Shown here: one piece after another, positions 1 to 64,000 of the stretch
Numbering within the stretch: position 1 is the first letter of the stretch
Layout: each line of letters starts with the position of its first letter
IMG/VR virus record: IMGVR_UViG_3300029288_000006
Coordinates: 1 to 64,000 of that record
Direction: 5' to 3' (one strand)
DNA: 64,000 nt
Origin: a virus
Taxonomy: Duplodnaviria > Caudoviricetes
The notes under the pieces: generated by a model
The model's database searches: none
Seen by the model: the letters and a program-made list of their open reading frames with translations, nothing else
What the model was told of the DNA's origin: nothing
Translations under genes and position numbers: made by a program

Positions 1-1
1 C

Positions 2-1240
2 AACGCATATGTTTTCCCCATGCAATATAGAAATAGAACAATGTTGTGCGGTTGCATAACAGATGATGAACGTAACCGCGTAAACTATTCTGGTAAAAAT
101 ACTCCTGATGTTTATAACGGTACTGATGCAAGTGGTTTTAATAATGAACGCAGTATTAAATTTGGTGGACGTGATGCACTGACATGCGGAATTGAATTGT
201 TTAATCAGCGTGGAGATACACTCAATTCATGTGGGTTATTTTTCAAGAATACCGAACTGCATGTACTGGCTGGTGATACACCAAGTACGTTTACAACTGA
301 TACTATTTCAAGACAAATAGGATGTCCTGCACCATTGACGCTTGACACTGCTGAGGTTGCATATGGTTCTACCGATGCAGTTAAACAGAATGTGGCATTA
401 TGGATGAGCGATAAAGGCCCCATGATGTATTTCAATAATTCAATTAAACCATTAATGGATAATAATATAAGAGAATATTTTATTTCGGGAGAAAGTGTTT
501 GTATAAATTCAAGTTATACAGATATAGCGGCGGGAATATATGATCCAAACTTCAATGAGTATCATTTAGTTATACCATCTGGTACTTCAACCACCAATAA
601 TGTATGGTTGATATATGATCTCGCTCGTGGTAAATGGAGAGAAAACTACATGGGTGTTACTGGTGCAAGTGGGGTCTGTCCGGATTTTCCCCAGTCATTC
701 ATACGAGTCGCAGATTCCTATGGCAATAAATATATATATGCATTAACTAATACCGGGTACATGATACGTTTGGATAATGGAAGATATTGGAGTGGTCCCG
801 CTACTACTTATGGGATAACACACACCGCCAAAACGGGAGATATTTTATTTACGGGTAGTGCATGGGATGAAGTAGAAGTACGTAGAATTAAATTACTATA
901 CGACACAAATGCAGAGGGTAGATTGGCGGTTAAGCATTATTTAAATGGTGCATTAGCAGCTACGAATACGATTGGTACGAGTGGTATGGGTTTACCTCCC
1001 ACAACTGCTACAAGAGTTATGTATTATACGGTTACTACCGAAACGCATTCATATAGAAATCTCATTATGCAATGTGCTGCTCAGGTGAGTTCTCTATATC
1101 ATAGTATACGCGGATTCTCACATGCATTTGAATTTATAGTTACATTATGTACCGTAACAAAACCAAAACTTCTTGGTTGGGCAGCGCAATGGCACGAAGT
1201 TAAAGAGGATATACTTGATAAGGATGGGGATATTGCCTAA
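2..1240 (+). CDS. Tail tubular B / head-stabilisation-like virion protein (5'-truncated)
   Basis: Frame open from the window edge; beta-propeller-like pattern (IGCPAPLTL, LWMSDKGPM, IYDPNFNEYHL, LIYDLARGKW); lies upstream of ejection-type genes as in podoviruses. Confidence 0.6.
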   Translation, partial: NAYVFPMQYRNRTMLCGCITDDERNRVNYSGKNTPDVYNGTDASGFNNERSIKFGGRDALTCGIELFNQRGDTLNSCGLFFKNTELHVLAGDTPSTFTTDTISRQIGCPAPLTLDTAEVAYGSTDAVKQNVALWMSDKGPMMYFNNSIKPLMDNNIREYFISGESVCINSSYTDIAAGIYDPNFNEYHLVIPSGTSTTNNVWLIYDLARGKWRENYMGVTGASGVCPDFPQSFIRVADSYGNKYIYALTNTGYMIRLDNGRYWSGPATTYGITHTAKTGDILFTGSAWDEVEVRRIKLLYDTNAEGRLAVKHYLNGALAATNTIGTSGMGLPPTTATRVMYYTVTTETHSYRNLIMQCAAQVSSLYHSIRGFSHAFEFIVTLCTVTKPKLLGWAAQWHEVKEDILDKDGDIA

Positions 1241-1995
1241 TGAATTCAATTAAACTATGTGAATGTGGATGTGGACAACCAACAAAATTATCAACCAAAA
1301 CTGATAAATCAAATGGAAGAATTAAAGGACAACCCATGCATTTTATAAAAGGGCACGCTGCAAAATTACAAAAGATCAAACCCACTATTCTATATGAATC
1401 CCCAGTTTTATGTCAATGTGGATGCGGTGGGGAGGTATTGAAATCCAAACAAAGTGAATATACTAAGGGCTACAAAAAGGGAGAAGCAAGAAAATTTATA
1501 TCTGGACACAATTTAAAAACATATATTAAACCAATAAGTAAACGTATTAAAGAAAATATTATAATAAACAATAATACCAATTGTTGGGAATGGAATGGGT
1601 ATAAAGATAAAAACGGGTATGGAATAATAGGATATAAAAATAAAAAATGGTTTGTACACCGACTTATTTATTTACTTATCGGAGGAATTTTAACATCAGA
1701 AAAACCACATGTATTACATCATTGCGATAATCCTTCATGTTGTAACCCATTACATTTATTTTCTGGTAATGACGCTGATAACAATCGTGATATGATACAA
1801 AAAGGTAGGAAAGTAATTTTACGTGGAGAACGTGCTGGTAATGCTAAACTCACCGTAGAACAAGTCATAAATATAAAAACACTTCGTGAAGAAAAGAAAA
1901 TTCCGTATAAATTAATAGCAAATAAATATAATATAAGTGAACATCATGTATGGTTAATATGCAAAAAAATGACATGGAAACATTTATGGAAGTAG
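1240..1995 (+). CDS. HNH homing endonuclease
   Basis: CWEWNG..GYG, HRLIY, HHCDNPSCCNPLHL..N.RDM HNH core; two N-terminal CxCGCG..FIxGH repeats; C-terminal AKLT..IANKYNIS HTH. Confidence 0.9.
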   Translation: MNSIKLCECGCGQPTKLSTKTDKSNGRIKGQPMHFIKGHAAKLQKIKPTILYESPVLCQCGCGGEVLKSKQSEYTKGYKKGEARKFISGHNLKTYIKPISKRIKENIIINNNTNCWEWNGYKDKNGYGIIGYKNKKWFVHRLIYLLIGGILTSEKPHVLHHCDNPSCCNPLHLFSGNDADNNRDMIQKGRKVILRGERAGNAKLTVEQVINIKTLREEKKIPYKLIANKYNISEHHVWLICKKMTWKHLWK

Positions 1996-2004
1996 GGAAT
2001 TTAT

Positions 2005-3462
2005 ATGTCACCTATTGCTAGCACAATCTCAACACCATCTCCAGGTACTTATACAACTGGTGATGCCCAAGTTCCGGGGACTCCAACTTATGTTGGTAGT
2101 GCAGTAGAACAATTAAGTATTTCATTTACTACTGGGACTAATGGTACTGCCGTTACCTATTTAATCTATGCAGACATAGATGATGGTAGTAGTACTGGAT
2201 ATGTACAGTCAGATGATGGTGCAATTGAAGCTGGAGAAAGTTGGGCTACTGCGGCAACATGGGGAAGTATTATAGCGGTAACTGGTCTAACTGGTGTTCA
2301 TGGATATAAGTTTAAGGTTAAGGCAAGGAATGAAGCACTTGCGGAAACAGCATATAGTGCATTCTCTGTTAATATGATACCATTTCTTAACTTGGTATAT
2401 TCTCCATTTTCAAATGCAGTCTCATATGAATGCACAACAGGTAAAGTAAAAATCAGCGGTCTGTCGGTAACAGCAGTTGGTGATTCAACACCAGGTGTTT
2501 TTACAATAGCCTATACACTCACGAGAATAAATACTCCCGCTACCAAAGCGAATGTTAAAATCGCTTATGGCACAAATGGAATTGATTATACCAATCTTAC
2601 TGATACAGTTAAAACATTTGGAGATAACACATCAAGATTCGATATTACAATATCTTCACCTGTTTATTCTACAACCTATACATACGATGGGACCGGAACT
2701 GCACCCCTATTTGTCACCAATGGTTTAACTACTGGTATGATGATAACTATAAACAGTAGTACATTTACAGCGGTCAACAATGGTTATTTTAAAGTTGTCG
2801 CTGTTGGTGAAACATACATAACAGTTGAGAATAGTGCGGGCGTAGCGGAAATAGATAAAGTATTATCCGCGAATGATTCGGTCACGTCATGTATTTCTAT
2901 AGGTGGAGCTATTTCTGGTCTAACGGCAAGCGCGGCTGGTACAGCGAATTCAAATAAATGGGCTTCATGTTTAATTGTTGGGAATAGTTATGCTAATACA
3001 ATTTATATTCGTGTAACTCCATATGATGAAACTACCGGAGGTAATGCTGGTACTGCTGCGGCAACTACCATAGCTGTTGACAATAGACCAGTAGCGGTAA
3101 CACTTGCCGAATTTGATGAATTCGCATGGGACTCAGATACTACACCGATATTTTGTGCTGATATGGCTAGTATAAAATGTGGATCATATCTTTATTTTGT
3201 TTTACATATATATGATAGTACCGGAACTGAGATACAAACAAAATCATCAGCAGAACTTACCGATGGATGGTCATATGAACAAGATCACGCAGGCAGTCCC
3301 GGAACGTTTACCGCATGTACATGGCTTGGTGTTCCCGCTCAGTATGTACCACCCAACGTGACGGGCAATCGAATAAAATATGTATTACAAACTGTACTAA
3401 CTCAAGGTTCTACATATACCGCGAAGCTCCAACAAGCGGAGATAAAAAACGATTTAATCTAA
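2005..3462 (+). CDS. Virion structural / tail-appendage protein with Fn3-like domain
   Basis: S/T/G-rich beta protein; VTGLTGVHGYKFKVKARN is an Fn3 signature; no signal peptide. Confidence 0.6.
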   Translation: MSPIASTISTPSPGTYTTGDAQVPGTPTYVGSAVEQLSISFTTGTNGTAVTYLIYADIDDGSSTGYVQSDDGAIEAGESWATAATWGSIIAVTGLTGVHGYKFKVKARNEALAETAYSAFSVNMIPFLNLVYSPFSNAVSYECTTGKVKISGLSVTAVGDSTPGVFTIAYTLTRINTPATKANVKIAYGTNGIDYTNLTDTVKTFGDNTSRFDITISSPVYSTTYTYDGTGTAPLFVTNGLTTGMMITINSSTFTAVNNGYFKVVAVGETYITVENSAGVAEIDKVLSANDSVTSCISIGGAISGLTASAAGTANSNKWASCLIVGNSYANTIYIRVTPYDETTGGNAGTAAATTIAVDNRPVAVTLAEFDEFAWDSDTTPIFCADMASIKCGSYLYFVLHIYDSTGTEIQTKSSAELTDGWSYEQDHAGSPGTFTACTWLGVPAQYVPPNVTGNRIKYVLQTVLTQGSTYTAKLQQAEIKNDLI

Positions 3463-3475
3463 CGTATATAATATT

Positions 3476-3658
3476 ATGATAATTAAACTAATACTACCAT
3501 CTGATTATTGTATACATGATCGTGAACATACACGAAAATTTCTTATAAATGGGGGAATTGATGTTAGCAAAAAAGTCATGTTGTATCGCAACGAGAACGG
3601 ACAATATGTATTTCAGCAAGAAACAGAAGATTTGGGTGAATGTTCTAATATTTATTGA
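3476..3658 (+). CDS. Hypothetical protein
   Basis: 60-aa ORF filling the gap between late genes. Confidence 0.45.
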   Translation: MIIKLILPSDYCIHDREHTRKFLINGGIDVSKKVMLYRNENGQYVFQQETEDLGECSNIY

Positions 3659-3705
3659 TATTGGTTTGGCGATATATTTCTTCATTACAAATTGGAGGTT
3701 ACTAA

Positions 3706-6486
3706 TTGGATCGTAAAACGTTAATAGCTGGTGGAGTTGCAGCGGTTATGACAATATTTGCCGGGCAAGAAGCACTCAAAATAAATGATCGTAACCAGGC
3801 AATCGCTGAGTTCCATCAAGATCAAATGACGGAAGTTTCCAAACGTAAAGTCGGAGAAGAAATAAAGTCAATGCGTACATCTAACTCCGAGACTTTTAAA
3901 TCCGACAGTGTAATAGTTACGAGACCTGATGGAGAAAAAGTAAAGGTAGCGCAATTTAATAGTCGTCTATATTCGGGTAATCATTTTTGGAAAGATGCGG
4001 ATGTTGATACTTTGCGTCCGCTCGATTTGACAGTGCGGGATATATCAGCGCTTGCCCGGATGAATCCGCTCCGGACACATGATAAGTATGTTGACGCGGG
4101 GCCGTACACAGCGACATGGATGAATGATAAACCCAATGATTATCGTATAGATGCTGGTGATATATATATAAAGTATAGGGCATTATTTGACGAACCTGGT
4201 ATTTCGGCGACGAAGGAGCCGACAGCGGGCGGTATTAAAGAGACAGTGATTCTTGCAGATTCAACAGTGGGGCATTCCCTTAAATGGATTTTTGAAACGG
4301 ATGGTTCCGTTGTTCCAGATGCTACCAATGGGTTTGATGTTCGCGCCAAGAATGGCAACGTTCCATTGAAAATTGAACCTCCTGTGGCATCGGACGCGCG
4401 CGAGAATCCGGTTATGGCGGTAGCGTCGGTATCCGGGGATACGCTCACGTTCCGGGTTACGGTTTTGCCGGGGCAGGAATATCCGATCACGGTTGATCCG
4501 AGTACAACGGTAGTTACAGCAACCAGCGTATATAATCCCTATAAAGTGAGCGATAGTTGGGCTGGCGCGAGAGATGCTACTACTGCCGGTGGGGATGGGT
4601 CATCCCCATATACTGTTGGGTCATCGGATTCATGGATGAGCGCAAGACTATTAATGCGATTCCCTCTTCCCGCGATGGCATCATGTAGCGCATGTACATT
4701 ATGGGCATATCAGAATGATATAGAAGGTGCTGGTGATAGTTTATATGTGTTTTCGGCTCATTCTTTCGGTTCAACGAATACATCGGCAGATTTTATAAAT
4801 TTCAATGGTTGGGTTTCCGGTAGTGCGCATAACGGAACAGCATTGTCGGCCCCGAAACCATTTCCGGCAGCTCCTGGACTTTTCTCTATGATATTTAATG
4901 CGGCAGGTATTGATAGTGTTATGATTTCTACAAACGATACATTACGTTTGGTATTAATAGATGCACGCGATTACAGGAATGTTGCACCCGAAGCAGGTGC
5001 GTCATTTGAAAATAGAATAAGCGGTTCTCCATATATAGGGTTTACCTATACTCTACCACCTCCCGTACTCGCAACAAATGTAACAGTAATGTCTATTGAT
5101 AAGAGTGATTCTCTTTTGGTTTCATGGGGCGGGACAACATCATCCAATGATAGTCTAATCTTGAGAACCTACCCAGATAGTGTATTCATCGCATATCTTG
5201 TTAAATCAAATACATCTCAAAGAATAGGTAATTTAAATCCCTATACAAAATATAAATGGTATATCAAAAGCAAAACAGGCGGGGGAGCATTATATTCTAA
5301 CGCAGATTCCGGTTATACTTTACAAACATTCAAGACCGAGAATTTCTCACTATCTAACACTGGATACGCGCAGAATAAATCAACTGCTGTGTATGACTCG
5401 GCGCGTGGGGAAACCCTTTCCGACTCCCTGTCAAGTGGTTCATCCTATCTCGGCCAATGGTGGTACAGTTCTTCAGTTAGATATGTTTTAAGACATTTCC
5501 AATCCGTTGCACTTCCTAAACTCACGAAGGTCAAGGCGGAATCTCTCTTTATCTATGGTACATCGGACAGTTCTTATACCGATTTCAATATTGAGGCACG
5601 CGCCGGAACATGGACAGGGGCGACAGCAGCGAATCTGAAATACAACCTGTTTGATGGCTGGCAAACTGCCATGACTGCGTATACTGGAACCCAACTCATC
5701 ACTCCATTCTCTACCGCCGGATTCACCACCGGGGCGACACTCAACAAATTGGTGTTCACGGCAGCCGGACGTGATAGTACATATAAACATGGAGTTGCAC
5801 CCGATACTCTTCGGTTTATGTTACTTTCCTCACGAGATATTTCTGCAACCGCACCAGTTCAGGGTGAATATATAGAGATGACGGAAGGTAGTTCTTATCT
5901 TCGACTCACCTATGCACCGCCGGACAGCGCGCCGAACGGATTAACTATTACATCCATATCGAAAGACAGCCTCCTCGCAACATGGACGGACAGGTCTTAC
6001 TCGGAGCGCGGATTCATCGTGGTGGATGCGTCTACCGGAAATATAATTGCCGGAACTGATACGACAAATCAAGATGTAACCAGTAAACGTGTTGGTGGAC
6101 TTTTGCCAAATACTTCATATACATGGAAAGTGAAAGCGGTAGGCGGTGGTGCAAACGGACTTTTATCTGCGGCTGACTCATGTTATACGCGGGCAGCGAC
6201 ACTCCCCAAACCTACAGTTACAATGGTTACGGACTCAACAAGAAAGGTTGTTATTGATACTTCAGGAATATATACGTCTTTTACCAGACTGGCAATTCAG
6301 GATAGTATAACAGGTAAATTTGTTGATTGGATTAGTGGCGCACTTGATACGCTTGCGGCAGGTACAGATTCAAGCAATGCAGATTATAGAACATATGCAA
6401 ATTGGAACGGAGCATTGGGAGATACCGTAAAATATGAGGTCGGTAAAACAAGTGCGTTTAGAACATGGACGCGAAGTGCACAATAA
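3706..6486 (+). CDS. Secreted-type multidomain fibre/adhesin protein (two Fn3 domains, two copies of a beta domain shared with 22348-23067)
   Basis: GGAGG then TTG start; signal-like MDRKTLIAGGVAAVMTIFAG|Q; GIKETVIL..YPITVDPS domain; Fn3 motifs GNLNPYTKYKWYI and GGLLPNTSYTWKVKA; 21 D-S/T-hydrophobic sequons. Confidence 0.65.
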   Translation: MDRKTLIAGGVAAVMTIFAGQEALKINDRNQAIAEFHQDQMTEVSKRKVGEEIKSMRTSNSETFKSDSVIVTRPDGEKVKVAQFNSRLYSGNHFWKDADVDTLRPLDLTVRDISALARMNPLRTHDKYVDAGPYTATWMNDKPNDYRIDAGDIYIKYRALFDEPGISATKEPTAGGIKETVILADSTVGHSLKWIFETDGSVVPDATNGFDVRAKNGNVPLKIEPPVASDARENPVMAVASVSGDTLTFRVTVLPGQEYPITVDPSTTVVTATSVYNPYKVSDSWAGARDATTAGGDGSSPYTVGSSDSWMSARLLMRFPLPAMASCSACTLWAYQNDIEGAGDSLYVFSAHSFGSTNTSADFINFNGWVSGSAHNGTALSAPKPFPAAPGLFSMIFNAAGIDSVMISTNDTLRLVLIDARDYRNVAPEAGASFENRISGSPYIGFTYTLPPPVLATNVTVMSIDKSDSLLVSWGGTTSSNDSLILRTYPDSVFIAYLVKSNTSQRIGNLNPYTKYKWYIKSKTGGGALYSNADSGYTLQTFKTENFSLSNTGYAQNKSTAVYDSARGETLSDSLSSGSSYLGQWWYSSSVRYVLRHFQSVALPKLTKVKAESLFIYGTSDSSYTDFNIEARAGTWTGATAANLKYNLFDGWQTAMTAYTGTQLITPFSTAGFTTGATLNKLVFTAAGRDSTYKHGVAPDTLRFMLLSSRDISATAPVQGEYIEMTEGSSYLRLTYAPPDSAPNGLTITSISKDSLLATWTDRSYSERGFIVVDASTGNIIAGTDTTNQDVTSKRVGGLLPNTSYTWKVKAVGGGANGLLSAADSCYTRAATLPKPTVTMVTDSTRKVVIDTSGIYTSFTRLAIQDSITGKFVDWISGALDTLAAGTDSSNADYRTYANWNGALGDTVKYEVGKTSAFRTWTRSAQ

Positions 6487-6502
6487 ATAAATTATTCACA
6501 AG

Positions 6503-6543
6503 TTTAAATAATTCTTGCTGTTTTTGATATTTCTTATTATATT
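6503..6543 (+). promoter_or_regulatory. sigma70-type promoter TTGCTG-N17-TATATT
   Basis: -35 at 6515-6520, -10 at 6538-6543; upstream TTTAAATAATWC shared with the promoter at 19297. Confidence 0.7.
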
Positions 6544-6576
6544 AATTGTACTATGTAATTCATGAGGTGATGTGTT

Positions 6577-7023
6577 ATGTCATTAGAATATGAGTATATA
6601 AGAGGTACTAGGGATATTGGGAATATTTCTCCAAATCGTCAGGCTATACCCAACTACGATGAACTCGCCTATAAGTATGGTATGGGATTGGGTCAACGAC
6701 AGGTGAATGCCGATAGGTCTGATTTACGTCTATCTCAGGCAGAATATGAGAATCGTTCCGATAGACGCGCATTGAATATTTCTCGTGGACAGAATACCAT
6801 TGCTACCGCACTTGGTGTTGCTGGAGTGGGTATACAGGGTGCTATGACACTGGATCAATTTCTTAAACAGAAAGAACAAGCAGCCAAAGACGCGCTATAT
6901 AATGAACAAGCAATGAGTACCATTGGTATATTCCAAAATATGATAAAAAATATATCTAGTACATATGGTAGTATAACGCCATATGAACCATTATATCCCG
7001 GTACTGGTGGTGTGAAACCATGA
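6577..7023 (+). CDS. Putative internal virion / ejection protein
   Basis: Helical protein with Gly/Ala hydrophobic stretch (IATALGVAGVGIQGA); first of four genes ending in the giant protein. Confidence 0.5.
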   Translation: MSLEYEYIRGTRDIGNISPNRQAIPNYDELAYKYGMGLGQRQVNADRSDLRLSQAEYENRSDRRALNISRGQNTIATALGVAGVGIQGAMTLDQFLKQKEQAAKDALYNEQAMSTIGIFQNMIKNISSTYGSITPYEPLYPGTGGVKP

Positions 7024-7994
7024 ATTATTCAGCAATAGATTATAATCAATTATATTCACCGCAGATGTCTGCTACGACTATGGGCAATAGACCATACTAT
7101 ATTCCCATAGAAGAAATTATTCGTGGACGTGCAGAAACATTACCCGAACTTTATGAAATTCAACGAGCGAAACAGATACAAGAAGAACAACAAAGACTGG
7201 AACAGGAAACACTTGGTATACAGCAAAATCAAGCTCGTTTGGCGACTGGTATAGAAGCTGCTAACCTTGGGATACAGGCATATTCCAGTCCAACTGTTAG
7301 AAAAGCAGCGATTAGTGGATGGAAGAATTTTGGATTTCATCCAACCGCGCAACAGACAACTTCTAGTCTCGCATCTAGTATTACTCCTGATTTAGCTATA
7401 CCGGGTAGTGAAATGGTTGGTGGAGAAGTTGGTAAACAGGTTGGTAGGTCTGCACTCGGCACACTTTCTTCTCTTGCCGGTCCCGCTGGTTGGGGTTCGT
7501 TGGCTGGTAATCTTGCCCAAACTATTATACCCGGTAAACAAAGATACAAAACTATGGGTGGTGTGGCTTCTGGTGCATTGGCGGGAACATATATTATGCC
7601 AGGTATAGGAACTGCTATCGGGGCAATATTTGGTGGTATATCAGCATCAACTAAAAAATGTATAATTGTGACAACTTGCACAAGTCCCAATTCTTATGGT
7701 GTTCAAATAGCTCGCGAGTACCGAGATAAATTCCTTAATTCCGTTACACTTCGCGGTTACTATATGTTGGCAGATAGATTGGTTCCCCAAATAGAAAATA
7801 GTATTCAACTCAAACATAGAATTAGAGAAATACTTGTAGATAAATTAATAGACTACGCTGAAGTTGAATTGGGTAAAAAAGATAAACTTCAATATAAAGA
7901 TTCCGAACAAGTAACCAAAGAATTTATATCAGTGTGTAATTACCTGGGCAATCTTACGCCAACTTATACGCGTTTGAATGGGGAGGCATTTTAA
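7020..7994 (+). CDS. Putative DNA ejection (pilot) protein
   Basis: Q-rich coiled coil; glycine zipper GGVASGALAGTYIMPGIGTAIGAIFGG; C-terminal CIIVTTC..YRDKFL..GYY domain. Confidence 0.6.
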   Translation: MNYSAIDYNQLYSPQMSATTMGNRPYYIPIEEIIRGRAETLPELYEIQRAKQIQEEQQRLEQETLGIQQNQARLATGIEAANLGIQAYSSPTVRKAAISGWKNFGFHPTAQQTTSSLASSITPDLAIPGSEMVGGEVGKQVGRSALGTLSSLAGPAGWGSLAGNLAQTIIPGKQRYKTMGGVASGALAGTYIMPGIGTAIGAIFGGISASTKKCIIVTTCTSPNSYGVQIAREYRDKFLNSVTLRGYYMLADRLVPQIENSIQLKHRIREILVDKLIDYAEVELGKKDKLQYKDSEQVTKEFISVCNYLGNLTPTYTRLNGEAF

Positions 7995-7995
7995 T

Positions 7996-9270
7996 ATGGC
8001 ATACAACAATCCTTATGATTCTCCATTCGGCGCGGTAGGCGCATTGAGAAATACTCAAAATATTATCAAATCAATTGGTGATGAATATATTAAACGTAAA
8101 CAGGAAGAACGTTTAGCTAATCGTGAAATGTCTGCACTCAATATGGAACGTGCTAAGGCAGAAACCAATTCTGCGATAGAACAATTGCAAGCACAACGCG
8201 CCAAGCAAGAATCAATTGATAGAAATGCTATGGAACGTGATAGACTTACGCAGAATCAAAATCAATTTGAGGCTGGACAGACACTTAATCGTGAAAAGAT
8301 GGCACAAGATGAGCGTTTAACCAACAAGGACTTGGCACTACGTTATCCAGCAAATATTCGTTTTATGGATTATGCTAAAGGTATTATTAATGATAGAAAA
8401 AATTCTGTTGACTTGCGTAATAGTTTAAGTCATATGATAGAAGGAGTATTACAACGGGGAGATGAGGCAGAACTATATGCACTTAATGTTCCCATGACAC
8501 CAGATGATGCTTTGCGGTCACTTACTGTTATGTCTAAAAATGATCCATATAAAAATGCGGTAGAAACGGCTACCCAAATGTATGATAGTACAGTAAAACG
8601 ATATGGTGAAAACATAGACTTACTTAATAGATTAAAAACTACTACTGTTGTACCATTAGCCAAACAGATATATAACGAACTTTCTCAAAATCCATTTGTT
8701 AAACTAGAAGTCACTAGATATACTGAAGTTCCCCTATCTGGTGGTATGACTGGTATGCAAAATGCAGAACGTGTATCAGATGATGAACTAAGAAATTTAA
8801 TGAGTGGGAAAACTCCCGCGCAAACCCAACCCGGTCAACTTAGAACTTTTGCTCCCGGTGCTATTGGTGCACCTCCTCCGCAAAAAACCAGAGGTGGGTT
8901 TGAAACAGTTAAGTACGCATATAATATAATTCCGAATACTGCTTATACAAGTCAGTTCGGGAATCAACCAGATGTTGATGAATGGATAACCAATAAAGCC
9001 AATCAAACACGAGAATCAGTTCGTAATGCAGTTGTTGGTGGTATACCGCAATCATTGAGTAATTTTACCGACGAAGATTATTCGATATTGACTAAACAAA
9101 TATTTGATCAATTAAGTGAAAACAAAGAATCAATTGATATTGGAGATTTAAATAAAATTAATCAGTTTATTAGTAATCCAGATAATATAAAGAAAATTGT
9201 TGGTGGATATAAACCAGTAAATCCTACAAGAAATAATTCCAATACTGGTAATATGGGTTTTAACTGGTAA
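7996..9270 (+). CDS. Putative internal virion / ejection protein
   Basis: GGAGG at 7982-7986 supports the ATG at 7996; N-terminal coiled coil; operon position. Confidence 0.55.
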   Translation: MAYNNPYDSPFGAVGALRNTQNIIKSIGDEYIKRKQEERLANREMSALNMERAKAETNSAIEQLQAQRAKQESIDRNAMERDRLTQNQNQFEAGQTLNREKMAQDERLTNKDLALRYPANIRFMDYAKGIINDRKNSVDLRNSLSHMIEGVLQRGDEAELYALNVPMTPDDALRSLTVMSKNDPYKNAVETATQMYDSTVKRYGENIDLLNRLKTTTVVPLAKQIYNELSQNPFVKLEVTRYTEVPLSGGMTGMQNAERVSDDELRNLMSGKTPAQTQPGQLRTFAPGAIGAPPPQKTRGGFETVKYAYNIIPNTAYTSQFGNQPDVDEWITNKANQTRESVRNAVVGGIPQSLSNFTDEDYSILTKQIFDQLSENKESIDIGDLNKINQFISNPDNIKKIVGGYKPVNPTRNNSNTGNMGFNW

Positions 9271-9311
9271 CATGGGTTTTCGGATTCTAACATACTGGAG
9301 TGTATTGACTA

Positions 9312-12300
9312 ATGGCTGTTTCCTATAATTCACTATTCCAATCTACAAATCAATTACCACAACAGGAACCACCTCAGTCACAAATTCCACAGAATATTAC
9401 TATCCCCAATGGAACTATTCAGACTGATCTGGAACCCATTGCACCCGTTCGTCGTGCTCTCGCTGTACGTCCACAAATCCAATGGGAAGAAGAACTACCC
9501 GAAGCGCAGAAACCTCGTGCTCCGGTAGGTCAATATTTTAAGGAGTTTGGACGTGGTGTTGCTGGTACTGTTCTTGGTTCGTCTCCTCTTTATGGTGGAC
9601 AGTTAGCTAATATAGTTCAGAAAGAACTGTCTGAAGTTGGTAGGAAATATAAATCAGATGCGCTTATGCAGTCTGCCCAGAGTGTTGGGTATTCTGTTGC
9701 CGCAACTATACCGGGTATCGCTGCTGAAATATTAATTAATAAGACACCGTGGGGTAGGTATGCAAAGTTAGGTGCTGCTGGTGTAGTTGGTTATGTCACC
9801 CTCAAGTCCACCTACGAACAAACTCTCAATAACTGGTATAACATGATCAATGACGACTGGATGAAACAATACGGTCGCACAATGACTCATGAGGAATGGA
9901 ATCAGGCAAAAGATCAATTTGGATTACGTGGTAAGGCTGCAAAAGAAGCACTCTGGGAAGCTGGTACGGAAGCTGCTGGATATTTTATAGGATCAAAACT
10001 CTTTCCATTTTCAAAAGGATTAGCGAAAACAGCAATACCCAAACTTGTGGGCGGTACGGTTTATGAACAGGCAGCACGTACAATATCACCAACTGTTAAA
10101 GAAATAGTTAAACCCACGCTCGCACGTAAAGCAATAACATTTGGTAAACGTCTTGGTCTAAGTCAGATTTCGGAACAAGCGGAAGAATTAATAGCGAATA
10201 AGAATCAGGCGGATGTTGAGTATGAACTTGGACTTACCGATAAACCTACCTATATGGGAACTCTCAAACAACAAGCCGCTCCGGTTGCCATATCCACACT
10301 TGCTCTTAATGCACTCTTCGGTGGTGCTACTAAGGGTGTTAATTTATATACTAAACACAAAATTAATACTACAGTCGAAGATAATGATGTAAATGCTGGC
10401 AATCTTGGATATAAATTTATTAATGGATTGGTTACCGGAACAATCTCACCAGATGAAGTTCGTGCTGAAGCAGAATTTTATAGTGAGAAACCAAAAATCA
10501 AACAGACTATCCTCAGAACCATAGATGATGCAAGTGTTCTTATGGAAGCCAAAGACGATCCCAATATTAGTACTTTTATTAATCTTACTACTTTACCATA
10601 TAAGTTTACAGAACTAGAAAATAAGAATGACCAGAAGTCTATTGATAGTTTTGTCTATGAGTTACCATTTAAACCAGATGAACTTTCTGCATACGCTGAA
10701 TTTTCCAAAGATACATTCCCGAAAGTTTCTCGTACTCTTACCAAACGTGCCAACGATATAATTGAAACACAAAAACAAGCAGCTAAAATAAAAGCTGATG
10801 AAGAAGGTAAATTTACCGAGGACATTGAAGGTGCAGAAACGTTCCCATCTGGTATAACATTAACTCAAGAAGGTAAAGATAATCTTGGTAATTATATAGA
10901 ATCTCGTGGTAAGATGCAGGGTAAATCTAAAGTTTTGCGAACTGAGATACAGAATTATGCACAAAATTATTCGGATTGGAAACTTGGTATCTTACCTAAC
11001 GAACCAATTCCAAATGCAATGTTGGGTGGTAGTATAAATCATGTCCAAAAGAAAGTCAATGATATTCTTGCAAGTGGTAGTGTGGTTGGGGAAATTAAAA
11101 CTCCGAATATTAATTTAACATCACCAACAAATATACAGGGGCAGAATATAGGAGAGCAGGCAGGGGAACAGACGGGAGAACAGTTAGGACAAGAAGTTCG
11201 ATCCGCAATTCCTAATAGAGTAACATTTGGTAGACCTAAAGGAACAACTGGACAGATCACTAATGTATTAGATCAAATGGTACAGGAGAAACCAATAACT
11301 GAATCAATATCTCATAAATCTGTTGTGCAATTAAATAATGAATTAGATACGTTAGATAAACAGGCACAAACATTAGGATATTTAAATTCAAGAAATTTAA
11401 ATGTTCAGGAAGGTATACAATTACTTAATAAGAATCCCAATGAATATAATGATAAAGATAAAGAATTAAATAATTTAATTACTAAACATAGTAATTTATG
11501 GCAACAGGCAGTCGCATTACCGGTTAAGGATGCAATTAAATTAAATGATGATATGGGTGATGCTTGGGTAAAAATAAGATTTCAAAATGAGGTTGATGCA
11601 ATACATGAGAATGAATTAAATGATGCGTTAGATTTGGCGGAATATTATATATTAAAAAATAATCCATCTAAGGCTGATATTGCATTAAATTCTATACGTT
11701 GGGGTAGGGAAAATGAACAAGGTGAATTTATTCCATATGATATATCTGAACAACAAAAGAATCGTAATAAAGAATTAAGAAATAAAATTGATAGTATGAA
11801 TAAGACAGTTAAACCTAAAGTTATATCTAAAGTTACACCTACCGAACAACCCAAGTATACTCCACTATCTGAAGAGCAAACTAAGATCATTCAACCATCT
11901 GAAATTCTGACGTCTGCTAAAATGTCAGAACATATGGTGAAAGTATCTCAAGCAATAGAACCTAATTCTACGATAGTTAAAGATAATAATGTTAGTATAT
12001 ATGAAGGAACTAAAGAACAGGTTGATGGTGAGGAAATAACTCAAGAAGAAGTTAAACCGGCAAAAATTGCTATACCTAAAAAAGTTACAGCTAAAATTAC
12101 TACTCCGGTTATATCCGAAACCAAACAAGTTGTAACTCCAAAACGCAAAGCACTCTTTGGTAAGATACCAGAAACCAAACCCATTGCGGAACCTGTCACA
12201 ACTCCCGTTCGCGCATTTGGTACTTCTGCATCCAAACAAGTTACAACTCCCACCGAATCTGAAATTAAATCACAGACTCCTACCAATTCCATGTTCAAAA

Positions 12301-15300
12301 AACCATCTGAGATTATACCATCACAAACTAGACTTGTTAAACCTCTATCCGAAAAACTCAAGGGTGATGATGTTTACGCATGGCAGGCACAAAGTCTTGG
12401 CATTAGAACTGTCGTAACCAGATTACTGGATAGGGGAGAAACTGTAAATGCTATAGTTGAACGTAGGGACATTAATAAGAAAATTAAGGGTAGAGTAGAT
12501 AATAAAACACTTACTGAGATTGTTAATGGTATTGATAGATTAAGAAAATTAGGTAAGGTTCCTAAATTTAAGGGAACAAAATTGGGATTAACCGAGGGTA
12601 AAGTTAAGGAAGATGAATTAATACCATTAAGAGTAGAAACCAAAACCGAACCAGCAACATCAACCCCAACTCCAACTATTACTCCGTCCAGTAAACAGAA
12701 TATGGCAGTTGAATTGTCTCGTGATGAGTATACCGAACAACTCACTAAAGACAAACTTATTCATTTCACTATTCGTAAGGATGAGAAATCGAAACGTCAT
12801 TCTATTTATTTTGATAATGGTGAAATAGAAATTCCAATGAATGATATGTTAGATAAACAGTTACATACTACCTTCGCGTCTGAACAATCTGCTCGCAACT
12901 TTTTAAATAAACAATCTGGTGAGGGTACTAATGCTGATAGATATTTAAAAATACTTGATTTACAGGCAGAATCAGATAGAGAAACAAAATTTGCAGTTGA
13001 ACGGGAACATAGGGACTTAATTACCAGACTTGTGAATAGTGGGCAAACAGTATCAGAAAAAGCTATATCTGCATATAAAGATGTTGATCCGGCACTCTAT
13101 CATAAGTGGGAAGAGAATAATAATAGAATTAATACCGAACAATCAACAACTCCAGTTCATGTTACCACTCCAGATAATCCATCTACCGTTGATAATGTGA
13201 GGATATTTAAAGATAAAAGTGATAAAACTCCAGAGACTAAACAGGCGACTGAACTTGCTCTTAATTATTCCAAACTACAGCAACGTCTTGATGGTGCTCT
13301 TGCTATTTGGATGAATCCCACATTACGTACATCTAATATTGTGGAATTAGTATCTGATGTATTTAATAAAGGTTATACATATGATTTTAATAACAAGCGA
13401 ATAGTTTCCAAAGATGGTAAGTTCGCTATTCAATGGAAAGTGAATGAACACCCGGAAGATAAAAATTCCAAAACTCGTAATCCCAATGGTATAACTGAGT
13501 TTAGAAAACTTACAACCGAACAGAATAAGAAAATAGATAATATAATTAAAGAGATAGAACGGGATAAGACTAAACAGGAAAGTGGTAATAAGACTCAACT
13601 CAATATTACTAATATTAATACTATTTCTGAATCTTCAATAACTCCCATTTTAACCGATGCTAAAATGGTTAATGAAATAGACAGTATAAATTCCGCTATC
13701 TCGGATAAATTCAAATCACCATCGTTAGGTTTCTCACCATCACACATACAAGTCACTCTCAATCGTTTATCTATAGATGTGGGTGGTAAATCCGATCAAC
13801 TCAAGATGGTTAAACCACGCACCTTATCAGATAAGATTGCCCGAATAGTTGCAAATACTTTTGGTGATGATGTGATATTTTTTGAGAAGAGTTCGGATTA
13901 TGCTGGTCTACCATTTACGGGTGCATATCATCGTGGATTTATATTTCTCGAATCGGATAATACTAATAAAATTATTAGGGTTATAGGTCATGAGTTGGGG
14001 CATAAATTAAGAAACCGTAATCCACAACTTTACAATCAACTAAAGAATTATCTCTATTCCAATGAACGTACCGAGATTGATAGACTAATTAAATCTCTTG
14101 ATGATGCGGTTAAAAATAACCCAACCATTGCACCCAAATGGAATAAGTTAAATTATGATAATAAGTTAGAAGAAATTATATCCGATTTGGTTGCGGATAG
14201 AATTACCAATCCAAACTTCTGGATAGGATTATCTAATTATAATTCAAGTACATTTAATAAACTTCATAATATAATATTGCGGATACTTACCAGACTTTCC
14301 AACTTAATGAACAAGCAAACACTCAAGACTCATTTTAAAGATATTACATCTATTAACAATCTCATTGATTCTGTGATGTATAATTATGCACAAGAACAAA
14401 GAATGAATGCTTCGGTAGAAAAACTTGATACTATACAAACTAAGATTAATAATATACAATCTACCGCTGATGCATTTATTAATAAGGTTCCGATAGTTAG
14501 TAATGTTACTTCTATTCCCAATGTTTCCTATCTTCCTCAATCAATACTCAATAGAATTATCAATGAAGATACTAATATTGATGATATAAGTCATATGTAT
14601 GATCATGATAGTCATACTATATATCTTATCGCTAATAATCTCAAAACTCCATATGATATTCAGAGAATTATTCTTGGTGCATCTATTAAATTTGATGGAA
14701 TCCAGGGAACATTTGGGAACAAGATGAATGGTATACTTAGGAATATAACCAATCTGTATAAAGACAATGATCAACTATCTAATAGATTGTCTACCATAGA
14801 AAAGCTTGGATATTTGCAATCACTTAAAGTTTCCAGTCCTAGTTCTCACTACTATCATTTATCATTAGAACTTTTGAATGATTATATTAATGATCCCATT
14901 AATGTTTATAAATTCGATATACTCTATGATTTGCGAGACGTTTTTAATTCGCTTGGTGAATTAAAATATTCAAACAGAGATGTTCTTGATATAATGAGTA
15001 ACCTTGCTGATTATAACACATCCATGAATCGGGACTATCTTATTGATACTGGTTTATTGGATGCATCTCACAATTCAAAATTAATGGTAGATACAACTAT
15101 ATCAGACTCACCTTACAGAACCGACGCTCTTAAACAATTACCAGTTAAGAAACTTATTTCCCAACACGGAGACCCCGTTGGATATTTTCATGCAACTAAT
15201 CGTGATTTCAAAGTGAGTGATTTTTACCCGTTCTCGCATTTTGGTACTGAAAAAGCAGCATTAAAACGTATGGAAAAACTTGGCGATTATGTTCTCTATA

Positions 15301-18300
15301 CCGCTGATAGAAAAATCAAAACCAGTAAAGGTGAACATGTAATTCTTGGAGATTCCCACACATTAAAAATATGGGTTGAGATGGGGTTATCTCGCAACTT
15401 TATTCTTAATAATTTTAAATCAGAAGTAATATCAAAACCTCATCTCATGCCGGTTTATCTTGCCATAGAAAACCCTATCCGAATAAAAGATAGCAGAATT
15501 GGTGAGTTCACCCCTTCATATATAGCACATGAATTAACAAGAGTTGGGGTAATGACACCGGAACAAAACACTGAGTTTAGGTTTTCCATACCATTATCTT
15601 TCCAACCAGAATATCTTAAAAATATTATTAAGTCTAAGGGTTATGATGGAATAATATATAAGAATAATTATGAGGATATTGGTAAAGACTCATATATACC
15701 AATGGATAATTCGCAGGTAATATCTGCATTGGTTGAAGTCAATCCTGCCGGTCAAACTAACACATCAAGTAGTTGGACTGTGGGTATAGATCGCAACTTA
15801 CTTGATTCTAAATTCATGATTGATCCGAAATCTTATGCAAATAATTTAGAATCTAATCTTACTGATATATCTATTAATAATATTCAACCTACTGATATAG
15901 AAAAACTAAATCGTCTCCAGCAAGCTATGGAATATTTTAAGGAGCAAGTTCATTTTGATACTGCTACTATAGCTATTAATGCGCAGTCTCCCATGCAACA
16001 TAGAAAGTTTAAATCATTCGATGAAGCTACGGATATAAAAGATTTGAGTGATATGAGAAAAGTACCGGACGCCAAGTCTACACATATACCAGTAGTTAAT
16101 CGTGAAGTATCTCTAGAAAAAGAAATATCGTTACCATTCTATTACATGGGTCATTCTCAACATTTAGCGGAACGTTATATATATCGAGCAGCATCAATAC
16201 GAGAAGATGAGGGTAGGGAATATGAGAATATATTTATGGGCAAAAAATTCCCAGAGAACACTACTCTACTTGATAAATTTATTGAACTCAAAAAAACTAA
16301 TAAACCTGAATATGAAAAACTTTCTAATGTGATTGTACACGCTGATATAAATGAGAAAAAATATACAGAACAAGATTTACGGGATATGGGATTTTCGGAA
16401 CAGGCAATAAAGTCATGGAAAGATGTACGCCAAATCCTTGATAATGTTCTTGATACAACCATAGAAATGTACAAAAAGAAAATCGCAGATAATCAAGAGA
16501 TGAATCTTCGCGATAAGAGAACTATTCTTAAACGCATGGGACGCAAAGGATTACCAGTTGAGACCGATATTGAAAAACTAATTAAAAATCTTGAACGTAT
16601 GAAGGGTAGTTATTTCCCACGCATGAGAGATTCTGGTAGTTGGAGTGTTACCATGTATAATAGAGAACAAGTCACGGATGAAGATGGAATAGTACAAAAT
16701 GTAGATATAACTAATCCTCTCTATAAAGAATATAAATCAGAAAAGGATGCGAGAAAAGCAAAAGATAATTTCCTTAAAAATGGTTATGATGAAGCCGGAA
16801 CACACTATACTTTCAAAGATGGTGAGATAAAACGTACACCAGAAAGACTAGCTGGTTATACAGTAGCCGGTCAGACCATTACCAATACAAATCAATTCAT
16901 TACGCAATTACTTACCAAGATGGATAAAGTATTTATGCGTGATAAGATTAAATCATTTGATGCGATACCAGATGTAAAATCATCGTATAATTATCAGAAA
17001 AAAGATGGTACTCTTATTCCACAACTCTGTATTGCAATTCTTGATGAGAAAGACCCAGGGTTATATGGTTATGCATTTAAATCGCTTGGTGGAGCACCAT
17101 ATAGTAATGAAGAATGGTTTGTGGATAGGTCTACAAATAGAGTTAAGAAATTATCTGACTGGGTACTCGAAGGAAAGAATAGAAAATTTGTAGAGAATAA
17201 TTATCAACCAACTAGAGTGTGGCATTTCAATAATCCAAGTCATGAATTGAGACGTAATATAGTTTTCGCGATTAACAAGGGTCGCGCTAATGAATATGTA
17301 AGACATAAATTAGAATTTGAATATCAATTAATCCAGAATGAGTACGAACTTTTAATGGAAAATACCTACCAATCTTCACTTATTCGTAGAAGTGGGGGAA
17401 CTGGTAATGGGGTTTTTATTGGTTATGAAACAGATATACCTGATGTTATTCGTTCATATACCAAAAAAATTGCTTCGGGTATAGCCACTTCCCATATGGC
17501 TGGTAATATGATTTCCGCACTTCATGGTACTGCCGATGCCAGTCCATATGATTTTGAAAATATTGAAGATTTTATCAAACTTGCACAATCCAGAAAGATT
17601 GATCCCATTCTACACAAGAATCGTTATGATAGATCGTTGAAATATATAAGTGATTTATTGGATCGTAATTATACAATGGAAAAATATTTTGCTATGGCTC
17701 GTGCATTGGTCGCTGTAAAGTATATGGGATTAAGTGTATTTTCGGGTGGTGTTAATCTTACATCTCTAGCAACTTCTTCGCCAGTAGTTTTGAATAATTA
17801 TGTTAAGATGCCAATTAACCAAGCACCAGAATATATTAAAAGAGCATGCGAATTATATCTAATATACAAAAAGAATCCAGATAAATTAGTCCCTATGGGT
17901 CATCCGGGATTAGCTGCACTGTTCCAGGAAATGCAATATAAAGACTGGAATAGATCAGAGATGAATGAAGAGGCGTCTGCTGTTGGTATAAGAAGTATGA
18001 AATGGATAGATTCTGCTATACGGGGATCATTAATCTTTATGAGACTTACCGAAGAAATGAATAGACTTGCCACTATGGGAGCATCGTATTTGTACATGGA
18101 AGATATGTATAATAAAGGATATGTTGCTCTTAACAGTTCCAGCAATGCACCGGATATTAATGTATTTACCAATCTCAGACGGGTAACGGAATATAAGAAA
18201 AATATTTATAATATTAAACTTGTTGACAATAACGAAACAACCGGATTACATGAATTATATGTTGACATAGCAAAAGAGACTTCTGATGTTGCTAATGGTG

Positions 18301-19259
18301 TTTATGGACAATCAAATAAACTCTATAGGGCGCAGGGGAAAACTGGTTTCGCTAAACTCGTAGCATCACAAGCGATGTTCTTAAAATATATTCATACTCA
18401 ATTATTAAACTTTGCAGAGAATGGGTATGAATTCAAGAATAAAAAGAATGCTATTTATATGATACTAGCTCCTGTTATTCTTGGTGGGTTAAGAGCTAGT
18501 CCTATCTGGGGTCCAATAAGTCCCATGATATATAAACTAATCCAATTCCTAACTGGAGACGATGATCCAGAAGAAGAGTTCTATCGTATGGTTGGCAATG
18601 AAATGGGTAAAGACCCAGAAAGATTTATGCGCGATGGTCTTATCGGCACATTTACTCCTGTTACCATTCGCAATTCTCTTGCATTCCAAATGCCTACTCC
18701 GATGTCGGGTATACCGTATTCACTTTATAAGGATGTTACGAATGCCGCAACACTGACTATTGAGGGTGACTATGGTAGGGCAATAGAACGCGCAAACATA
18801 CGCGCCGTATCTTCCGCGCTTCGCGCGCATCGCGAATATACGCAAGGTGCTACTACTCTTGGTGGGAAACCCTTCTGGTTAGGTACGGAACAAATAAAAC
18901 CCACCTTTACCCAAGCAATGATCATGGTATTTGGCGGGAATCCGGTAGAATATAGTTATAAGAAGGAACAATTATGGAAAGATCAAATTATACAACGTAG
19001 ATATACTACTAAACGTCATAAGATAAATAGTAAATTTATAAAAGCCGATAGTCCATCTGACTGGCAAAATGCTATGGATGAAGCATTAAAATATAATCAG
19101 ACCATTGTCAACCATAGACTGTTTGGGTTACCGTTTATTACAGATGCTTCAATTAAGAGTGCGCTTGATAATCCTCCAGATAAATTCCAACTCGGTAGAT
19201 ATTATAGACTTATGGAAGTTGGTGAAGAGGAAGAGGAAGAAACTAATGAGAATGAATAA
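9312..19259 (+). CDS. Giant (3315 aa) polyvalent internal virion protein with zincin metallopeptidase and ART-like domains
   Basis: GHELGH motif near 13990; YFHAT..SHFGT..PVYLAIENP..GYDGIIYKN..E near 15180-15720; YFPRMR and helical C-terminal region typical of phage large polyvalent proteins. Confidence 0.75.
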   Translation: MAVSYNSLFQSTNQLPQQEPPQSQIPQNITIPNGTIQTDLEPIAPVRRALAVRPQIQWEEELPEAQKPRAPVGQYFKEFGRGVAGTVLGSSPLYGGQLANIVQKELSEVGRKYKSDALMQSAQSVGYSVAATIPGIAAEILINKTPWGRYAKLGAAGVVGYVTLKSTYEQTLNNWYNMINDDWMKQYGRTMTHEEWNQAKDQFGLRGKAAKEALWEAGTEAAGYFIGSKLFPFSKGLAKTAIPKLVGGTVYEQAARTISPTVKEIVKPTLARKAITFGKRLGLSQISEQAEELIANKNQADVEYELGLTDKPTYMGTLKQQAAPVAISTLALNALFGGATKGVNLYTKHKINTTVEDNDVNAGNLGYKFINGLVTGTISPDEVRAEAEFYSEKPKIKQTILRTIDDASVLMEAKDDPNISTFINLTTLPYKFTELENKNDQKSIDSFVYELPFKPDELSAYAEFSKDTFPKVSRTLTKRANDIIETQKQAAKIKADEEGKFTEDIEGAETFPSGITLTQEGKDNLGNYIESRGKMQGKSKVLRTEIQNYAQNYSDWKLGILPNEPIPNAMLGGSINHVQKKVNDILASGSVVGEIKTPNINLTSPTNIQGQNIGEQAGEQTGEQLGQEVRSAIPNRVTFGRPKGTTGQITNVLDQMVQEKPITESISHKSVVQLNNELDTLDKQAQTLGYLNSRNLNVQEGIQLLNKNPNEYNDKDKELNNLITKHSNLWQQAVALPVKDAIKLNDDMGDAWVKIRFQNEVDAIHENELNDALDLAEYYILKNNPSKADIALNSIRWGRENEQGEFIPYDISEQQKNRNKELRNKIDSMNKTVKPKVISKVTPTEQPKYTPLSEEQTKIIQPSEILTSAKMSEHMVKVSQAIEPNSTIVKDNNVSIYEGTKEQVDGEEITQEEVKPAKIAIPKKVTAKITTPVISETKQVVTPKRKALFGKIPETKPIAEPVTTPVRAFGTSASKQVTTPTESEIKSQTPTNSMFKKPSEIIPSQTRLVKPLSEKLKGDDVYAWQAQSLGIRTVVTRLLDRGETVNAIVERRDINKKIKGRVDNKTLTEIVNGIDRLRKLGKVPKFKGTKLGLTEGKVKEDELIPLRVETKTEPATSTPTPTITPSSKQNMAVELSRDEYTEQLTKDKLIHFTIRKDEKSKRHSIYFDNGEIEIPMNDMLDKQLHTTFASEQSARNFLNKQSGEGTNADRYLKILDLQAESDRETKFAVEREHRDLITRLVNSGQTVSEKAISAYKDVDPALYHKWEENNNRINTEQSTTPVHVTTPDNPSTVDNVRIFKDKSDKTPETKQATELALNYSKLQQRLDGALAIWMNPTLRTSNIVELVSDVFNKGYTYDFNNKRIVSKDGKFAIQWKVNEHPEDKNSKTRNPNGITEFRKLTTEQNKKIDNIIKEIERDKTKQESGNKTQLNITNINTISESSITPILTDAKMVNEIDSINSAISDKFKSPSLGFSPSHIQVTLNRLSIDVGGKSDQLKMVKPRTLSDKIARIVANTFGDDVIFFEKSSDYAGLPFTGAYHRGFIFLESDNTNKIIRVIGHELGHKLRNRNPQLYNQLKNYLYSNERTEIDRLIKSLDDAVKNNPTIAPKWNKLNYDNKLEEIISDLVADRITNPNFWIGLSNYNSSTFNKLHNIILRILTRLSNLMNKQTLKTHFKDITSINNLIDSVMYNYAQEQRMNASVEKLDTIQTKINNIQSTADAFINKVPIVSNVTSIPNVSYLPQSILNRIINEDTNIDDISHMYDHDSHTIYLIANNLKTPYDIQRIILGASIKFDGIQGTFGNKMNGILRNITNLYKDNDQLSNRLSTIEKLGYLQSLKVSSPSSHYYHLSLELLNDYINDPINVYKFDILYDLRDVFNSLGELKYSNRDVLDIMSNLADYNTSMNRDYLIDTGLLDASHNSKLMVDTTISDSPYRTDALKQLPVKKLISQHGDPVGYFHATNRDFKVSDFYPFSHFGTEKAALKRMEKLGDYVLYTADRKIKTSKGEHVILGDSHTLKIWVEMGLSRNFILNNFKSEVISKPHLMPVYLAIENPIRIKDSRIGEFTPSYIAHELTRVGVMTPEQNTEFRFSIPLSFQPEYLKNIIKSKGYDGIIYKNNYEDIGKDSYIPMDNSQVISALVEVNPAGQTNTSSSWTVGIDRNLLDSKFMIDPKSYANNLESNLTDISINNIQPTDIEKLNRLQQAMEYFKEQVHFDTATIAINAQSPMQHRKFKSFDEATDIKDLSDMRKVPDAKSTHIPVVNREVSLEKEISLPFYYMGHSQHLAERYIYRAASIREDEGREYENIFMGKKFPENTTLLDKFIELKKTNKPEYEKLSNVIVHADINEKKYTEQDLRDMGFSEQAIKSWKDVRQILDNVLDTTIEMYKKKIADNQEMNLRDKRTILKRMGRKGLPVETDIEKLIKNLERMKGSYFPRMRDSGSWSVTMYNREQVTDEDGIVQNVDITNPLYKEYKSEKDARKAKDNFLKNGYDEAGTHYTFKDGEIKRTPERLAGYTVAGQTITNTNQFITQLLTKMDKVFMRDKIKSFDAIPDVKSSYNYQKKDGTLIPQLCIAILDEKDPGLYGYAFKSLGGAPYSNEEWFVDRSTNRVKKLSDWVLEGKNRKFVENNYQPTRVWHFNNPSHELRRNIVFAINKGRANEYVRHKLEFEYQLIQNEYELLMENTYQSSLIRRSGGTGNGVFIGYETDIPDVIRSYTKKIASGIATSHMAGNMISALHGTADASPYDFENIEDFIKLAQSRKIDPILHKNRYDRSLKYISDLLDRNYTMEKYFAMARALVAVKYMGLSVFSGGVNLTSLATSSPVVLNNYVKMPINQAPEYIKRACELYLIYKKNPDKLVPMGHPGLAALFQEMQYKDWNRSEMNEEASAVGIRSMKWIDSAIRGSLIFMRLTEEMNRLATMGASYLYMEDMYNKGYVALNSSSNAPDINVFTNLRRVTEYKKNIYNIKLVDNNETTGLHELYVDIAKETSDVANGVYGQSNKLYRAQGKTGFAKLVASQAMFLKYIHTQLLNFAENGYEFKNKKNAIYMILAPVILGGLRASPIWGPISPMIYKLIQFLTGDDDPEEEFYRMVGNEMGKDPERFMRDGLIGTFTPVTIRNSLAFQMPTPMSGIPYSLYKDVTNAATLTIEGDYGRAIERANIRAVSSALRAHREYTQGATTLGGKPFWLGTEQIKPTFTQAMIMVFGGNPVEYSYKKEQLWKDQIIQRRYTTKRHKINSKFIKADSPSDWQNAMDEALKYNQTIVNHRLFGLPFITDASIKSALDNPPDKFQLGRYYRLMEVGEEEEEETNENE

Positions 19260-19296
19260 AACAATCTCAACTAATTATATAATCTAATTTTAGTAT

Positions 19297-19337
19297 TTTA
19301 AATAATACTTGCTTTTTAATATATATTATAGTATATT
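19297..19337 (+). promoter_or_regulatory. sigma70-type promoter TTGCTT-N17-TATATT
   Basis: -35 at 19309-19314, -10 at 19332-19337; same upstream motif as 6503. Confidence 0.7.
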
Positions 19338-19374
19338 ATAGAGAACGCAGAATAATGGAAGGAGAATTGTTATT

Positions 19375-19791
19375 ATGAGATGGAAGATAAGGAATTTGAT
19401 AGTTCCGATTATATTTATTTTGCTTATAACTTATGCTTATTCACAACAAGTTTTTACCGTTGGGACTTATCATGGTACTGGTCCAACATTAACTATTTTT
19501 GGACGTGGTGCTCCATCAATAGTTTATCAAGTTTTACCGTATGGTATTGATAGTTTGTTTGTTAAATTGGAAGGTACTATGGATTCAGCAACTTATGGAT
19601 TCACAAATCTTTCCGCAAGTCAAAATGATAGTATAACATTTTATATTACTAAACGTGATACCATGTTCTTTATACGGTATGATGGTGAAATGCCAATGAC
19701 TAGAGTTCGCATTTGTCGTATTGTTCCCGATACGGTTTTTGCTACTTCTGATACTACTGTGAGGGTGAGGGGATATTATGAAGATAGATAA
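19375..19791 (+). CDS. Signal-peptide-bearing small beta-sandwich (decoration/spike-like) protein
   Basis: MRWKIRNLIVPIIFILLITYAYS|QQ; VKLEGTMD motif; 6 of 8 Asp residues lie in D-S/T-hydrophobic sequons. Confidence 0.6.
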   Translation: MRWKIRNLIVPIIFILLITYAYSQQVFTVGTYHGTGPTLTIFGRGAPSIVYQVLPYGIDSLFVKLEGTMDSATYGFTNLSASQNDSITFYITKRDTMFFIRYDGEMPMTRVRICRIVPDTVFATSDTTVRVRGYYEDR

Positions 19792-21196
19792 ATTCAAATC
19801 CAAACTCTTATTTACTCTCATTGGTACTATATGTTTAATATTTATTGTACCATTTATAAATTCCCAGGAATTTAAATATGGTCAACATGGGTATCATTTA
19901 TCATTTGAAGAGGCAACTAGAGATACTTTAACAGATATACATGAAGAATTAGAGTCGTTTGAAAGTGCTGCTACTGATACCCTAACTGATATTCATACTA
20001 GATTAAGAGCGTTTCAGCAAGCGACTGGCGATACTCTTACCGATATGCATGAATTAATTAAAATATTTGAAAAGGCTACTGGTGATACACTAACAAATAT
20101 ACATTTGGATTTACTTGCGCGTATATTAGCCGCGATGGATACAACCACTAATGTTCATGAAGCATTAAAAATATTTGAGAAAGCTACGGGAGATACTCTT
20201 AATGGTATGTCTATTATTCAGAGTTTGTTCCGTGATGCTACCGGTGATAGTCTGGTAGATATGTCTATTATACAAAGTGCCTTTAGGAAAGCTACCGGTG
20301 ATACATTAACTGGAATTCATCTTGATTTGCTAACAAGAGCATTGGCAAACAGGGATAGTATAGCGAATACACATTTGGATTTGTTGTCAAGAATATTAGC
20401 CGTTAGAGATACAACCAGTAATACACATCTTGATTTGCTCTTGAGAGTATTGGCCAATCGGGATACTACAAGTGGAGCACATTCTAATCTTCTATCTAAT
20501 ATTCTTTCTGGATTTTCAACAAACAATGATACATTGACAGCAATACATACTGATTTGTTATCACGTATATTGGCGGCAAGAGATTCGGTATCTAATACAC
20601 ATTTAGATTTGCTTCTTAGGGCATTGGCCAATAGAGATAGTATAACAAATACACATTCAAATATTTTGAGTTTACTCACAACTAGAATTAATGCCGCGCG
20701 CGATACTAGTTCAAACGCTCATTCTAATATTCTTAGTTTTGAACAAACATTAAAAGATACACTGACCAATATACATACCAATATAGAATCAATGTATCTT
20801 TGGGATGCTACTCGTGTTAAAATAGGAACTACTACAGAAGATTTGATGCAGGCTGCTAGTAGTTATGTTTTATTTACCGGTACGACTGCTGATGTTATTA
20901 TAGAAAATATCACACTACGCAATGCCGATGTTGATTGTTCTGATGATGCTACATTTACCGGACTATCTATTCAAACAAACGATACAACTCCGATTGTTTT
21001 CATTACACAGGCAAACGGAGTAAAGGCGAATCTTACAGGTGAAGCTCAATTGGCGTGGACTGGTTCTGCTATCATAAAATTGGGTACGGAAATACGACTT
21101 ACTATCTATGGTGGTGCTGCTGATGCTACATGCGCACCAGATATAATGGTAACATACAAATCAACCGGTACTGGTACTGGAACATTAGAGCCATAA
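19778..21196 (+). CDS. Signal-peptide-bearing coiled-coil fibre with 18-aa repeats and C-terminal beta head
   Basis: MKIDKFKSKLLFTLIGTICLIFIVPFINS|QE; 16 repeats each starting D-S/T-x; beta-rich C-terminus. Confidence 0.65.
   Translation: MKIDKFKSKLLFTLIGTICLIFIVPFINSQEFKYGQHGYHLSFEEATRDTLTDIHEELESFESAATDTLTDIHTRLRAFQQATGDTLTDMHELIKIFEKATGDTLTNIHLDLLARILAAMDTTTNVHEALKIFEKATGDTLNGMSIIQSLFRDATGDSLVDMSIIQSAFRKATGDTLTGIHLDLLTRALANRDSIANTHLDLLSRILAVRDTTSNTHLDLLLRVLANRDTTSGAHSNLLSNILSGFSTNNDTLTAIHTDLLSRILAARDSVSNTHLDLLLRALANRDSITNTHSNILSLLTTRINAARDTSSNAHSNILSFEQTLKDTLTNIHTNIESMYLWDATRVKIGTTTEDLMQAASSYVLFTGTTADVIIENITLRNADVDCSDDATFTGLSIQTNDTTPIVFITQANGVKANLTGEAQLAWTGSAIIKLGTEIRLTIYGGAADATCAPDIMVTYKSTGTGTGTLEP
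19922..20790 (+). repeat. Coding tandem repeat, 16 units of 18 aa (two of 22 aa), consensus D-T-L-T-N-x-H-L-D-L-L-x-R-x-L-A-x-R/G
   Basis: Visible directly in the translation. Confidence 0.9.
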
Positions 21197-21207
21197 GGAG
21201 GATGAGA

Positions 21208-22335
21208 ATGAAAATTATATATAGTTTAATATTATTGACTTTCCTCGTGGCATCTAATGGGTATTCAGATGTTATGAAGAATGGACAAATTGTAGGATTG
21301 GATTCAACCAATATTGCTAATACTGGTATTAAGGGTGGCAATTTAGTTAATCCATTACGAGCAACATTGGATATGTACATAACCGGGTTGATAAAACCAG
21401 ATTCCCTTTTACTCGGAAGCAATACTAGTTTTCGTAGTAGTGAATCGGAAATTATAGCATCTTCAGATACACTGCAAACTCTTGGGTTAAAACTCAAGGC
21501 ATTATCTAGCAATACAAATTCACCTATTGTACAGTTTATATCAAATACAACCGGTACACTTAAAGCTGGTTCAATTTATGGGGCATATGGAGCAGACCCA
21601 TATATTGTATTCGCCGCGCCGAATGATGCTGGAGCAGAAATCCCCGTATTCCATTTACATGACACATCAATTGCATTTGTTACAGATAACACTGTTGATA
21701 TAGGTGGGACTAGCGACAACAGACCCAAGGATATTAATATATCTGGACATTTTATTGGTTTGTCGGTTAAGGGTGATTCCCTGCGTATGGGTGCTGATAC
21801 TCAATTACATAGGGAAAGTGCAAATAAGATAGCAACTGACGATACTATTGAGGCTGCCTCTTTCCAAAGTTCAAGTGCTCTCAAATGGCAATTGGATTTA
21901 GATTCCTTCGGACTTGCCGCTCAGGATTCTGCTGCTGCTTATTCTGCATATACAGTTGGGCGAGATACTACCCAGACTATTACTCGTAATAGAAAATATA
22001 TTGATTTTACTCGTGGACCAAGTCCATCAATGAAAGCTATAACACTTAGTGATGTTATAGCAAACTTTCCAGTGCTGAATCCTGATTCATTGCTTGTGGA
22101 TGTGTACTCTCACTCGAATAGCGCGGACTCTATCGAGGTTTGTATACGAGTAAAATATCTAACTACCACAATATTTAATTCTGGCTGGATTGTGCCAAGC
22201 GCGGCAATGGCATGGGAACACAATGCATTTGTTCTGGCAACACCGTTCATAAAAGATCAGGAATATGAAGTTTTTGTTGATGTATATGGGTGCGCGGATA
22301 ATCGTCTGTTGATTTCCGGGTTACAATTCAAGTAA
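21208..22335 (+). CDS. Signal-peptide-bearing tail-fibre-like protein
   Basis: AAGGAGG at 21195-21201 supports the ATG at 21208; MKIIYSLILLTFLVASNGYS|D; fibre-type motifs DNTVDIGGTSDNRPKDI and DTQLHRESANKIATDD; 9 sequons. Confidence 0.65.
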   Translation: MKIIYSLILLTFLVASNGYSDVMKNGQIVGLDSTNIANTGIKGGNLVNPLRATLDMYITGLIKPDSLLLGSNTSFRSSESEIIASSDTLQTLGLKLKALSSNTNSPIVQFISNTTGTLKAGSIYGAYGADPYIVFAAPNDAGAEIPVFHLHDTSIAFVTDNTVDIGGTSDNRPKDINISGHFIGLSVKGDSLRMGADTQLHRESANKIATDDTIEAASFQSSSALKWQLDLDSFGLAAQDSAAAYSAYTVGRDTTQTITRNRKYIDFTRGPSPSMKAITLSDVIANFPVLNPDSLLVDVYSHSNSADSIEVCIRVKYLTTTIFNSGWIVPSAAMAWEHNAFVLATPFIKDQEYEVFVDVYGCADNRLLISGLQFK

Positions 22336-22347
22336 AGGAGCATGAGA

Positions 22348-23067
22348 ATGAAGAGACTTTTTATAGCATTCGCGCTCATGCTCCTATGCAGTACGTCGTG
22401 GGGCGATAACATAACCGTAACGGCACAATCGGCTTTATTCCTCAGTGCTAGTAGCGGAACGTATGTGGGAGCAAGGGACACTACCGAAACATCTTCGGCC
22501 CTATCTTCGGCTTACATGGCTATAGGACAGCGTTTACTGGGTGATGTTTATCAGACTATGCGTTCAACAGCACGTTTTGTCATTCCTGCCATGTCATCCG
22601 CTGAAGCCTGTACGTTATGGGCCTGGGGAAATTCCAATGACTCTGACACTGATTTTCAAGTTTATATTGTCGGTGCAAACTCGATGCGCCCGATTTACGG
22701 AAGAACAGACTATATCGAGTTCGATGGACGTGTGGCTGGAGGAGCGCATACCAGCACAATCCTTAATAATGCTTATTCTACTCTAACCGACTATACGATT
22801 GATGCATGGAACCCAATCATATTTAATGCTGCCGGGCTTGATTCACTGGCTGCCGCACAAGGCGATACACTCTACATCGCGATAATTTCAAAAGAAGATA
22901 CTGACAATTCTGCACCAACTGGTGACGAGTATATAGTTGTTAGCGGTATTAATGATTTGGGTGAGGAAGCATATCTATCCTTCACCTATAACGATCCAGT
23001 GGTTCCGATTCCTAAACATGGATCATACACATTGCCTGGAATATATGGACAGTCCATAAAAAAATAG
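22348..23067 (+). CDS. Signal-peptide-bearing protein, single copy of the domain duplicated in 3706-6486
   Basis: MKRLFIAFALMLLCSTSWG|D; GARDTT, PAMSSAEACTLWAW and IFNAAGLDSL match GARDAT, PAMASCSACTLWAY and IFNAAGIDSV. Confidence 0.7.
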   Translation: MKRLFIAFALMLLCSTSWGDNITVTAQSALFLSASSGTYVGARDTTETSSALSSAYMAIGQRLLGDVYQTMRSTARFVIPAMSSAEACTLWAWGNSNDSDTDFQVYIVGANSMRPIYGRTDYIEFDGRVAGGAHTSTILNNAYSTLTDYTIDAWNPIIFNAAGLDSLAAAQGDTLYIAIISKEDTDNSAPTGDEYIVVSGINDLGEEAYLSFTYNDPVVPIPKHGSYTLPGIYGQSIKK

Positions 23068-23081
23068 ACTAGGTGATATTA

Positions 23082-23234
23082 ATGACAGATCAAAATGTTG
23101 TTCCTCAACCAGTAGCAGTTCCCAATGTACCATATTTACGTGAACTTATTATCCAACTATCTAAACGGGTAGATGAATTGGAAAGTAAAGTCAAAGATCA
23201 TGATAAAATGATTAAGGATAGAAAAAATGCCTAG
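23082..23234 (+). CDS. Small coiled-coil protein (50 aa, not in ORF track)
   Basis: AGGTG RBS; MTDQNVVPQP..LRELIIQLSKRVDELESKV. Confidence 0.6.
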   Translation: MTDQNVVPQPVAVPNVPYLRELIIQLSKRVDELESKVKDHDKMIKDRKNA

Positions 23235-23394
23235 ACGTAATCGTAATGCGGGTCAACCATCTAATGATTATAACGACTATAAAGTTAGAAAATTTAAAGA
23301 TGATTGGGATCATATAAAACCTCGATCTAAAACAGAGCTTAATAAAGATAGATTTAAAAAGCGCAGAAAGAATAATGTAATACCGGAGGTATAA
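23227..23394 (+). CDS. Small basic protein (55 aa, not in ORF track)
   Basis: MPRRNRNAG..KKRRK; overlaps the upstream stop. Confidence 0.5.
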   Translation: MPRRNRNAGQPSNDYNDYKVRKFKDDWDHIKPRSKTELNKDRFKKRRKNNVIPEV

Positions 23395-23395
23395 T

Positions 23396-23542
23396 ATGCC
23401 GTATAAAGTTCAGGGGAAAAATTTGATGCATTTCAAACAAGGTCGCTGGACAGTTAAACAGGTTTGTAAATCTCATGATAATGCCATTGGTGCTATGAAA
23501 CTTCTTCAAATGAAAGAACATGGTGTACCAACCAAGAAATAA
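23396..23542 (+). CDS. Small basic phage protein (48 aa, not in ORF track)
   Basis: GGAGG RBS; MPYKVQGK..KSHDNAIGAMKLL. Confidence 0.6.
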   Translation: MPYKVQGKNLMHFKQGRWTVKQVCKSHDNAIGAMKLLQMKEHGVPTKK

Positions 23543-23562
23543 TTTTGTTGAGGGATTATTCT

Positions 23563-23790
23563 ATGAATAAAAAAGTTCGTGAAGCAATGAAACATCCAAA
23601 TGTTCTTGGTGCTGGTGCAAAGAAACGTAAGTCTCTAGATAAATCCGATAACGCATCTACAGTTATGTCCGAGTGGAAGCGCGGTACATTACATTCTGGT
23701 GACGGTAAGATAGTTCCCAAATCCAATAAAGCACAGGCACTTGCTATACTCATGTCTGAAAATAGTAAGAAGAAAAACAAGGGGAAATAG
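23563..23790 (+). CDS. DUF6496-like small basic protein
   Basis: VMSEWKRGTLHSG..KAQALAILMSE matches the family pattern VMxExKxGTLHSG..QAIAIALSE. Confidence 0.7.
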   Translation: MNKKVREAMKHPNVLGAGAKKRKSLDKSDNASTVMSEWKRGTLHSGDGKIVPKSNKAQALAILMSENSKKKNKGK

Positions 23791-24411
23791 ATGAAAGTTG
23801 CGATCAATTTTTTTATAGCAGTAATTACTTCGCTTATTATTTTTCTGATGTTTGTATGGGTAAAACCCTCATGTTCTGAAGATTTGTCTACTAGTGGTAA
23901 AATTATTAATGGTGCTTTACATCCTGCATGGATTCAAGACCGCGCAATAAAATATGGTTTATTGACTTCATTCTGTATAGCTCAGGGAACAACTGGATTA
24001 GTAGAGAGCGCAAAATATGGTGGACATTATCTTTCTAATTCCGCAGATAATTATCATATTTACCGTGGTATACAGAATATTGCGTGGATAGGTACTGGAT
24101 GGTTTACATATGCGGCAGTACAGGAGAAGAATAAACCGTGGTGGGCAAAGACAAGTAGAATTATTGGGGCGGCGTGTTATGCTAGAAATTGTAATGAACT
24201 GGTCTATAGATGGAATGTTTCTGGCAGTCCTTTTAATTATTCTGATGCCTATACCTCTAATAAGAAAGCGTTAGTACTGTTTAAATGGGATGGTACTAAG
24301 AATAAGTTTGTGGATTTTTATGTATCTGGAACTGGTAAACAGGGTATGATTATAGATGCATCATTTTTTATTATGGGTTTTGTGCTAAATCGTATAGGTG
24401 ATATAAGATAA
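23791..24411 (+). CDS. Membrane or secreted hypothetical protein
   Basis: N-terminal hydrophobic segment plus further hydrophobic helices; no sequons. Confidence 0.55.
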   Translation: MKVAINFFIAVITSLIIFLMFVWVKPSCSEDLSTSGKIINGALHPAWIQDRAIKYGLLTSFCIAQGTTGLVESAKYGGHYLSNSADNYHIYRGIQNIAWIGTGWFTYAAVQEKNKPWWAKTSRIIGAACYARNCNELVYRWNVSGSPFNYSDAYTSNKKALVLFKWDGTKNKFVDFYVSGTGKQGMIIDASFFIMGFVLNRIGDIR

Positions 24412-24439
24412 ATAGTAAGATAAATAATAAGATAAATAA
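24404..24439 (+). repeat. 12-bp tandem repeat x3 (TAAGATAAATAR)
   Basis: Three consecutive copies over the stop codon of 23791-24411. Confidence 0.8.
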
Positions 24440-24482
24440 TATAATTCAAACCCTTTTCAGTCTATAGAGTGGAGAAAATAAT

Positions 24483-24875
24483 ATGCATAGCGAAGCACAG
24501 GCGTTTCAGGTATGGTGGTCATTGCACCCCACTCTAGCCGATGTTCTTTTATTGGTTTCATTTATTGGATTTACTACTGTTTGTTGGATCGTAATAGTTA
24601 TGAATAAAAAGGAACGTGCGAAACAAATAGATGAGATTAAAACATTGGTATTGGAAAATATTAAAGAGATTAAAGATAGTTTTACACAACATATCAAGAC
24701 AATGAAAGAAGTTGTAGAAAAGTTACAGAATGAAAAACAAATGATTCAAGAGCATTTAGTTAGACATGAAAAAATTGCTGAAGATATAATGAGGATTTGT
24801 AAAACCATAGATGATCACGAGATGAGAGTTAGGGATTTGGAATGGGATGGCAAGGAAAGACGTAGGGGTGAATAA
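24483..24875 (+). CDS. Single-TM coiled-coil protein (holin-like), lysis cassette
   Basis: One TM helix followed by a coiled coil; directly upstream of the endolysin. Confidence 0.5.
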   Translation: MHSEAQAFQVWWSLHPTLADVLLLVSFIGFTTVCWIVIVMNKKERAKQIDEIKTLVLENIKEIKDSFTQHIKTMKEVVEKLQNEKQMIQEHLVRHEKIAEDIMRICKTIDDHEMRVRDLEWDGKERRRGE

Positions 24876-25249
24876 TGAAAGATTACTTTACATTAGGGGA
24901 AAAAACCTGTCATTGCGGTTGTGGATTAAATAAGGTTGATGATAACCCCGACTTTCTCAACGCCCTAAATCATGCCCGTGAATTATATGGTAAACCAATG
25001 AATGCGGAATCAATGACACGATGCGAAAAGCGCAATAAGGAAATTGGAGGTGCTCCCAAAAGTGCGCACATAGATGGTCGTGCGGTAGATATATATTGCG
25101 ATAACATGGTAGAACGTGCAGAAATGTTATGGGCTTTATATGAAGCTGGATTTAGGCGATTTGAATTAAAAAAAACTGATCTTCATGCTGATATGAAAAA
25201 AGATGCTCCACAAATAGTAGCTATTAAAACCAATCATGGTATTGTATAA
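24875..25249 (+). CDS. Endolysin, peptidase M15 family
   Basis: CHCGCG, S.TRC..RN..IGGA..SAH..GRAVDI and LHAD zinc-binding motifs. Confidence 0.9.
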   Translation: MKDYFTLGEKTCHCGCGLNKVDDNPDFLNALNHARELYGKPMNAESMTRCEKRNKEIGGAPKSAHIDGRAVDIYCDNMVERAEMLWALYEAGFRRFELKKTDLHADMKKDAPQIVAIKTNHGIV

Positions 25250-25284
25250 TTATTGTATGTTTAAAAATTACTCTGGAGGTTTGT

Positions 25285-25626
25285 ATGAAACGTATATTCT
25301 GGATTTTTGTGCTTGTTATGGTATGTTTCTCCGATTTGGCGTTCGCTGGAATTAAAGATAGCATCATTGGGATACTTGGTGGCGTGTGGCAAACAGCGTT
25401 GGCGTTTGTTATAACTGCTATTATCGGACTTGCGGCGGTAGCAAAATATACACCGTGGTTGTCTAAACTTTTGATTGTTGCGGGCGCACTTCTTACCACT
25501 ACGGGGTTGGCTATTGAGGATAGCAAGGTAACAAAAGATGAACTCAAAAACATTATTGAAGATGTGAAGGATTTAAAAGATGCCGCACTCTCAAAAATAG
25601 GGAATAGCGAAATCGAACATGGCTAA
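25285..25626 (+). CDS. Putative holin / membrane protein
   Basis: Signal-like N-terminus plus two TM segments; follows the endolysin. Confidence 0.5.
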   Translation: MKRIFWIFVLVMVCFSDLAFAGIKDSIIGILGGVWQTALAFVITAIIGLAAVAKYTPWLSKLLIVAGALLTTTGLAIEDSKVTKDELKNIIEDVKDLKDAALSKIGNSEIEHG

Positions 25627-25834
25627 TAATAAAACAAATGAACGCCCGTGGTATTTAACTACACGCGCGCTTGGTATTGGTTTTACCGTAACGGGTATAG
25701 CTATGTGGTTTGTTCCCGTGACACATCCTATTGCAGAGAAGTTCATAACTGCGGGCCTTGCGTTGATAGCGGGTGGGCAATATGCATCCTCTACGCGGAA
25801 AGCGTATGAACCAAAAGTTATAAACAAGAAATAA
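25619..25834 (+). CDS. Putative holin (2 TM)
   Basis: PWYLTTR motif, two TM helices, basic tail. Confidence 0.55.
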   Translation: MANNKTNERPWYLTTRALGIGFTVTGIAMWFVPVTHPIAEKFITAGLALIAGGQYASSTRKAYEPKVINKK

Positions 25835-25872
25835 TAAAAATTAGTTTATTGTGATAAAATAATATTTGGGAT

Positions 25873-25910
25873 AAAAAAATAGGGGAGAAATAATTCGCTC
25901 CCCTATTTGT
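25873..25910. terminator. Intrinsic terminator between the convergent arms
   Basis: Stem AAATAGGGGAG/CTCCCCTATTT; A7 tract gives a U-tail on the minus strand. Confidence 0.85.
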
Positions 25911-25928
25911 ATGAATAAACTTTCTTAT

Positions 25929-26114
25929 TTACTTTACATCCCTACCTTCACTATATACACTCGTCCTACATACTGGACATTTTATTTCATTTCTGCCATT
26001 AGTATAAGTATAAAATATCGTGTTACATTTCGGACAGAATATTTCTTTGATGGAATTACTAGTTGAATCATTATTGGAATTTCTATTTATATTACTTTTC
26101 TTTCTATTTCCCAT
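25929..26114 (-). CDS. Zinc-ribbon protein
   Basis: CPKC..CPVC. Confidence 0.6.
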   Translation of the reverse strand: MGNRKKSNINRNSNNDSTSNSIKEIFCPKCNTIFYTYTNGRNEIKCPVCRTSVYSEGRDVK

Positions 26115-26121
26115 TTCTAAA

Positions 26122-26901
26122 TTAATCTCTCATCATGGAATTTAGTTTTCGTTCTTGTTTACTAATAATATTACATAGATTATTTTTTGATTTTACAAAT
26201 TTTGAAACTATCTTAATAGCTTCTTCACCACCAACTGAATCATACATATGTGAATGTTGATTCTTTATGGGATTAAGATTATCATCACACAAAAATTTAA
26301 TTACATTAAATAAATTACCACCAACTTTTACAACCTGTATTTTATATATATATGAAGATGCATATGTAGATACCACTGTTGGTTTAAATAAATCTTTATC
26401 TTCTATTGATTCTATTACTGAGATTCCAAATATATCAAATAGATTATCCAACATTTCATATATTTCCACAACACCCAAAAATGAATCTATCTCTTCTTCG
26501 GTTGCGGGAACAATATTAGACTTAATAGTATTGGTTAATTTCGTACTACTAAAAGATGAATTTTGTATTGATATACATGAATTATTGTCATCATCGAAAC
26601 TCTTTACCAATACCAATTTATTAGTATCAACTGTTCTTATTAATGACATGGGTATTAATGTAATATTATTTATGTCACATGATATTGCTTTTAGTATATC
26701 TGGGTTTTCAATTACTCTCGAAAATAATGTTGCTATGAGTACTTTAGATTCTTTTGGGACTGAACTTGTTGTAGTAGTTTTAATAATATCTCTTTCTTTG
26801 TCATTAAATTTAAACATTTCTATATCATAAAGATTTGTAACTTTGAATATCTGTGTATTGATAGTAATAAGTTTCTTAAACATTTTATACACTACGGACA
26901 T
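26122..26901 (-). CDS. Hypothetical protein, weakly related to 52105-52866 and 53364-53876
   Basis: IVPATEEEIDSFL motif. Confidence 0.55.
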   Translation of the reverse strand: MSVVYKMFKKLITINTQIFKVTNLYDIEMFKFNDKERDIIKTTTTSSVPKESKVLIATLFSRVIENPDILKAISCDINNITLIPMSLIRTVDTNKLVLVKSFDDDNNSCISIQNSSFSSTKLTNTIKSNIVPATEEEIDSFLGVVEIYEMLDNLFDIFGISVIESIEDKDLFKPTVVSTYASSYIYKIQVVKVGGNLFNVIKFLCDDNLNPIKNQHSHMYDSVGGEEAIKIVSKFVKSKNNLCNIISKQERKLNSMMRD

Positions 26902-27091
26902 TCACAATCTCCTGTGTTTTTTGTGGTGAATCTTTTAGTATTATTAGTTTCTTACCACACCACGGACAATATACAAATAGTTTCCCTAGATAACCTTCAT
27001 ATAAACGTGGACTGGTATGGAATAGTATTATTCTAGGAGCTAAAAATTTATCTATGTTGTCATTCCAAGAATCGCAAGAACAAATACGCAT
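26885..27091 (-). CDS. Small Cys-containing protein
   Basis: CSC..YCPWCGKKL. Confidence 0.55.
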   Translation of the reverse strand: MRICSCDSWNDNIDKFLAPRIILFHTSPRLYEGYLGKLFVYCPWCGKKLIILKDSPQKTQEIVNVRSV

Positions 27092-27168
27092 ATGAATTAC
27101 CTCATATATTATTACCCTTTTTAAAATTAAATCTCATATCAATATCCCATACTTCATATAATTTTACT

Positions 27169-29907
27169 TTATGTTATCAAACAATCTTTAAAATATCTAC
27201 TGAACATTCTTGGATGTTTCATAATCAACTCCTTAATATATTCATCCAATAAATATATCTCACACGAATCATCCTTATGCCTATTGGCCCTCCCACACAT
27301 TTGTTCTATAGTTTGCGCTGTTGAATTTTTATACCACATCTGACCACTATAAGAACTATATAGTCTGGTGTTAATTTGCTTGTCGTTCAAATCCAAGAAT
27401 GGACAATTATGAACTACTGTAAAATCTTCTAGTAGAAATAAACCATCACCATCCAATGTAAATCCACAGTAATTATCCATCCCAAATGGTTCTATTAATA
27501 TCTTATGAATATTACTTTCTTTAAGTGAATCCCTACTAATTTTTTTATCTATTTTTGTTGGTATCTTTGATAACTTACCGGAGATATTTAATCTGTAATA
27601 CTGCCCAGTAAAATTTATATCTTTTATAGTTGATGTAATTTTTTTGATAGAACACCTAAACCCAAGTGAATTACATAAATAATGTATTTGCTTGGACAAT
27701 ATCTCATTCTTTTGTATTATAGTAATATTCCCGTTGGCACAACATCCATCAGAATCTATTAATCCAGCTAATAATTGCAATCTAATATCTGATGTATTGT
27801 ATAGGTAATCATTTGGTATATGCTTATTATTTATTAAATTATATTCACAAAAAATATTACGTATTGGATACAATCCATCCGATAACATTTTGCGATATTT
27901 AGTTTTCCCAATACATCCATTGCTTAGATAATATGATCTTGGGAAACCGTTTGTATCATTCTTGATTTTTAATTTTAGATTATTTATATAACAAAAATTT
28001 ACAATATATTCTATAACTTTATTATCATAATTGGTTATTTGTACCCTATCGGAATCTCCATCTCCTAACCATAAACCAAGAAAATATGGATCAATATTAA
28101 TATTTTTGTGGGGATATTCTATCGCGACCTTATACCCACCGAATGCCCATTTCCATCCATCAGATTTTAGCAGATATTCTTTTATTGTTATATTGACTAC
28201 ATTGGGATATGATGAATATGGGTCTTTACAAACTACATGCCCACCGGGATATTTTCTATACCTACCATCGGAAAAACATTTTCTTTTTTGTAATGAAAGT
28301 ATATGATCTTCGTTGACTATATAATCTTTTGCCCCACGACATTGTCTAATCTTGTACATATAACCATAACCATTTATGGTATTTAATACTGTTCTATGAG
28401 TACCATCAATACCCATTACTTTATCACCAATAATAATATTTTCTATGGGTTTTAATTCCCCACTGTGCATAACTACCAACGTACCTTTTATTAAACACTT
28501 TGCTATTATCTGAAATCTAGCCATATCATCAGGCAAACTTATCCCGCGTTCCATACTCGGACTAACTAATATCATTGGTTGATCTGTTCTTCTGAATTCC
28601 TCCAATACATCCATGCGCGTTTCTGTATTATGTATCATCATACGCGGACTAATTTCTTTTATTTTATATGCCAGTCTATAGTTGGATGTATGTATTAACC
28701 CCTTATGATCTTTATGTATATCTATAATTTCCTTTATTCTCACTAGTAATTTATTTATTTCTTCATCCGTAACTTTGGAATTGATTCTTGCTACTGGATT
28801 AATATATATCGGTCTATTTTCTATTCTAAAATTACTTGGTACTTCCATATAATCTATTTCTTTAACTGGTATACCTAAAGTTTTAGATATAGAACTTAAG
28901 TCTGGGAATGTTGCACTCATAAGAATAATTTTTTTACCATGACGTTTTAATACATCATTTGTCATGGTAGAACTAATCCATACTGGTTTAAATACATGGT
29001 ATGGGTTCATTGAATCTGGATTAACTATATCATAAATCCAAGATTCATCCACGGAACTTATAAAACTCTTTAGTTTATTTAATGTACCAGAAAAGTATTC
29101 ATCTTCTTTCTTGGTTAATGTTTCTAATGTTATTTTTTCTTTATATTCTATGTCAATTTTTTTTACTATTTCTTTAGCCCATAGTTTCCATGATACTATA
29201 CCACCCTTAGCTGTTGCTGTTTTATATCTAGGTATTCCCACACCATACTTTTTAATCATATTCTCGGATATAGAAAACTGTATAAACCCCAATAATTCTT
29301 TTTCTAATACATCTGCTTCGTCACATACTATTAGAGAATTATTAGAAAACCCACCAACGTAATTAGATTCTAATAAAAAGTATACATAGTTTAATACCCT
29401 GAGTTTACTTGCTAATGCTTTATTCTTTTGTTTAATATATAAACACTGATCATAAAAATCACATGTTGGTAAATATCCCTTGCAAGAATTTATTCCCACA
29501 CATTTATCTATCTTACCATCAGCACCAATCAATCTATAACATACATCAGTATCAACGTTCATACACTTGGATGGATTAATAAATGCACAATCCGCACAAC
29601 TTACCCCACAATTATGTAAACATGGGTAATTATTTTTACCCATTAGAATAGTAAACTCAGGGAAATCTTCCATAATTTGTTGTTGAAGGGTTTTGGAATG
29701 TACAAGATAAGTAGAATCTCCCGCTAATTTACAACATATAGCGCCACTTAAAGACTTGCCAAATCCAGTTGGGCATTCAAGTACCACTATATTTTTATCT
29801 GAATTCATGGCAAACATAATAACTTCAGCTTGATTCTCTCTGAATTCTTTGCCCTTAAATTTGCTGAATGAGTCTCTTGCTTTTTCTATGTCCTTAATGT
29901 TTACCAT
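27169..29907 (-). CDS. dinG: DinG/XPD-family SF2 helicase containing an intein
   Basis: Q motif FRENQ, Walker A CPTGFGKS, Cys-rich Fe-S region, DEAD, MSAT, SMERGISL, QMCGRANR. Confidence 0.9.
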   Translation of the reverse strand: MVNIKDIEKARDSFSKFKGKEFRENQAEVIMFAMNSDKNIVVLECPTGFGKSLSGAICCKLAGDSTYLVHSKTLQQQIMEDFPEFTILMGKNNYPCLHNCGVSCADCAFINPSKCMNVDTDVCYRLIGADGKIDKCVGINSCKGYLPTCDFYDQCLYIKQKNKALASKLRVLNYVYFLLESNYVGGFSNNSLIVCDEADVLEKELLGFIQFSISENMIKKYGVGIPRYKTATAKGGIVSWKLWAKEIVKKIDIEYKEKITLETLTKKEDEYFSGTLNKLKSFISSVDESWIYDIVNPDSMNPYHVFKPVWISSTMTNDVLKRHGKKIILMSATFPDLSSISKTLGIPVKEIDYMEVPSNFRIENRPIYINPVARINSKVTDEEINKLLVRIKEIIDIHKDHKGLIHTSNYRLAYKIKEISPRMMIHNTETRMDVLEEFRRTDQPMILVSPSMERGISLPDDMARFQIIAKCLIKGTLVVMHSGELKPIENIIIGDKVMGIDGTHRTVLNTINGYGYMYKIRQCRGAKDYIVNEDHILSLQKRKCFSDGRYRKYPGGHVVCKDPYSSYPNVVNITIKEYLLKSDGWKWAFGGYKVAIEYPHKNINIDPYFLGLWLGDGDSDRVQITNYDNKVIEYIVNFCYINNLKLKIKNDTNGFPRSYYLSNGCIGKTKYRKMLSDGLYPIRNIFCEYNLINNKHIPNDYLYNTSDIRLQLLAGLIDSDGCCANGNITIIQKNEILSKQIHYLCNSLGFRCSIKKITSTIKDINFTGQYYRLNISGKLSKIPTKIDKKISRDSLKESNIHKILIEPFGMDNYCGFTLDGDGLFLLEDFTVVHNCPFLDLNDKQINTRLYSSYSGQMWYKNSTAQTIEQMCGRANRHKDDSCEIYLLDEYIKELIMKHPRMFSRYFKDCLIT
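27406..28497 (-). mobile_element. Intein (364 aa) with LAGLIDADG homing endonuclease
   Basis: Starts CLIKGTLV, ends FTVVHN, +1 residue Cys; LGLWLGDG and LAGLIDSDG motifs; removal restores IIAK-CPF. Confidence 0.95.
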
Positions 29908-30051
29908 ATATTACTATCCAAAGTTATGGGTTTTTTATTTCTAAATCTGTACGAAACTTTTTTGCAAGTTAAACAATTAGATATAACATCATGTTTACTA
30001 CACCATAATATTATATTATTATTTATAACCTTATATGTAGAATATACGCAT

Positions 30052-30642
30052 TTACTTTTCTTTTTTATCACCATTGGATATATCTACACTTTTTAATTGT
30101 TTATATGCATAGGTTAATGAATCCAGTACATATCGTTCCAGCATTTCCCTATCTTCATTCATGTAATAATGAATTCCATATTTAACCCTGATACATTTCA
30201 GAAATCCACGTACATGTTCATGTGTAAGTTTTGTTGGGATAGATGGGTTATATAAATCATATTCATCCACCTGTATTACTAACGCAGAAAAATACATATT
30301 GCTCATTGCTTCTAACTTCTTAGTAGTTTTAATTCTTTCACTACCTATATAACTAAAAAAATCACTCTCGCATTTACGTTCTATTGCTACTTTGGTTTCC
30401 AATCCCATGATTGTATAGTCACCAATCTTAACCGTATCACGTATTACAGCTAAACCTTTTGGTATGGGATCGAATAATGGATATTGTTCACGAGTATCTA
30501 CTACAATTACAAATCCATCGGGAATGTCGGTAGGTTTCCAGAGTACAGAATTAAAACAATCAAGTTTATTTTGAACAGTTTGCGATACTGTTTTTCTTTT
30601 AATTATCTTCTTGGGTTTATTTGCTCTATCTCTAATATTCAT
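30052..30642 (-). CDS. ERCC4/XPF-family nuclease
   Basis: VVDTREQ, GDY and IERK..DF motifs. Confidence 0.9.
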   Translation of the reverse strand: MNIRDRANKPKKIIKRKTVSQTVQNKLDCFNSVLWKPTDIPDGFVIVVDTREQYPLFDPIPKGLAVIRDTVKIGDYTIMGLETKVAIERKCESDFFSYIGSERIKTTKKLEAMSNMYFSALVIQVDEYDLYNPSIPTKLTHEHVRGFLKCIRVKYGIHYYMNEDREMLERYVLDSLTYAYKQLKSVDISNGDKKEK

Positions 30643-30684
30643 AAAGTAACTCCAATTAAGTAATGGATTTCTATGTTATATATT

Positions 30685-30933
30685 TTATGTATTTAATTTC
30701 TTAAAATTGTACCATGATCCAATTCCGCAAGAAGTACATTTTACTTCTATAATATCACCGACTTCAAAACCGAATGTTTCTTCTGGTACTTTGGGCAACC
30801 ATACAAAATCATCTCTACCCATAACCTTATATGAAAAGCTATCATTACTGTCATCATCAATAACTGTTTTAAATATTTCTACCTTATTCCCATTATCTTC
30901 ATAAAACATTTTGTATACTTCGTCATTAGCCAT
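30685..30933 (-). CDS. Hypothetical protein
   Basis: ORF with GGAG RBS, in operon. Confidence 0.5.
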   Translation of the reverse strand: MANDEVYKMFYEDNGNKVEIFKTVIDDDSNDSFSYKVMGRDDFVWLPKVPEETFGFEVGDIIEVKCTSCGIGSWYNFKKLNT

Positions 30934-30968
30934 GTAATATTCTCCCGTGTTTAAATTTTTAATTAAGA

Positions 30969-31382
30969 TTAAATATCTGGTAAATCTATACCATCTATTG
31001 TATGCTTAGAATTTTCTATTCTTTCTTCACACTTAATAATCGCACCTGATATTCTATTAATAGCATCATGTCTTAATTCATTTACCATAGAATCTCTATA
31101 TGTTGCGCTTGCCAGACAATTCAATTCATTCATTACTATTTCTAATACCTCATGTAACGCACAATATTTCAATGAATGAGATGCACTGCGATTCTTTCTT
31201 ATAGTTATATTAGCTTGTTTAGCTTGAAAATAACATTCTGTTTGTGCATCTGCATGAACGGGTAAACTATTATTACAGAAACAATGCACATCCCAATTCC
31301 CCAACCCAAATAACTCACAATATTGTTTCACGGATTCTTGGAATTGTATGAAATCTTCTTCTGTTGTTTTTATTGACTTCAT
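30969..31382 (-). CDS. Zincin-like protein with HExxE variant, paralogue of 32958-33416
   Basis: TEEDF..F..FGLGNWDV..ALHEVLEI. Confidence 0.55.
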   Translation of the reverse strand: MKSIKTTEEDFIQFQESVKQYCELFGLGNWDVHCFCNNSLPVHADAQTECYFQAKQANITIRKNRSASHSLKYCALHEVLEIVMNELNCLASATYRDSMVNELRHDAINRISGAIIKCEERIENSKHTIDGIDLPDI

Positions 31383-31407
31383 AGGATACCCTTAAAATAA
31401 TGTTCGA

Positions 31408-31692
31408 TTAATGGTCGCCCAACAATGGTAGTGTTTGACCTGCTCTTCGCATGTAATCTTCGTCACTGTCATGTTTATAATTTATAAAATGATTCAATCT
31501 ATGCAATAATTCAATAGCCATTTCCATGTGTGCATAAGAATGATTGGCCCATTTATCTATTTCTGATAAAAATCCACTACCGTCCATATATTCTAGTTTT
31601 TCTGGTGGCATATTAAGACTACTCATCGCGCTAGTCAATTCTTTAATAGCTCCATACAATAATCCTGCATAATCATTTCTCGGTTCACTCAT
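31408..31692 (-). CDS. Hypothetical protein
   Basis: ORF in operon. Confidence 0.5.
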   Translation of the reverse strand: MSEPRNDYAGLLYGAIKELTSAMSSLNMPPEKLEYMDGSGFLSEIDKWANHSYAHMEMAIELLHRLNHFINYKHDSDEDYMRRAGQTLPLLGDH

Positions 31693-31700
31693 TATATATA

Positions 31701-32069
31701 TTACTCTTTCCCAATCAATGTCTTTATCTTATTAACAGTTACACCAATAGAGAACGCACTTTCCTTGAGTGAATCTAATAATTTAACCACCGAATCATTA
31801 TCCTTTTCTCTAACTGTTTCATCCACTACTCTTGCTATTGGATTTCTTGCATTCATAAGTTCTTCTTTAATTAATTCACAGCCATATCCATCATATACCA
31901 TTTCCCCTACACATATTATTTCACAATATTTTACAACAAACCATCCTTCATATCCTATATGTACACCATCGGGTAAATCAATTATATCACCACATTCATA
32001 ATCTTTCATCTCACAATTAGTACTTTTAATTTTAATTCCATGTACAGTATCATATGTTCCCATTAACAT
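31701..32069 (-). CDS. Hypothetical protein
   Basis: MGTYDTV-type phage protein; overlaps the ligase stop. Confidence 0.5.
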   Translation of the reverse strand: MLMGTYDTVHGIKIKSTNCEMKDYECGDIIDLPDGVHIGYEGWFVVKYCEIICVGEMVYDGYGCELIKEELMNARNPIARVVDETVREKDNDSVVKLLDSLKESAFSIGVTVNKIKTLIGKE

Positions 32070-32961
32070 TGTCTCCCACGATCAACTTTTTCTTATACCA
32101 TTCTGGAAATCCAGCGATTAACTTATTCCTTATATCTCTACAAAAATAAGAAAACAATTCTTGAGTAATTTCTTCCCTACATTCCTTTATAACATCATCC
32201 TGAATTTCTTTTATCAATATACCAATATCTTTTGGACTATCTTCTAACTCTCCATTATCTCTCAAGTGTTGTATTGCTTTTTCCCATCTCGCTTCTGTAC
32301 CATATTCTTTACCAATTTTCTCTACTATATTAGAGAATCCAGTCTTACTTTCTATTTTATGTTTCTCTTTGAATTTTTCTGATACTAATTTTCCCATCAA
32401 CACTTTATCATCTTCACCAAATGATTTATAATTTTTAATAACTACACCCTCTATATTAACACCACCCAAGATAGATTCCGTATCAAATAATTTAATCAAT
32501 TCATTATACAATTCTTCTCTGGATATGGTAAGTATAAATTGTGCAAGTAACGGAGCGACCTCTAATCCAATCCTATTAGCTTCATACTTCTTTTCTTCGT
32601 ATGATAAAAAATCCTGATTACCCCTCTCTATATCAAATATAATAATATTTTTGTTCGGAGTTCTACTATAGTTTAATACATTATGATGTGGTACACGTAA
32701 ATATTCACCCCTATAAATCCAATCATTACATAAATTTAATGTTAATATTTGTTCTATTGCCATCCCGAACATACTATCTGGTTTATTAATATCTATTTGT
32801 TTATTCTTTGATCGTACATGATAACCATTTGAATCTTTCATGAATGATATTTGGGAACCATCTAATTTTTCTTCAATGTATACTTCACTATCAAATAATT
32901 TTCCTAATAATTTATGACCAAAAGTATGTATAGATGGGTACGAATGAATCATTGAACTCAT
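32050..32961 (-). CDS. ATP-dependent RNA ligase (Rnl2-like)
   Basis: Motif I EEKLDGS, YRGE, IFDI, EGVVIK, K.VSEKFKE. Confidence 0.85.
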   Translation of the reverse strand: MSSMIHSYPSIHTFGHKLLGKLFDSEVYIEEKLDGSQISFMKDSNGYHVRSKNKQIDINKPDSMFGMAIEQILTLNLCNDWIYRGEYLRVPHHNVLNYSRTPNKNIIIFDIERGNQDFLSYEEKKYEANRIGLEVAPLLAQFILTISREELYNELIKLFDTESILGGVNIEGVVIKNYKSFGEDDKVLMGKLVSEKFKEKHKIESKTGFSNIVEKIGKEYGTEARWEKAIQHLRDNGELEDSPKDIGILIKEIQDDVIKECREEITQELFSYFCRDIRNKLIAGFPEWYKKKLIVGDNVNGNI

Positions 32962-33416
32962 TTATGACTTTCCCCTTCTTTAACACAGCCTGTATCCATA
33001 TAACTTATCTCTTTCGCACATCTCCTATTCATGTCTCCCTCAAATACTATATTCTCCATGATTCTAATAAATGAATGTATGGCAGTTTCTATCTTATCTT
33101 TCGATGCAAATCTTTCATTTGCTAGTATACTGATCTCAGCTAGTAATATTTCCATAACTTCATGGAATGCACTACGTCTAATCAAATATTCACTTGGTTT
33201 AATTGAATACCACAAAAATGGTAACACTAATGTAGCGATATGAGATTGTGGTTCTATGTAACACAATGCTCTATCGGTTTCTTCATCATATAGATTATGC
33301 TTGAACATAATCTCCCAATTAGTGAGACCGAATTTATTAATCCAATATAAACTTTCTTGTTGAAACACATTAAAATCAGTCTCACTTGTTTCATATTTCT
33401 TATTACTATCAGACAT
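32958..33416 (-). CDS. Zincin-like protein with HExxE variant, paralogue of 30969-31382
   Basis: SETDF..F..FGLTNWEI..AFHEVMEI. Confidence 0.55.
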   Translation of the reverse strand: MSDSNKKYETSETDFNVFQQESLYWINKFGLTNWEIMFKHNLYDEETDRALCYIEPQSHIATLVLPFLWYSIKPSEYLIRRSAFHEVMEILLAEISILANERFASKDKIETAIHSFIRIMENIVFEGDMNRRCAKEISYMDTGCVKEGESHK

Positions 33417-33437
33417 GATAACCCCATGATATAAGAT

Positions 33438-33974
33438 TTACATTCCACCCCGCACAGTTTCCATGGCATTGCACTCTTGAATATTTTCTATTGCCTCACA
33501 TTTAATACTCTTTCTATCTTCGTAATCCCGAACTCTCATGGTAAATCTTTCAACATCATCTTTTATACTATCGGGAATCTTTCCAAACTTACCAGACAGT
33601 GCTCTATTGATAGCCACCATAGTACCAAATTCCTTATTAAACCTATCTTTCTTACAACACTTAGACCAACCAACATAAATAGAATCATTAAATTTAATGG
33701 CTACCATAACACCAATATTATATGTTGTCATGGGGTTAATGATATCTAGTATGCCTTCGATTGTTTTATCACTATCACCATCACTAATTAATTTATCAAC
33801 TAACTGAGTAACTCGTTTTTCATGTTTATGAGACCATGTATTGTTATTTGATTCTCTCTTAATATACTGTTTAAAGACAATAGAATATCCATCATCACAA
33901 CTATTAGTTTTGTTATCAACTTCTACTGTAGAATCCATAACTTTTGGCGGTAATATTCTTTTCCACCACATCAT
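33438..33974 (-). CDS. Conserved phage protein
   Basis: VGWSKC..KDRFNKEFG...AINRA pattern. Confidence 0.55.
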   Translation of the reverse strand: MMWWKRILPPKVMDSTVEVDNKTNSCDDGYSIVFKQYIKRESNNNTWSHKHEKRVTQLVDKLISDGDSDKTIEGILDIINPMTTYNIGVMVAIKFNDSIYVGWSKCCKKDRFNKEFGTMVAINRALSGKFGKIPDSIKDDVERFTMRVRDYEDRKSIKCEAIENIQECNAMETVRGGM

Positions 33975-33984
33975 GAACTTCTCC

Positions 33985-34281
33985 TCAACTAAATTTAGTT
34001 AGGTGAATCTCAATTATTTCTACATCATCTGGCATAACTTTGCGATAACAAGGGACATTACGCGATGTATATGGGAACCCATGAAAATTAGGATTTCGTA
34101 TACTATTACCAATAGAATTTAATATTGCACTGTGTGATCTAAAAACAAATGCCTCATTAATTGATTCAACTAATTTTCTATGATATTTTGTTTTTAATTT
34201 GGGATACAATGTAGGGCAACAATAAGATTTTTTATGAGTACCCAAAAACAATCCAGATACTTTGTCTTTTACTATAAACAT
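33985..34281 (-). CDS. Hypothetical protein
   Basis: ORF in operon. Confidence 0.5.
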   Translation of the reverse strand: MFIVKDKVSGLFLGTHKKSYCCPTLYPKLKTKYHRKLVESINEAFVFRSHSAILNSIGNSIRNPNFHGFPYTSRNVPCYRKVMPDDVEIIEIHLTKFS

Positions 34282-34284
34282 TTA

Positions 34285-34554
34285 TTACCCACCTATTCCA
34301 CGCATACCGCACCACCGCAATACATAGTCTCTGCAACTATTGTCTTGTCTTGGTTTTGATTTTTTAACCGATGTAATAACAAATAAAGCATCTTGACCAC
34401 AATCATCACATTTTACTTTACCACGTAAGGGAGTTTTTGATAAATTAATAACATAAATTTTCTTACCATATAAATACATATTCCTGTTATTACATTTATA
34501 AATCCCAGTACGTAAATTATGTAATGATCTGGTCATTGTATTAAACTTCTCCAT
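34285..34554 (-). CDS. Hypothetical protein
   Basis: AGGAGG RBS; CDDC. Confidence 0.5.
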   Translation of the reverse strand: MEKFNTMTRSLHNLRTGIYKCNNRNMYLYGKKIYVINLSKTPLRGKVKCDDCGQDALFVITSVKKSKPRQDNSCRDYVLRWCGMRGIGG

Positions 34555-34576
34555 TTTTTTCCTCCTTTAAATTTTA

Positions 34577-34608
34577 TGGGGTAAGAAATATATCAATCTC
34601 TTACCCCA
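34577..34608 (-). terminator. Stem-loop after the SSB gene (terminator or mRNA stabiliser)
   Basis: TGGGGTAAGA/TCTTACCCCA 10-bp stem; poor U-tail. Confidence 0.45.
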
Positions 34609-34647
34609 CTAATTTACCCATTACATTTACTTCTAACTTATTTTATT

Positions 34648-35175
34648 TTACTTCCCCCACGCCTCTGTTGCAGTTGTACCAACTTTCTTACCGGCGGGAG
34701 AAATCTTTTTAACACGTATATAATCGCGCGTTTCTTCACCAACCTTAACTTTATTCATCTCGGTCGTGAAGGTAGCAATTTTATCTGTGAGTTTGAGTTT
34801 TAAATCGTCAACAACATTACTGATAATAGAATCGTCAAACAATGTATCGAATGCCGCATACTTTTTAGTAAAGAAATCCGTTACGGTTCCGGCAGCATCA
34901 GCAGTATCAATGATAGTGCAGAGTTGATCGAAAGACCTATCTTTTTGCCATGCTTCACCATCAACAAACAGAGAAATAAAGAATCTCTTCCCGTCATTAT
35001 CACCTTCGATAACCGCGACTGGAATATTAATTCTCCTACTTCCAGTTTCCTCATTCTTTACCAGATCAATTCCCTCATCATACCGACCCAAATAAGTACC
35101 TGGAGTTGGTTGCTGAGCACCACCAAATTCGCCTGCACCATCTTTACCATACTTCACGCGACTTTTGATTTCCAT
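34648..35175 (-). CDS. Single-stranded DNA-binding protein (DUF669-like)
   Basis: F....PGTY, EGDNDGKRFF; aromatic C-terminus; directly downstream of the Sak4-like ATPase. Confidence 0.65.
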   Translation of the reverse strand: MEIKSRVKYGKDGAGEFGGAQQPTPGTYLGRYDEGIDLVKNEETGSRRINIPVAVIEGDNDGKRFFISLFVDGEAWQKDRSFDQLCTIIDTADAAGTVTDFFTKKYAAFDTLFDDSIISNVVDDLKLKLTDKIATFTTEMNKVKVGEETRDYIRVKKISPAGKKVGTTATEAWGK

Positions 35176-35273
35176 AACACACTCCCAATGATAGATAGAT
35201 AATTAAAATAACCGAAACAACTATAGATGTTATACTTCTAATAAATTATTGTACAACTAAAATTACCCAACAA

Positions 35274-36122
35274 TCATACTGTTTTCGCCTGAGCATCACC
35301 CCTTTTTGTTTTACTTTCTTCGCATGGATTTTCATAACTACCGAACATAAATCCTATTATATATCTAATCAGCGCGTCAAATGGCCCGACTGCTTGTGTT
35401 GCACCCTCCGGTAATACACCAGTCCATTTACAATATATATCTGGCATACCATGAAAATATACTTTTGCGGGATAAATTGGTTGTACATTCTCATCATACC
35501 GTGGTTCCAACCAACCAACATAATCAAAGAATGCACCCATATTGTCACCAAACTTTTTACCATCTACCAGAGGAGCGTTTAAATGTCTACGTCCCCACGA
35601 TGGACTGGAATCATGTAAAAAAGTACATATAACAAGTTTACCCAAATCGGATAGTCTGCCTAATGGCGCGATCAATCTATACATCTGTCCAGCCAATGCA
35701 CCCCATCCCTCAAACTCTTTTTTGGTAGACAGAATAAGAGATTTTAATTCTTTCTTTTTATCATCATCTCTTGCCGCAAATGTTTCATCTTCTATTTCTT
35801 GTGACAAATGAATATTCATAAGCTGAGAGATTGAGTCAACTACTACGGTATCATAGTTTACAAAGTTTGCATCATTTTCTAGAAACTTTTTTAATTCACC
35901 AAATGATTCATATCCAAGAGTATCAACTGGATGTTTAGTTAAATTCCTACCTGAAGTTCTCAATGAGATATTCGCATTTCTATTTTCTGCTTTAATATAC
36001 AACATTCTACCAGGTATATATTTAAATACATTTACTGTTTTACCCACACCAGTTTCGCCATATAGACCTATTAATGCTCCTGTTGATTTAGTATCTTGAA
36101 TCGGAATGGGAACTAGAGACAT
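35274..36122 (-). CDS. AAA_24 / Sak4-like ATPase
   Basis: LYGETGVGKT, YDTVVVDSISQL, FDYVG. Confidence 0.85.
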   Translation of the reverse strand: MSLVPIPIQDTKSTGALIGLYGETGVGKTVNVFKYIPGRMLYIKAENRNANISLRTSGRNLTKHPVDTLGYESFGELKKFLENDANFVNYDTVVVDSISQLMNIHLSQEIEDETFAARDDDKKKELKSLILSTKKEFEGWGALAGQMYRLIAPLGRLSDLGKLVICTFLHDSSPSWGRRHLNAPLVDGKKFGDNMGAFFDYVGWLEPRYDENVQPIYPAKVYFHGMPDIYCKWTGVLPEGATQAVGPFDALIRYIIGFMFGSYENPCEESKTKRGDAQAKTV

Positions 36123-36163
36123 AAATATACTCCTTATATTATACTACAAGTTAATTGTGTTGT

Positions 36164-36811
36164 TTAACTTTTTGTATTAGTTTTGCTCATATTGTGATTA
36201 TAACTATCTTGAATATTACCAGTATCGCCAGTTGATCTGTAACTTGATACTGCACCACTTACCGCTGAATACATACACATAGTTCCAATATGAGTCGCAT
36301 CATACGTAGCTGATTTATATATACCAATACTAGAACCGGATTTAATTGCGTCTTGATTAGACCCTACAAATATAAATTCCCATTTATATTTATTTTTCTG
36401 ATGCTCGATTTTATCAAAGATTTGTTTGTGATTATATTCCATACTATTATTTTCTTCACCATCAGTTATAACAACAAATATAACTTTAGATGGACGCTCT
36501 GATTCTGGTATATAATTCAATCTTCTTCCAACGTCATCAATAGTTCTTCCCATAGCATCTAATAGCGCAGTCATACCACCGGGTATATAATTAGATTGAT
36601 TAAACTTTTCTACATTCTCTAACTTGACACCATTATACTTAATTTTATAATTACCATGAGAATCAAATAACACAAGACTTAGCTTTGCATTACCCGGAGT
36701 ATTAATTTGATCATCAAGAAACGAATTGAACCCACCAATAGCATCATACTTTGTTGATTCCATAGAACCAGACTTATCAACAATCACTACAATCTCTGTG
36801 TAATCTTTCAT
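36164..36811 (-). CDS. von Willebrand factor A domain protein
   Basis: MIDAS motifs DKSGSM, TALLDA, ITDGEEN. Confidence 0.9.
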   Translation of the reverse strand: MKDYTEIVVIVDKSGSMESTKYDAIGGFNSFLDDQINTPGNAKLSLVLFDSHGNYKIKYNGVKLENVEKFNQSNYIPGGMTALLDAMGRTIDDVGRRLNYIPESERPSKVIFVVITDGEENNSMEYNHKQIFDKIEHQKNKYKWEFIFVGSNQDAIKSGSSIGIYKSATYDATHIGTMCMYSAVSGAVSSYRSTGDTGNIQDSYNHNMSKTNTKS

Positions 36812-37014
36812 AATATATACTCCTTAACCAAATGAAGTTTACCGCCCTTACTAGCAATCCAATTATAAATATTATCTATCTTTTTACCTATCATCCAACG
36901 GGCAATCGGGGCAACATCTATGACCAACCCATTATGTGTTTCTATTCCATAGCAAGCATATGACAAAGTTACTTGATAAAGATTATTATTATTAATATTA
37001 AACAACTGGTTCAT
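36808..37014 (-). CDS. Conserved small phage protein
   Basis: APIARWMIGK motif. Confidence 0.55.
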   Translation of the reverse strand: MNQLFNINNNNLYQVTLSYACYGIETHNGLVIDVAPIARWMIGKKIDNIYNWIASKGGKLHLVKEYIL

Positions 37015-37240
37015 TCTCTTTATACAACATCTTTCTTGGACTATTGGATTTTATTTCACCTAACAATTCTTTAATTGTATTTATCTTAGTCCATTGCCAT
37101 TGTTCTAATTCATGATGTTCCATTTTGATAACAGTCAATAAAAATTCTAATGCCTTGAATAGTTCATTTCTTTCATGTATCAATCCACTCAATTGTTTAT
37201 AGCTAACAGTAACAGTATCATTTTTAATTAGTCTTTGCAA
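36998..37240 (-). CDS. Hypothetical protein
   Basis: ORF overlapping both neighbours. Confidence 0.45.
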   Translation of the reverse strand: MQRLIKNDTVTVSYKQLSGLIHERNELFKALEFLLTVIKMEHHELEQWQWTKINTIKELLGEIKSNSPRKMLYKENEPVV

Positions 37241-38240
37241 TTTCCTTCTCCCACGGTTTCTCTCTCCTCACAAAATTTTCCAAATTCATCTTACCATTTA
37301 ACTCACACACAACATTTAACATTGGACACGTAGTTCCCCACTTTTCACATGAAGTTTCATCATGATAATATGAATCTCTTTCCATCATCTCTCTAATTTC
37401 TCTAATAATAATACCATAACGTTCGTTAAGTCCAACTAAATCGAATTCATTTCTGTAAAATATCTTACCGAACATATGTTTGCTTTTATCTAATCCAATT
37501 AAATAATAACTTGGACGTTTGATTAGATCACCATAGACTCTGCGTTCAAACATATCAGATGTTTCATTATCTTTAACTTTTAATTGTGGTTTCCGCGCAA
37601 CTTCCATAATAACATATTCAAGTTTCTCATCCACCAGAAAGTAAGTACCAATCTGCGAGAGTATATGAAATGGATGAGTTATGTACATATCTGGATAACC
37701 AGTAAATTTACTCTCTACAAAATGATTATCATACAATCTATCATAAAATCCATGAATTAATATATCACCATTTATACTATCATATCTGGAATACTGAAAC
37801 TCTTTTTGTAATCCTACAAATCCATCTAGATTTGGTTCAATAAATTCTTGCATACCCCTTACAAATCCATTCACCATAGCTAGATTAAATTCATTTATCT
37901 TAGATGATTCTATATAATCATGTAAATGTTTTCTGTAATCAGTATCATTCTCATACATTCCACCAACCATAATATCGTACATCTTACCCATTTTCATGGG
38001 AGAAGTAACCAAATCATCACGAGTAGTAAGACCGGCGATATGTTTAATATAGAATAATCTACGACATTTGAGATAATCCTGAATTGCTGAATGAGATAGT
38101 TTAATAGAATAATGTTTGAGTGCTTCTACACATCTAAACATACTTGGTAACTTACAATATCCAGCTTCTTTAGTATTTGTGTTGGGAATATAATGAGCAC
38201 ATGGAGAGTTAGGTATAGGTATTATCTTAGGACAATTCAT
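37224..38240 (-). CDS. Cas4-like PD-(D/E)xK exonuclease
   Basis: LSHSAIQDYLKC, GFYD, ESK, Q...Y, C-terminal C....CP...C. Confidence 0.8.
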   Translation of the reverse strand: MNCPKIIPIPNSPCAHYIPNTNTKEAGYCKLPSMFRCVEALKHYSIKLSHSAIQDYLKCRRLFYIKHIAGLTTRDDLVTSPMKMGKMYDIMVGGMYENDTDYRKHLHDYIESSKINEFNLAMVNGFVRGMQEFIEPNLDGFVGLQKEFQYSRYDSINGDILIHGFYDRLYDNHFVESKFTGYPDMYITHPFHILSQIGTYFLVDEKLEYVIMEVARKPQLKVKDNETSDMFERRVYGDLIKRPSYYLIGLDKSKHMFGKIFYRNEFDLVGLNERYGIIIREIREMMERDSYYHDETSCEKWGTTCPMLNVVCELNGKMNLENFVRREKPWEKEIAKTN

Positions 38241-38245
38241 TTTCC

Positions 38246-38752
38246 TTATCCTGACATCGCGGTTACAAACTCTTCTTCTAACTCCTTTGCCATCGCTAAC
38301 TTTTTAGTATCTGCCGCACCGTTATTAATCATACTCTTTCTTAGCTTATCAAATATACCATTCAACTCTATGATTCTTTCCATCCTATATATAGTCATTA
38401 ACTTACTGTGCAACTCTCTCAACTCATTGACATCTTCAACCTTATCTGGAACTTTTTCTTCCAATAATTGTGTCATTATATATAGACCAACCCTGAATAT
38501 TACTCTATTAAAATCACTTCTGGTTTTGAACATTCCCTTCGGGGCAATCTCATGCAACTTCTCTATTATATCTACTTCATGCGGATTTTCCCTGAATGTT
38601 ATTGGGACAGAATGCCCATGCTCATCACTAACATCAGACCCGGAACCTTTCCATAATCCACGAGCAGATGAACGAGCACCGGACAGGGTAAATATTCTCA
38701 TTACCCCATCCATTAAATTTTCCCATATTTTAATTTCTTCCTCTGTAAGCAA
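38246..38752 (-). CDS. Putative ribbon-helix-helix regulator
   Basis: GGAGG then TTG; VPITFR..FKTRSDFNR resembles an RHH. Confidence 0.45.
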   Translation of the reverse strand: MLTEEEIKIWENLMDGVMRIFTLSGARSSARGLWKGSGSDVSDEHGHSVPITFRENPHEVDIIEKLHEIAPKGMFKTRSDFNRVIFRVGLYIMTQLLEEKVPDKVEDVNELRELHSKLMTIYRMERIIELNGIFDKLRKSMINNGAADTKKLAMAKELEEEFVTAMSG

Positions 38753-38820
38753 ATGAATAAACCTCCCCCGCTATGAATTATATAACTAAAAATTCATAAG
38801 AAACACTATAAAAATTCTAC

Positions 38821-38853
38821 AATAAATCCCAAATAAATTCCAAATAAATCCCG
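38821..38853. repeat. 11-bp direct repeat x3 (AATAAATYCCR)
   Basis: aataaatccca aataaattcca aataaatcccg. Confidence 0.85.
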
Positions 38854-38877
38854 AATCAATCTAGTTGTATAACTATA

Positions 38878-38906
38878 AATATAATACATGAACGAATTTT
38901 TAGCAA
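38878..38906 (-). promoter_or_regulatory. sigma70-type promoter TTGCTA-N17-TATATT
   Basis: Same class as the promoters at 6515 and 19309. Confidence 0.65.
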
Positions 38907-39004
38907 GAGAAATTTGTAACAGAACATGATTTATTTTATTGCTACATAATGAGTTAGATATAATATTAGACTATAGAAATAGATGGAAAATAGTTGAAAA
39001 TAAT

Positions 39005-39187
39005 TTAAGTTTTATTCTTGAGAATGTTATTGTGTATTTTCTCCAACAAATAACCAATCTCATTTAGTATACTAGCACACACAAAAATACCAAAACAAAC
39101 GATACTTTCAAATGATGGGAAATTGAATTGGAATAAACATATTATCGCTGCTATCATACATGCGATGTCAGATATTAAAAATAACAT
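39005..39187 (-). CDS. Small membrane protein
   Basis: Two hydrophobic segments; AAGGAG RBS. Confidence 0.55.
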   Translation of the reverse strand: MLFLISDIACMIAAIICLFQFNFPSFESIVCFGIFVCASILNEIGYLLEKIHNNILKNKT

Positions 39188-39250
39188 AATATTATTTCTC
39201 CTTCATTATCCTAATTAATTTTGTAACTTCCATTTAACTTCTCCTCATGT

Positions 39251-39724
39251 TCAATAATCAAGTGGGAAACACACATTATATTCTTGTTCCAATAATTCTA
39301 CGAGACATACTATTATAGCTATTCTCAAATACCCCCCTATAGTATTTGAGAAATATCCGAAATCTTTATTATGAGCATTAAAAACCTCATATAAATATTG
39401 GTTCATTCTCGAAGATAATTTTCTCTCAAAATTTTGATCAATACAAAAGTGTTTATCTAATATACCATCTCCTTTAAGTTGTTCTATTTCTGAATTAAAT
39501 CTATTCCTCAAAACTCCGAGATAATCCAAATCTATTCCGTAACGTTCATTGGGTTTACATTCTTCAAATAATCCCGAATCATAACTCCAATTATTTGGAG
39601 ATCGCATACGATAACACTTTTGACATAATTCACAATACATGGAATCATTGGCATTACCATTAACCATTTTATGTGATGGATGGATTCCCCTGTATTTTCC
39701 ATCAATAGTTAATATATTAACCAT
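39251..39724 (-). CDS. Hypothetical protein
   Basis: H.SH..CELC; AAGGAG RBS. Confidence 0.55.
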   Translation of the reverse strand: MVNILTIDGKYRGIHPSHKMVNGNANDSMYCELCQKCYRMRSPNNWSYDSGLFEECKPNERYGIDLDYLGVLRNRFNSEIEQLKGDGILDKHFCIDQNFERKLSSRMNQYLYEVFNAHNKDFGYFSNTIGGYLRIAIIVCLVELLEQEYNVCFPLDY

Positions 39725-39738
39725 AAGAATATATCTCC

Positions 39739-39999
39739 TTACACATAAATCATTCCTATTTCAGTTCTAATAGGATAAACCTCCGCATCTTTTAATTCAT
39801 CTGTTTCCCATAAATCTTTTGCTGTAACATTTAATATGTGACTCCATACATACATTACTCTATGCGGTGGGATAATATCTCCGCGCAAAATTTTGCATAC
39901 ATCTTCATATCTCATACCAACTTCTCGCGCGAATGATTTTATACTACCATAATGTATAATTATTTCACCCCGCAACCGGTTCTTTGGTATCTTCAGCAT
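39739..39999 (-). CDS. Cro/CI-type HTH protein
   Basis: YGSIKSFAREVGM..V.KILRG..LNV...DLW. Confidence 0.75.
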   Translation of the reverse strand: MLKIPKNRLRGEIIIHYGSIKSFAREVGMRYEDVCKILRGDIIPPHRVMYVWSHILNVTAKDLWETDELKDAEVYPIRTEIGMIYV

Positions 40000-40645
40000 T
40001 TTTAACTTCTACTTTCGAGTCAAGATTAATTGATTGTTGTTCACCAACAGTATCTACGAATTTCTCTGCAATTTGATTTGTAACATCTATTGGTTTATTA
40101 TTAGTATCAGCATTGGTATCAATCGGATTACTAACATCTTCACAATAATATTCCAACATTAATATATCATTGATTTTCTTTATGGAATCTATGTTACCAT
40201 TAATTGCAGCAAGAAAACTATTGGAATCCAATATCTTATAGAACACATCACACACTGAAGTTCCAAAGGATTTTTCTAATTGACTTAGATCATAACCCAA
40301 ACTTATAATAGATGAATTTCTTGCCGCCAATAATATTTTACATGTATTAAATATATTTGTTAAATATTTTTTCTGATCAAGCGGTATGATAGAATAGACA
40401 ATATTGTGATTAGCATATCGTTCTATTTGATCCGATACATCTTCCGATAGGAATATACCACCCAAAAATTCCAAGAAATCTCGTATTAAATAATCTATAC
40501 CATCAAAGATAGATTGGGCAAAAAATGAAGTGTATTCTTCGGATGTATATATATCTGTATCATCTACGGTAATGGGAATACGGTTTATTTTCTTAACATC
40601 TTTTTCTTTATTTATTTTCCCCATGTTTTTATTCCTCCATATCAC
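39965..40645 (-). CDS. Hypothetical protein
   Basis: 226-aa ORF; start probably the second Met after GGAGG. Confidence 0.55.
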   Translation of the reverse strand: MIWRNKNMGKINKEKDVKKINRIPITVDDTDIYTSEEYTSFFAQSIFDGIDYLIRDFLEFLGGIFLSEDVSDQIERYANHNIVYSIIPLDQKKYLTNIFNTCKILLAARNSSIISLGYDLSQLEKSFGTSVCDVFYKILDSNSFLAAINGNIDSIKKINDILMLEYYCEDVSNPIDTNADTNNKPIDVTNQIAEKFVDTVGEQQSINLDSKVEVKNAEDTKEPVAG

Positions 40646-40823
40646 TTTCTGTGAGTAGTTCTTTCATAATATCACTATTCAATTTAACATCATCATCATG
40701 CATACCAGTAATACCCTTAAGAAATGTTACATATCCACAATATATACACACAATCTCTTTACTCGGATTTAATTTAATATCTTTCCATAGTGTAACCTTC
40801 TTACCGCATTTATCGCATTCCAT
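40629..40823 (-). CDS. Zinc-ribbon protein
   Basis: CDKC..CIYC. Confidence 0.6.
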   Translation of the reverse strand: MECDKCGKKVTLWKDIKLNPSKEIVCIYCGYVTFLKGITGMHDDDVKLNSDIMKELLTESDMEE

Positions 40824-40844
40824 AATTATTTCTCTCCTTATTTA

Positions 40845-41819
40845 TTATTCCATAGTACCATGAAATCGCTGAACACTATCATGTACATTATCCTGATGTA
40901 CAATATTTTTACCCAAACCAATGTTATATCTTTTATATTGAGGATGGTTACTCGGATATACCGAAACCCATGAATGACCACAATGATTACATTTCCATAC
41001 AACATAATCGAAATAGGAATTCGATATTTTCTTATCAGCAATACCAAATGAATGCGTTGATAAATTACATCCGGGACAAACACCCCTCTCCATCCCATGT
41101 AAAGTCTTATACTGTTCTATGTGGGAAGTTAATGTATATGATAGTCTACCGGACGAATAACCATTATAGCTGTAACTATCCCAAGAATTTTCACCTCTAT
41201 ATCCGTTCATGCTACTCCAGTCATACCCAATACTCTTCACACTCTTATACAAACTATTACTAAAATACGAATCTCCATCCTTTTCAAAATCACCTATCAT
41301 AGAACACTTACCATGATGATCCATTATAACAAATTTTGAATGAGTCATAGCTATTAATTCGGTTACCGTCTTATCAAATATCAATCCTTTTCTGGCTAAT
41401 GGGTATAATATGTCTATAATAAAACACTGTGTGTCTGATAACTTTTTATTACCAGAACTTACTATACCATTATGAGCTACACCATAATCACAAGATACGT
41501 TCCCATGATTTAGCAGATGTACATTATCTGTTATGGGAAACGGGTGACATTTGCTCTCGGAAATACCACCACTAGTAGCTATTCTAAAATGAGCTACAAA
41601 CGGGGTATTTAATGTACCATCTGAATCACATATAATATTTCTTACATTATCTAATCTTTTTTCAAATGCATTGAATTTCATGAATCCTTTTTGTACTATC
41701 ACTCTATCCCTAAACGGATACATGAATCCACATCCGTTTGAGTTTCTATCAAAACAACTCCTGAACGTATCTATACTTGGTAATTTTGCACCATGTGGAC
41801 TATAAACTATTACACACAT
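40845..41819 (-). CDS. Class II (Ntn) glutamine amidotransferase
   Basis: Cys2 nucleophile (MCVI), N.NGCG, HFRIATSG, HPF, HNG, SDT, FSN; C-terminal zinc ribbon. Confidence 0.9.
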   Translation of the reverse strand: MCVIVYSPHGAKLPSIDTFRSCFDRNSNGCGFMYPFRDRVIVQKGFMKFNAFEKRLDNVRNIICDSDGTLNTPFVAHFRIATSGGISESKCHPFPITDNVHLLNHGNVSCDYGVAHNGIVSSGNKKLSDTQCFIIDILYPLARKGLIFDKTVTELIAMTHSKFVIMDHHGKCSMIGDFEKDGDSYFSNSLYKSVKSIGYDWSSMNGYRGENSWDSYSYNGYSSGRLSYTLTSHIEQYKTLHGMERGVCPGCNLSTHSFGIADKKISNSYFDYVVWKCNHCGHSWVSVYPSNHPQYKRYNIGLGKNIVHQDNVHDSVQRFHGTME

Positions 41820-41843
41820 TAATAATTTACCCTCCTCCCTGAT

Positions 41844-42941
41844 TTATGCCCCGATTATTCTTATAGCTCTTTCAATTTGTTTTTTATATAGCTCATACAT
41901 CTTTACATCAAACAATCCATGAATATCCATGTACCTTATTAAATATATATATCTCCAGGAATTAGAAAGAATATATTCACACAGTTCATTCCATACTAAT
42001 TTTTCATCCATTGAATTAATAGTCTTAAAAAATACCAGATTTGAACCTTGCTTAATATAATTTGAAACAGCATCGCACATTTCAAAAGTAGCTAATACAG
42101 TTTTATATTTCAAAGAACCCCTGAATGATCGTATCTCTATTGTATTTGGGGTTACATTGGTAGATACATATTTCCCACCGATAGTTGGTTCACGTAACAT
42201 ATATAGTTTTGGTTTATATCTCATCCTATTAACATTAACAAATTGGGCATATGTACAATCATACCTTCTGGAAAATATAGACATTTGACCTTTTAACAAA
42301 TTAAACATATTAACAAATTTATGCATATCAATCGTACTAAAAAACAATTTATTAAGATGTATATGCAATCCACAACATTTACCATCATGACTTACAAAAC
42401 CACATCTTATAATATCCCCCAACAATTCACGCATGGGGAATTCTCTATGATAATATTCCAATGTACATGGATTGAATATCATCTCAAATCCAGAACATGT
42501 TCCATCGTGTTTGAAATATATTTTATTCCCATTGTTTGAATATTTTTTATATAAGACATTTACCGCATCTTCAACAGAACATATATTATGATTCTTACAA
42601 AATGGACTTTCCCTGACTCTTGAAGTAGAATCTGTTTCTATTTCTGCCCCCATATACAATAAATTTGATGAAGATTTATCACCAACTCTATCTAAATGAG
42701 TATCATAGAAACTGGGTCGAGGTTTATATGAATGATTATTTATACCATTCATCGCTCTTTCTGGTTTATTATTCCTGATAACACATTCGGGACAAATTGA
42801 TCGGCCCCTATTGGAAATAAAATATTTACCACAGGTAGTACATTTTGCTCCCAATATAAGCAAACATGATGAACAATAATTCACTCCATTTACCATAGTT
42901 ATATTACTTTTTTCTTTACCACATATAAAACATTTTGCCAT
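41844..42941 (-). CDS. Putative amidoligase (COOH-NH2 ligase fold)
   Basis: MGAEIE, KHDG..GFE, CGLHIH, TIEIRSFRGSL; adjacent to the amidotransferase. Confidence 0.85.
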   Translation of the reverse strand: MAKCFICGKEKSNITMVNGVNYCSSCLLILGAKCTTCGKYFISNRGRSICPECVIRNNKPERAMNGINNHSYKPRPSFYDTHLDRVGDKSSSNLLYMGAEIETDSTSRVRESPFCKNHNICSVEDAVNVLYKKYSNNGNKIYFKHDGTCSGFEMIFNPCTLEYYHREFPMRELLGDIIRCGFVSHDGKCCGLHIHLNKLFFSTIDMHKFVNMFNLLKGQMSIFSRRYDCTYAQFVNVNRMRYKPKLYMLREPTIGGKYVSTNVTPNTIEIRSFRGSLKYKTVLATFEMCDAVSNYIKQGSNLVFFKTINSMDEKLVWNELCEYILSNSWRYIYLIRYMDIHGLFDVKMYELYKKQIERAIRIIGA

Positions 42942-42954
42942 TAAAATAAACTCC

Positions 42955-43332
42955 TTATGATTTGGTTAGATTGTAGTTTTCATATATATTACCAATGAGT
43001 TTGATACCATCCATAACTATGGGGAACGGGAACCTTTCATCACAATCATATAACATAATAAAAGAATTGGTTAGTTTATTATATGCTATCAGATAAATAT
43101 CATTGGTATGCATATCCAAAAGCAAATCGTTACAGTAAAGATACAACCCATTTAAAGTTTCAAAACCTATATCAAAAGAACCCGGTAAACAAGTTATATA
43201 GTCTGGATGATCCGTCCATAACATATTTCTATCTCTATCCTTATATATTTTTACTATTAATGCATCAGAATCTATTGTAGAATATCCCCAAATCTTATTC
43301 TCTCTTATTATTCTAAATCTAATTTCTTTCAT
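42955..43332 (-). CDS. YopX-like protein
   Basis: MKEIRFR...LIGNIYEN. Confidence 0.7.
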   Translation of the reverse strand: MKEIRFRIIRENKIWGYSTIDSDALIVKIYKDRDRNMLWTDHPDYITCLPGSFDIGFETLNGLYLYCNDLLLDMHTNDIYLIAYNKLTNSFIMLYDCDERFPFPIVMDGIKLIGNIYENYNLTKS

Positions 43333-43553
43333 GATATTCCTTCCGCATAATCAATCCAAAGTTCTATACTCCAGAATAACCATGATAAAGAATAACATGC
43401 ACTATGATTATACCAATTTTGGGTTTTATCATAAAAAGAAAATAATTCAAATGATATTGTTGGAATAAATACAAATAAAATAACTATATGGTCATCATCA
43501 CCATCCGAATACCCATTTCTACATTTTATTTTTACATGTAACTCTCTCCCCAT
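43329..43553 (-). CDS. Hypothetical hydrophobic protein
   Basis: Translationally coupled ORF. Confidence 0.45.
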   Translation of the reverse strand: MGRELHVKIKCRNGYSDGDDDHIVILFVFIPTISFELFSFYDKTQNWYNHSACYSLSWLFWSIELWIDYAEGIS

Positions 43554-43882
43554 TTTCTCAACTCCCTGTTAATTTGTTTTAACTTCTTTTTATTTCCAAT
43601 AAACTTGTAAAATATTTCTTTCTTATGTGTTACAATATCTTCGGAGATTTTATTCCCGGATTTTTTTATTTTCTTATGAACATTACACACAGTTACAACA
43701 GTATTTTTAGCAACATCAAATACCCATCGTCTATTTTTATATTCATATACAACGGTATTCCTAACATCATCAAACTTAATGAAGTTACCCATCAATCTTG
43801 CATCAGTAGCTTCATCCCTGATATTATTTATACCATTAAATCTTTCATACGCTCTATTAATTGCATGTCTCATTATGTTCAT
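43532..43882 (-). CDS. Hypothetical protein, possible BECR/RelE-like RNase fold
   Basis: HA..R..ER helix followed by VF....VVTV strands. Confidence 0.4.
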   Translation of the reverse strand: MNIMRHAINRAYERFNGINNIRDEATDARLMGNFIKFDDVRNTVVYEYKNRRWVFDVAKNTVVTVCNVHKKIKKSGNKISEDIVTHKKEIFYKFIGNKKKLKQINRELRKWGESYM

Positions 43883-44067
43883 GGCGAATTTACCTTAACT
43901 TTATTTGTAATCATATTTAATCTCTGTTTGCTTCTCCATTCAGGAGGTGAACTTTTATGAACAAAATAAATACAGTTACCAGATTCACTCGGAACTATTT
44001 TATGATCACACTCATGTTCTAAATCACAACTAGAACATGAAAATTTAAGTTTAACTACATTACTCAT
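43879..44067 (-). CDS. Small Cys-rich protein
   Basis: CSSC..C..C. Confidence 0.5.
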   Translation of the reverse strand: MSNVVKLKFSCSSCDLEHECDHKIVPSESGNCIYFVHKSSPPEWRSKQRLNMITNKVKVNSP

Positions 44068-44360
44068 AAGATAATTTCTCCCACTTCATTATTATATTCT
44101 TCTATAGTTTTAATCACTTTATAAATATAATTAGCTGATACATGGAACTGCCGGTCATCCATATCAGTGTCAGAACCCCTGACAAATAGTTCATCACTAT
44201 CTTCACATATATCGGGAAATGAAAAACTACATAAGGAAACTCCATTAGATGCATGAAAATAATCATTGCCCCGGTAGAAATCACAGCATCTTGAATCCTG
44301 ATGAGTAATAAAAAAAAGTAATACATCACAATCAACTTGTATAATCTTATATTTTATCAT
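44064..44360 (-). CDS. Tandem paralogue family, copy 8
   Basis: MIKYKIIQ..ITHQ..FHASNG..S..FP..LFVRG..IEEYN. Confidence 0.85.
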   Translation of the reverse strand: MIKYKIIQVDCDVLLFFITHQDSRCCDFYRGNDYFHASNGVSLCSFSFPDICEDSDELFVRGSDTDMDDRQFHVSANYIYKVIKTIEEYNNEVGEIIL

Positions 44361-44746
44361 AATCCCACGCGATACTTTATATGTTCATTATACTCATCAA
44401 TCGCACTAACTATTTTATAAATATAAGAAATGGATATTGTCATAATACAATTATCCATTCCCTTATTCGATCCCATTGTATATAACGTATTATATTCTAT
44501 ATCAAAATCTGGATGTGAACAACTAATCAATTGCAATCCATTAGACGCTGTAAAGCGATCATGAAAAATATTAGACTTACAATAAAAACTAGACCCCCTA
44601 AAATCTTGATGGGTAATAACAAAAATAATTTTATCTTTACTATCTATATCGTGTTTCTGACGAGTAGAAAGAGCATCAACATTCCGCTCCAATAAACCCA
44701 CAATATACTGATCCTTATATGATTGGAATATCCTATATCTAATCAT
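44357..44746 (-). CDS. Tandem paralogue family, copy 7 (N-terminal insertion)
   Basis: MIRYRIFQ..ITHQ..FTASNG..IDEYN. Confidence 0.85.
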   Translation of the reverse strand: MIRYRIFQSYKDQYIVGLLERNVDALSTRQKHDIDSKDKIIFVITHQDFRGSSFYCKSNIFHDRFTASNGLQLISCSHPDFDIEYNTLYTMGSNKGMDNCIMTISISYIYKIVSAIDEYNEHIKYRVGL

Positions 44747-44998
44747 TTATGAAATCATCCTATCTATTGTACTTTTATTATACTCTTCAATTGCGTTGAT
44801 CACTGTATTTATCTGATCAATGCTTATATTTAACCAGTCAAAATATTTGTTATCTAATCCATTGGATGCGATAAATGAACTGTGATAATATCCTGAACTG
44901 TCTTTAAAAAATTCTCCACGTATAAAGTATTGTTCGGTAATTTGGAATTTTACATATTGATTGGATGAAATAAACTGAATTATTTTATACTTAATCAT
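44747..44998 (-). CDS. Tandem paralogue family, copy 6 (internal deletion)
   Basis: MIKYKIIQ..ITEQ..FIASNG; lacks the S..P..RG block; AIEEYN. Confidence 0.8.
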   Translation of the reverse strand: MIKYKIIQFISSNQYVKFQITEQYFIRGEFFKDSSGYYHSSFIASNGLDNKYFDWLNISIDQINTVINAIEEYNKSTIDRMIS

Positions 44999-45294
44999 AC
45001 ATCTCTCACCTTATCATTATATTCATTAATCGCATTTATTACGGAATATATATGAATAATAGGAATAATTATCATATAATTATATTTATCCACCTGTCTA
45101 CCTCTCGTAAATAATATACGATGACCACTAGAACTCCATGATGGGTATGCTTCACTAGCTAAAATCATTCCGTCTGATGCACGAAATTCGCTCATACCAT
45201 GATAAAAATTATAACAAACATCATCTTGATATGTGATAGTCATGTATATACAATGTGGAAAAGCTAAATCCTGAGTTATTTTATATCTTATCAT
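44995..45294 (-). CDS. Tandem paralogue family, copy 5
   Basis: MIRYKITQ..ITYQ..FRASDG..SEAYP..LFTRG..AINEYN. Confidence 0.85.
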   Translation of the reverse strand: MIRYKITQDLAFPHCIYMTITYQDDVCYNFYHGMSEFRASDGMILASEAYPSWSSSGHRILFTRGRQVDKYNYMIIIPIIHIYSVINAINEYNDKVRDV

Positions 45295-45297
45295 ATA

Positions 45298-45573
45298 TCA
45301 TTCCATCTCATTTAATAAATTTAATGTTGTAAGAACTCTGTAAATACATCCTATTGGTACTACCAGTGGACTATGATTGAGATGATAATTGTTTCCCCTA
45401 ATATATAATATACCAGCACCGGGTTGCAACTCTGGATGGTCTACAGAATAAACATAAAAATCCCCAACTCTACTGCCATTTAGTTTATATAATTCTTTCG
45501 ACTGGTAGGTTATTTCTATATGAATAGTCTTAGAACTAATCTGTGTAACCCCATATCTGATCATAATTATCAC
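45298..45573 (-). CDS. Tandem paralogue family, copy 4 (divergent)
   Basis: MIRYGVTQ..ITYQ..SVDHP..LYIRG. Confidence 0.8.
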   Translation of the reverse strand: MIIMIRYGVTQISSKTIHIEITYQSKELYKLNGSRVGDFYVYSVDHPELQPGAGILYIRGNNYHLNHSPLVVPIGCIYRVLTTLNLLNEME

Positions 45574-45878
45574 TCCAAATTGCTAAAATTATTTAGGGAT
45601 TCAAGCGCACAAATTACTCTATATATGAATTGTATTGGTATTCTTATATTAGTATGATCCATAGATTTATCCGAACCGCTCAAGAATAATTTTATAACCT
45701 CTCCAATAATTGTGGAATAACTTATGAATGATGGATATTGTACTGAATATATAAATACACCATTTAATTCTTGTCCATAGTTGCCACATAGATTATATAA
45801 GTCATAAGATTGTTCGGTAATCTGCAACCATACTGCACTTTTGTTTGGGGATTTTTGTCTTATAATATATTTTATCAT
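45570..45878 (-). CDS. Tandem paralogue family, copy 3 (divergent)
   Basis: MIKYIIRQ..ITEQ..SVQYP..LFLSG. Confidence 0.8.
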   Translation of the reverse strand: MIKYIIRQKSPNKSAVWLQITEQSYDLYNLCGNYGQELNGVFIYSVQYPSFISYSTIIGEVIKLFLSGSDKSMDHTNIRIPIQFIYRVICALESLNNFSNLE

Positions 45879-46177
45879 AAACTATTAACCCTAATATTAT
45901 TATACTCTTCAATTGCATTTATTATACCATTAATATAAATAACAGGGATACGAATTATATAATCATCTTTACTCCAATCTATCCCCCGCACATACAATAT
46001 TGGTGCTACGAGTGATGAATCATGTGCCGGGTATGATTCGCTTGTCAGGTAAACTCCATTAGAAGCATGAAATACACGGCCATAATAAAAATCAATTCCC
46101 CTATAAGACTGATGTGTGATCATGAAACATATATAATTATCAAACTTAGAGTCCTGTGTTATCCTATACTTAATCAT
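45875..46177 (-). CDS. Tandem paralogue family, copy 2
   Basis: MIKYRITQ..ITHQ..FHASNG..SESYP..LYVRG..AIEEYN. Confidence 0.85.
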   Translation of the reverse strand: MIKYRITQDSKFDNYICFMITHQSYRGIDFYYGRVFHASNGVYLTSESYPAHDSSLVAPILYVRGIDWSKDDYIIRIPVIYINGIINAIEEYNNIRVNSL

Positions 46178-46180
46178 ATG

Positions 46181-46477
46181 TCATCCGATCTCACAATTAT
46201 ATTCATCAATTGCGAAAATCACATTATATATATATACGATTGGGATGCGTAATCTATAATTATTTTTATCAAATGCATTTCCCCTTACATATAATGTATT
46301 ATGGGAATATATACTAAATTCAGGGTACATTTCACTTGCTAATTCAAATCCATTTGATGCAGTAAATGTACGGCTACTACCATCTATCCCAAAATATATA
46401 CCAATTTTATCTTGGCGTGTAACAGTAAAATTTATATAACTAGAACCAGAACTTTGTTTTATACTATACTTAATCAT
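46181..46477 (-). CDS. Tandem paralogue family, copy 1
   Basis: MIKYSIKQ..VTRQ..FTASNG..SEMYP..LYVRG..AIDEYN. Confidence 0.85.
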   Translation of the reverse strand: MIKYSIKQSSGSSYINFTVTRQDKIGIYFGIDGSSRTFTASNGFELASEMYPEFSIYSHNTLYVRGNAFDKNNYRLRIPIVYIYNVIFAIDEYNCEIG

Positions 46478-46519
46478 AATATACCTATCCTATTGCTTCG
46501 ATTGGTTAGTTGTATTAAA

Positions 46520-46750
46520 TTAATCATTGTTACCAAAATTATATAAATTATACATAAGTATCAATTGTTTTGTATCCACCCTATGAGCGCCAAACTCCTC
46601 GGCTAATTGTACCTTACCTTTCATTAGATCATAATGATGTATCCTGTGATCTTGAGACCATTCGCGTTTTAAGCCAATAAGTTTGGCAAAAGAATGTAAT
46701 TCCTCATCCGAATTGGCAACTAGATGTTTCCCATCAGTATAAACGGCCAT
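46520..46750 (-). CDS. DUF4031-family protein
   Basis: MAVYTD..HLVA.S.EELH.FA..IGLKR.W.Q...HYDL; start reassigned to 46750. Confidence 0.8.
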   Translation of the reverse strand: MAVYTDGKHLVANSDEELHSFAKLIGLKREWSQDHRIHHYDLMKGKVQLAEEFGAHRVDTKQLILMYNLYNFGNND

Positions 46751-47028
46751 TATCTTACCCCTACCGTATCTAGAGTACCGACATAAAGTGTATCTTGTGC
46801 TCCGATAATATTTGTTGTCACCCATCTATACTGGCTCATACCATCCGATCTTTCAATCTCTCTTTGCATGATTTCTCCCCGCTTCCTTACCAGTTCCATT
46901 TGTTCTCGCGTGACCTTCCATTTTTCTTCTTCCGCGCTATAATCATACTGATACCACAATATTGAAATCCACAATACAATTATCACAGAAATTACAGCGG
47001 GTATAATCCAATCTCTTTCACCTGACAT
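46750..47028 (-). CDS. Membrane-anchored protein
   Basis: N-terminal TM; C-terminal DTL and DTV sequons. Confidence 0.55.
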   Translation of the reverse strand: MSGERDWIIPAVISVIIVLWISILWYQYDYSAEEEKWKVTREQMELVRKRGEIMQREIERSDGMSQYRWVTTNIIGAQDTLYVGTLDTVGVR

Positions 47029-47240
47029 ATCATTTTCCTCTCTTACGCACTCCTTACCATATCCTGAGTTGAAATATGAACCTAAAGGGGAACAATATTA
47101 TTCCCATGAGTGTTGGCTGTTGTGATGTATGGTCGAACGGGCCAATACCTATATATGCAGCACTGGCAACGACCCATAGAACTACACAGCATATTAAATA
47201 AATGCCAATTCCTATGATTGCTTTCTTAATGACTTCCATC

Positions 47241-47741
47241 TCACTTTCCTTCCTTTTCGAGTTCGGCGCGGGCTTGGGTGATATATTCCATATCCCACAT
47301 AAATGTACGACCACTGGCTTCATTCGCTTTTCTTAAAGCAGCCTTTAATACAAGTTCGAAGTGTTGAGATTGGTTGTGTTTCTCAACCGCCTCATCCCGC
47401 TCGGCTTCCATTAACCCAAGTTTGCGACCTATTGTTCCAATTTCGCGTATTGTCTCATCACGCTCAGCCCGAAGTCTTACAATGATCGCCCCTGCATCTT
47501 CAACAGCCTTATCTGTTCCGTGCTTGCCCTGATAGTGACCACCGTCTCTGTGTATGTTGGCGAGGAGTTCACCCAAGTGAAGTTCCGCTTTCTTTGCGCG
47601 CTCGGTCTGCGCACTACACTCAGATTCGATGGTCTCGATGGTGGTACGGAGCCGATCAACGCACCCATCAATCTCGTCGGGATGTGCAATATGACCGATA
47701 AAATGTTCTATGATCTCAAACTCATTCATCAGCTCGCTCAT
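47241..47741 (-). CDS. Ead/Ea22-like coiled-coil phage protein
   Basis: ELLANIHRDGGHY motif; coiled coil. Confidence 0.5.
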   Translation of the reverse strand: MSELMNEFEIIEHFIGHIAHPDEIDGCVDRLRTTIETIESECSAQTERAKKAELHLGELLANIHRDGGHYQGKHGTDKAVEDAGAIIVRLRAERDETIREIGTIGRKLGLMEAERDEAVEKHNQSQHFELVLKAALRKANEASGRTFMWDMEYITQARAELEKEGK

Positions 47742-48052
47742 GGTTTCCTCTCTATACTTCGGGCACTGTCAAACCCATCTGGGTATCGCTCGCGCAGTTT
47801 TTTGACATTCATCTCAGCAATTTCGTCGAGAGTGAGGTTTATTGCTTTCGCCGCCTGTGCGAGATACCAAAGCACATCTCCGAGTTCATGAGCTATCTTG
47901 TCTTTTGAAAGTTCATGTCCCTGTGCTGCCCACTTCTTGATATGGTCTGCGATTTCACCGCTTTCACCACATAATCCCAAAGAGCACACAATGATTGATA
48001 CATCAGGCGAGGAGGTGCGATTTGTTTCTGATTGATATTCGTTAAATGTCAT
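47738..48052 (-). CDS. mazG: MazG-like nucleotide pyrophosphohydrolase
   Basis: MTFNEYQ, LGLCGESGE, ELGDVLWY, N..KL.ERYPDGF. Confidence 0.9.
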   Translation of the reverse strand: MTFNEYQSETNRTSSPDVSIIVCSLGLCGESGEIADHIKKWAAQGHELSKDKIAHELGDVLWYLAQAAKAINLTLDEIAEMNVKKLRERYPDGFDSARSIERKP

Positions 48053-48279
48053 GGTTTCCTCATTTCCCCACATGGAGCGTTGTCGAATGGAACCTCTGGA
48101 TACACATGACCAACATAGATTGTTCTAAACCAACGTATCACAAAATTGGGTTGAGGTGGAAAACGGACACACCAACCATATGCACTATCAAGCATTTGAT
48201 AATACTTACAACTTTCACAACAATTACCTTTTTGTCCCTCTGGATACATTATCATGCTGATTCCCTCATTTCTTGTCAT
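48049..48279 (-). CDS. Small Cys-rich protein
   Basis: CESCKY..G.C.RFPP..P.V....CGE. Confidence 0.6.
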   Translation of the reverse strand: MTRNEGISMIMYPEGQKGNCCESCKYYQMLDSAYGWCVRFPPQPNFVIRWFRTIYVGHVYPEVPFDNAPCGEMRKP

Positions 48280-48994
48280 CGAAGGGTTTAATGGGGATGT
48301 GATTGTCCGCGCAGAATTTACGGATAACTGCTATCGTGTTTTCCTCATAGAATCTTTGCCATATCCCCGCAGGAAAATCCAGTCGTACAAAACCCTGCTT
48401 TCCCTCACTTGCGCTCACCTTTCCAACACCCGGAACATAAACAACCCACTTGTCTGGTTCTATTGGCGAAAGATTCTCGCGAGAAGTCCAATAACAGAAA
48501 TTATCATTATATCGTACTTTAATATTAAATTCGGTTTTGTGGTCATCTTCTATTATTGTAACATTTCCTGGGGTACGGTAACCCCCACCTGCACCTACCC
48601 CATCCCACCAACAAGTTTCTCCGACCTTTGGTTCCCACTTCGGGACGACGCGGAGAATCCAGACCGACCTTTGTGCACTATCCCAACCAAATGTAATTAC
48701 TGTACCATGAGTATAAGTACTTTCAGCTACATGCCACTCTTGTTTTGAAGCTGGAACGGTTCTATATTCACCAGTATATTCAAAGCGCAATCCTTTTGCT
48801 TCCTCGGTATGTTTGATGTCTGTCAATTCCCAAATTGGTAGATTACATGGCTCACCTGCGCAATGCTCCGGTTTGGGTGCTGGCTTGGTAGCCGGTCTCT
48901 GCCGTTCCGTATATACCTCATTCGCAATCCTTCTGATGCGCCTGTCAAGTCTCGATGTGGTGCTCATCTCATTTCTCCTTTCACCTGTTCCCAT
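48266..48994 (-). CDS. Hypothetical protein, paralogue of 48964-49794
   Basis: GEPCNLPI and WILR.VP..WEPKVG shared. Confidence 0.7.
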   Translation of the reverse strand: MGTGERRNEMSTTSRLDRRIRRIANEVYTERQRPATKPAPKPEHCAGEPCNLPIWELTDIKHTEEAKGLRFEYTGEYRTVPASKQEWHVAESTYTHGTVITFGWDSAQRSVWILRVVPKWEPKVGETCWWDGVGAGGGYRTPGNVTIIEDDHKTEFNIKVRYNDNFCYWTSRENLSPIEPDKWVVYVPGVGKVSASEGKQGFVRLDFPAGIWQRFYEENTIAVIRKFCADNHIPIKPFDDKK

Positions 48995-49794
48995 GCCCCA
49001 AACGGCAATATAGGAACCTTGCCTTCGAGGACGGAGCGGATGAGATTGTATTCAAGATGTACTGTGTAATAAGTCATACCCCCGTCTGGGTAAACAATTA
49101 CCAAGTCACCATCGTCATCCTCATGCGCCAGCAACATCATCCCCGCGACTTCCCCATAGCAGTCATCGAGGGTGAGACGACGGAGATAATTTGGCATAAT
49201 CGCAGTTACTACATTATTCATAAAACGTACACATATTGCTCCTTCTCGCAGTTCACTCTGGAATATCCCCACTGTTTTAGGGTCTACTATTACCGCAATA
49301 CCCTTAACGAATATATCTTCACACCATACCCACATCCCCACTTTCGGCTCCCATTCCGGCTTGATGGGAACGGCGCGGAGAATCCATGCTTTAGATGATG
49401 GATGATAGTCATCGTATATCGTGCGATAAACTGCACTATCATCCCCATTATTGGTTAAATCCCGTGACTTATAAAAAGTAGTAGGATGGTCATATACAAA
49501 ATGATGTGTCTTTGCTAATTTTTGGCAACTATCGTGGATCGGCAAATTACATGGCTCGCCGTCGTAGTGTCGCCATGCCCGCTCCACTCGCTCCTGCTCC
49601 ATCTTCGCTTCGGGAGTCATGGGCATTGGTTCCGTTGTTATCCCTTCCGAGTACACTTCGGCTTCTGCCAATGCATTTGCAAGTTCAACTCGCGCAAATG
49701 CCAGCCCAACTTCCTTAACACGTGCATCAAATTCATTACAGATTGACTTTACTCGCTTAATCAAATTTGTTTCAATTCGCTTAGTCATATTCAT
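48964..49794 (-). CDS. Hypothetical protein, paralogue of 48266-48994
   Basis: GEPCNLPI and WILR.VP..WEPKVG shared. Confidence 0.7.
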   Translation of the reverse strand: MNMTKRIETNLIKRVKSICNEFDARVKEVGLAFARVELANALAEAEVYSEGITTEPMPMTPEAKMEQERVERAWRHYDGEPCNLPIHDSCQKLAKTHHFVYDHPTTFYKSRDLTNNGDDSAVYRTIYDDYHPSSKAWILRAVPIKPEWEPKVGMWVWCEDIFVKGIAVIVDPKTVGIFQSELREGAICVRFMNNVVTAIMPNYLRRLTLDDCYGEVAGMMLLAHEDDDGDLVIVYPDGGMTYYTVHLEYNLIRSVLEGKVPILPFGAWEQVKGEMR

Positions 49795-50059
49795 TCCAAT
49801 TCTTCCCCATCATTTATTGTTGGAAACATTGACTTGTATGATCATTTCCAGACTTGTAACATTAATTTATCGTAACTATACTTTTCATACTCTTCCCACG
49901 GTTGTCTCCAATAATTTATACGGCCACTGTTTATTATTTTTCTTACCCTTTTATCTGTAATTTCAATAGCATGTGTGAAATTTTTGTCTACAAGATTGTT
50001 CCTAATCCACATGATAATTGTGCACAGCAATGCGGTTATAAAGAAACACTTTGTAATTA

Positions 50060-50368
50060 TCATTTCAACTCCTCCCTTGCGGCTTTCATGGCCGCGTCTT
50101 TGCGAGCGGTGATGCAGATAGTACCATCGGAGGGACGATATTCGCATTCATTGCATCCCAGGTCATTATGATGCAAGCATAATTGTGGAGCCATTAACTC
50201 TGCCAGCTTCTCCATCGCCTTGTCGCGGACGGCGAGTTCATCTTTTAGGTTTCCGGCGAGATTAGCGAGCCTGTCACGGATGGTGCTTAGCCTACCATGA
50301 GCAGTATGATAGTAATCGCTATTCAACATACTATCTATCGCTGCCAGTACAAATGTTTCGTCGGTCAT
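50060..50368 (-). CDS. Hypothetical protein
   Basis: ORF in operon; C-terminal Cys cluster. Confidence 0.5.
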   Translation of the reverse strand: MTDETFVLAAIDSMLNSDYYHTAHGRLSTIRDRLANLAGNLKDELAVRDKAMEKLAELMAPQLCLHHNDLGCNECEYRPSDGTICITARKDAAMKAAREELK

Positions 50369-50559
50369 CTTCTCTTCCTATCTTATTATAATAAAAGCGC
50401 ATTGCACAATCTGACACACCAACAGAAGTGCAGATACAACAGCGATAACGGTAACATTCTTGTCTAAATCCCTCACGTATCCCAATATCTCCCGCAGTTG
50501 AAATTGTTCCTTTGAATCCACATCTGAGTCCTGTGTGATGGTCATTTTCATTCTCCTTT

Positions 50560-50654
50560 TGGTGAGCGCGGGCAGGCGGGCTAACATCTGATACAGACCC
50601 TTCGACAGACATCAGATGCCGGGCTCTATTCGGCTTTTGACCTACACCGCGCTC
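50560..50654 (-). ncRNA. Structured RNA with acceptor-like stem ending in ACCA
   Basis: 5' GAGCGCGG pairs with CCGCGCTC-A-CCA 3'; internal 9-bp stem GCATCTGAT/ATCAGATGT. Confidence 0.5.
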
Positions 50655-50673
50655 ATTTCGTTCCGGGTTTCGT

Positions 50674-50928
50674 TTAAAACAGAATCTCTCTCAGTTCCGC
50701 AATTATCTTGTGAAGTTCCTCGTTGATGTTGTTAATTGCGCCAGGAGTTTCATTAAGAACCGTCATTACCGAAGGTATTTCTTCAGTTCCTGGTTTATTA
50801 CATTCAACACAGGGTACTACTCCCCTGAGTTCTCTGATGAGTTCTTGAAACTGAGTAGTGGTTCTGCCCAAAGACTTGACTGAATTAAACAATACAAGAG
50901 CCTTAGATTCGCGAGATGCTGCTTCCAT
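50674..50928 (-). CDS. Hypothetical protein
   Basis: GGGAG RBS; lies between two RNA elements. Confidence 0.5.
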   Translation of the reverse strand: MEAASRESKALVLFNSVKSLGRTTTQFQELIRELRGVVPCVECNKPGTEEIPSVMTVLNETPGAINNINEELHKIIAELREILF

Positions 50929-50947
50929 ATTAGTCTCCCTTCATTAG

Positions 50948-51021
50948 TGACTCCGGAGGGACTCGAACCATCAATCACAGAATTGAAAGTCCCGTGGCTT
51001 AACCAATTCGCCTACGGAGTC
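50948..51021 (-). tRNA. tRNA-Glu(TTC)
   Basis: GACTCCG/CGGAGTC acceptor stem; D arm GGCGAATTGGTTAAGCC; anticodon loop CT-TTC-AA; T loop TTCGAGT; CCA not encoded. Confidence 0.85.
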
Positions 51022-51040
51022 TAGATTATAACCACCAAAA

Positions 51041-51337
51041 TTATTTTATTATTCTACTCACTTTTGGATTTTTTATATTAATCATATTATCTTCTAATTT
51101 TTTTACTCGTTTCTTGACATCTGCCAGCTCTCTCGCTTGTGAACATGCCATCGAATCAATATAAGCTGGAGACGCAGATGACAATAACAATCCAAGTCTT
51201 ATGCGTTCTTGTTGTAATTTAAAATTCTCAGTATATAGATTTTGTATGGTTATAGTTCTGGATATAGTTAATGTAAGAAAAAACAACGCAAAACATATTA
51301 ATACGGAAATAATCCAAAATCTATTAATACATCTCAT
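51041..51337 (-). CDS. Membrane-anchored coiled-coil protein
   Basis: N-terminal TM followed by a coiled coil. Confidence 0.55.
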   Translation of the reverse strand: MRCINRFWIISVLICFALFFLTLTISRTITIQNLYTENFKLQQERIRLGLLLSSASPAYIDSMACSQARELADVKKRVKKLEDNMINIKNPKVSRIIK

Positions 51338-51361
51338 ATAATATATTCTCCTGATTATTTA

Positions 51362-51616
51362 TTATTTTGGGATTATTACGTACCCATGTTTATGCATCTC
51401 ACTCCATAATTCGGTGGGCATATGTATTAAAGAATATGATTCAAATAAATTACCTATATGGATTGGACATTCCTCACCACATCTCGAACAGTACTTTATT
51501 GTAGCATAATAATCTTCTGCTACAATGCCCCATTTAATGACTGGTTTTCTAACAATAACACTTTTTAACTTCCACTTATGACCATATTTCTTGCAAATCC
51601 ACATCCATAAATTCAC
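51362..51616 (-). CDS. DUF1660-like small zinc-binding protein
   Basis: C...GHKW..CSRCG. Confidence 0.5.
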   Translation of the reverse strand: MNLWMWICKKYGHKWKLKSVIVRKPVIKWGIVAEDYYATIKYCSRCGEECPIHIGNLFESYSLIHMPTELWSEMHKHGYVIIPK

Positions 51617-51628
51617 GTAGCATTCCCC

Positions 51629-51910
51629 CTAGATTTTTGGTTTAACCAATTCACCTTTAATTTTCATTATAGCCAATCCAAGTCCCATGATATACCTATC
51701 GCTAATTGGTAGATTATTTATTAATCTGTCTAATGTTTCTGCACACACCTCACCCAACCTATTACCTTCAATTGCGCATGACGCAAATGATTCCCGCAAT
51801 ATTAAAAGTTCTCCATATGGTATACTTGATATATACTCCAATGCATAAAAATATGCCGGATGTGGTTCTCCTGAAACCAACTCACCTCGTTTATTCGTAT
51901 TCCCATCCAT
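51629..51910 (-). CDS. Conserved phage protein
   Basis: GEPHPA..ESFASCAIEGNR..SDRY. Confidence 0.55.
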   Translation of the reverse strand: MDGNTNKRGELVSGEPHPAYFYALEYISSIPYGELLILRESFASCAIEGNRLGEVCAETLDRLINNLPISDRYIMGLGLAIMKIKGELVKPKI

Positions 51911-52104
51911 AGTTCTACCTTTTCCCTATCTTTTTTAACGCCTTTTTTATATCGCTTGTAATGGATTTGTCAAATATTATTCTATTTCCATCAATAATAA
52001 TATCTGGGAATAATTGCTTGAGTTTACTTCTGATTACACTATCACCCACGTCAATTCTAATTAAATTCTTACCTATATACACATATTCTATTTCCATTTA
52101 ATAC

Positions 52105-52866
52105 TCAGAATGTAATATTATCTAATGGTTCATCCGGCAAACCTGTTGTCCTGGAATATCTAGAATTTATAGTACGGTATGATGAAGTTAAACTGATATT
52201 ATTGGGTTCTACCCGATAACTATACCCAGATAGTTCAGCGATTTGATCACTAACATCAGTAATATTAACATTAGTAACACTAACATTATTAACATTATCA
52301 CTACCAACACCACCTGAATTCCTTGTATCATTGAGAATTTTTTCTACCGCCGTCTCACTCATACTATTAACAAAATCATATACCTGTTGTGGAGTGGCTG
52401 GTAGAATTATTCCCTTTTTATTAGTTATAAAATTTCCATAACATGCTTCAAAATCATCGCGCAAAGTACATCCAGACGAACAAAATATTGGGTCTGTAGT
52501 TTCTCTTTGCGAAGTAATCAACACTGGAACATGCAATGGATAGTTATGACCCCAATGGTTAGCTAATACTTCCACCAATGATAAAATTGGGAATTTTACA
52601 TTAGTTACCATATCAATAGACAATCCAGAATCATTACTTTTTACTTCTGGTTTAGCAATATTTAACAAATTATCACACAGTTGTTTCATTTGAGATATAA
52701 CATGAAATGGTGTGTTATCCTCGTCATAAGTACTATTAACAAAATCTATATACGCTTGCCTGTATTCCATATCAAAAATCAAACGCGGATCATAATTGTT
52801 AATATCCGCAAATTTCCTAGACATTGATATAACTTTATCTCTTAATGTAGCATTCATCAAATTCAC
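52105..52866 (-). CDS. Hypothetical protein, paralogue of 53364-53876
   Basis: HNYPLHVPVL..GN..ILPATPQQVYDFVNSM. Confidence 0.6.
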   Translation of the reverse strand: MNLMNATLRDKVISMSRKFADINNYDPRLIFDMEYRQAYIDFVNSTYDEDNTPFHVISQMKQLCDNLLNIAKPEVKSNDSGLSIDMVTNVKFPILSLVEVLANHWGHNYPLHVPVLITSQRETTDPIFCSSGCTLRDDFEACYGNFITNKKGIILPATPQQVYDFVNSMSETAVEKILNDTRNSGGVGSDNVNNVSVTNVNITDVSDQIAELSGYSYRVEPNNISLTSSYRTINSRYSRTTGLPDEPLDNITF

Positions 52867-53114
52867 CTTTCATTTTTAATTGGGAATTATTTATTGTTTT
52901 TTATTTCCATTTGGTTTTATTGGTTCTGCTTTATTTTCGCTTATAGGTTTAACCACACCACACACTGAACATCTGGCATGATTAGAATGTGACGCACTTC
53001 TCTTTATTTGATTAAAAACCCGCATCCCCTTACCGTAAAGTCTATCTTGGAATTCATGTTCGCAAGAGCATCGCATAATCATAGAAAAATATCTCCTTTT
53101 ATTCTGATTATAAA

Positions 53115-53175
53115 TGAGCATGGTCAGGATTCAAACCTGTTAGTATCTCCAATGGATACCTTCACTCCATGCTCA
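53115..53175 (-). ncRNA. D-armless tRNA-like RNA (61 nt)
   Basis: TGAGCATGG/CCATGCTCA stem; hairpin GGTATC-CATTGGA-GATACT; T-like arm CAGG-TTTGAAT-CCTG. Confidence 0.55.
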
Positions 53176-53191
53176 CGATTATATATTAGAC

Positions 53192-53318
53192 AGGTACGGG
53201 TAGGATTTGATACCTACATGAAGAACTCGCTGGTGATTTACGCTATTAGTTATATTGACGAGTTTCGCGTCCCGTGGTTCTTCTACACCGTTGCGTCTGC
53301 CAATTTCGCCACCGTACC
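53192..53318 (-). ncRNA. Oversized tRNA-like RNA (127 nt) with Leu-type D arm
   Basis: GGTACGG/CCGTACC acceptor stem; TGGCGAAATTGGCAGACGC; T arm GTAGG-TATCAAAT-CCTAC; 75-nt central region. Confidence 0.7.
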
Positions 53319-53363
53319 TACCTAATATTATTTATTACTGGTTACAATTTTTACTAGGATACC

Positions 53364-53876
53364 TTATTCCAAAACCTCAACGCTCTTGACCGAAACGCCG
53401 AGTTTGGAAATGAGTTTGGAAATCTGCAACTGGCACATACTACCAACGAAATCCGCAATCTCAGCATCCTTAAGCAGTTTGATGTGCTTACGCCGGAATG
53501 TGAGATTGCCGTCGGTAGCAAGATTACCGGAACCGCCGAAAAACGCGAAAGTATTATTCTCTGGATCAATACATACCAGCGGTGTATTGACTGGATATGC
53601 ATGACGATCCATATGATCTTTTGCGGTCAGAACCGTACCCTTAACATATTTAAGGGTTGTGCTCCCATTCTCGACCAGACCGGTGATCGTACCCTCTGCC
53701 GAACCTGTGACTAACTCGAATGCACGAGCCATGATTTCCGCATCATCCCCACTCATATCCCCCAATACACTTGCGATCTCGGCATTGCGTTTGTTGATTG
53801 CTTCACCCGGAAAATAATCTTTTCTCACCTGATTCGTGGCGGTGGTGAGGAACGCCTTCAGAGCTTCGTTTCCCAT
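53364..53876 (-). CDS. Hypothetical protein with GC-richer codon usage
   Basis: GGGAG RBS; HAYPVNTPLV..GN..EIADFVGSM. Confidence 0.7.
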   Translation of the reverse strand: MGNEALKAFLTTATNQVRKDYFPGEAINKRNAEIASVLGDMSGDDAEIMARAFELVTGSAEGTITGLVENGSTTLKYVKGTVLTAKDHMDRHAYPVNTPLVCIDPENNTFAFFGGSGNLATDGNLTFRRKHIKLLKDAEIADFVGSMCQLQISKLISKLGVSVKSVEVLE

Positions 53877-54055
53877 TGAACTTCTCCCTACGTAGGATTA
53901 AGTAATAAAAGTAATATAAATCTAGAAAAGTTAATAGATGATATAAAACTAATGGTAAAATAAATAGGTAATTAGAGTTTACATAATACACCTGCCTTTC
54001 TTTACTACATGCAGGACGAAATTACACTTTTCTCATTTAAATGGAATTAATTTCC

Positions 54056-54670
54056 TCATTTATTAAATAATTCCCATGCATATTTAATAACTTCAAAGAT
54101 AAAATCATCGTTCATGGAAGTTGGGAGTGATCTATATTCAAATCCATATGGTTTTAATTCATAGAATCCGGGTTTACGCTTAGAATCTTTGATTATTTTT
54201 GAAAATTTCCCATCCATACCTATGATTATTGGAATAAAATCATAGAATGGATAAATAGTAATTGATTTGTCTTGGACAAATCTCTCTTCATTATGAGAAA
54301 AATGTACATGCATACCGGCGTGTTGAGATGCTAATGAATGAAACTCATGATGATATATATTCCTTTCGTCACTAATATTTTTACCATATCTACGCTGGAA
54401 TCCTCTCAACATTTTAGCTGGTATTTTCATGTGAGATTCAGATTTTAAAACCAATTGTTTATGTTCTCGAACATCTTGGATAATTGAGAAAACTCTCTTC
54501 TTCTCTGCAATATAAAATCCAAATGTTTCATATAAACTACTTCCGGGTTTGCATCTTAGTTCTGCTAAATATCCACATTCATCTTGTGGAATAGAATAAT
54601 CACTTGGAGAAACTATGCTATCATCTTTATCGAATAAAAAATACTCAACTTCAATTCCTATTTTGCGCAT
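54056..54670 (-). CDS. phiEco32-like COOH-NH2 ligase type 2 (compact)
   Basis: IGIEVEY, AELRCKP, AGMHVHFS, PGFYELKPYGFEYRSLP. Confidence 0.75.
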   Translation of the reverse strand: MRKIGIEVEYFLFDKDDSIVSPSDYSIPQDECGYLAELRCKPGSSLYETFGFYIAEKKRVFSIIQDVREHKQLVLKSESHMKIPAKMLRGFQRRYGKNISDERNIYHHEFHSLASQHAGMHVHFSHNEERFVQDKSITIYPFYDFIPIIIGMDGKFSKIIKDSKRKPGFYELKPYGFEYRSLPTSMNDDFIFEVIKYAWELFNK

Positions 54671-54905
54671 ATTATTATCCTTATTCCTCTAATATCACAT
54701 CGTTTTCTCTGAATGTTTGAGATGTTATGGTTCCATATCCAGTATCAAACTTATCTTCATTACCATCTTGTATGCTAGACTCCAGGGTTTTTTCAACCCA
54801 TGATTTTTCTCCTTCATATATTAATAGTCTGAATACTCGTATTCTCATGACATACTCCTTACAAACGTTACTCCGTTAGATTTTCTATTGCCTATGCTCC
54901 TACTC

Positions 54906-55199
54906 TTACTCTTTAAATACCATGTCTTTTACAAATCCCTCTTTGAATAATTTTCTCTTGCTACCAGCGAACACCTTCAAATACAACTCACCATCAACTT
55001 CCGTTAGTTCGTATTCATAGTCATAATAACCCCTGCCAACTCCATTAATTCTTTCGGCAAAATCACTAAGGGATTTACTCCCACGAGAATCATCAATAAT
55101 TTCATTACCGTAGCATGATGGATAACCATCTGCACTTGTTTCTGTAGAGGCCAATAAATTACCATGACAATCCAATACCTTTAATCTACCAGTTGTCAT
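54906..55199 (-). CDS. Conserved phage protein (DGYP motif)
   Basis: SADGYPS..G..DYEY. Confidence 0.5.
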   Translation of the reverse strand: MTTGRLKVLDCHGNLLASTETSADGYPSCYGNEIIDDSRGSKSLSDFAERINGVGRGYYDYEYELTEVDGELYLKVFAGSKRKLFKEGFVKDMVFKE

Positions 55200-55204
55200 A
55201 ACTT

Positions 55205-55591
55205 TTATTCTCCCCTCCCGAATATCGGTACATTGGAAATTACACCAGAAACACCACGATGACTCTCTTTTTTGCCCCTTCCCTTAACAACCTTATACTG
55301 TAATCCCCATATACTCCTGTCACTGTGAATCTTTCTTTTTAACCACTGATACCTATCATCGAAATGGTCTTTATATTCATCCAACAATAATTCTGTTATC
55401 TGACATGACTCCTTCTCTAGCTCAATTCTCACATTATATGGTAATGGCAATACCAGTTTACTCGCCCTAATCAACCTGTTAAATATGATCTGTTTTACCG
55501 CATCTACCATCTCCTGCGTAAGCTGAATCTGTTTCTTTTCTGGTTGGTATAATATTCCGGGTATTGTCTTGAACATAAAGATAACCCCCAC
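55205..55591 (-). CDS. Hypothetical protein
   Basis: ORF in operon. Confidence 0.45.
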   Translation of the reverse strand: MGVIFMFKTIPGILYQPEKKQIQLTQEMVDAVKQIIFNRLIRASKLVLPLPYNVRIELEKESCQITELLLDEYKDHFDDRYQWLKRKIHSDRSIWGLQYKVVKGRGKKESHRGVSGVISNVPIFGRGE

Positions 55592-55715
55592 AGTTAAACT
55601 TCAAATCATCCAGAATATCACCAATAATCTCAATGTCTGTCTGAAACATAGTCAAACTCTCCTGATTAAACTATTACACCGCGCGAATCTCCTCATAGCA
55701 TATTGGTTTATAATT

Positions 55716-56174
55716 CTATTCTAAAACTTCTATCCTGTCTACCTCATATCCCGAATCACCAATATAAATTGGCATAATATACCATTGAATATAATGGAGT
55801 TTAATTTTAATACTATTAGTTCTAACGCTATCGGCAAGCACAATCAAATCAGGTCTTGATTTTCGTATGGTGAAATCAAATGGTTCTTGTAATGCTGACA
55901 TATTGCCAGTTCCTGCCTGTATCTGACCCTCAATGGTTTTAAAAATAATTCCCTTTTCTGCCATCTTAGTTATATACCCCGTGCGTTCACCTACGCTATA
56001 CCCACGGTATAAACCTTCAAATTTTAAGGGGAGATATGCAAACATAGATAACCCAATCCATAGTGGAACTACAATACCAAGACTACTAAAAATTTCTCCA
56101 TCACGTATACCCAACTTGATTATAAAAAATCCACATATCAAAGCAACCAGCGTAAAAAGAATAATAGTAAACAT
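55716..56174 (-). CDS. Membrane-anchored protein, YSxGxRxG..KGxxFKTxEG family
   Basis: Two TM segments, then YSVGERTGYITKMAEKGIIFKTIEG. Confidence 0.65.
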   Translation of the reverse strand: MFTIILFTLVALICGFFIIKLGIRDGEIFSSLGIVVPLWIGLSMFAYLPLKFEGLYRGYSVGERTGYITKMAEKGIIFKTIEGQIQAGTGNMSALQEPFDFTIRKSRPDLIVLADSVRTNSIKIKLHYIQWYIMPIYIGDSGYEVDRIEVLE

Positions 56175-56220
56175 ATGGAATCTCCCGTATTATATTGTTT
56201 AAACTATTTTTTCTATCTCT

Positions 56221-56442
56221 CTACTTAATCATCAGTTTCTTGCCAATCTCCAACTCCATACCGTTTCTCGGTTTGAAGGGTAGAACATCAGAGAACCTAT
56301 TTTCCCGTGCATATAGAGCCTTTCTGATAGCATTGGCACGGGTAAGAAACGTTGTGGTAGCGAGAATCTTGTGGTTCTTGTCACGCACTACAAACAGTCC
56401 ATCAACACCGGGTTTAAGATTCATACCATGTGAATTAACCAT
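56221..56442 (-). CDS. Hypothetical protein
   Basis: GGAGG RBS. Confidence 0.55.
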   Translation of the reverse strand: MVNSHGMNLKPGVDGLFVVRDKNHKILATTTFLTRANAIRKALYARENRFSDVLPFKPRNGMELEIGKKLMIK

Positions 56443-56682
56443 TGTGAAACCCTCCAGGAATAAGAGTGAAAGATAAAAACCGTTTAATTACTTAAAACTA
56501 ATTCCTACTTAACCTAAACTATCTAATTTATCCACCAATCTATCATTTTCTTCCTTTAATTCTGTATACTTCAACTCACTCTCCAATATCTCCACAACCT
56601 CATCAATATTATACAATGGATGTGACTCTAAAATTCTAATCGCACAACGCTCAAGTTCTGGTAGCAAAAGCATATCTCCCTA

Positions 56683-57054
56683 TTAACTTACACATGTTAA
56701 TGTAACCCGCTCAGAATAATACCCATTTGAACTCCCATACCATCTAATCGTTACAGAACCTTTAATAGTGGAGAGTAAATAAAATGTCCAGGTGAAACTA
56801 CATTGATTTTGTGGTACTTCTACTCCTTGTGGATTTTCACCTACAAATATAGATTCTTCCGCAATAACAATTGGTATGCCAATCAAATCATCCAGATCGC
56901 CGCATATATCTTCAATATAAACAGATTCACAACAATCTTGTTCATGATACATTTCAAATTTTATTCCATCTACAGTAGTAAAAATCATCTTTGCATCACC
57001 AATTGAACCAATAATACTAGTAAAAGTTTTGCCGACTAAAGATTTAAATTTCAT
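56683..57054 (-). CDS. Conserved phage protein, HxQDCCE..SNGYYS family
   Basis: YHEQDCCESVYIEDI.GDL..WTFY..IRWYGSSNGYYSE. Confidence 0.75.
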   Translation of the reverse strand: MKFKSLVGKTFTSIIGSIGDAKMIFTTVDGIKFEMYHEQDCCESVYIEDICGDLDDLIGIPIVIAEESIFVGENPQGVEVPQNQCSFTWTFYLLSTIKGSVTIRWYGSSNGYYSERVTLTCVS

Positions 57055-57284
57055 GTTGATCCCACCCTTCTGATAGCATTGGAATTTTTATCCCCCCCAT
57101 CCTTGCTGGTATTAATACATTCATCACATATCGTCCACGGCCATGAGTTATCTATCAGTATATCGGGAACCCACTTACCGCAACACCCACAATGACCACC
57201 TATTTGAATATCACTTGTAACAATATCAATAACAATTTCTCGAAGTATTCTTCTTATCCATCGCATCATATTCATACCCTCCAT
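57051..57284 (-). CDS. Small zinc-binding protein, first gene of the leftward arm
   Basis: CGCC..CDEC; GGAGG RBS before the internal Met. Confidence 0.55.
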   Translation of the reverse strand: MEGMNMMRWIRRILREIVIDIVTSDIQIGGHCGCCGKWVPDILIDNSWPWTICDECINTSKDGGDKNSNAIRRVGST

Positions 57285-57333
57285 ATATATTTACCATCAT
57301 TTTATCGAATCCGTACCGCGTCTGACGGTTAAA

Positions 57334-57362
57334 ATTATAACACACCGGGAAACCGATGTCAA
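57334..57362 (-). promoter_or_regulatory. Perfect consensus sigma70 promoter driving the leftward arm
   Basis: TTGACA-N17-TATAAT with extended TG and an upstream A-tract. Confidence 0.92.
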
Positions 57363-57913
57363 GTACTTTTTTTGACCCGTCACCCAAAACCACCCACTAA
57401 CCCCGACGTAAACCGTTGTCGCCCACCGCCGAAAAGAATTTTGATACTTTTTTACTTTAACCGACACAATTAAAATATTCAAATATATCCGAATCCGACT
57501 TAAATCCAGATTTTACAAAGATTTGACGAAAAGTATAATATTCAGAACTTTATATTTATTATATAGTGAAATTAAGCCCAGTTACGTATGGGAAAATAGT
57601 TCTGTAACACATACCACACAATTACCTCATTATCTGGATACCTAACTTACCTATCTCACTGTCTCCTTACCACAATACATCACATACTATCTGCCACACA
57701 TCTTACCTTCCCATCTTACCTCACCTAATTTGCAACTCTAATTAGCACCGCTTGGATTGACTCGTAATTATACTACCTCTCTGCTACGTAATATATAAGA
57801 TTGACATGACTATTATTGTAATTATTATCACAACTATTACTCTAATTATTACTATAACTATTACTATCACACTTATTATAGCTATTATTTCCCCTATTAT
57901 CCCTAATTTTGTA

Positions 57914-58010
57914 TGCATAATTATTCACAGTTATCTATTAAATCGCTACAATTATGCATAATTATTCATATTCTCTGCATACCTATACCTGTTAATTGCA
58001 TAATTATTCA
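57914..58010. repeat. Three exact 14-bp direct repeats TGCATAATTATTCA
   Basis: Copies at 57914, 57955 and 57997 (41-42 bp spacing). Confidence 0.9.
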
Positions 58011-58185
58011 TATAATACTTTATAACCCTATAAATATTTAATATTATAATTATAATTACAACCCATTACTATTATTCTATTTATATCTTACCTTTACTTT
58101 AATACTTTATTGTTAATTGTACACGATCTCGATAAAAACCCGTAACCGTCTAACTCTCGATTTTACAAACACTTACAAAAAACCC

Positions 58186-58213
58186 TTGGACGATCAAAAT
58201 CTTGTGGTATATT
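58186..58213 (+). promoter_or_regulatory. Extended -10 promoter TTGGAC-N16-TATATT
   Basis: TGnTATATT plus upstream A-tract, ahead of 58294. Confidence 0.65.
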
Positions 58214-58293
58214 GTTTACCATCGGCGGGAAACACCGCCCAATCTTCACTTATCACTTATCACTCACATTCACACTAACACGGAGGTATTATT

Positions 58294-58659
58294 ATGGGTT
58301 TCAATCCGAGTGCGCCGAGAGTCACGCCAGTCACGACCACCGCCAAGCGGAAAGCCGGTCGCCCTGTTACTAAACGCGCCAATCCAGCGCCCGCGCCCGC
58401 TCCCGCGCCAAGGGTCACAATGGCTCCGGCGGCTGTTCCGGGAGTAGCTCATGTCGCCGCCGCTCCATCACCCGCGCCAAGCGCGGAAGGGGCAAGCATC
58501 ACAGTGAACGCTCCATTCAGCAAGGATACCGGTAACTACCTGCTCTACGCCCATTTTGATAAGGGCAGGATACTGGCGCAGACTCATATCGCCAAGACCA
58601 TGATCGAGGGTGACCCGGCGCCGTCGGTCAACATCACTATCGAGGAATGTTGGGAGTAG
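58294..58659 (+). CDS. Early protein with AT-hook-like motif and Pro/Ala linker
   Basis: GGAGG RBS; KRKAGRP; PAPAPAP; own promoter and terminator. Confidence 0.7.
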   Translation: MGFNPSAPRVTPVTTTAKRKAGRPVTKRANPAPAPAPAPRVTMAPAAVPGVAHVAAAPSPAPSAEGASITVNAPFSKDTGNYLLYAHFDKGRILAQTHIAKTMIEGDPAPSVNITIEECWE

Positions 58660-58705
58660 TATAACACTCAGCATTCGCGATTAATCTAATACCGATCACA
58701 TTAAC

Positions 58706-58747
58706 AGGGAGGCTCTGACTGCTATGTTGGAGTCTCCCTTCTATTTT
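58706..58747 (+). terminator. Intrinsic terminator
   Basis: AGGGAGGCTC../..GAGTCTCCCT followed by TCTATTTT. Confidence 0.7.
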
Positions 58748-58789
58748 CCCCCGAATTACTACCATCCCCCGATTATACTGGAGAATCTC

Positions 58790-59023
58790 ATGTCTACCAT
58801 TAAAGTTATCACCAAAAAACCGGACGAACTACCATTCATGCTCGCATATGAGACGTATGATGATTCAAAGGTTAATTTTATTGCACATATAACACTATCA
58901 GATGATTGTATCGGGCTCATGAAATGCGCAGATGAACTCATTGATGACAATGTTACAGATCGCGTTTATATCTGCGCGATACTCGAATTCAAAACCGCCG
59001 AGGTATGTGATGAACCAGACTGA
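58790..59023 (+). CDS. Small acidic protein, VYIC family copy 1
   Basis: GGAG RBS before MSTIK; ADELIDD..DRVYICAI. Confidence 0.55.
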   Translation: MSTIKVITKKPDELPFMLAYETYDDSKVNFIAHITLSDDCIGLMKCADELIDDNVTDRVYICAILEFKTAEVCDEPD

Positions 59024-59224
59024 TATACTTGTCCGAAGTGAATTACCCAGCCCGATTACTTGTCCAAATTGTGAGAATACCTATACACTCACACACATTC
59101 AGACAGGTTCGGATTGGAATGACTTTGGGTATAGGTATTGTCCGTATTGCGGAGATATGTCAGACTTGCATATCTCATATACTAACTCTAAACCAAGACC
59201 CAAACCACGGGAGAACCCACTATT

Positions 59225-59452
59225 ATGAGCACTAATTTCGGCAACATAGACGCTTTCCGAACCGCTAATTATACTCCCGGTTCTATTCATACATTACCGG
59301 ACGTAGACGGGCATAAATACCGCTGGAAAGTTATCGGGAAAGGTACACCAATGCCGGGTTCATACTATGTCACGTATCTCAATGGCGATATAGTTATGAC
59401 CGCAATCAAAGCTGTTCCAATGCGTAAGGTACTCGTGAAGAAAGTGAGGTAA
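59225..59452 (+). CDS. Hypothetical protein
   Basis: GGAG RBS. Confidence 0.55.
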   Translation: MSTNFGNIDAFRTANYTPGSIHTLPDVDGHKYRWKVIGKGTPMPGSYYVTYLNGDIVMTAIKAVPMRKVLVKKVR

Positions 59453-59523
59453 ACTGCGTTGCTCGAACCATAGTATATCCATTATACTCACTCTCATACT
59501 CCCTGAAAGGATGACCCTACGCC

Positions 59524-59733
59524 ATGTCTAAAATACCTAACCCCTTCGCCCTGTTCGCCATAATGTCATCCGCATTCACTACATCATATCTCAAATCACC
59601 ATCCCATGACTACTTCTCCAATGATGGTAATGTTTCCGATGGATGGCAATTTCATGGGAAACATAAGAGTCAGAACAAGATTCATAACAATAGTCACAGT
59701 AAGAGTCATAATAAACGCAATAAATGGAAATAA
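59524..59733 (+). CDS. Small protein with His/Lys/Asn-rich tail
   Basis: AAGGA RBS. Confidence 0.45.
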   Translation: MSKIPNPFALFAIMSSAFTTSYLKSPSHDYFSNDGNVSDGWQFHGKHKSQNKIHNNSHSKSHNKRNKWK

Positions 59734-59799
59734 TGGTGAAATAATCCGCCATTATTAATTAATCACTCACCTTAACAACTCTCACCCGGAGGTCTACTC

Positions 59800-60000
59800 A
59801 TGAAATCCCAATTCGCTGTCATACGTGTACGTGAAGATTGGGGCGCGCATACCGAACAAGTCACATTCGTAGACGAATTAAACCAAGCTCGTGAATTCGC
59901 AGAAGATCATATCATTGACTCCGATGATGTGTATATATGCAAAATCATCGGGAAAATAAACAAACATATCACTATTGACCCCGAATATATGGGGAAATAG
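59800..60000 (+). CDS. Small acidic protein, VYIC family copy 2
   Basis: GGAGG RBS; LNQAREFAEDHIIDSDDVYICKIIG. Confidence 0.7.
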   Translation: MKSQFAVIRVREDWGAHTEQVTFVDELNQAREFAEDHIIDSDDVYICKIIGKINKHITIDPEYMGK

Positions 60001-60083
60001 GAGGAAACAGGGAGAAAATAGGACACATACAAACTATTTTCCCTGTAGAAATTTTTAATTCACATTAATTGGAGGGTAGTAAA

Positions 60084-60269
60084 ATGGAAGATAAGATTCA
60101 GTATATTGTTGTTATGTGTGATGGTAGTGCTCTTGCCGCTGTTAATTATTTCACTAATTTGAATGCGGCACGAGAAGATGCATCGGATCAAATAGATGAT
60201 TTTCAAGATGTATACGTATGCAAGATCGTCGGGCGTTCAAATAGAACCATGCAATACGACGATAAGTAA
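60084..60269 (+). CDS. Small acidic protein, VYIC family copy 3
   Basis: GGAGG RBS; LNAAREDASDQIDDFQDVYVCKIVG. Confidence 0.7.
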   Translation: MEDKIQYIVVMCDGSALAAVNYFTNLNAAREDASDQIDDFQDVYVCKIVGRSNRTMQYDDK

Positions 60270-60475
60270 TATCGCTGAGTAATATCACATGGTCGGGGTG
60301 ATTAATTATTATGCATAGTAGTATGAATATGCGCATAATTATGCATGTGATTAATTGCTCCGACTATTTTTTTATCAGAAGTATGAGTTTAACAGGATGA
60401 ACTAATGCGATAGATGTGTGTGATAAAGTGTATGATAATTAGAGAGATAAGATAAGTGAGAGTTAGAATTTATGG

Positions 60476-60606
60476 CTTTAATTAACGTCGCATGGGAAGT
60501 GAGATGATAGACTTATCGCTATGTTGGCTGATTAGAATTATGAATAAGATAATGGTGCTAATAATTAAGATTAATTTGTAACTTTAATTAACATCGCATG
60601 AAGTGA
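60476..60606. repeat. Imperfect 25-27-bp direct repeat CTTTAATTAACRTCGCATG(GG)AAGTGA x2
   Basis: Copies at 60476-60502 and 60582-60606. Confidence 0.8.
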
Positions 60607-60707
60607 ACTATGAACGTATGTTCCCTACGTTGCGTATATAGATTAAGGTTATAGTGTAGGGTTATAGGTCTTAAGTTCCTGTTTATTCTCATACTTATAA
60701 CTTTCTC

Positions 60708-60735
60708 TTGACTTATAAAAGTTATGTGTTATACT
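60708..60735 (+). promoter_or_regulatory. Extended -10 promoter TTGACT-N16-TATACT
   Basis: TGnTATACT; near-consensus -35. Confidence 0.75.
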
Positions 60736-60769
60736 GTGAATGGGGAGAGAAAAACGTTCTTTCTCTTGA

Positions 60770-61018
60770 ATGGTTCTATTAATCATTATAAGAAAGGTTA
60801 TTACAATGAAAAAACTTATAGCTGGAGAATATCCGAATTATAGAATAAAAACCGTGAATATTCCCGGAAAAAAAGCGTATAAAGAATCAGATTTTACATT
60901 ATTTGAGTTAGATATGATAGAATACTCCACAAGGTTATACATGGAAACACAAGAATTAATCCGTGAAAAACTATTAAATAAATATCTTGAGGAACATCAG
61001 GAAACGGAAATTGAATAA
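60770..61018 (+). CDS. Hypothetical early protein
   Basis: Downstream of the promoter; start probably at MKKLIAG. Confidence 0.5.
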   Translation: MVLLIIIRKVITMKKLIAGEYPNYRIKTVNIPGKKAYKESDFTLFELDMIEYSTRLYMETQELIREKLLNKYLEEHQETEIE

Positions 61019-61060
61019 TCAGTATGTTTCACCATTAACAATTTTAGAAGGGGAATTACA

Positions 61061-61390
61061 ATGTTTAATCGCACAATTAGAGTAACAACGTCCGACAAAT
61101 CGGACAAAGGCAAGCGCAATGTTCCGGTAGTTCAATTCGATGATAACGGCACGGCAACACTACCGATCACCGATGAAACGGACGCTTTCTATTTATTCAG
61201 CGGCAAAACTGCTGAAGATGTACAGGACGGAAAGCGGCGAATTCGCGCAACGAATGTGAACGTGTACTTTGGCAAGTACGAAGTGGCGGACGGCGATCAA
61301 GTGCCAGTCGGTTTCAAGGTGACTCTTGAAGCCATATATGAGGAAGTGAAAAAGCCCGTCACAATTCCCCGGAAGATCGCCCGTAAGTAA
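61061..61390 (+). CDS. Hypothetical early protein with GC-richer codon usage
   Basis: AAGGGG RBS; followed by a terminator. Confidence 0.7.
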   Translation: MFNRTIRVTTSDKSDKGKRNVPVVQFDDNGTATLPITDETDAFYLFSGKTAEDVQDGKRRIRATNVNVYFGKYEVADGDQVPVGFKVTLEAIYEEVKKPVTIPRKIARK

Positions 61391-61417
61391 TTGCTTCATA
61401 CTACACTTATGACTCAT

Positions 61418-61459
61418 AATATGGGAGAGTATCTAATAGATATTCTCTCATATTTTTTT
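61418..61459 (+). terminator. Intrinsic terminator
   Basis: AATATGGGAGAGTATCT/AGATATTCTCTCATATT plus T-tract. Confidence 0.8.
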
Positions 61460-61875
61460 ACCACAATCATTATATAATCATGGTAAACTAATTAATAGGT
61501 AAGTGTATGCTGAATATGGGACTTATGACATATAGGTATAGGGGATAGGTATGTGGATATAGACTGGAGGAAATATATGTTATGTTATATATAATATATG
61601 CTCTCAAACACAAAAATTATTTTTTCCCGTAAAATTAGTAAGAGTATATATTAGATTAGTAGGATGATATAATGTAGACTGAGTCTCTATGTTAGTATGA
61701 ATGGTGCAGGGTGCGAAGTAGTAGTAGTATGATTAGTAGTATGATGATTAGAATTATTAGAATTAGAGTTAAGGGTTAAAATGAGAAGTATTAAGGTTAG
61801 AAGTATTAGTAAGGTTAGGAGTATCGGTATATATTAGTGTTAGAATTATTAGAATTATTAGTGTTAGAGTTAGGC

Positions 61876-62079
61876 TTATCCGAACCATTTATCTAAGTAG
61901 TAAATTGCGACAAGTCCGAGTATGAACATGAGAGCGAAATATCCAATTGTACCAAGAACCCAGAGTACGGTTTCGGAATTAGTTTCAGGTACAGGTTCAA
62001 AGTTTATCCAGAGCATTAATAGCATGGGAATTAGACTCCAGTTTAGGTTTGGGTTTTTGATGTTACACCGTGGGTTCAT
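61876..62079 (-). CDS. Small membrane protein
   Basis: Two hydrophobic segments. Confidence 0.5.
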   Translation of the reverse strand: MNPRCNIKNPNLNWSLIPMLLMLWINFEPVPETNSETVLWVLGTIGYFALMFILGLVAIYYLDKWFG

Positions 62080-62348
62080 AGGTTTTAAATATCAAAAATT
62101 TAACGCCAGTCTCCACGACCATAGCATACAGCAATGGTCATAAGAACAGATAGTACGAGAACGATAATATAATAGACAGTGGGTTGCATATTTATTCTCC
62201 AAGGTAATTTTTAATGTAAAACATAAGCTGCTAACGTATAACCAGCAATAAACAAACAAAGAGAATAACACACTATAAATAACATCACTAAACCTACCAT
62301 AATTGCAATTAAAACTTTTTCTTTTAGTTCTGACATGGGAGTAATCCT

Positions 62349-62597
62349 TTAACTTTTAATTTTTATTTTTCTGATTTTCTGTATACCACTTTTAGGATAA
62401 ACATTTACATCCCTATAACTATCCTCTTCGTCATGATAATCATTCCCAATAGTAATGAATTCTTCCGTTTCGTTGATTAATATTCCTGCACTGATTAATT
62501 TAATTGGTTCAAAACTTGTGCAGTCTTTACCAGTATAAGAATTCCGTCCATACTTACAAGAATCTTTCCAGTATATGACAGCGATTGTTTTTGACAT
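62349..62597 (-). CDS. Conserved phage protein (WxD..SxG family)
   Basis: VIYWKDS..P..LISAGILI..P. Confidence 0.6.
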   Translation of the reverse strand: MSKTIAVIYWKDSCKYGRNSYTGKDCTSFEPIKLISAGILINETEEFITIGNDYHDEEDSYRDVNVYPKSGIQKIRKIKIKS

Positions 62598-62617
62598 TAG
62601 AGGTGTCCTTAGTTTAA

Positions 62618-64000
62618 TTATTTTATTTCCGCTAATCCTATGACATATGGTTTGTTATCCCATGAATATAATTTTATAGGTGTAAGTTTTTTGTTAGATA
62701 AATAATTAGATTGTACTCTATGTTTTAGAAATGAACCATTTAGATGAGTGTAGACTATCTGACCGTCAATGATATTAAATGTATCAGCTATATAGAGTGG
62801 GTGTTTGATTGATAGGATTGAGTCTAGATTAGTATTATGTTTATAATTATTTAGAACATCATATGAGCACAATCCAAAGGTATCTATGATTTTAAAGTCT
62901 TTAGCGGCATATCCAATTGCGCCAAGGTCACCAGACAGAACCCAACGAGATTTGTCACCGTGATCTTGTAATAATTTACCAGTTTCTAATCTAGCTTCCT
63001 GGACCGGTGATAAATTAGCAGCGTTGGAATACATCCATTTAATTGAATTAACATTCTGATATAGCAGTATGGGTAATACTATTAGAATAACTTTCCAGTT
63101 TTTAAATACCGGTGCTCCACAAATTAACATGAGCGGTAGCATGGGAACACTATATCTAACCCAATCTGAACGCGGTCCGAGCAGGCAGGCGACTATAGAA
63201 ATAATTATATACACTCCCAACCATCTAACTCTTATGTCCATAATCATTCCAATAATACACATAACAGGAACAATAAGGGCATATCTTACCCATGTGCTGA
63301 TAATTTGCATAGGATTGGATTCATAATAATTAGTGAGTTGTTTGAATTGTACGGCATGTGAGATCAATGTACCATAATATAGATACTTAAATAAATAGAA
63401 TAGAGAAATAATACCGATAACTATTAATATATCTAATATCTTACGATCATGCACTAACCATAATGATAGAATTAATATACCCTCTGGACGAGTTAATGCT
63501 ATTAAAATAACCAACCACATTGAGAGTTCAGATTTTTTATATAACATTGAGTATGCGAATGCACAGAGTAGGGCTGTAAAAAATATTGTATCCATTCCCA
63601 ATATTGCCCACCCAGAAATGAATCCATGCAAAGATGATATTAAAGCAAGTAGTATGGAGATTATTATATTCCCGGAAAGTTTTAACGCACACAAATATAC
63701 GAAACCCGCGATTAACCCCAAGGACAGCATATTAAATAAGAAGGATACCATCGCAAGATTGTGTATACCAACGCGATAGAATAATGCAAGAATAACAGTA
63801 TATAGGAATGATGATGCCGAATCTACCCGCTCGTTTAGATTGTAAACTAACTGACCGTGCTCAGCTAAGTTTATGGCATATCTCATGGAAATTGCGGCGT
63901 CATCATAACAATTTCTATATAATGTATTGGTATTATTATAAATAATTACAACTGTTGTTATGGATATTACAGCAAGTGCAAGCGCAATAATTATGTTTTT
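62618..64000 (-). CDS. GT-C-type polytopic membrane glycosyltransferase (5' end outside the window)
   Basis: Frame open to the window edge: TM helix, then YDDAAISMRYAINL..G.LVYN..ERV...SS.LY; LTRPEG; RY..P; DLGAIGY..IIDTFGL; many TM segments. Confidence 0.75.
   Translation of the reverse strand, partial: KNIIIALALAVISITTVVIIYNNTNTLYRNCYDDAAISMRYAINLAEHGQLVYNLNERVDSASSFLYTVILALFYRVGIHNLAMVSFLFNMLSLGLIAGFVYLCALKLSGNIIISILLALISSLHGFISGWAILGMDTIFFTALLCAFAYSMLYKKSELSMWLVILIALTRPEGILILSLWLVHDRKILDILIVIGIISLFYLFKYLYYGTLISHAVQFKQLTNYYESNPMQIISTWVRYALIVPVMCIIGMIMDIRVRWLGVYIIISIVACLLGPRSDWVRYSVPMLPLMLICGAPVFKNWKVILIVLPILLYQNVNSIKWMYSNAANLSPVQEARLETGKLLQDHGDKSRWVLSGDLGAIGYAAKDFKIIDTFGLCSYDVLNNYKHNTNLDSILSIKHPLYIADTFNIIDGQIVYTHLNGSFLKHRVQSNYLSNKKLTPIKLYSWDNKPYVIGLAEIK

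Follow-up and report, generated by a model that had tools for sequence, protein, structure and literature searches.

Sec-coupled protein O-mannosylation, carried out by fungal PMT enzymes and by the Rv1002c-type Pmt of Actinobacteria, depends on GT-C glycosyltransferases with an acidic motif in the first loop, which take their sugar from a polyprenyl phosphate and modify Ser/Thr residues as proteins emerge from the Sec translocon, on substrates without a strict tripeptide motif. Serotype conversion by phage gtrABC involves GtrC, a polytopic GT-C that uses a lipid-linked sugar at the outer face of the inner membrane, and to our knowledge the phage GT-C enzymes described so far (GtrC) modify O-antigen. 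Virion glycosylation was reportedly described by Freeman et al. in 2023 (cited in PMC11256854) for mycobacteriophages of the Che8/Corndog/Myrna type, where the transferases are soluble and cytoplasmic and modify capsid and tail-tube proteins ahead of assembly. T5 Llp, lambda Lom and Cor are precedents for exported phage proteins whose genes adjoin those of the tail, and signal-anchor-release (SAR) domains are found in phage endolysins and T4 RI. Finally, the general O-glycosylation system of Bacteroidota modifies exported proteins only, at the acceptor D-S/T-A/I/L/V/M/T, a motif that has been called unique to Bacteroidota (PMC12871550).

Here we analysed a window of 64,000 nucleotides from the 92-kb genome of an uncultured phage, in which four adjoining late genes (A-D, 19375-23067), arranged head to tail on the plus strand, and a fifth gene in the tail module encode proteins with export-type N-termini. 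The features discussed below are the following:

3706..6486, plus strand: 926-aa protein of the tail module, with a TTG start and 21 motif sites against 5.5 expected
19260..19374, no strand: intergenic gap 5' of gene A, 115 nt, AT-rich, separating the gene for a 3315-aa giant protein from A
19375..19791, plus strand: gene A, 138 aa, predicted exported small protein
19778..21196, plus strand: gene B, 472 aa, predicted exported repeat protein
19922..20790, plus strand: 18-residue repeat array within gene B, with site spacings of 18 (ten times), 22, 18 and 18
21208..22335, plus strand: gene C, 375 aa, predicted exported fibre-type protein
22342..23067, plus strand: gene D, 241 aa, predicted exported stand-alone CBM96-like beta-sandwich
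23791..25834, plus strand: lysis cassette, downstream of A-D
62618..64000, minus strand: AftB-like GT-C membrane glycosyltransferase, 465 aa (ORF to 64015, past the window)

The preliminary description had given A-D a promoter of their own, which our results do not bear out: a consensus scan of the gap (19260..19374) found no plus-strand promoter, and promoter-like sites in this region were rarer than in its shuffles. A Shine-Dalgarno (SD) site (GGAAGGAG) precedes the ATG of gene A, and the unit continues gaplessly into small genes and then into the lysis cassette, which encodes a 206-aa N-terminally anchored protein, a 130-aa i-spanin-like protein with a TM segment plus coiled coil, a 124-aa Peptidase_M15_3 endolysin and two small membrane proteins. 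The single-domain endolysin together with the spanin-like gene suggests a diderm host.

Signal peptides were called with a simple home-made n/h/c-region rule. This rule flags only ten ORFs of at least 60 aa in the whole genome, A-D and the 926-aa protein being among them. All four proteins of the cassette have the textbook form anticipated for them, with a K/R n-region, an h-region of 14-18 residues and small residues at -3/-1, and with predicted cuts between AYS and QQ in A, INS and QE in B, GYS and D in C, and SWG and D in D. Signal-like N-termini of different sequence are kept in homologues 43-65% identical and persist across homologues from phages of 36-55% GC, and one homologue of D lacks the signal and begins opposite residue 24 of D, three residues beyond the predicted cut. 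A-D look Sec-exported, and we infer that they are indeed exported. In the 926-aa protein, as in its large homologues, a positively charged stub comes first, then a weakly hydrophobic helix rich in Gly/Ala/Ser/Thr, then acidic residues; Gly, Ala, Ser and Thr make up 56% of the Gly/Ala-rich helix in the 926-aa protein and on average 48% in 47 homologues. Stub, helix and acidic residues resemble those of SAR domains, but the cargo here is an FN3/CBM protein of 700-1600 aa and not a muralytic enzyme or an antiholin.

The D-[ST]-[AILVMT] tripeptide occurs 6 times in A (taking up 6 of its 8 Asp), 16 times in B, 9 times in C and 3 times in D, while signal-less controls hold 9 sites in 3315 aa (9.6 expected), 3 in 406 aa and 5 in 485 aa; our recount was identical to the earlier one for every protein. 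Against 2000 composition-preserving shuffles, the enrichment proposed for all four proteins stood for A (6 vs 0.64), B (16 vs 4.2) and C (9 vs 2.3; each p<=0.0005), corresponding to 4-10x, and was lost for D, which is not enriched because its 3 sites compare with 1.4 in the shuffles (p=0.17). Sites in B are not independent events, since 15 of the 16 fall one per repeat unit. Taken together, the five exported-type proteins contain the motif at 4.0x expectation, and 60 large homologues of the 926-aa protein hold 932 sites against 339 expected (2.75x). The control patterns (E/N/G-[ST]-hydrophobic, D-[ST]-non-hydrophobic, mirror and reversed) stayed near 1x (0.55-1.13). At the third position the order is L > T > V ~ S > I > A, with Ser slightly favoured over Thr, which is like the published acceptor preference of Bacteroidota (PMC12871550).

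In gene A, each of the six sites begins a hydrophobic-alternating (strand-like) stretch; the only homologue of A, 89% identical, occupies the syntenic position in L004, and A showed no detectable relationship to the small signal-peptide family seen in L003/L006/L017/L019. In gene B a helical repeat, 18 residues long in most units, recurs 15 times; every unit carries a single D-[ST]-[LTIV] site and, as a rule, one His. A beta-rich domain follows at the C-terminus of B, and its homologues in L004 (526 aa, 18 sites) and L003 (364 aa, 10 sites) both keep the signal. The ORF of gene C is open from 21130, but the start at 21208 agrees with homologues, with which it shares a conserved core (..HLHDTSIAFVTDNTVDIGG..RPKDI..); in their alignment the Asp is invariant in 8 of 9 sequons vs 9 of 19 positions elsewhere. 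The model of C is confident for residues 224-375 only, a CBM-like beta-sandwich matching CBM61/CBM4/CBM6 (Z 11-12). D is a CBM-like beta-sandwich over its whole length (AF2 model, pLDDT 89.9), belongs to a family of 2327 representatives and has paralogues in two domains of the 926-aa protein (BLASTP, E 1e-20 and 1e-9), which combines two D-type CBM-like domains with at least one FN3. Both D and these two domains resemble CBM96 modules, matching the chondroitin-sulfate CBM 8wab (Foldseek, E 5.5e-7 for D) and the alginate CBM 7vbo, and, like lectin tips of tail fibres, they find a CBM96 protein as well as tail or tail-fibre proteins of phages in BFVD. Identity to all these matches, those of C included, is only about 10-17%, and signal peptides are absent from the phage examples known. 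As regards the appendage-like bodies, the repeat of B was borne out, D and C 224-375 are CBM-like beta-sandwiches, and the N-terminal 'fibre' part of C gave a model of pLDDT <50. In general, A-D look like proteins of virion-appendage or lectin type.

Within the D-domain family, members with a hydrophobic N-terminus contain 920 sites against 352 expected and those without one 142 against 104 (MWU p 2e-6). Nine cytoplasmic homologues carry the motif at 0.42x, and in neck or tail-tip modules the signal-less homologues hold 1 site where 1.2 are expected and none where 1.3 are; small signal-peptide D-domain proteins reach only ~1.5x, and the L095 homologue has a signal and zero sites. By these comparisons the motif appears to follow export and not fold. 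Being specific, conserved in position and absent from signal-less homologues, the tripeptide behaves like a selected acceptor site, in agreement with the preliminary description.

A candidate enzyme is encoded by the phage itself, ~40 kb from the cassette, on the opposite strand and in the early/middle region. The GT-C has ~9 TM helices by hydropathy and a DD motif in its first outward loop, and its family profile matches mycobacterial AftB (9dlf, E 7e-8) across this motif. In the Atlas it scores 0.99 against clusters of bacterial membrane proteins, one of which is 13% PMT_2, and the Pfam PMT models do not match. It shares with PMT the membrane GT-C type with an acidic first-loop motif and, as we propose, Sec-exported Ser/Thr substrates, but it is nearest AftB, not GT39, and phage-encoded. 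As in mycobacteriophages, a phage glycosyltransferase would O-glycosylate structural-type proteins of its own phage, except that in our case the proposed substrates are marked by export signals and the candidate enzyme is a GT-C predicted to face the periplasm. Homologues 45-63% identical are located in phage contigs, inside head/tail modules and beside signal-peptide, motif-rich proteins: the order is capsid, 157, SP312, 148, SP122, GT-C and connector in L017, and tape measure, 132, GT-C and D-domain proteins, including a 1412-aa SAR form with 26 sites vs 10.1, in L025, with similar arrangements in L019 and L016. Like GtrC, the enzyme is a polytopic phage-encoded GT-C; unlike the gtrABC case, its homologues lie in late head/tail operons and not in lysogeny modules, no GT2/GtrB or GtrA donor-synthesis or flippase gene was found among the scanned proteins of at least 200 aa, and the likely target would be protein and not O-antigen. 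All four GT-C-bearing viral records (this phage, G001, G002 and G004) encode a SAR-tagged D-domain protein with the motif at roughly 2.6-4x, whereas none of five records at least 80% complete and lacking the GT-C has an export-tagged, motif-rich D-domain protein (motif 0-1.4x; D-domain proteins without export signal in 4 of 5). In this small set of four versus five records, some incomplete and not phylogenetically independent of one another, motif enrichment appears to track the phage-encoded GT-C.

We tentatively favour, at somewhat less than an even chance, a module, encoded by the phage, that would glycosylate exported lectin/fibre proteins in the periplasm. A-D and the 926-aa protein, of the kind normally incorporated in phage tails and necks, would be transferred to the periplasm late in infection by their Sec signals, cleavable signal peptides in A-D and a SAR-like Gly/Ala-rich signal-anchor helix in the 926-aa protein. 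There the Ser/Thr of the dense D-S/T-hydrophobic sites would most likely be O-glycosylated, probably by the phage's own AftB-like GT-C with a host polyprenyl-phosphate sugar as donor, and the CBM-like glycoproteins would be released once the adjoining lysis cassette fires, to end on the virion surface or on the cell envelope and debris.

Rather unlikely, in our view, is that the exported proteins are unglycosylated lectin-like envelope proteins that bind glycans of the host surface or periplasm, which could block the receptor against superinfection or prevent progeny from sticking to debris, while the GT-C separately remodels the receptor as in seroconversion and the motif serves folding, stability or metal binding within the periplasm. 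The CBM-like folds of C, D and the 926-aa protein, the adjoining lysis genes and the precedents of exported phage proteins and O-antigen-modifying GT-C enzymes are consistent with it, and the GT-C could indeed modify host envelope glycans, given that AftB, its solved relative, glycosylates polysaccharide and not protein. However, enrichment specific to Asp-Ser/Thr-hydrophobic, with N/E/G variants and mirror patterns at ~1x, is hard to fit to strand capping or metal binding, same-fold signal-less homologues lack the motif, the GT-C of other phages is set in late head/tail operons, away from lysogeny genes, and no gtrA or gtrB turned up among the scanned proteins of at least 200 aa.

We consider it improbable that the host belongs to Bacteroidota and that its general O-glycosylation system coats the phage appendages, the agency assumed in the preliminary description. 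In its favour, the two share a three-residue motif that is restricted to Asp and has been called unique to Bacteroidota, a slight Ser preference, third residues L/T/V/S/I/A and a link to exported proteins, where dense sites imply heavy modification (PMC12871550); moreover, one homologue is annotated from a MAG of Latescibacterota (FCB group), and an Atlas cluster resembling the GT-C is most frequent in Bacteroidota. Yet SD motifs precede 55% of the genes of this phage (background 7%) and 25-73% in relatives, while they are at background in Bacteroides phage B40-8 (9% vs 9%) and Flavobacterium phage 11b (5% vs 7%); crAss001 has 26% vs 13%. SD sequences go unrecognised by Bacteroidia ribosomes, and Chlorobia mRNAs are also mostly SD-less (PMC9976891), so this strong use in the phage and all its relatives makes the host system an unlikely agent. 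Furthermore, among cultured phages the closest relatives by capsid and portal have Alphaproteobacteria (Rhizobium, Roseobacter and Pelagibacter) as hosts, neither the 926-aa protein nor the GT-C has a match among 50,697 GenBank phages, Bacteroidota phages included, and a host-only mechanism does not predict enrichment that tracks a phage GT-C.

It is very improbable that the hydrophobic N-termini are virion anchors of cytoplasmically assembled fibres or decoration proteins, or segments inserted into the host membrane at infection: the genes do lie in head/neck/tail modules (the capsid-adaptor interval in L003/L006, after the tape measure in L014/L025) and the Gly/Ala-rich helices of the large proteins look like fusion or anchor segments, but A-D have textbook signals that diverge freely while retaining signal form, some homologues do without the signal and begin at the predicted mature end, and an anchor does not explain motif enrichment that follows the hydrophobic N-terminus.

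The only known users of this acceptor motif are Bacteroidota, so a version outside them, as a phage-encoded periplasmic module would be, is without precedent. As far as genome comparison can tell, these results suggest that exported proteins of the phage are glycosylated by the phage itself, outside the cytoplasm.

The parent record of the window is a single-contig virus of 92,274 bp, the window being its first 64 kb, and the late block lies on the + strand from ~76 kb through the record end to 25.8 kb, with terminase, an SU10-type portal, a T7/P22-like capsid and adaptors. The proteins studied here are encoded in this block, four of them in consecutive genes (A to D, the cassette):

3706-6486 (+), 926-aa protein, tail region, late block
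9312-19259 (+), 3315-aa giant protein gene, tail region, upstream of gene A
19375-19791 (+), gene A
19778-21196 (+), gene B
21208-22335 (+), gene C
22342-23067 (+), gene D

Downstream of gene D there are four small ORFs and then a lysis cassette, which includes a Peptidase_M15_3 endolysin and a spanin-like protein with a TM segment plus coiled coil. Directly upstream of the lysis genes, a 206-aa protein (23791-24411, +) free of D-[ST]-[AILVMT] sites has an N-terminal hydrophobic stretch of 21 residues and then KPSCSED; it may be anchored in the membrane or be an atypical lipoprotein. A separate promoter had been proposed for A to D, but the 115-nt gap before gene A contains no + strand consensus site, and promoter-like sites are fewer in the region than in shuffled versions of it. 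A to D gave no family match in PHROGs, Pfam or NCBIfam, and searches against 50,697 GenBank phages returned zero matches, both by blastn with the A-D region and by tblastn with the 926-aa protein and with GT-C, the candidate membrane glycosyltransferase of this phage. Several selfish elements are scattered over the genome (window 1240-1995, +, and 27169-29907, -; record 64000-64536, -, and 70240-73290, +), namely two paralogous HNH endonuclease genes, one of them wedged amid tail genes, and inteins in a helicase (Hint/LAGLIDADG) and, together with HNH, in a ribonucleotide reductase. Eight tandem paralogues of ~100 aa each, all beginning MI[KR]Y, occupy 44064-46477 (-) and match each other by BLASTP with E as low as 1e-19-1e-20. 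A Mom-family protein (PF25680, E 8e-12) at positions 65263-65850 (-) of the record (1263-1850 of contig L001) suggests that the phage may modify its DNA bases.

The Sec/SPI-like signal peptides attributed to A-D in the preliminary description were recovered with a home-made n/h/c-region rule (positive n-region, uncharged h-region of 7-15+ residues, small residues at -3/-1). The rule flags all four proteins, with h-regions of 14-18 residues (KD 1.9-2.7), among 10 of the 127 ORFs of the genome that pass, and it also flags the 926-aa protein, giving five signal-bearing proteins. Homologues in five contigs (L003, L004, L006, L008 and L009) retain signal peptides of dissimilar sequence, signal-less D homologues begin at ..ATNDGY.., and the alignment of one of these, P0050, starts at D residue 24. 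The signal, kept despite divergence or cleanly absent, thus appears to be a separable add-on. From its TTG start, the 926-aa protein presents a charged stub and then the helix TLIAGGVAAVMTIFAG, 56% of which is Gly, Ala, Ser or Thr; these residues make up on average 48% of the N-terminal helix in large homologues vs 32% in the classic signal peptides of small ones, and we classify this N-terminus as SAR-like, that is, as a predicted TM helix rich in Gly/Ala/Ser/Thr. Reading D as a lipoprotein (LMLLC|S) was ruled out because the Cys is not conserved among homologues. Judged by these N-termini, A-D and the 926-aa protein are very probably exported.

The set predicted to be exported is also where the D-[ST]-[AILVMT] motif concentrates. 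The counts first reported (A 6, B 16, C 9, D 3) are exact, and comparison with 2000 shuffles (expected 0.64, 4.2, 2.3 and 1.4, respectively) sustains the enrichment for A, B and C (p<=0.0005) and not for D (p=0.17), which behaves like many small D-type homologues in being barely enriched. The 926-aa protein, with 21 sites vs 5.5 expected, is the sole other ORF as significant as A-C, and the 3315-aa giant has 9 sites vs 9.6. Site density reaches 2.1 per 100 aa in the rule-flagged set vs 0.36 in the remaining genome. Leaving aside the promoter and the enrichment of D, then, the original observation is real. When the five proteins are pooled, D-[ST]-hydrophobic stands at 4.0x expectation and the control patterns (E-, N- and G-[ST]-hydrophobic, D-[AG]- and D-[NQ]-hydrophobic, D-[ST]-non-hydrophobic, reversed and mirror) at 0.44-1.10. 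The sites of B are spread singly over the units of a repeat that is mostly 18 residues long. Among three C homologues (65% and 48% identity), 8 of the 9 Asp residues of C that belong to the motif are invariant vs 9 of its 19 other Asp residues, and homologous positions of the D family read D-S-L or D-T-L in certain lineages and A-A or S-T-L in others, so the fold does not need Asp there. Given its specificity and the conservation of its Asp in C, the motif looks like a selected site, and we consider it somewhat more probable than the contrary that this site is one of glycosylation.

Close homologues of C and D are few and all metagenomic; they occur in the same cassette type and have signal peptides in every case. 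The cassette of L004 is syntenic with ours and is the only one with relatives of A; L003 and L006 place theirs between capsid and SU10 adaptor, L008 after a 4587-aa giant, and L009, a siphovirus-like contig binned with an Omnitrophica MAG, ahead of head-tail connectors and directly 3' of sugar-nucleotide and GT4 genes. The first 7705 positions of L009 contain sugar-nucleotide epimerases, methyltransferases and the GT4 immediately 5' of three signal-peptide proteins. Many cassette homologues are motif-enriched (e.g. 18 vs 5.4 and 7 vs 1.05). IMG/VR scans with C, as single sequence or alignment, found zero relatives, and the annotation of a Rhizobium phage relative has no comparable cassette. 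Homology of A to a small signal-peptide family beside GT-C in L017 and L019 was rejected (hhalign probability 0.7%).

A profile of the D-domain, which is also present in the 926-aa protein, retrieved 2327 representative proteins in three forms: stand-alone proteins of ~240 aa with classic signal peptides, stand-alone signal-free proteins beginning at the predicted mature end, and FN3-containing proteins of 700-1600 aa like the 926-aa protein, most of which start with a Gly/Ala-rich, SAR signal-anchor-like helix. Sixty large homologues combine all the traits of the 926-aa protein, namely SAR-like helix, two CBM96-like domains, FN3 and motif enrichment. Sites number 920 vs 352 expected in family members whose N-terminus is hydrophobic and 142 vs 104 in the others (p 2e-6); nine cytoplasmic stand-alone forms have sites at 0.42x, and signal-less members in neck and tail-tip modules (L067, L068) show no enrichment. 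By these counts, the motif goes with the export signal in this family. As in L009, a further glycosylation gene neighbours a D-domain protein in L068, where the tail module that holds a signal-less member also includes a cytoplasmic GT2 (3827-5101).

Structure prediction gave for D a beta-sandwich (pLDDT 89.9) whose closest solved folds are a chondroitin-sulfate CBM (8wab, E 5.5e-7, TM 0.65 by target) and an alginate CBM (7vbo, E 5.5e-5). Among viral models (BFVD) it matches a CBM96 protein (E 1.6e-7) and also tail proteins and tail fibres, and we assign the model to the CBM96-like beta-sandwiches. Two domains of the 926-aa protein are CBM96-like and paralogous to gene D, and it also contains FN3. 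In C, the C-terminal 150 residues are predicted as a CBM-type sandwich (Z 11-12 to CBM61, CBM4 and CBM6), the monomer prediction fails for residues 5-224, with pLDDT below 50 over the putative shaft (22-223), and the N-terminal two thirds are conserved; fibre shafts often fail in monomer predictions. Comparison of C with the Atlas yielded C1q/CBM tail proteins as leads, with scores of only 0.83-0.84. C homologues exchange N- and C-terminal parts, resembling in this respect receptor-binding proteins, which likewise swap parts. Given the predicted folds of D and C and the part swapping of C, the earlier label of virion-type lectin/fibre proteins is a fair description of these bodies.

The candidate enzyme, GT-C, is encoded at 62618-64015 (-), past the window end at 64000 and far from the A-D cassette. 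Its 465 residues comprise ~9 hydrophobic 19-mers in residues 8-313 and then a soluble C-terminal domain of ~150 aa, with a YDD right after TM1 that is near-invariant among 18 homologues and aligned with the DD of AftB. The single sequence found no match in Pfam, NCBIfam or PDB and zero relatives in an IMG/VR scan; the profile of 18 homologues matched AftB (9dlf) with E 7e-8 over profile positions 12-229, spanning the DD motif. By TM count, DD motif and similarity alike, the protein is predicted to be an AftB-like glycosyltransferase of GT-C fold. By its Atlas features it groups with clusters of bacterial membrane proteins, one of which is partly PMT_2. AftB-type enzymes act on polysaccharides. 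Bacterial GT-C homologues (~35% identity) sit in polysaccharide loci among neighbours without motif richness, and homologues of 45-63% identity are found in phage contigs, several inside structural operons. L017 and L018 share the order capsid, 157 aa, signal-peptide 312 aa (5 sites vs 1.4), 148 aa (5 vs 1.3), signal-peptide 122 aa (5 vs 0.6), GT-C and head-tail connector. L025 has tape measure, 132 aa, GT-C and a 951-aa D-domain protein, with a 1412-aa SAR-type D-domain protein (26 sites vs 10.1) farther along; in L019, small terminase, GT-C and large terminase are followed by three signal-peptide proteins (largest 13 vs 4.9), and L016 has GT-C ahead of terminase and two signal-peptide proteins directly 3' of capsid. 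It is from this genomic association, and nothing else, that we infer a protein acceptor. GT-C appears to be split into two ORFs in two phage contigs (L025 7926-10111, L022 6538-8959), the halves in L025 flanking a 276-aa signal-bearing ORF; an insertion, a frameshift or a genuinely two-part enzyme could each account for this. A scan of the 20 largest non-structural proteins found neither a GtrA flippase nor a GT2 family protein of the kind of GtrB, the bactoprenol glucosyltransferase that would make the donor.

Whole records point in the same direction. Among five IMG/VR records with GT-C, three (100%, 74% and 66% complete) have SAR-tagged D-domain proteins with 2.6-3.5x sites, and the two without such proteins are 78% and 38% complete. 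Eleven IMG/VR records have D-domain proteins without GT-C; in the five of these with a completeness of 80% or more, the D-domain proteins show no enrichment (0-1.4x), four of the five lacking an export signal. Counting this genome and the three records with both GT-C and SAR-tagged D-domain proteins, the tally is 4/4 with GT-C vs 0/5 without, in a small sample uncorrected for relatedness.

The preliminary description had assigned the modification to a Bacteroidota host and its O-glycosylation system. In favor of this, the phage motif is identical to the acceptor motif of that system, which is held to be unique to the phylum and whose transferase is undiscovered (2025 review, PMC12871550). Translation signals argue against it. 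SD motifs (GGAG/GAGG/AGGA 4-20 nt upstream of ORFs of at least 100 aa) precede 55% of ORFs here vs 7% background, with a G peak of 55% at -11, and 25-73% in all relatives and all GT-C phage contigs; a Rhizobium phage gives 44%. The values are 9% vs 9% background for Bacteroides phage B40-8 and 5% vs 7% for Flavobacterium phage 11b, with crAss001 (1-50000) intermediate at 26% vs 13% (G peak 0.38 at -10). The SD is unrecognised by Bacteroidia ribosomes, and most Chlorobia mRNAs also lack it (PMC9976891). The cultured phages nearest in capsid and portal speak against this host as well, since they infect Rhizobium, Roseobacter, Pelagibacter and Puniceispirillum. From its sequence, then, the phage is unlikely to infect Bacteroidota, and the explanation by a host system is probably wrong. 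Two homologue contigs have MAG labels (Omnitrophica and Latescibacterota), which may reflect binning, and one relative comes from wastewater or river metagenomes. A GT-C profile search of genome contigs recovered two distant bacterial matches only, in an Aquabacterium MAG and an Acidobacteriaceae MAG (32-34% identity), which are no host clue.

If the sites are glycosylated, the phage's own GT-C has an even or slightly better chance of being the enzyme, and the most likely course would be as follows. Late transcripts would yield A-D and the 926-aa protein, Sec would carry them to the periplasm, and signal peptidase would free A-D while a weak anchor would keep the 926-aa protein tethered there. 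GT-C, its active-site loop facing the periplasm, would transfer sugar from a host polyprenyl-phosphate donor to Ser/Thr of D-S/T-hydrophobic sites, and the adjacent holin, endolysin and spanin genes would release all products. As to their destination, cassette, D-family or GT-C neighbourhoods lie in head, neck or tail modules in eight contigs (L003, L006, L009, L014, L016, L017, L025 and L068), which is indirect support for a place in the virion; that the proteins end up on virions seems to us doubtful, though possible. Less likely still is the complete scheme, in which tailed phages of SD-using, probably diderm, uncultured hosts would glycosylate these sites with a periplasmic AftB-like GT-C of their own and the glycoproteins would join finished virions at lysis, coating the particles with glycans.

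Folding and assembly of tailed-phage structural proteins are thought to be cytoplasmic. The nearest mechanistic analogue of the proposed module is Sec-coupled O-mannosylation by GT-C enzymes (PMT). Mycobacteriophage virion glycosylation is the nearest phage analogue, but is cytoplasmic, as is, to our knowledge, all known phage virion glycosylation; gtrABC seroconversion shares the enzyme class and differs in partners and gene context. Our literature search found no account of Sec-exported tail-fibre-type proteins or motif-directed glycosylation in phages, and the large D-type family (2327 representative clusters) is nameless in Pfam, PHROGs and NCBIfam. Taken as sequence evidence, these results point to an undescribed phage module that joins three elements, namely export, a motif of glycosylation type and a GT-C enzyme. 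In many uncultured phages, proteins of fibre/lectin type bear export signals and a dense, specific motif, and a GT-C predicted to face the periplasm is encoded as well, frequently within one late operon with them. Should this link prove functional, it would be a new route for modifying the phage particle or the envelope, with consequences for host range, immune and defence evasion and phage engineering, and motif-directed O-glycosylation would extend beyond Bacteroidota. The GT-C family would then be the first concrete, testable candidate for the type of transferase that reads this motif in Bacteroidota, where the enzyme is as yet undiscovered (PMC12871550).
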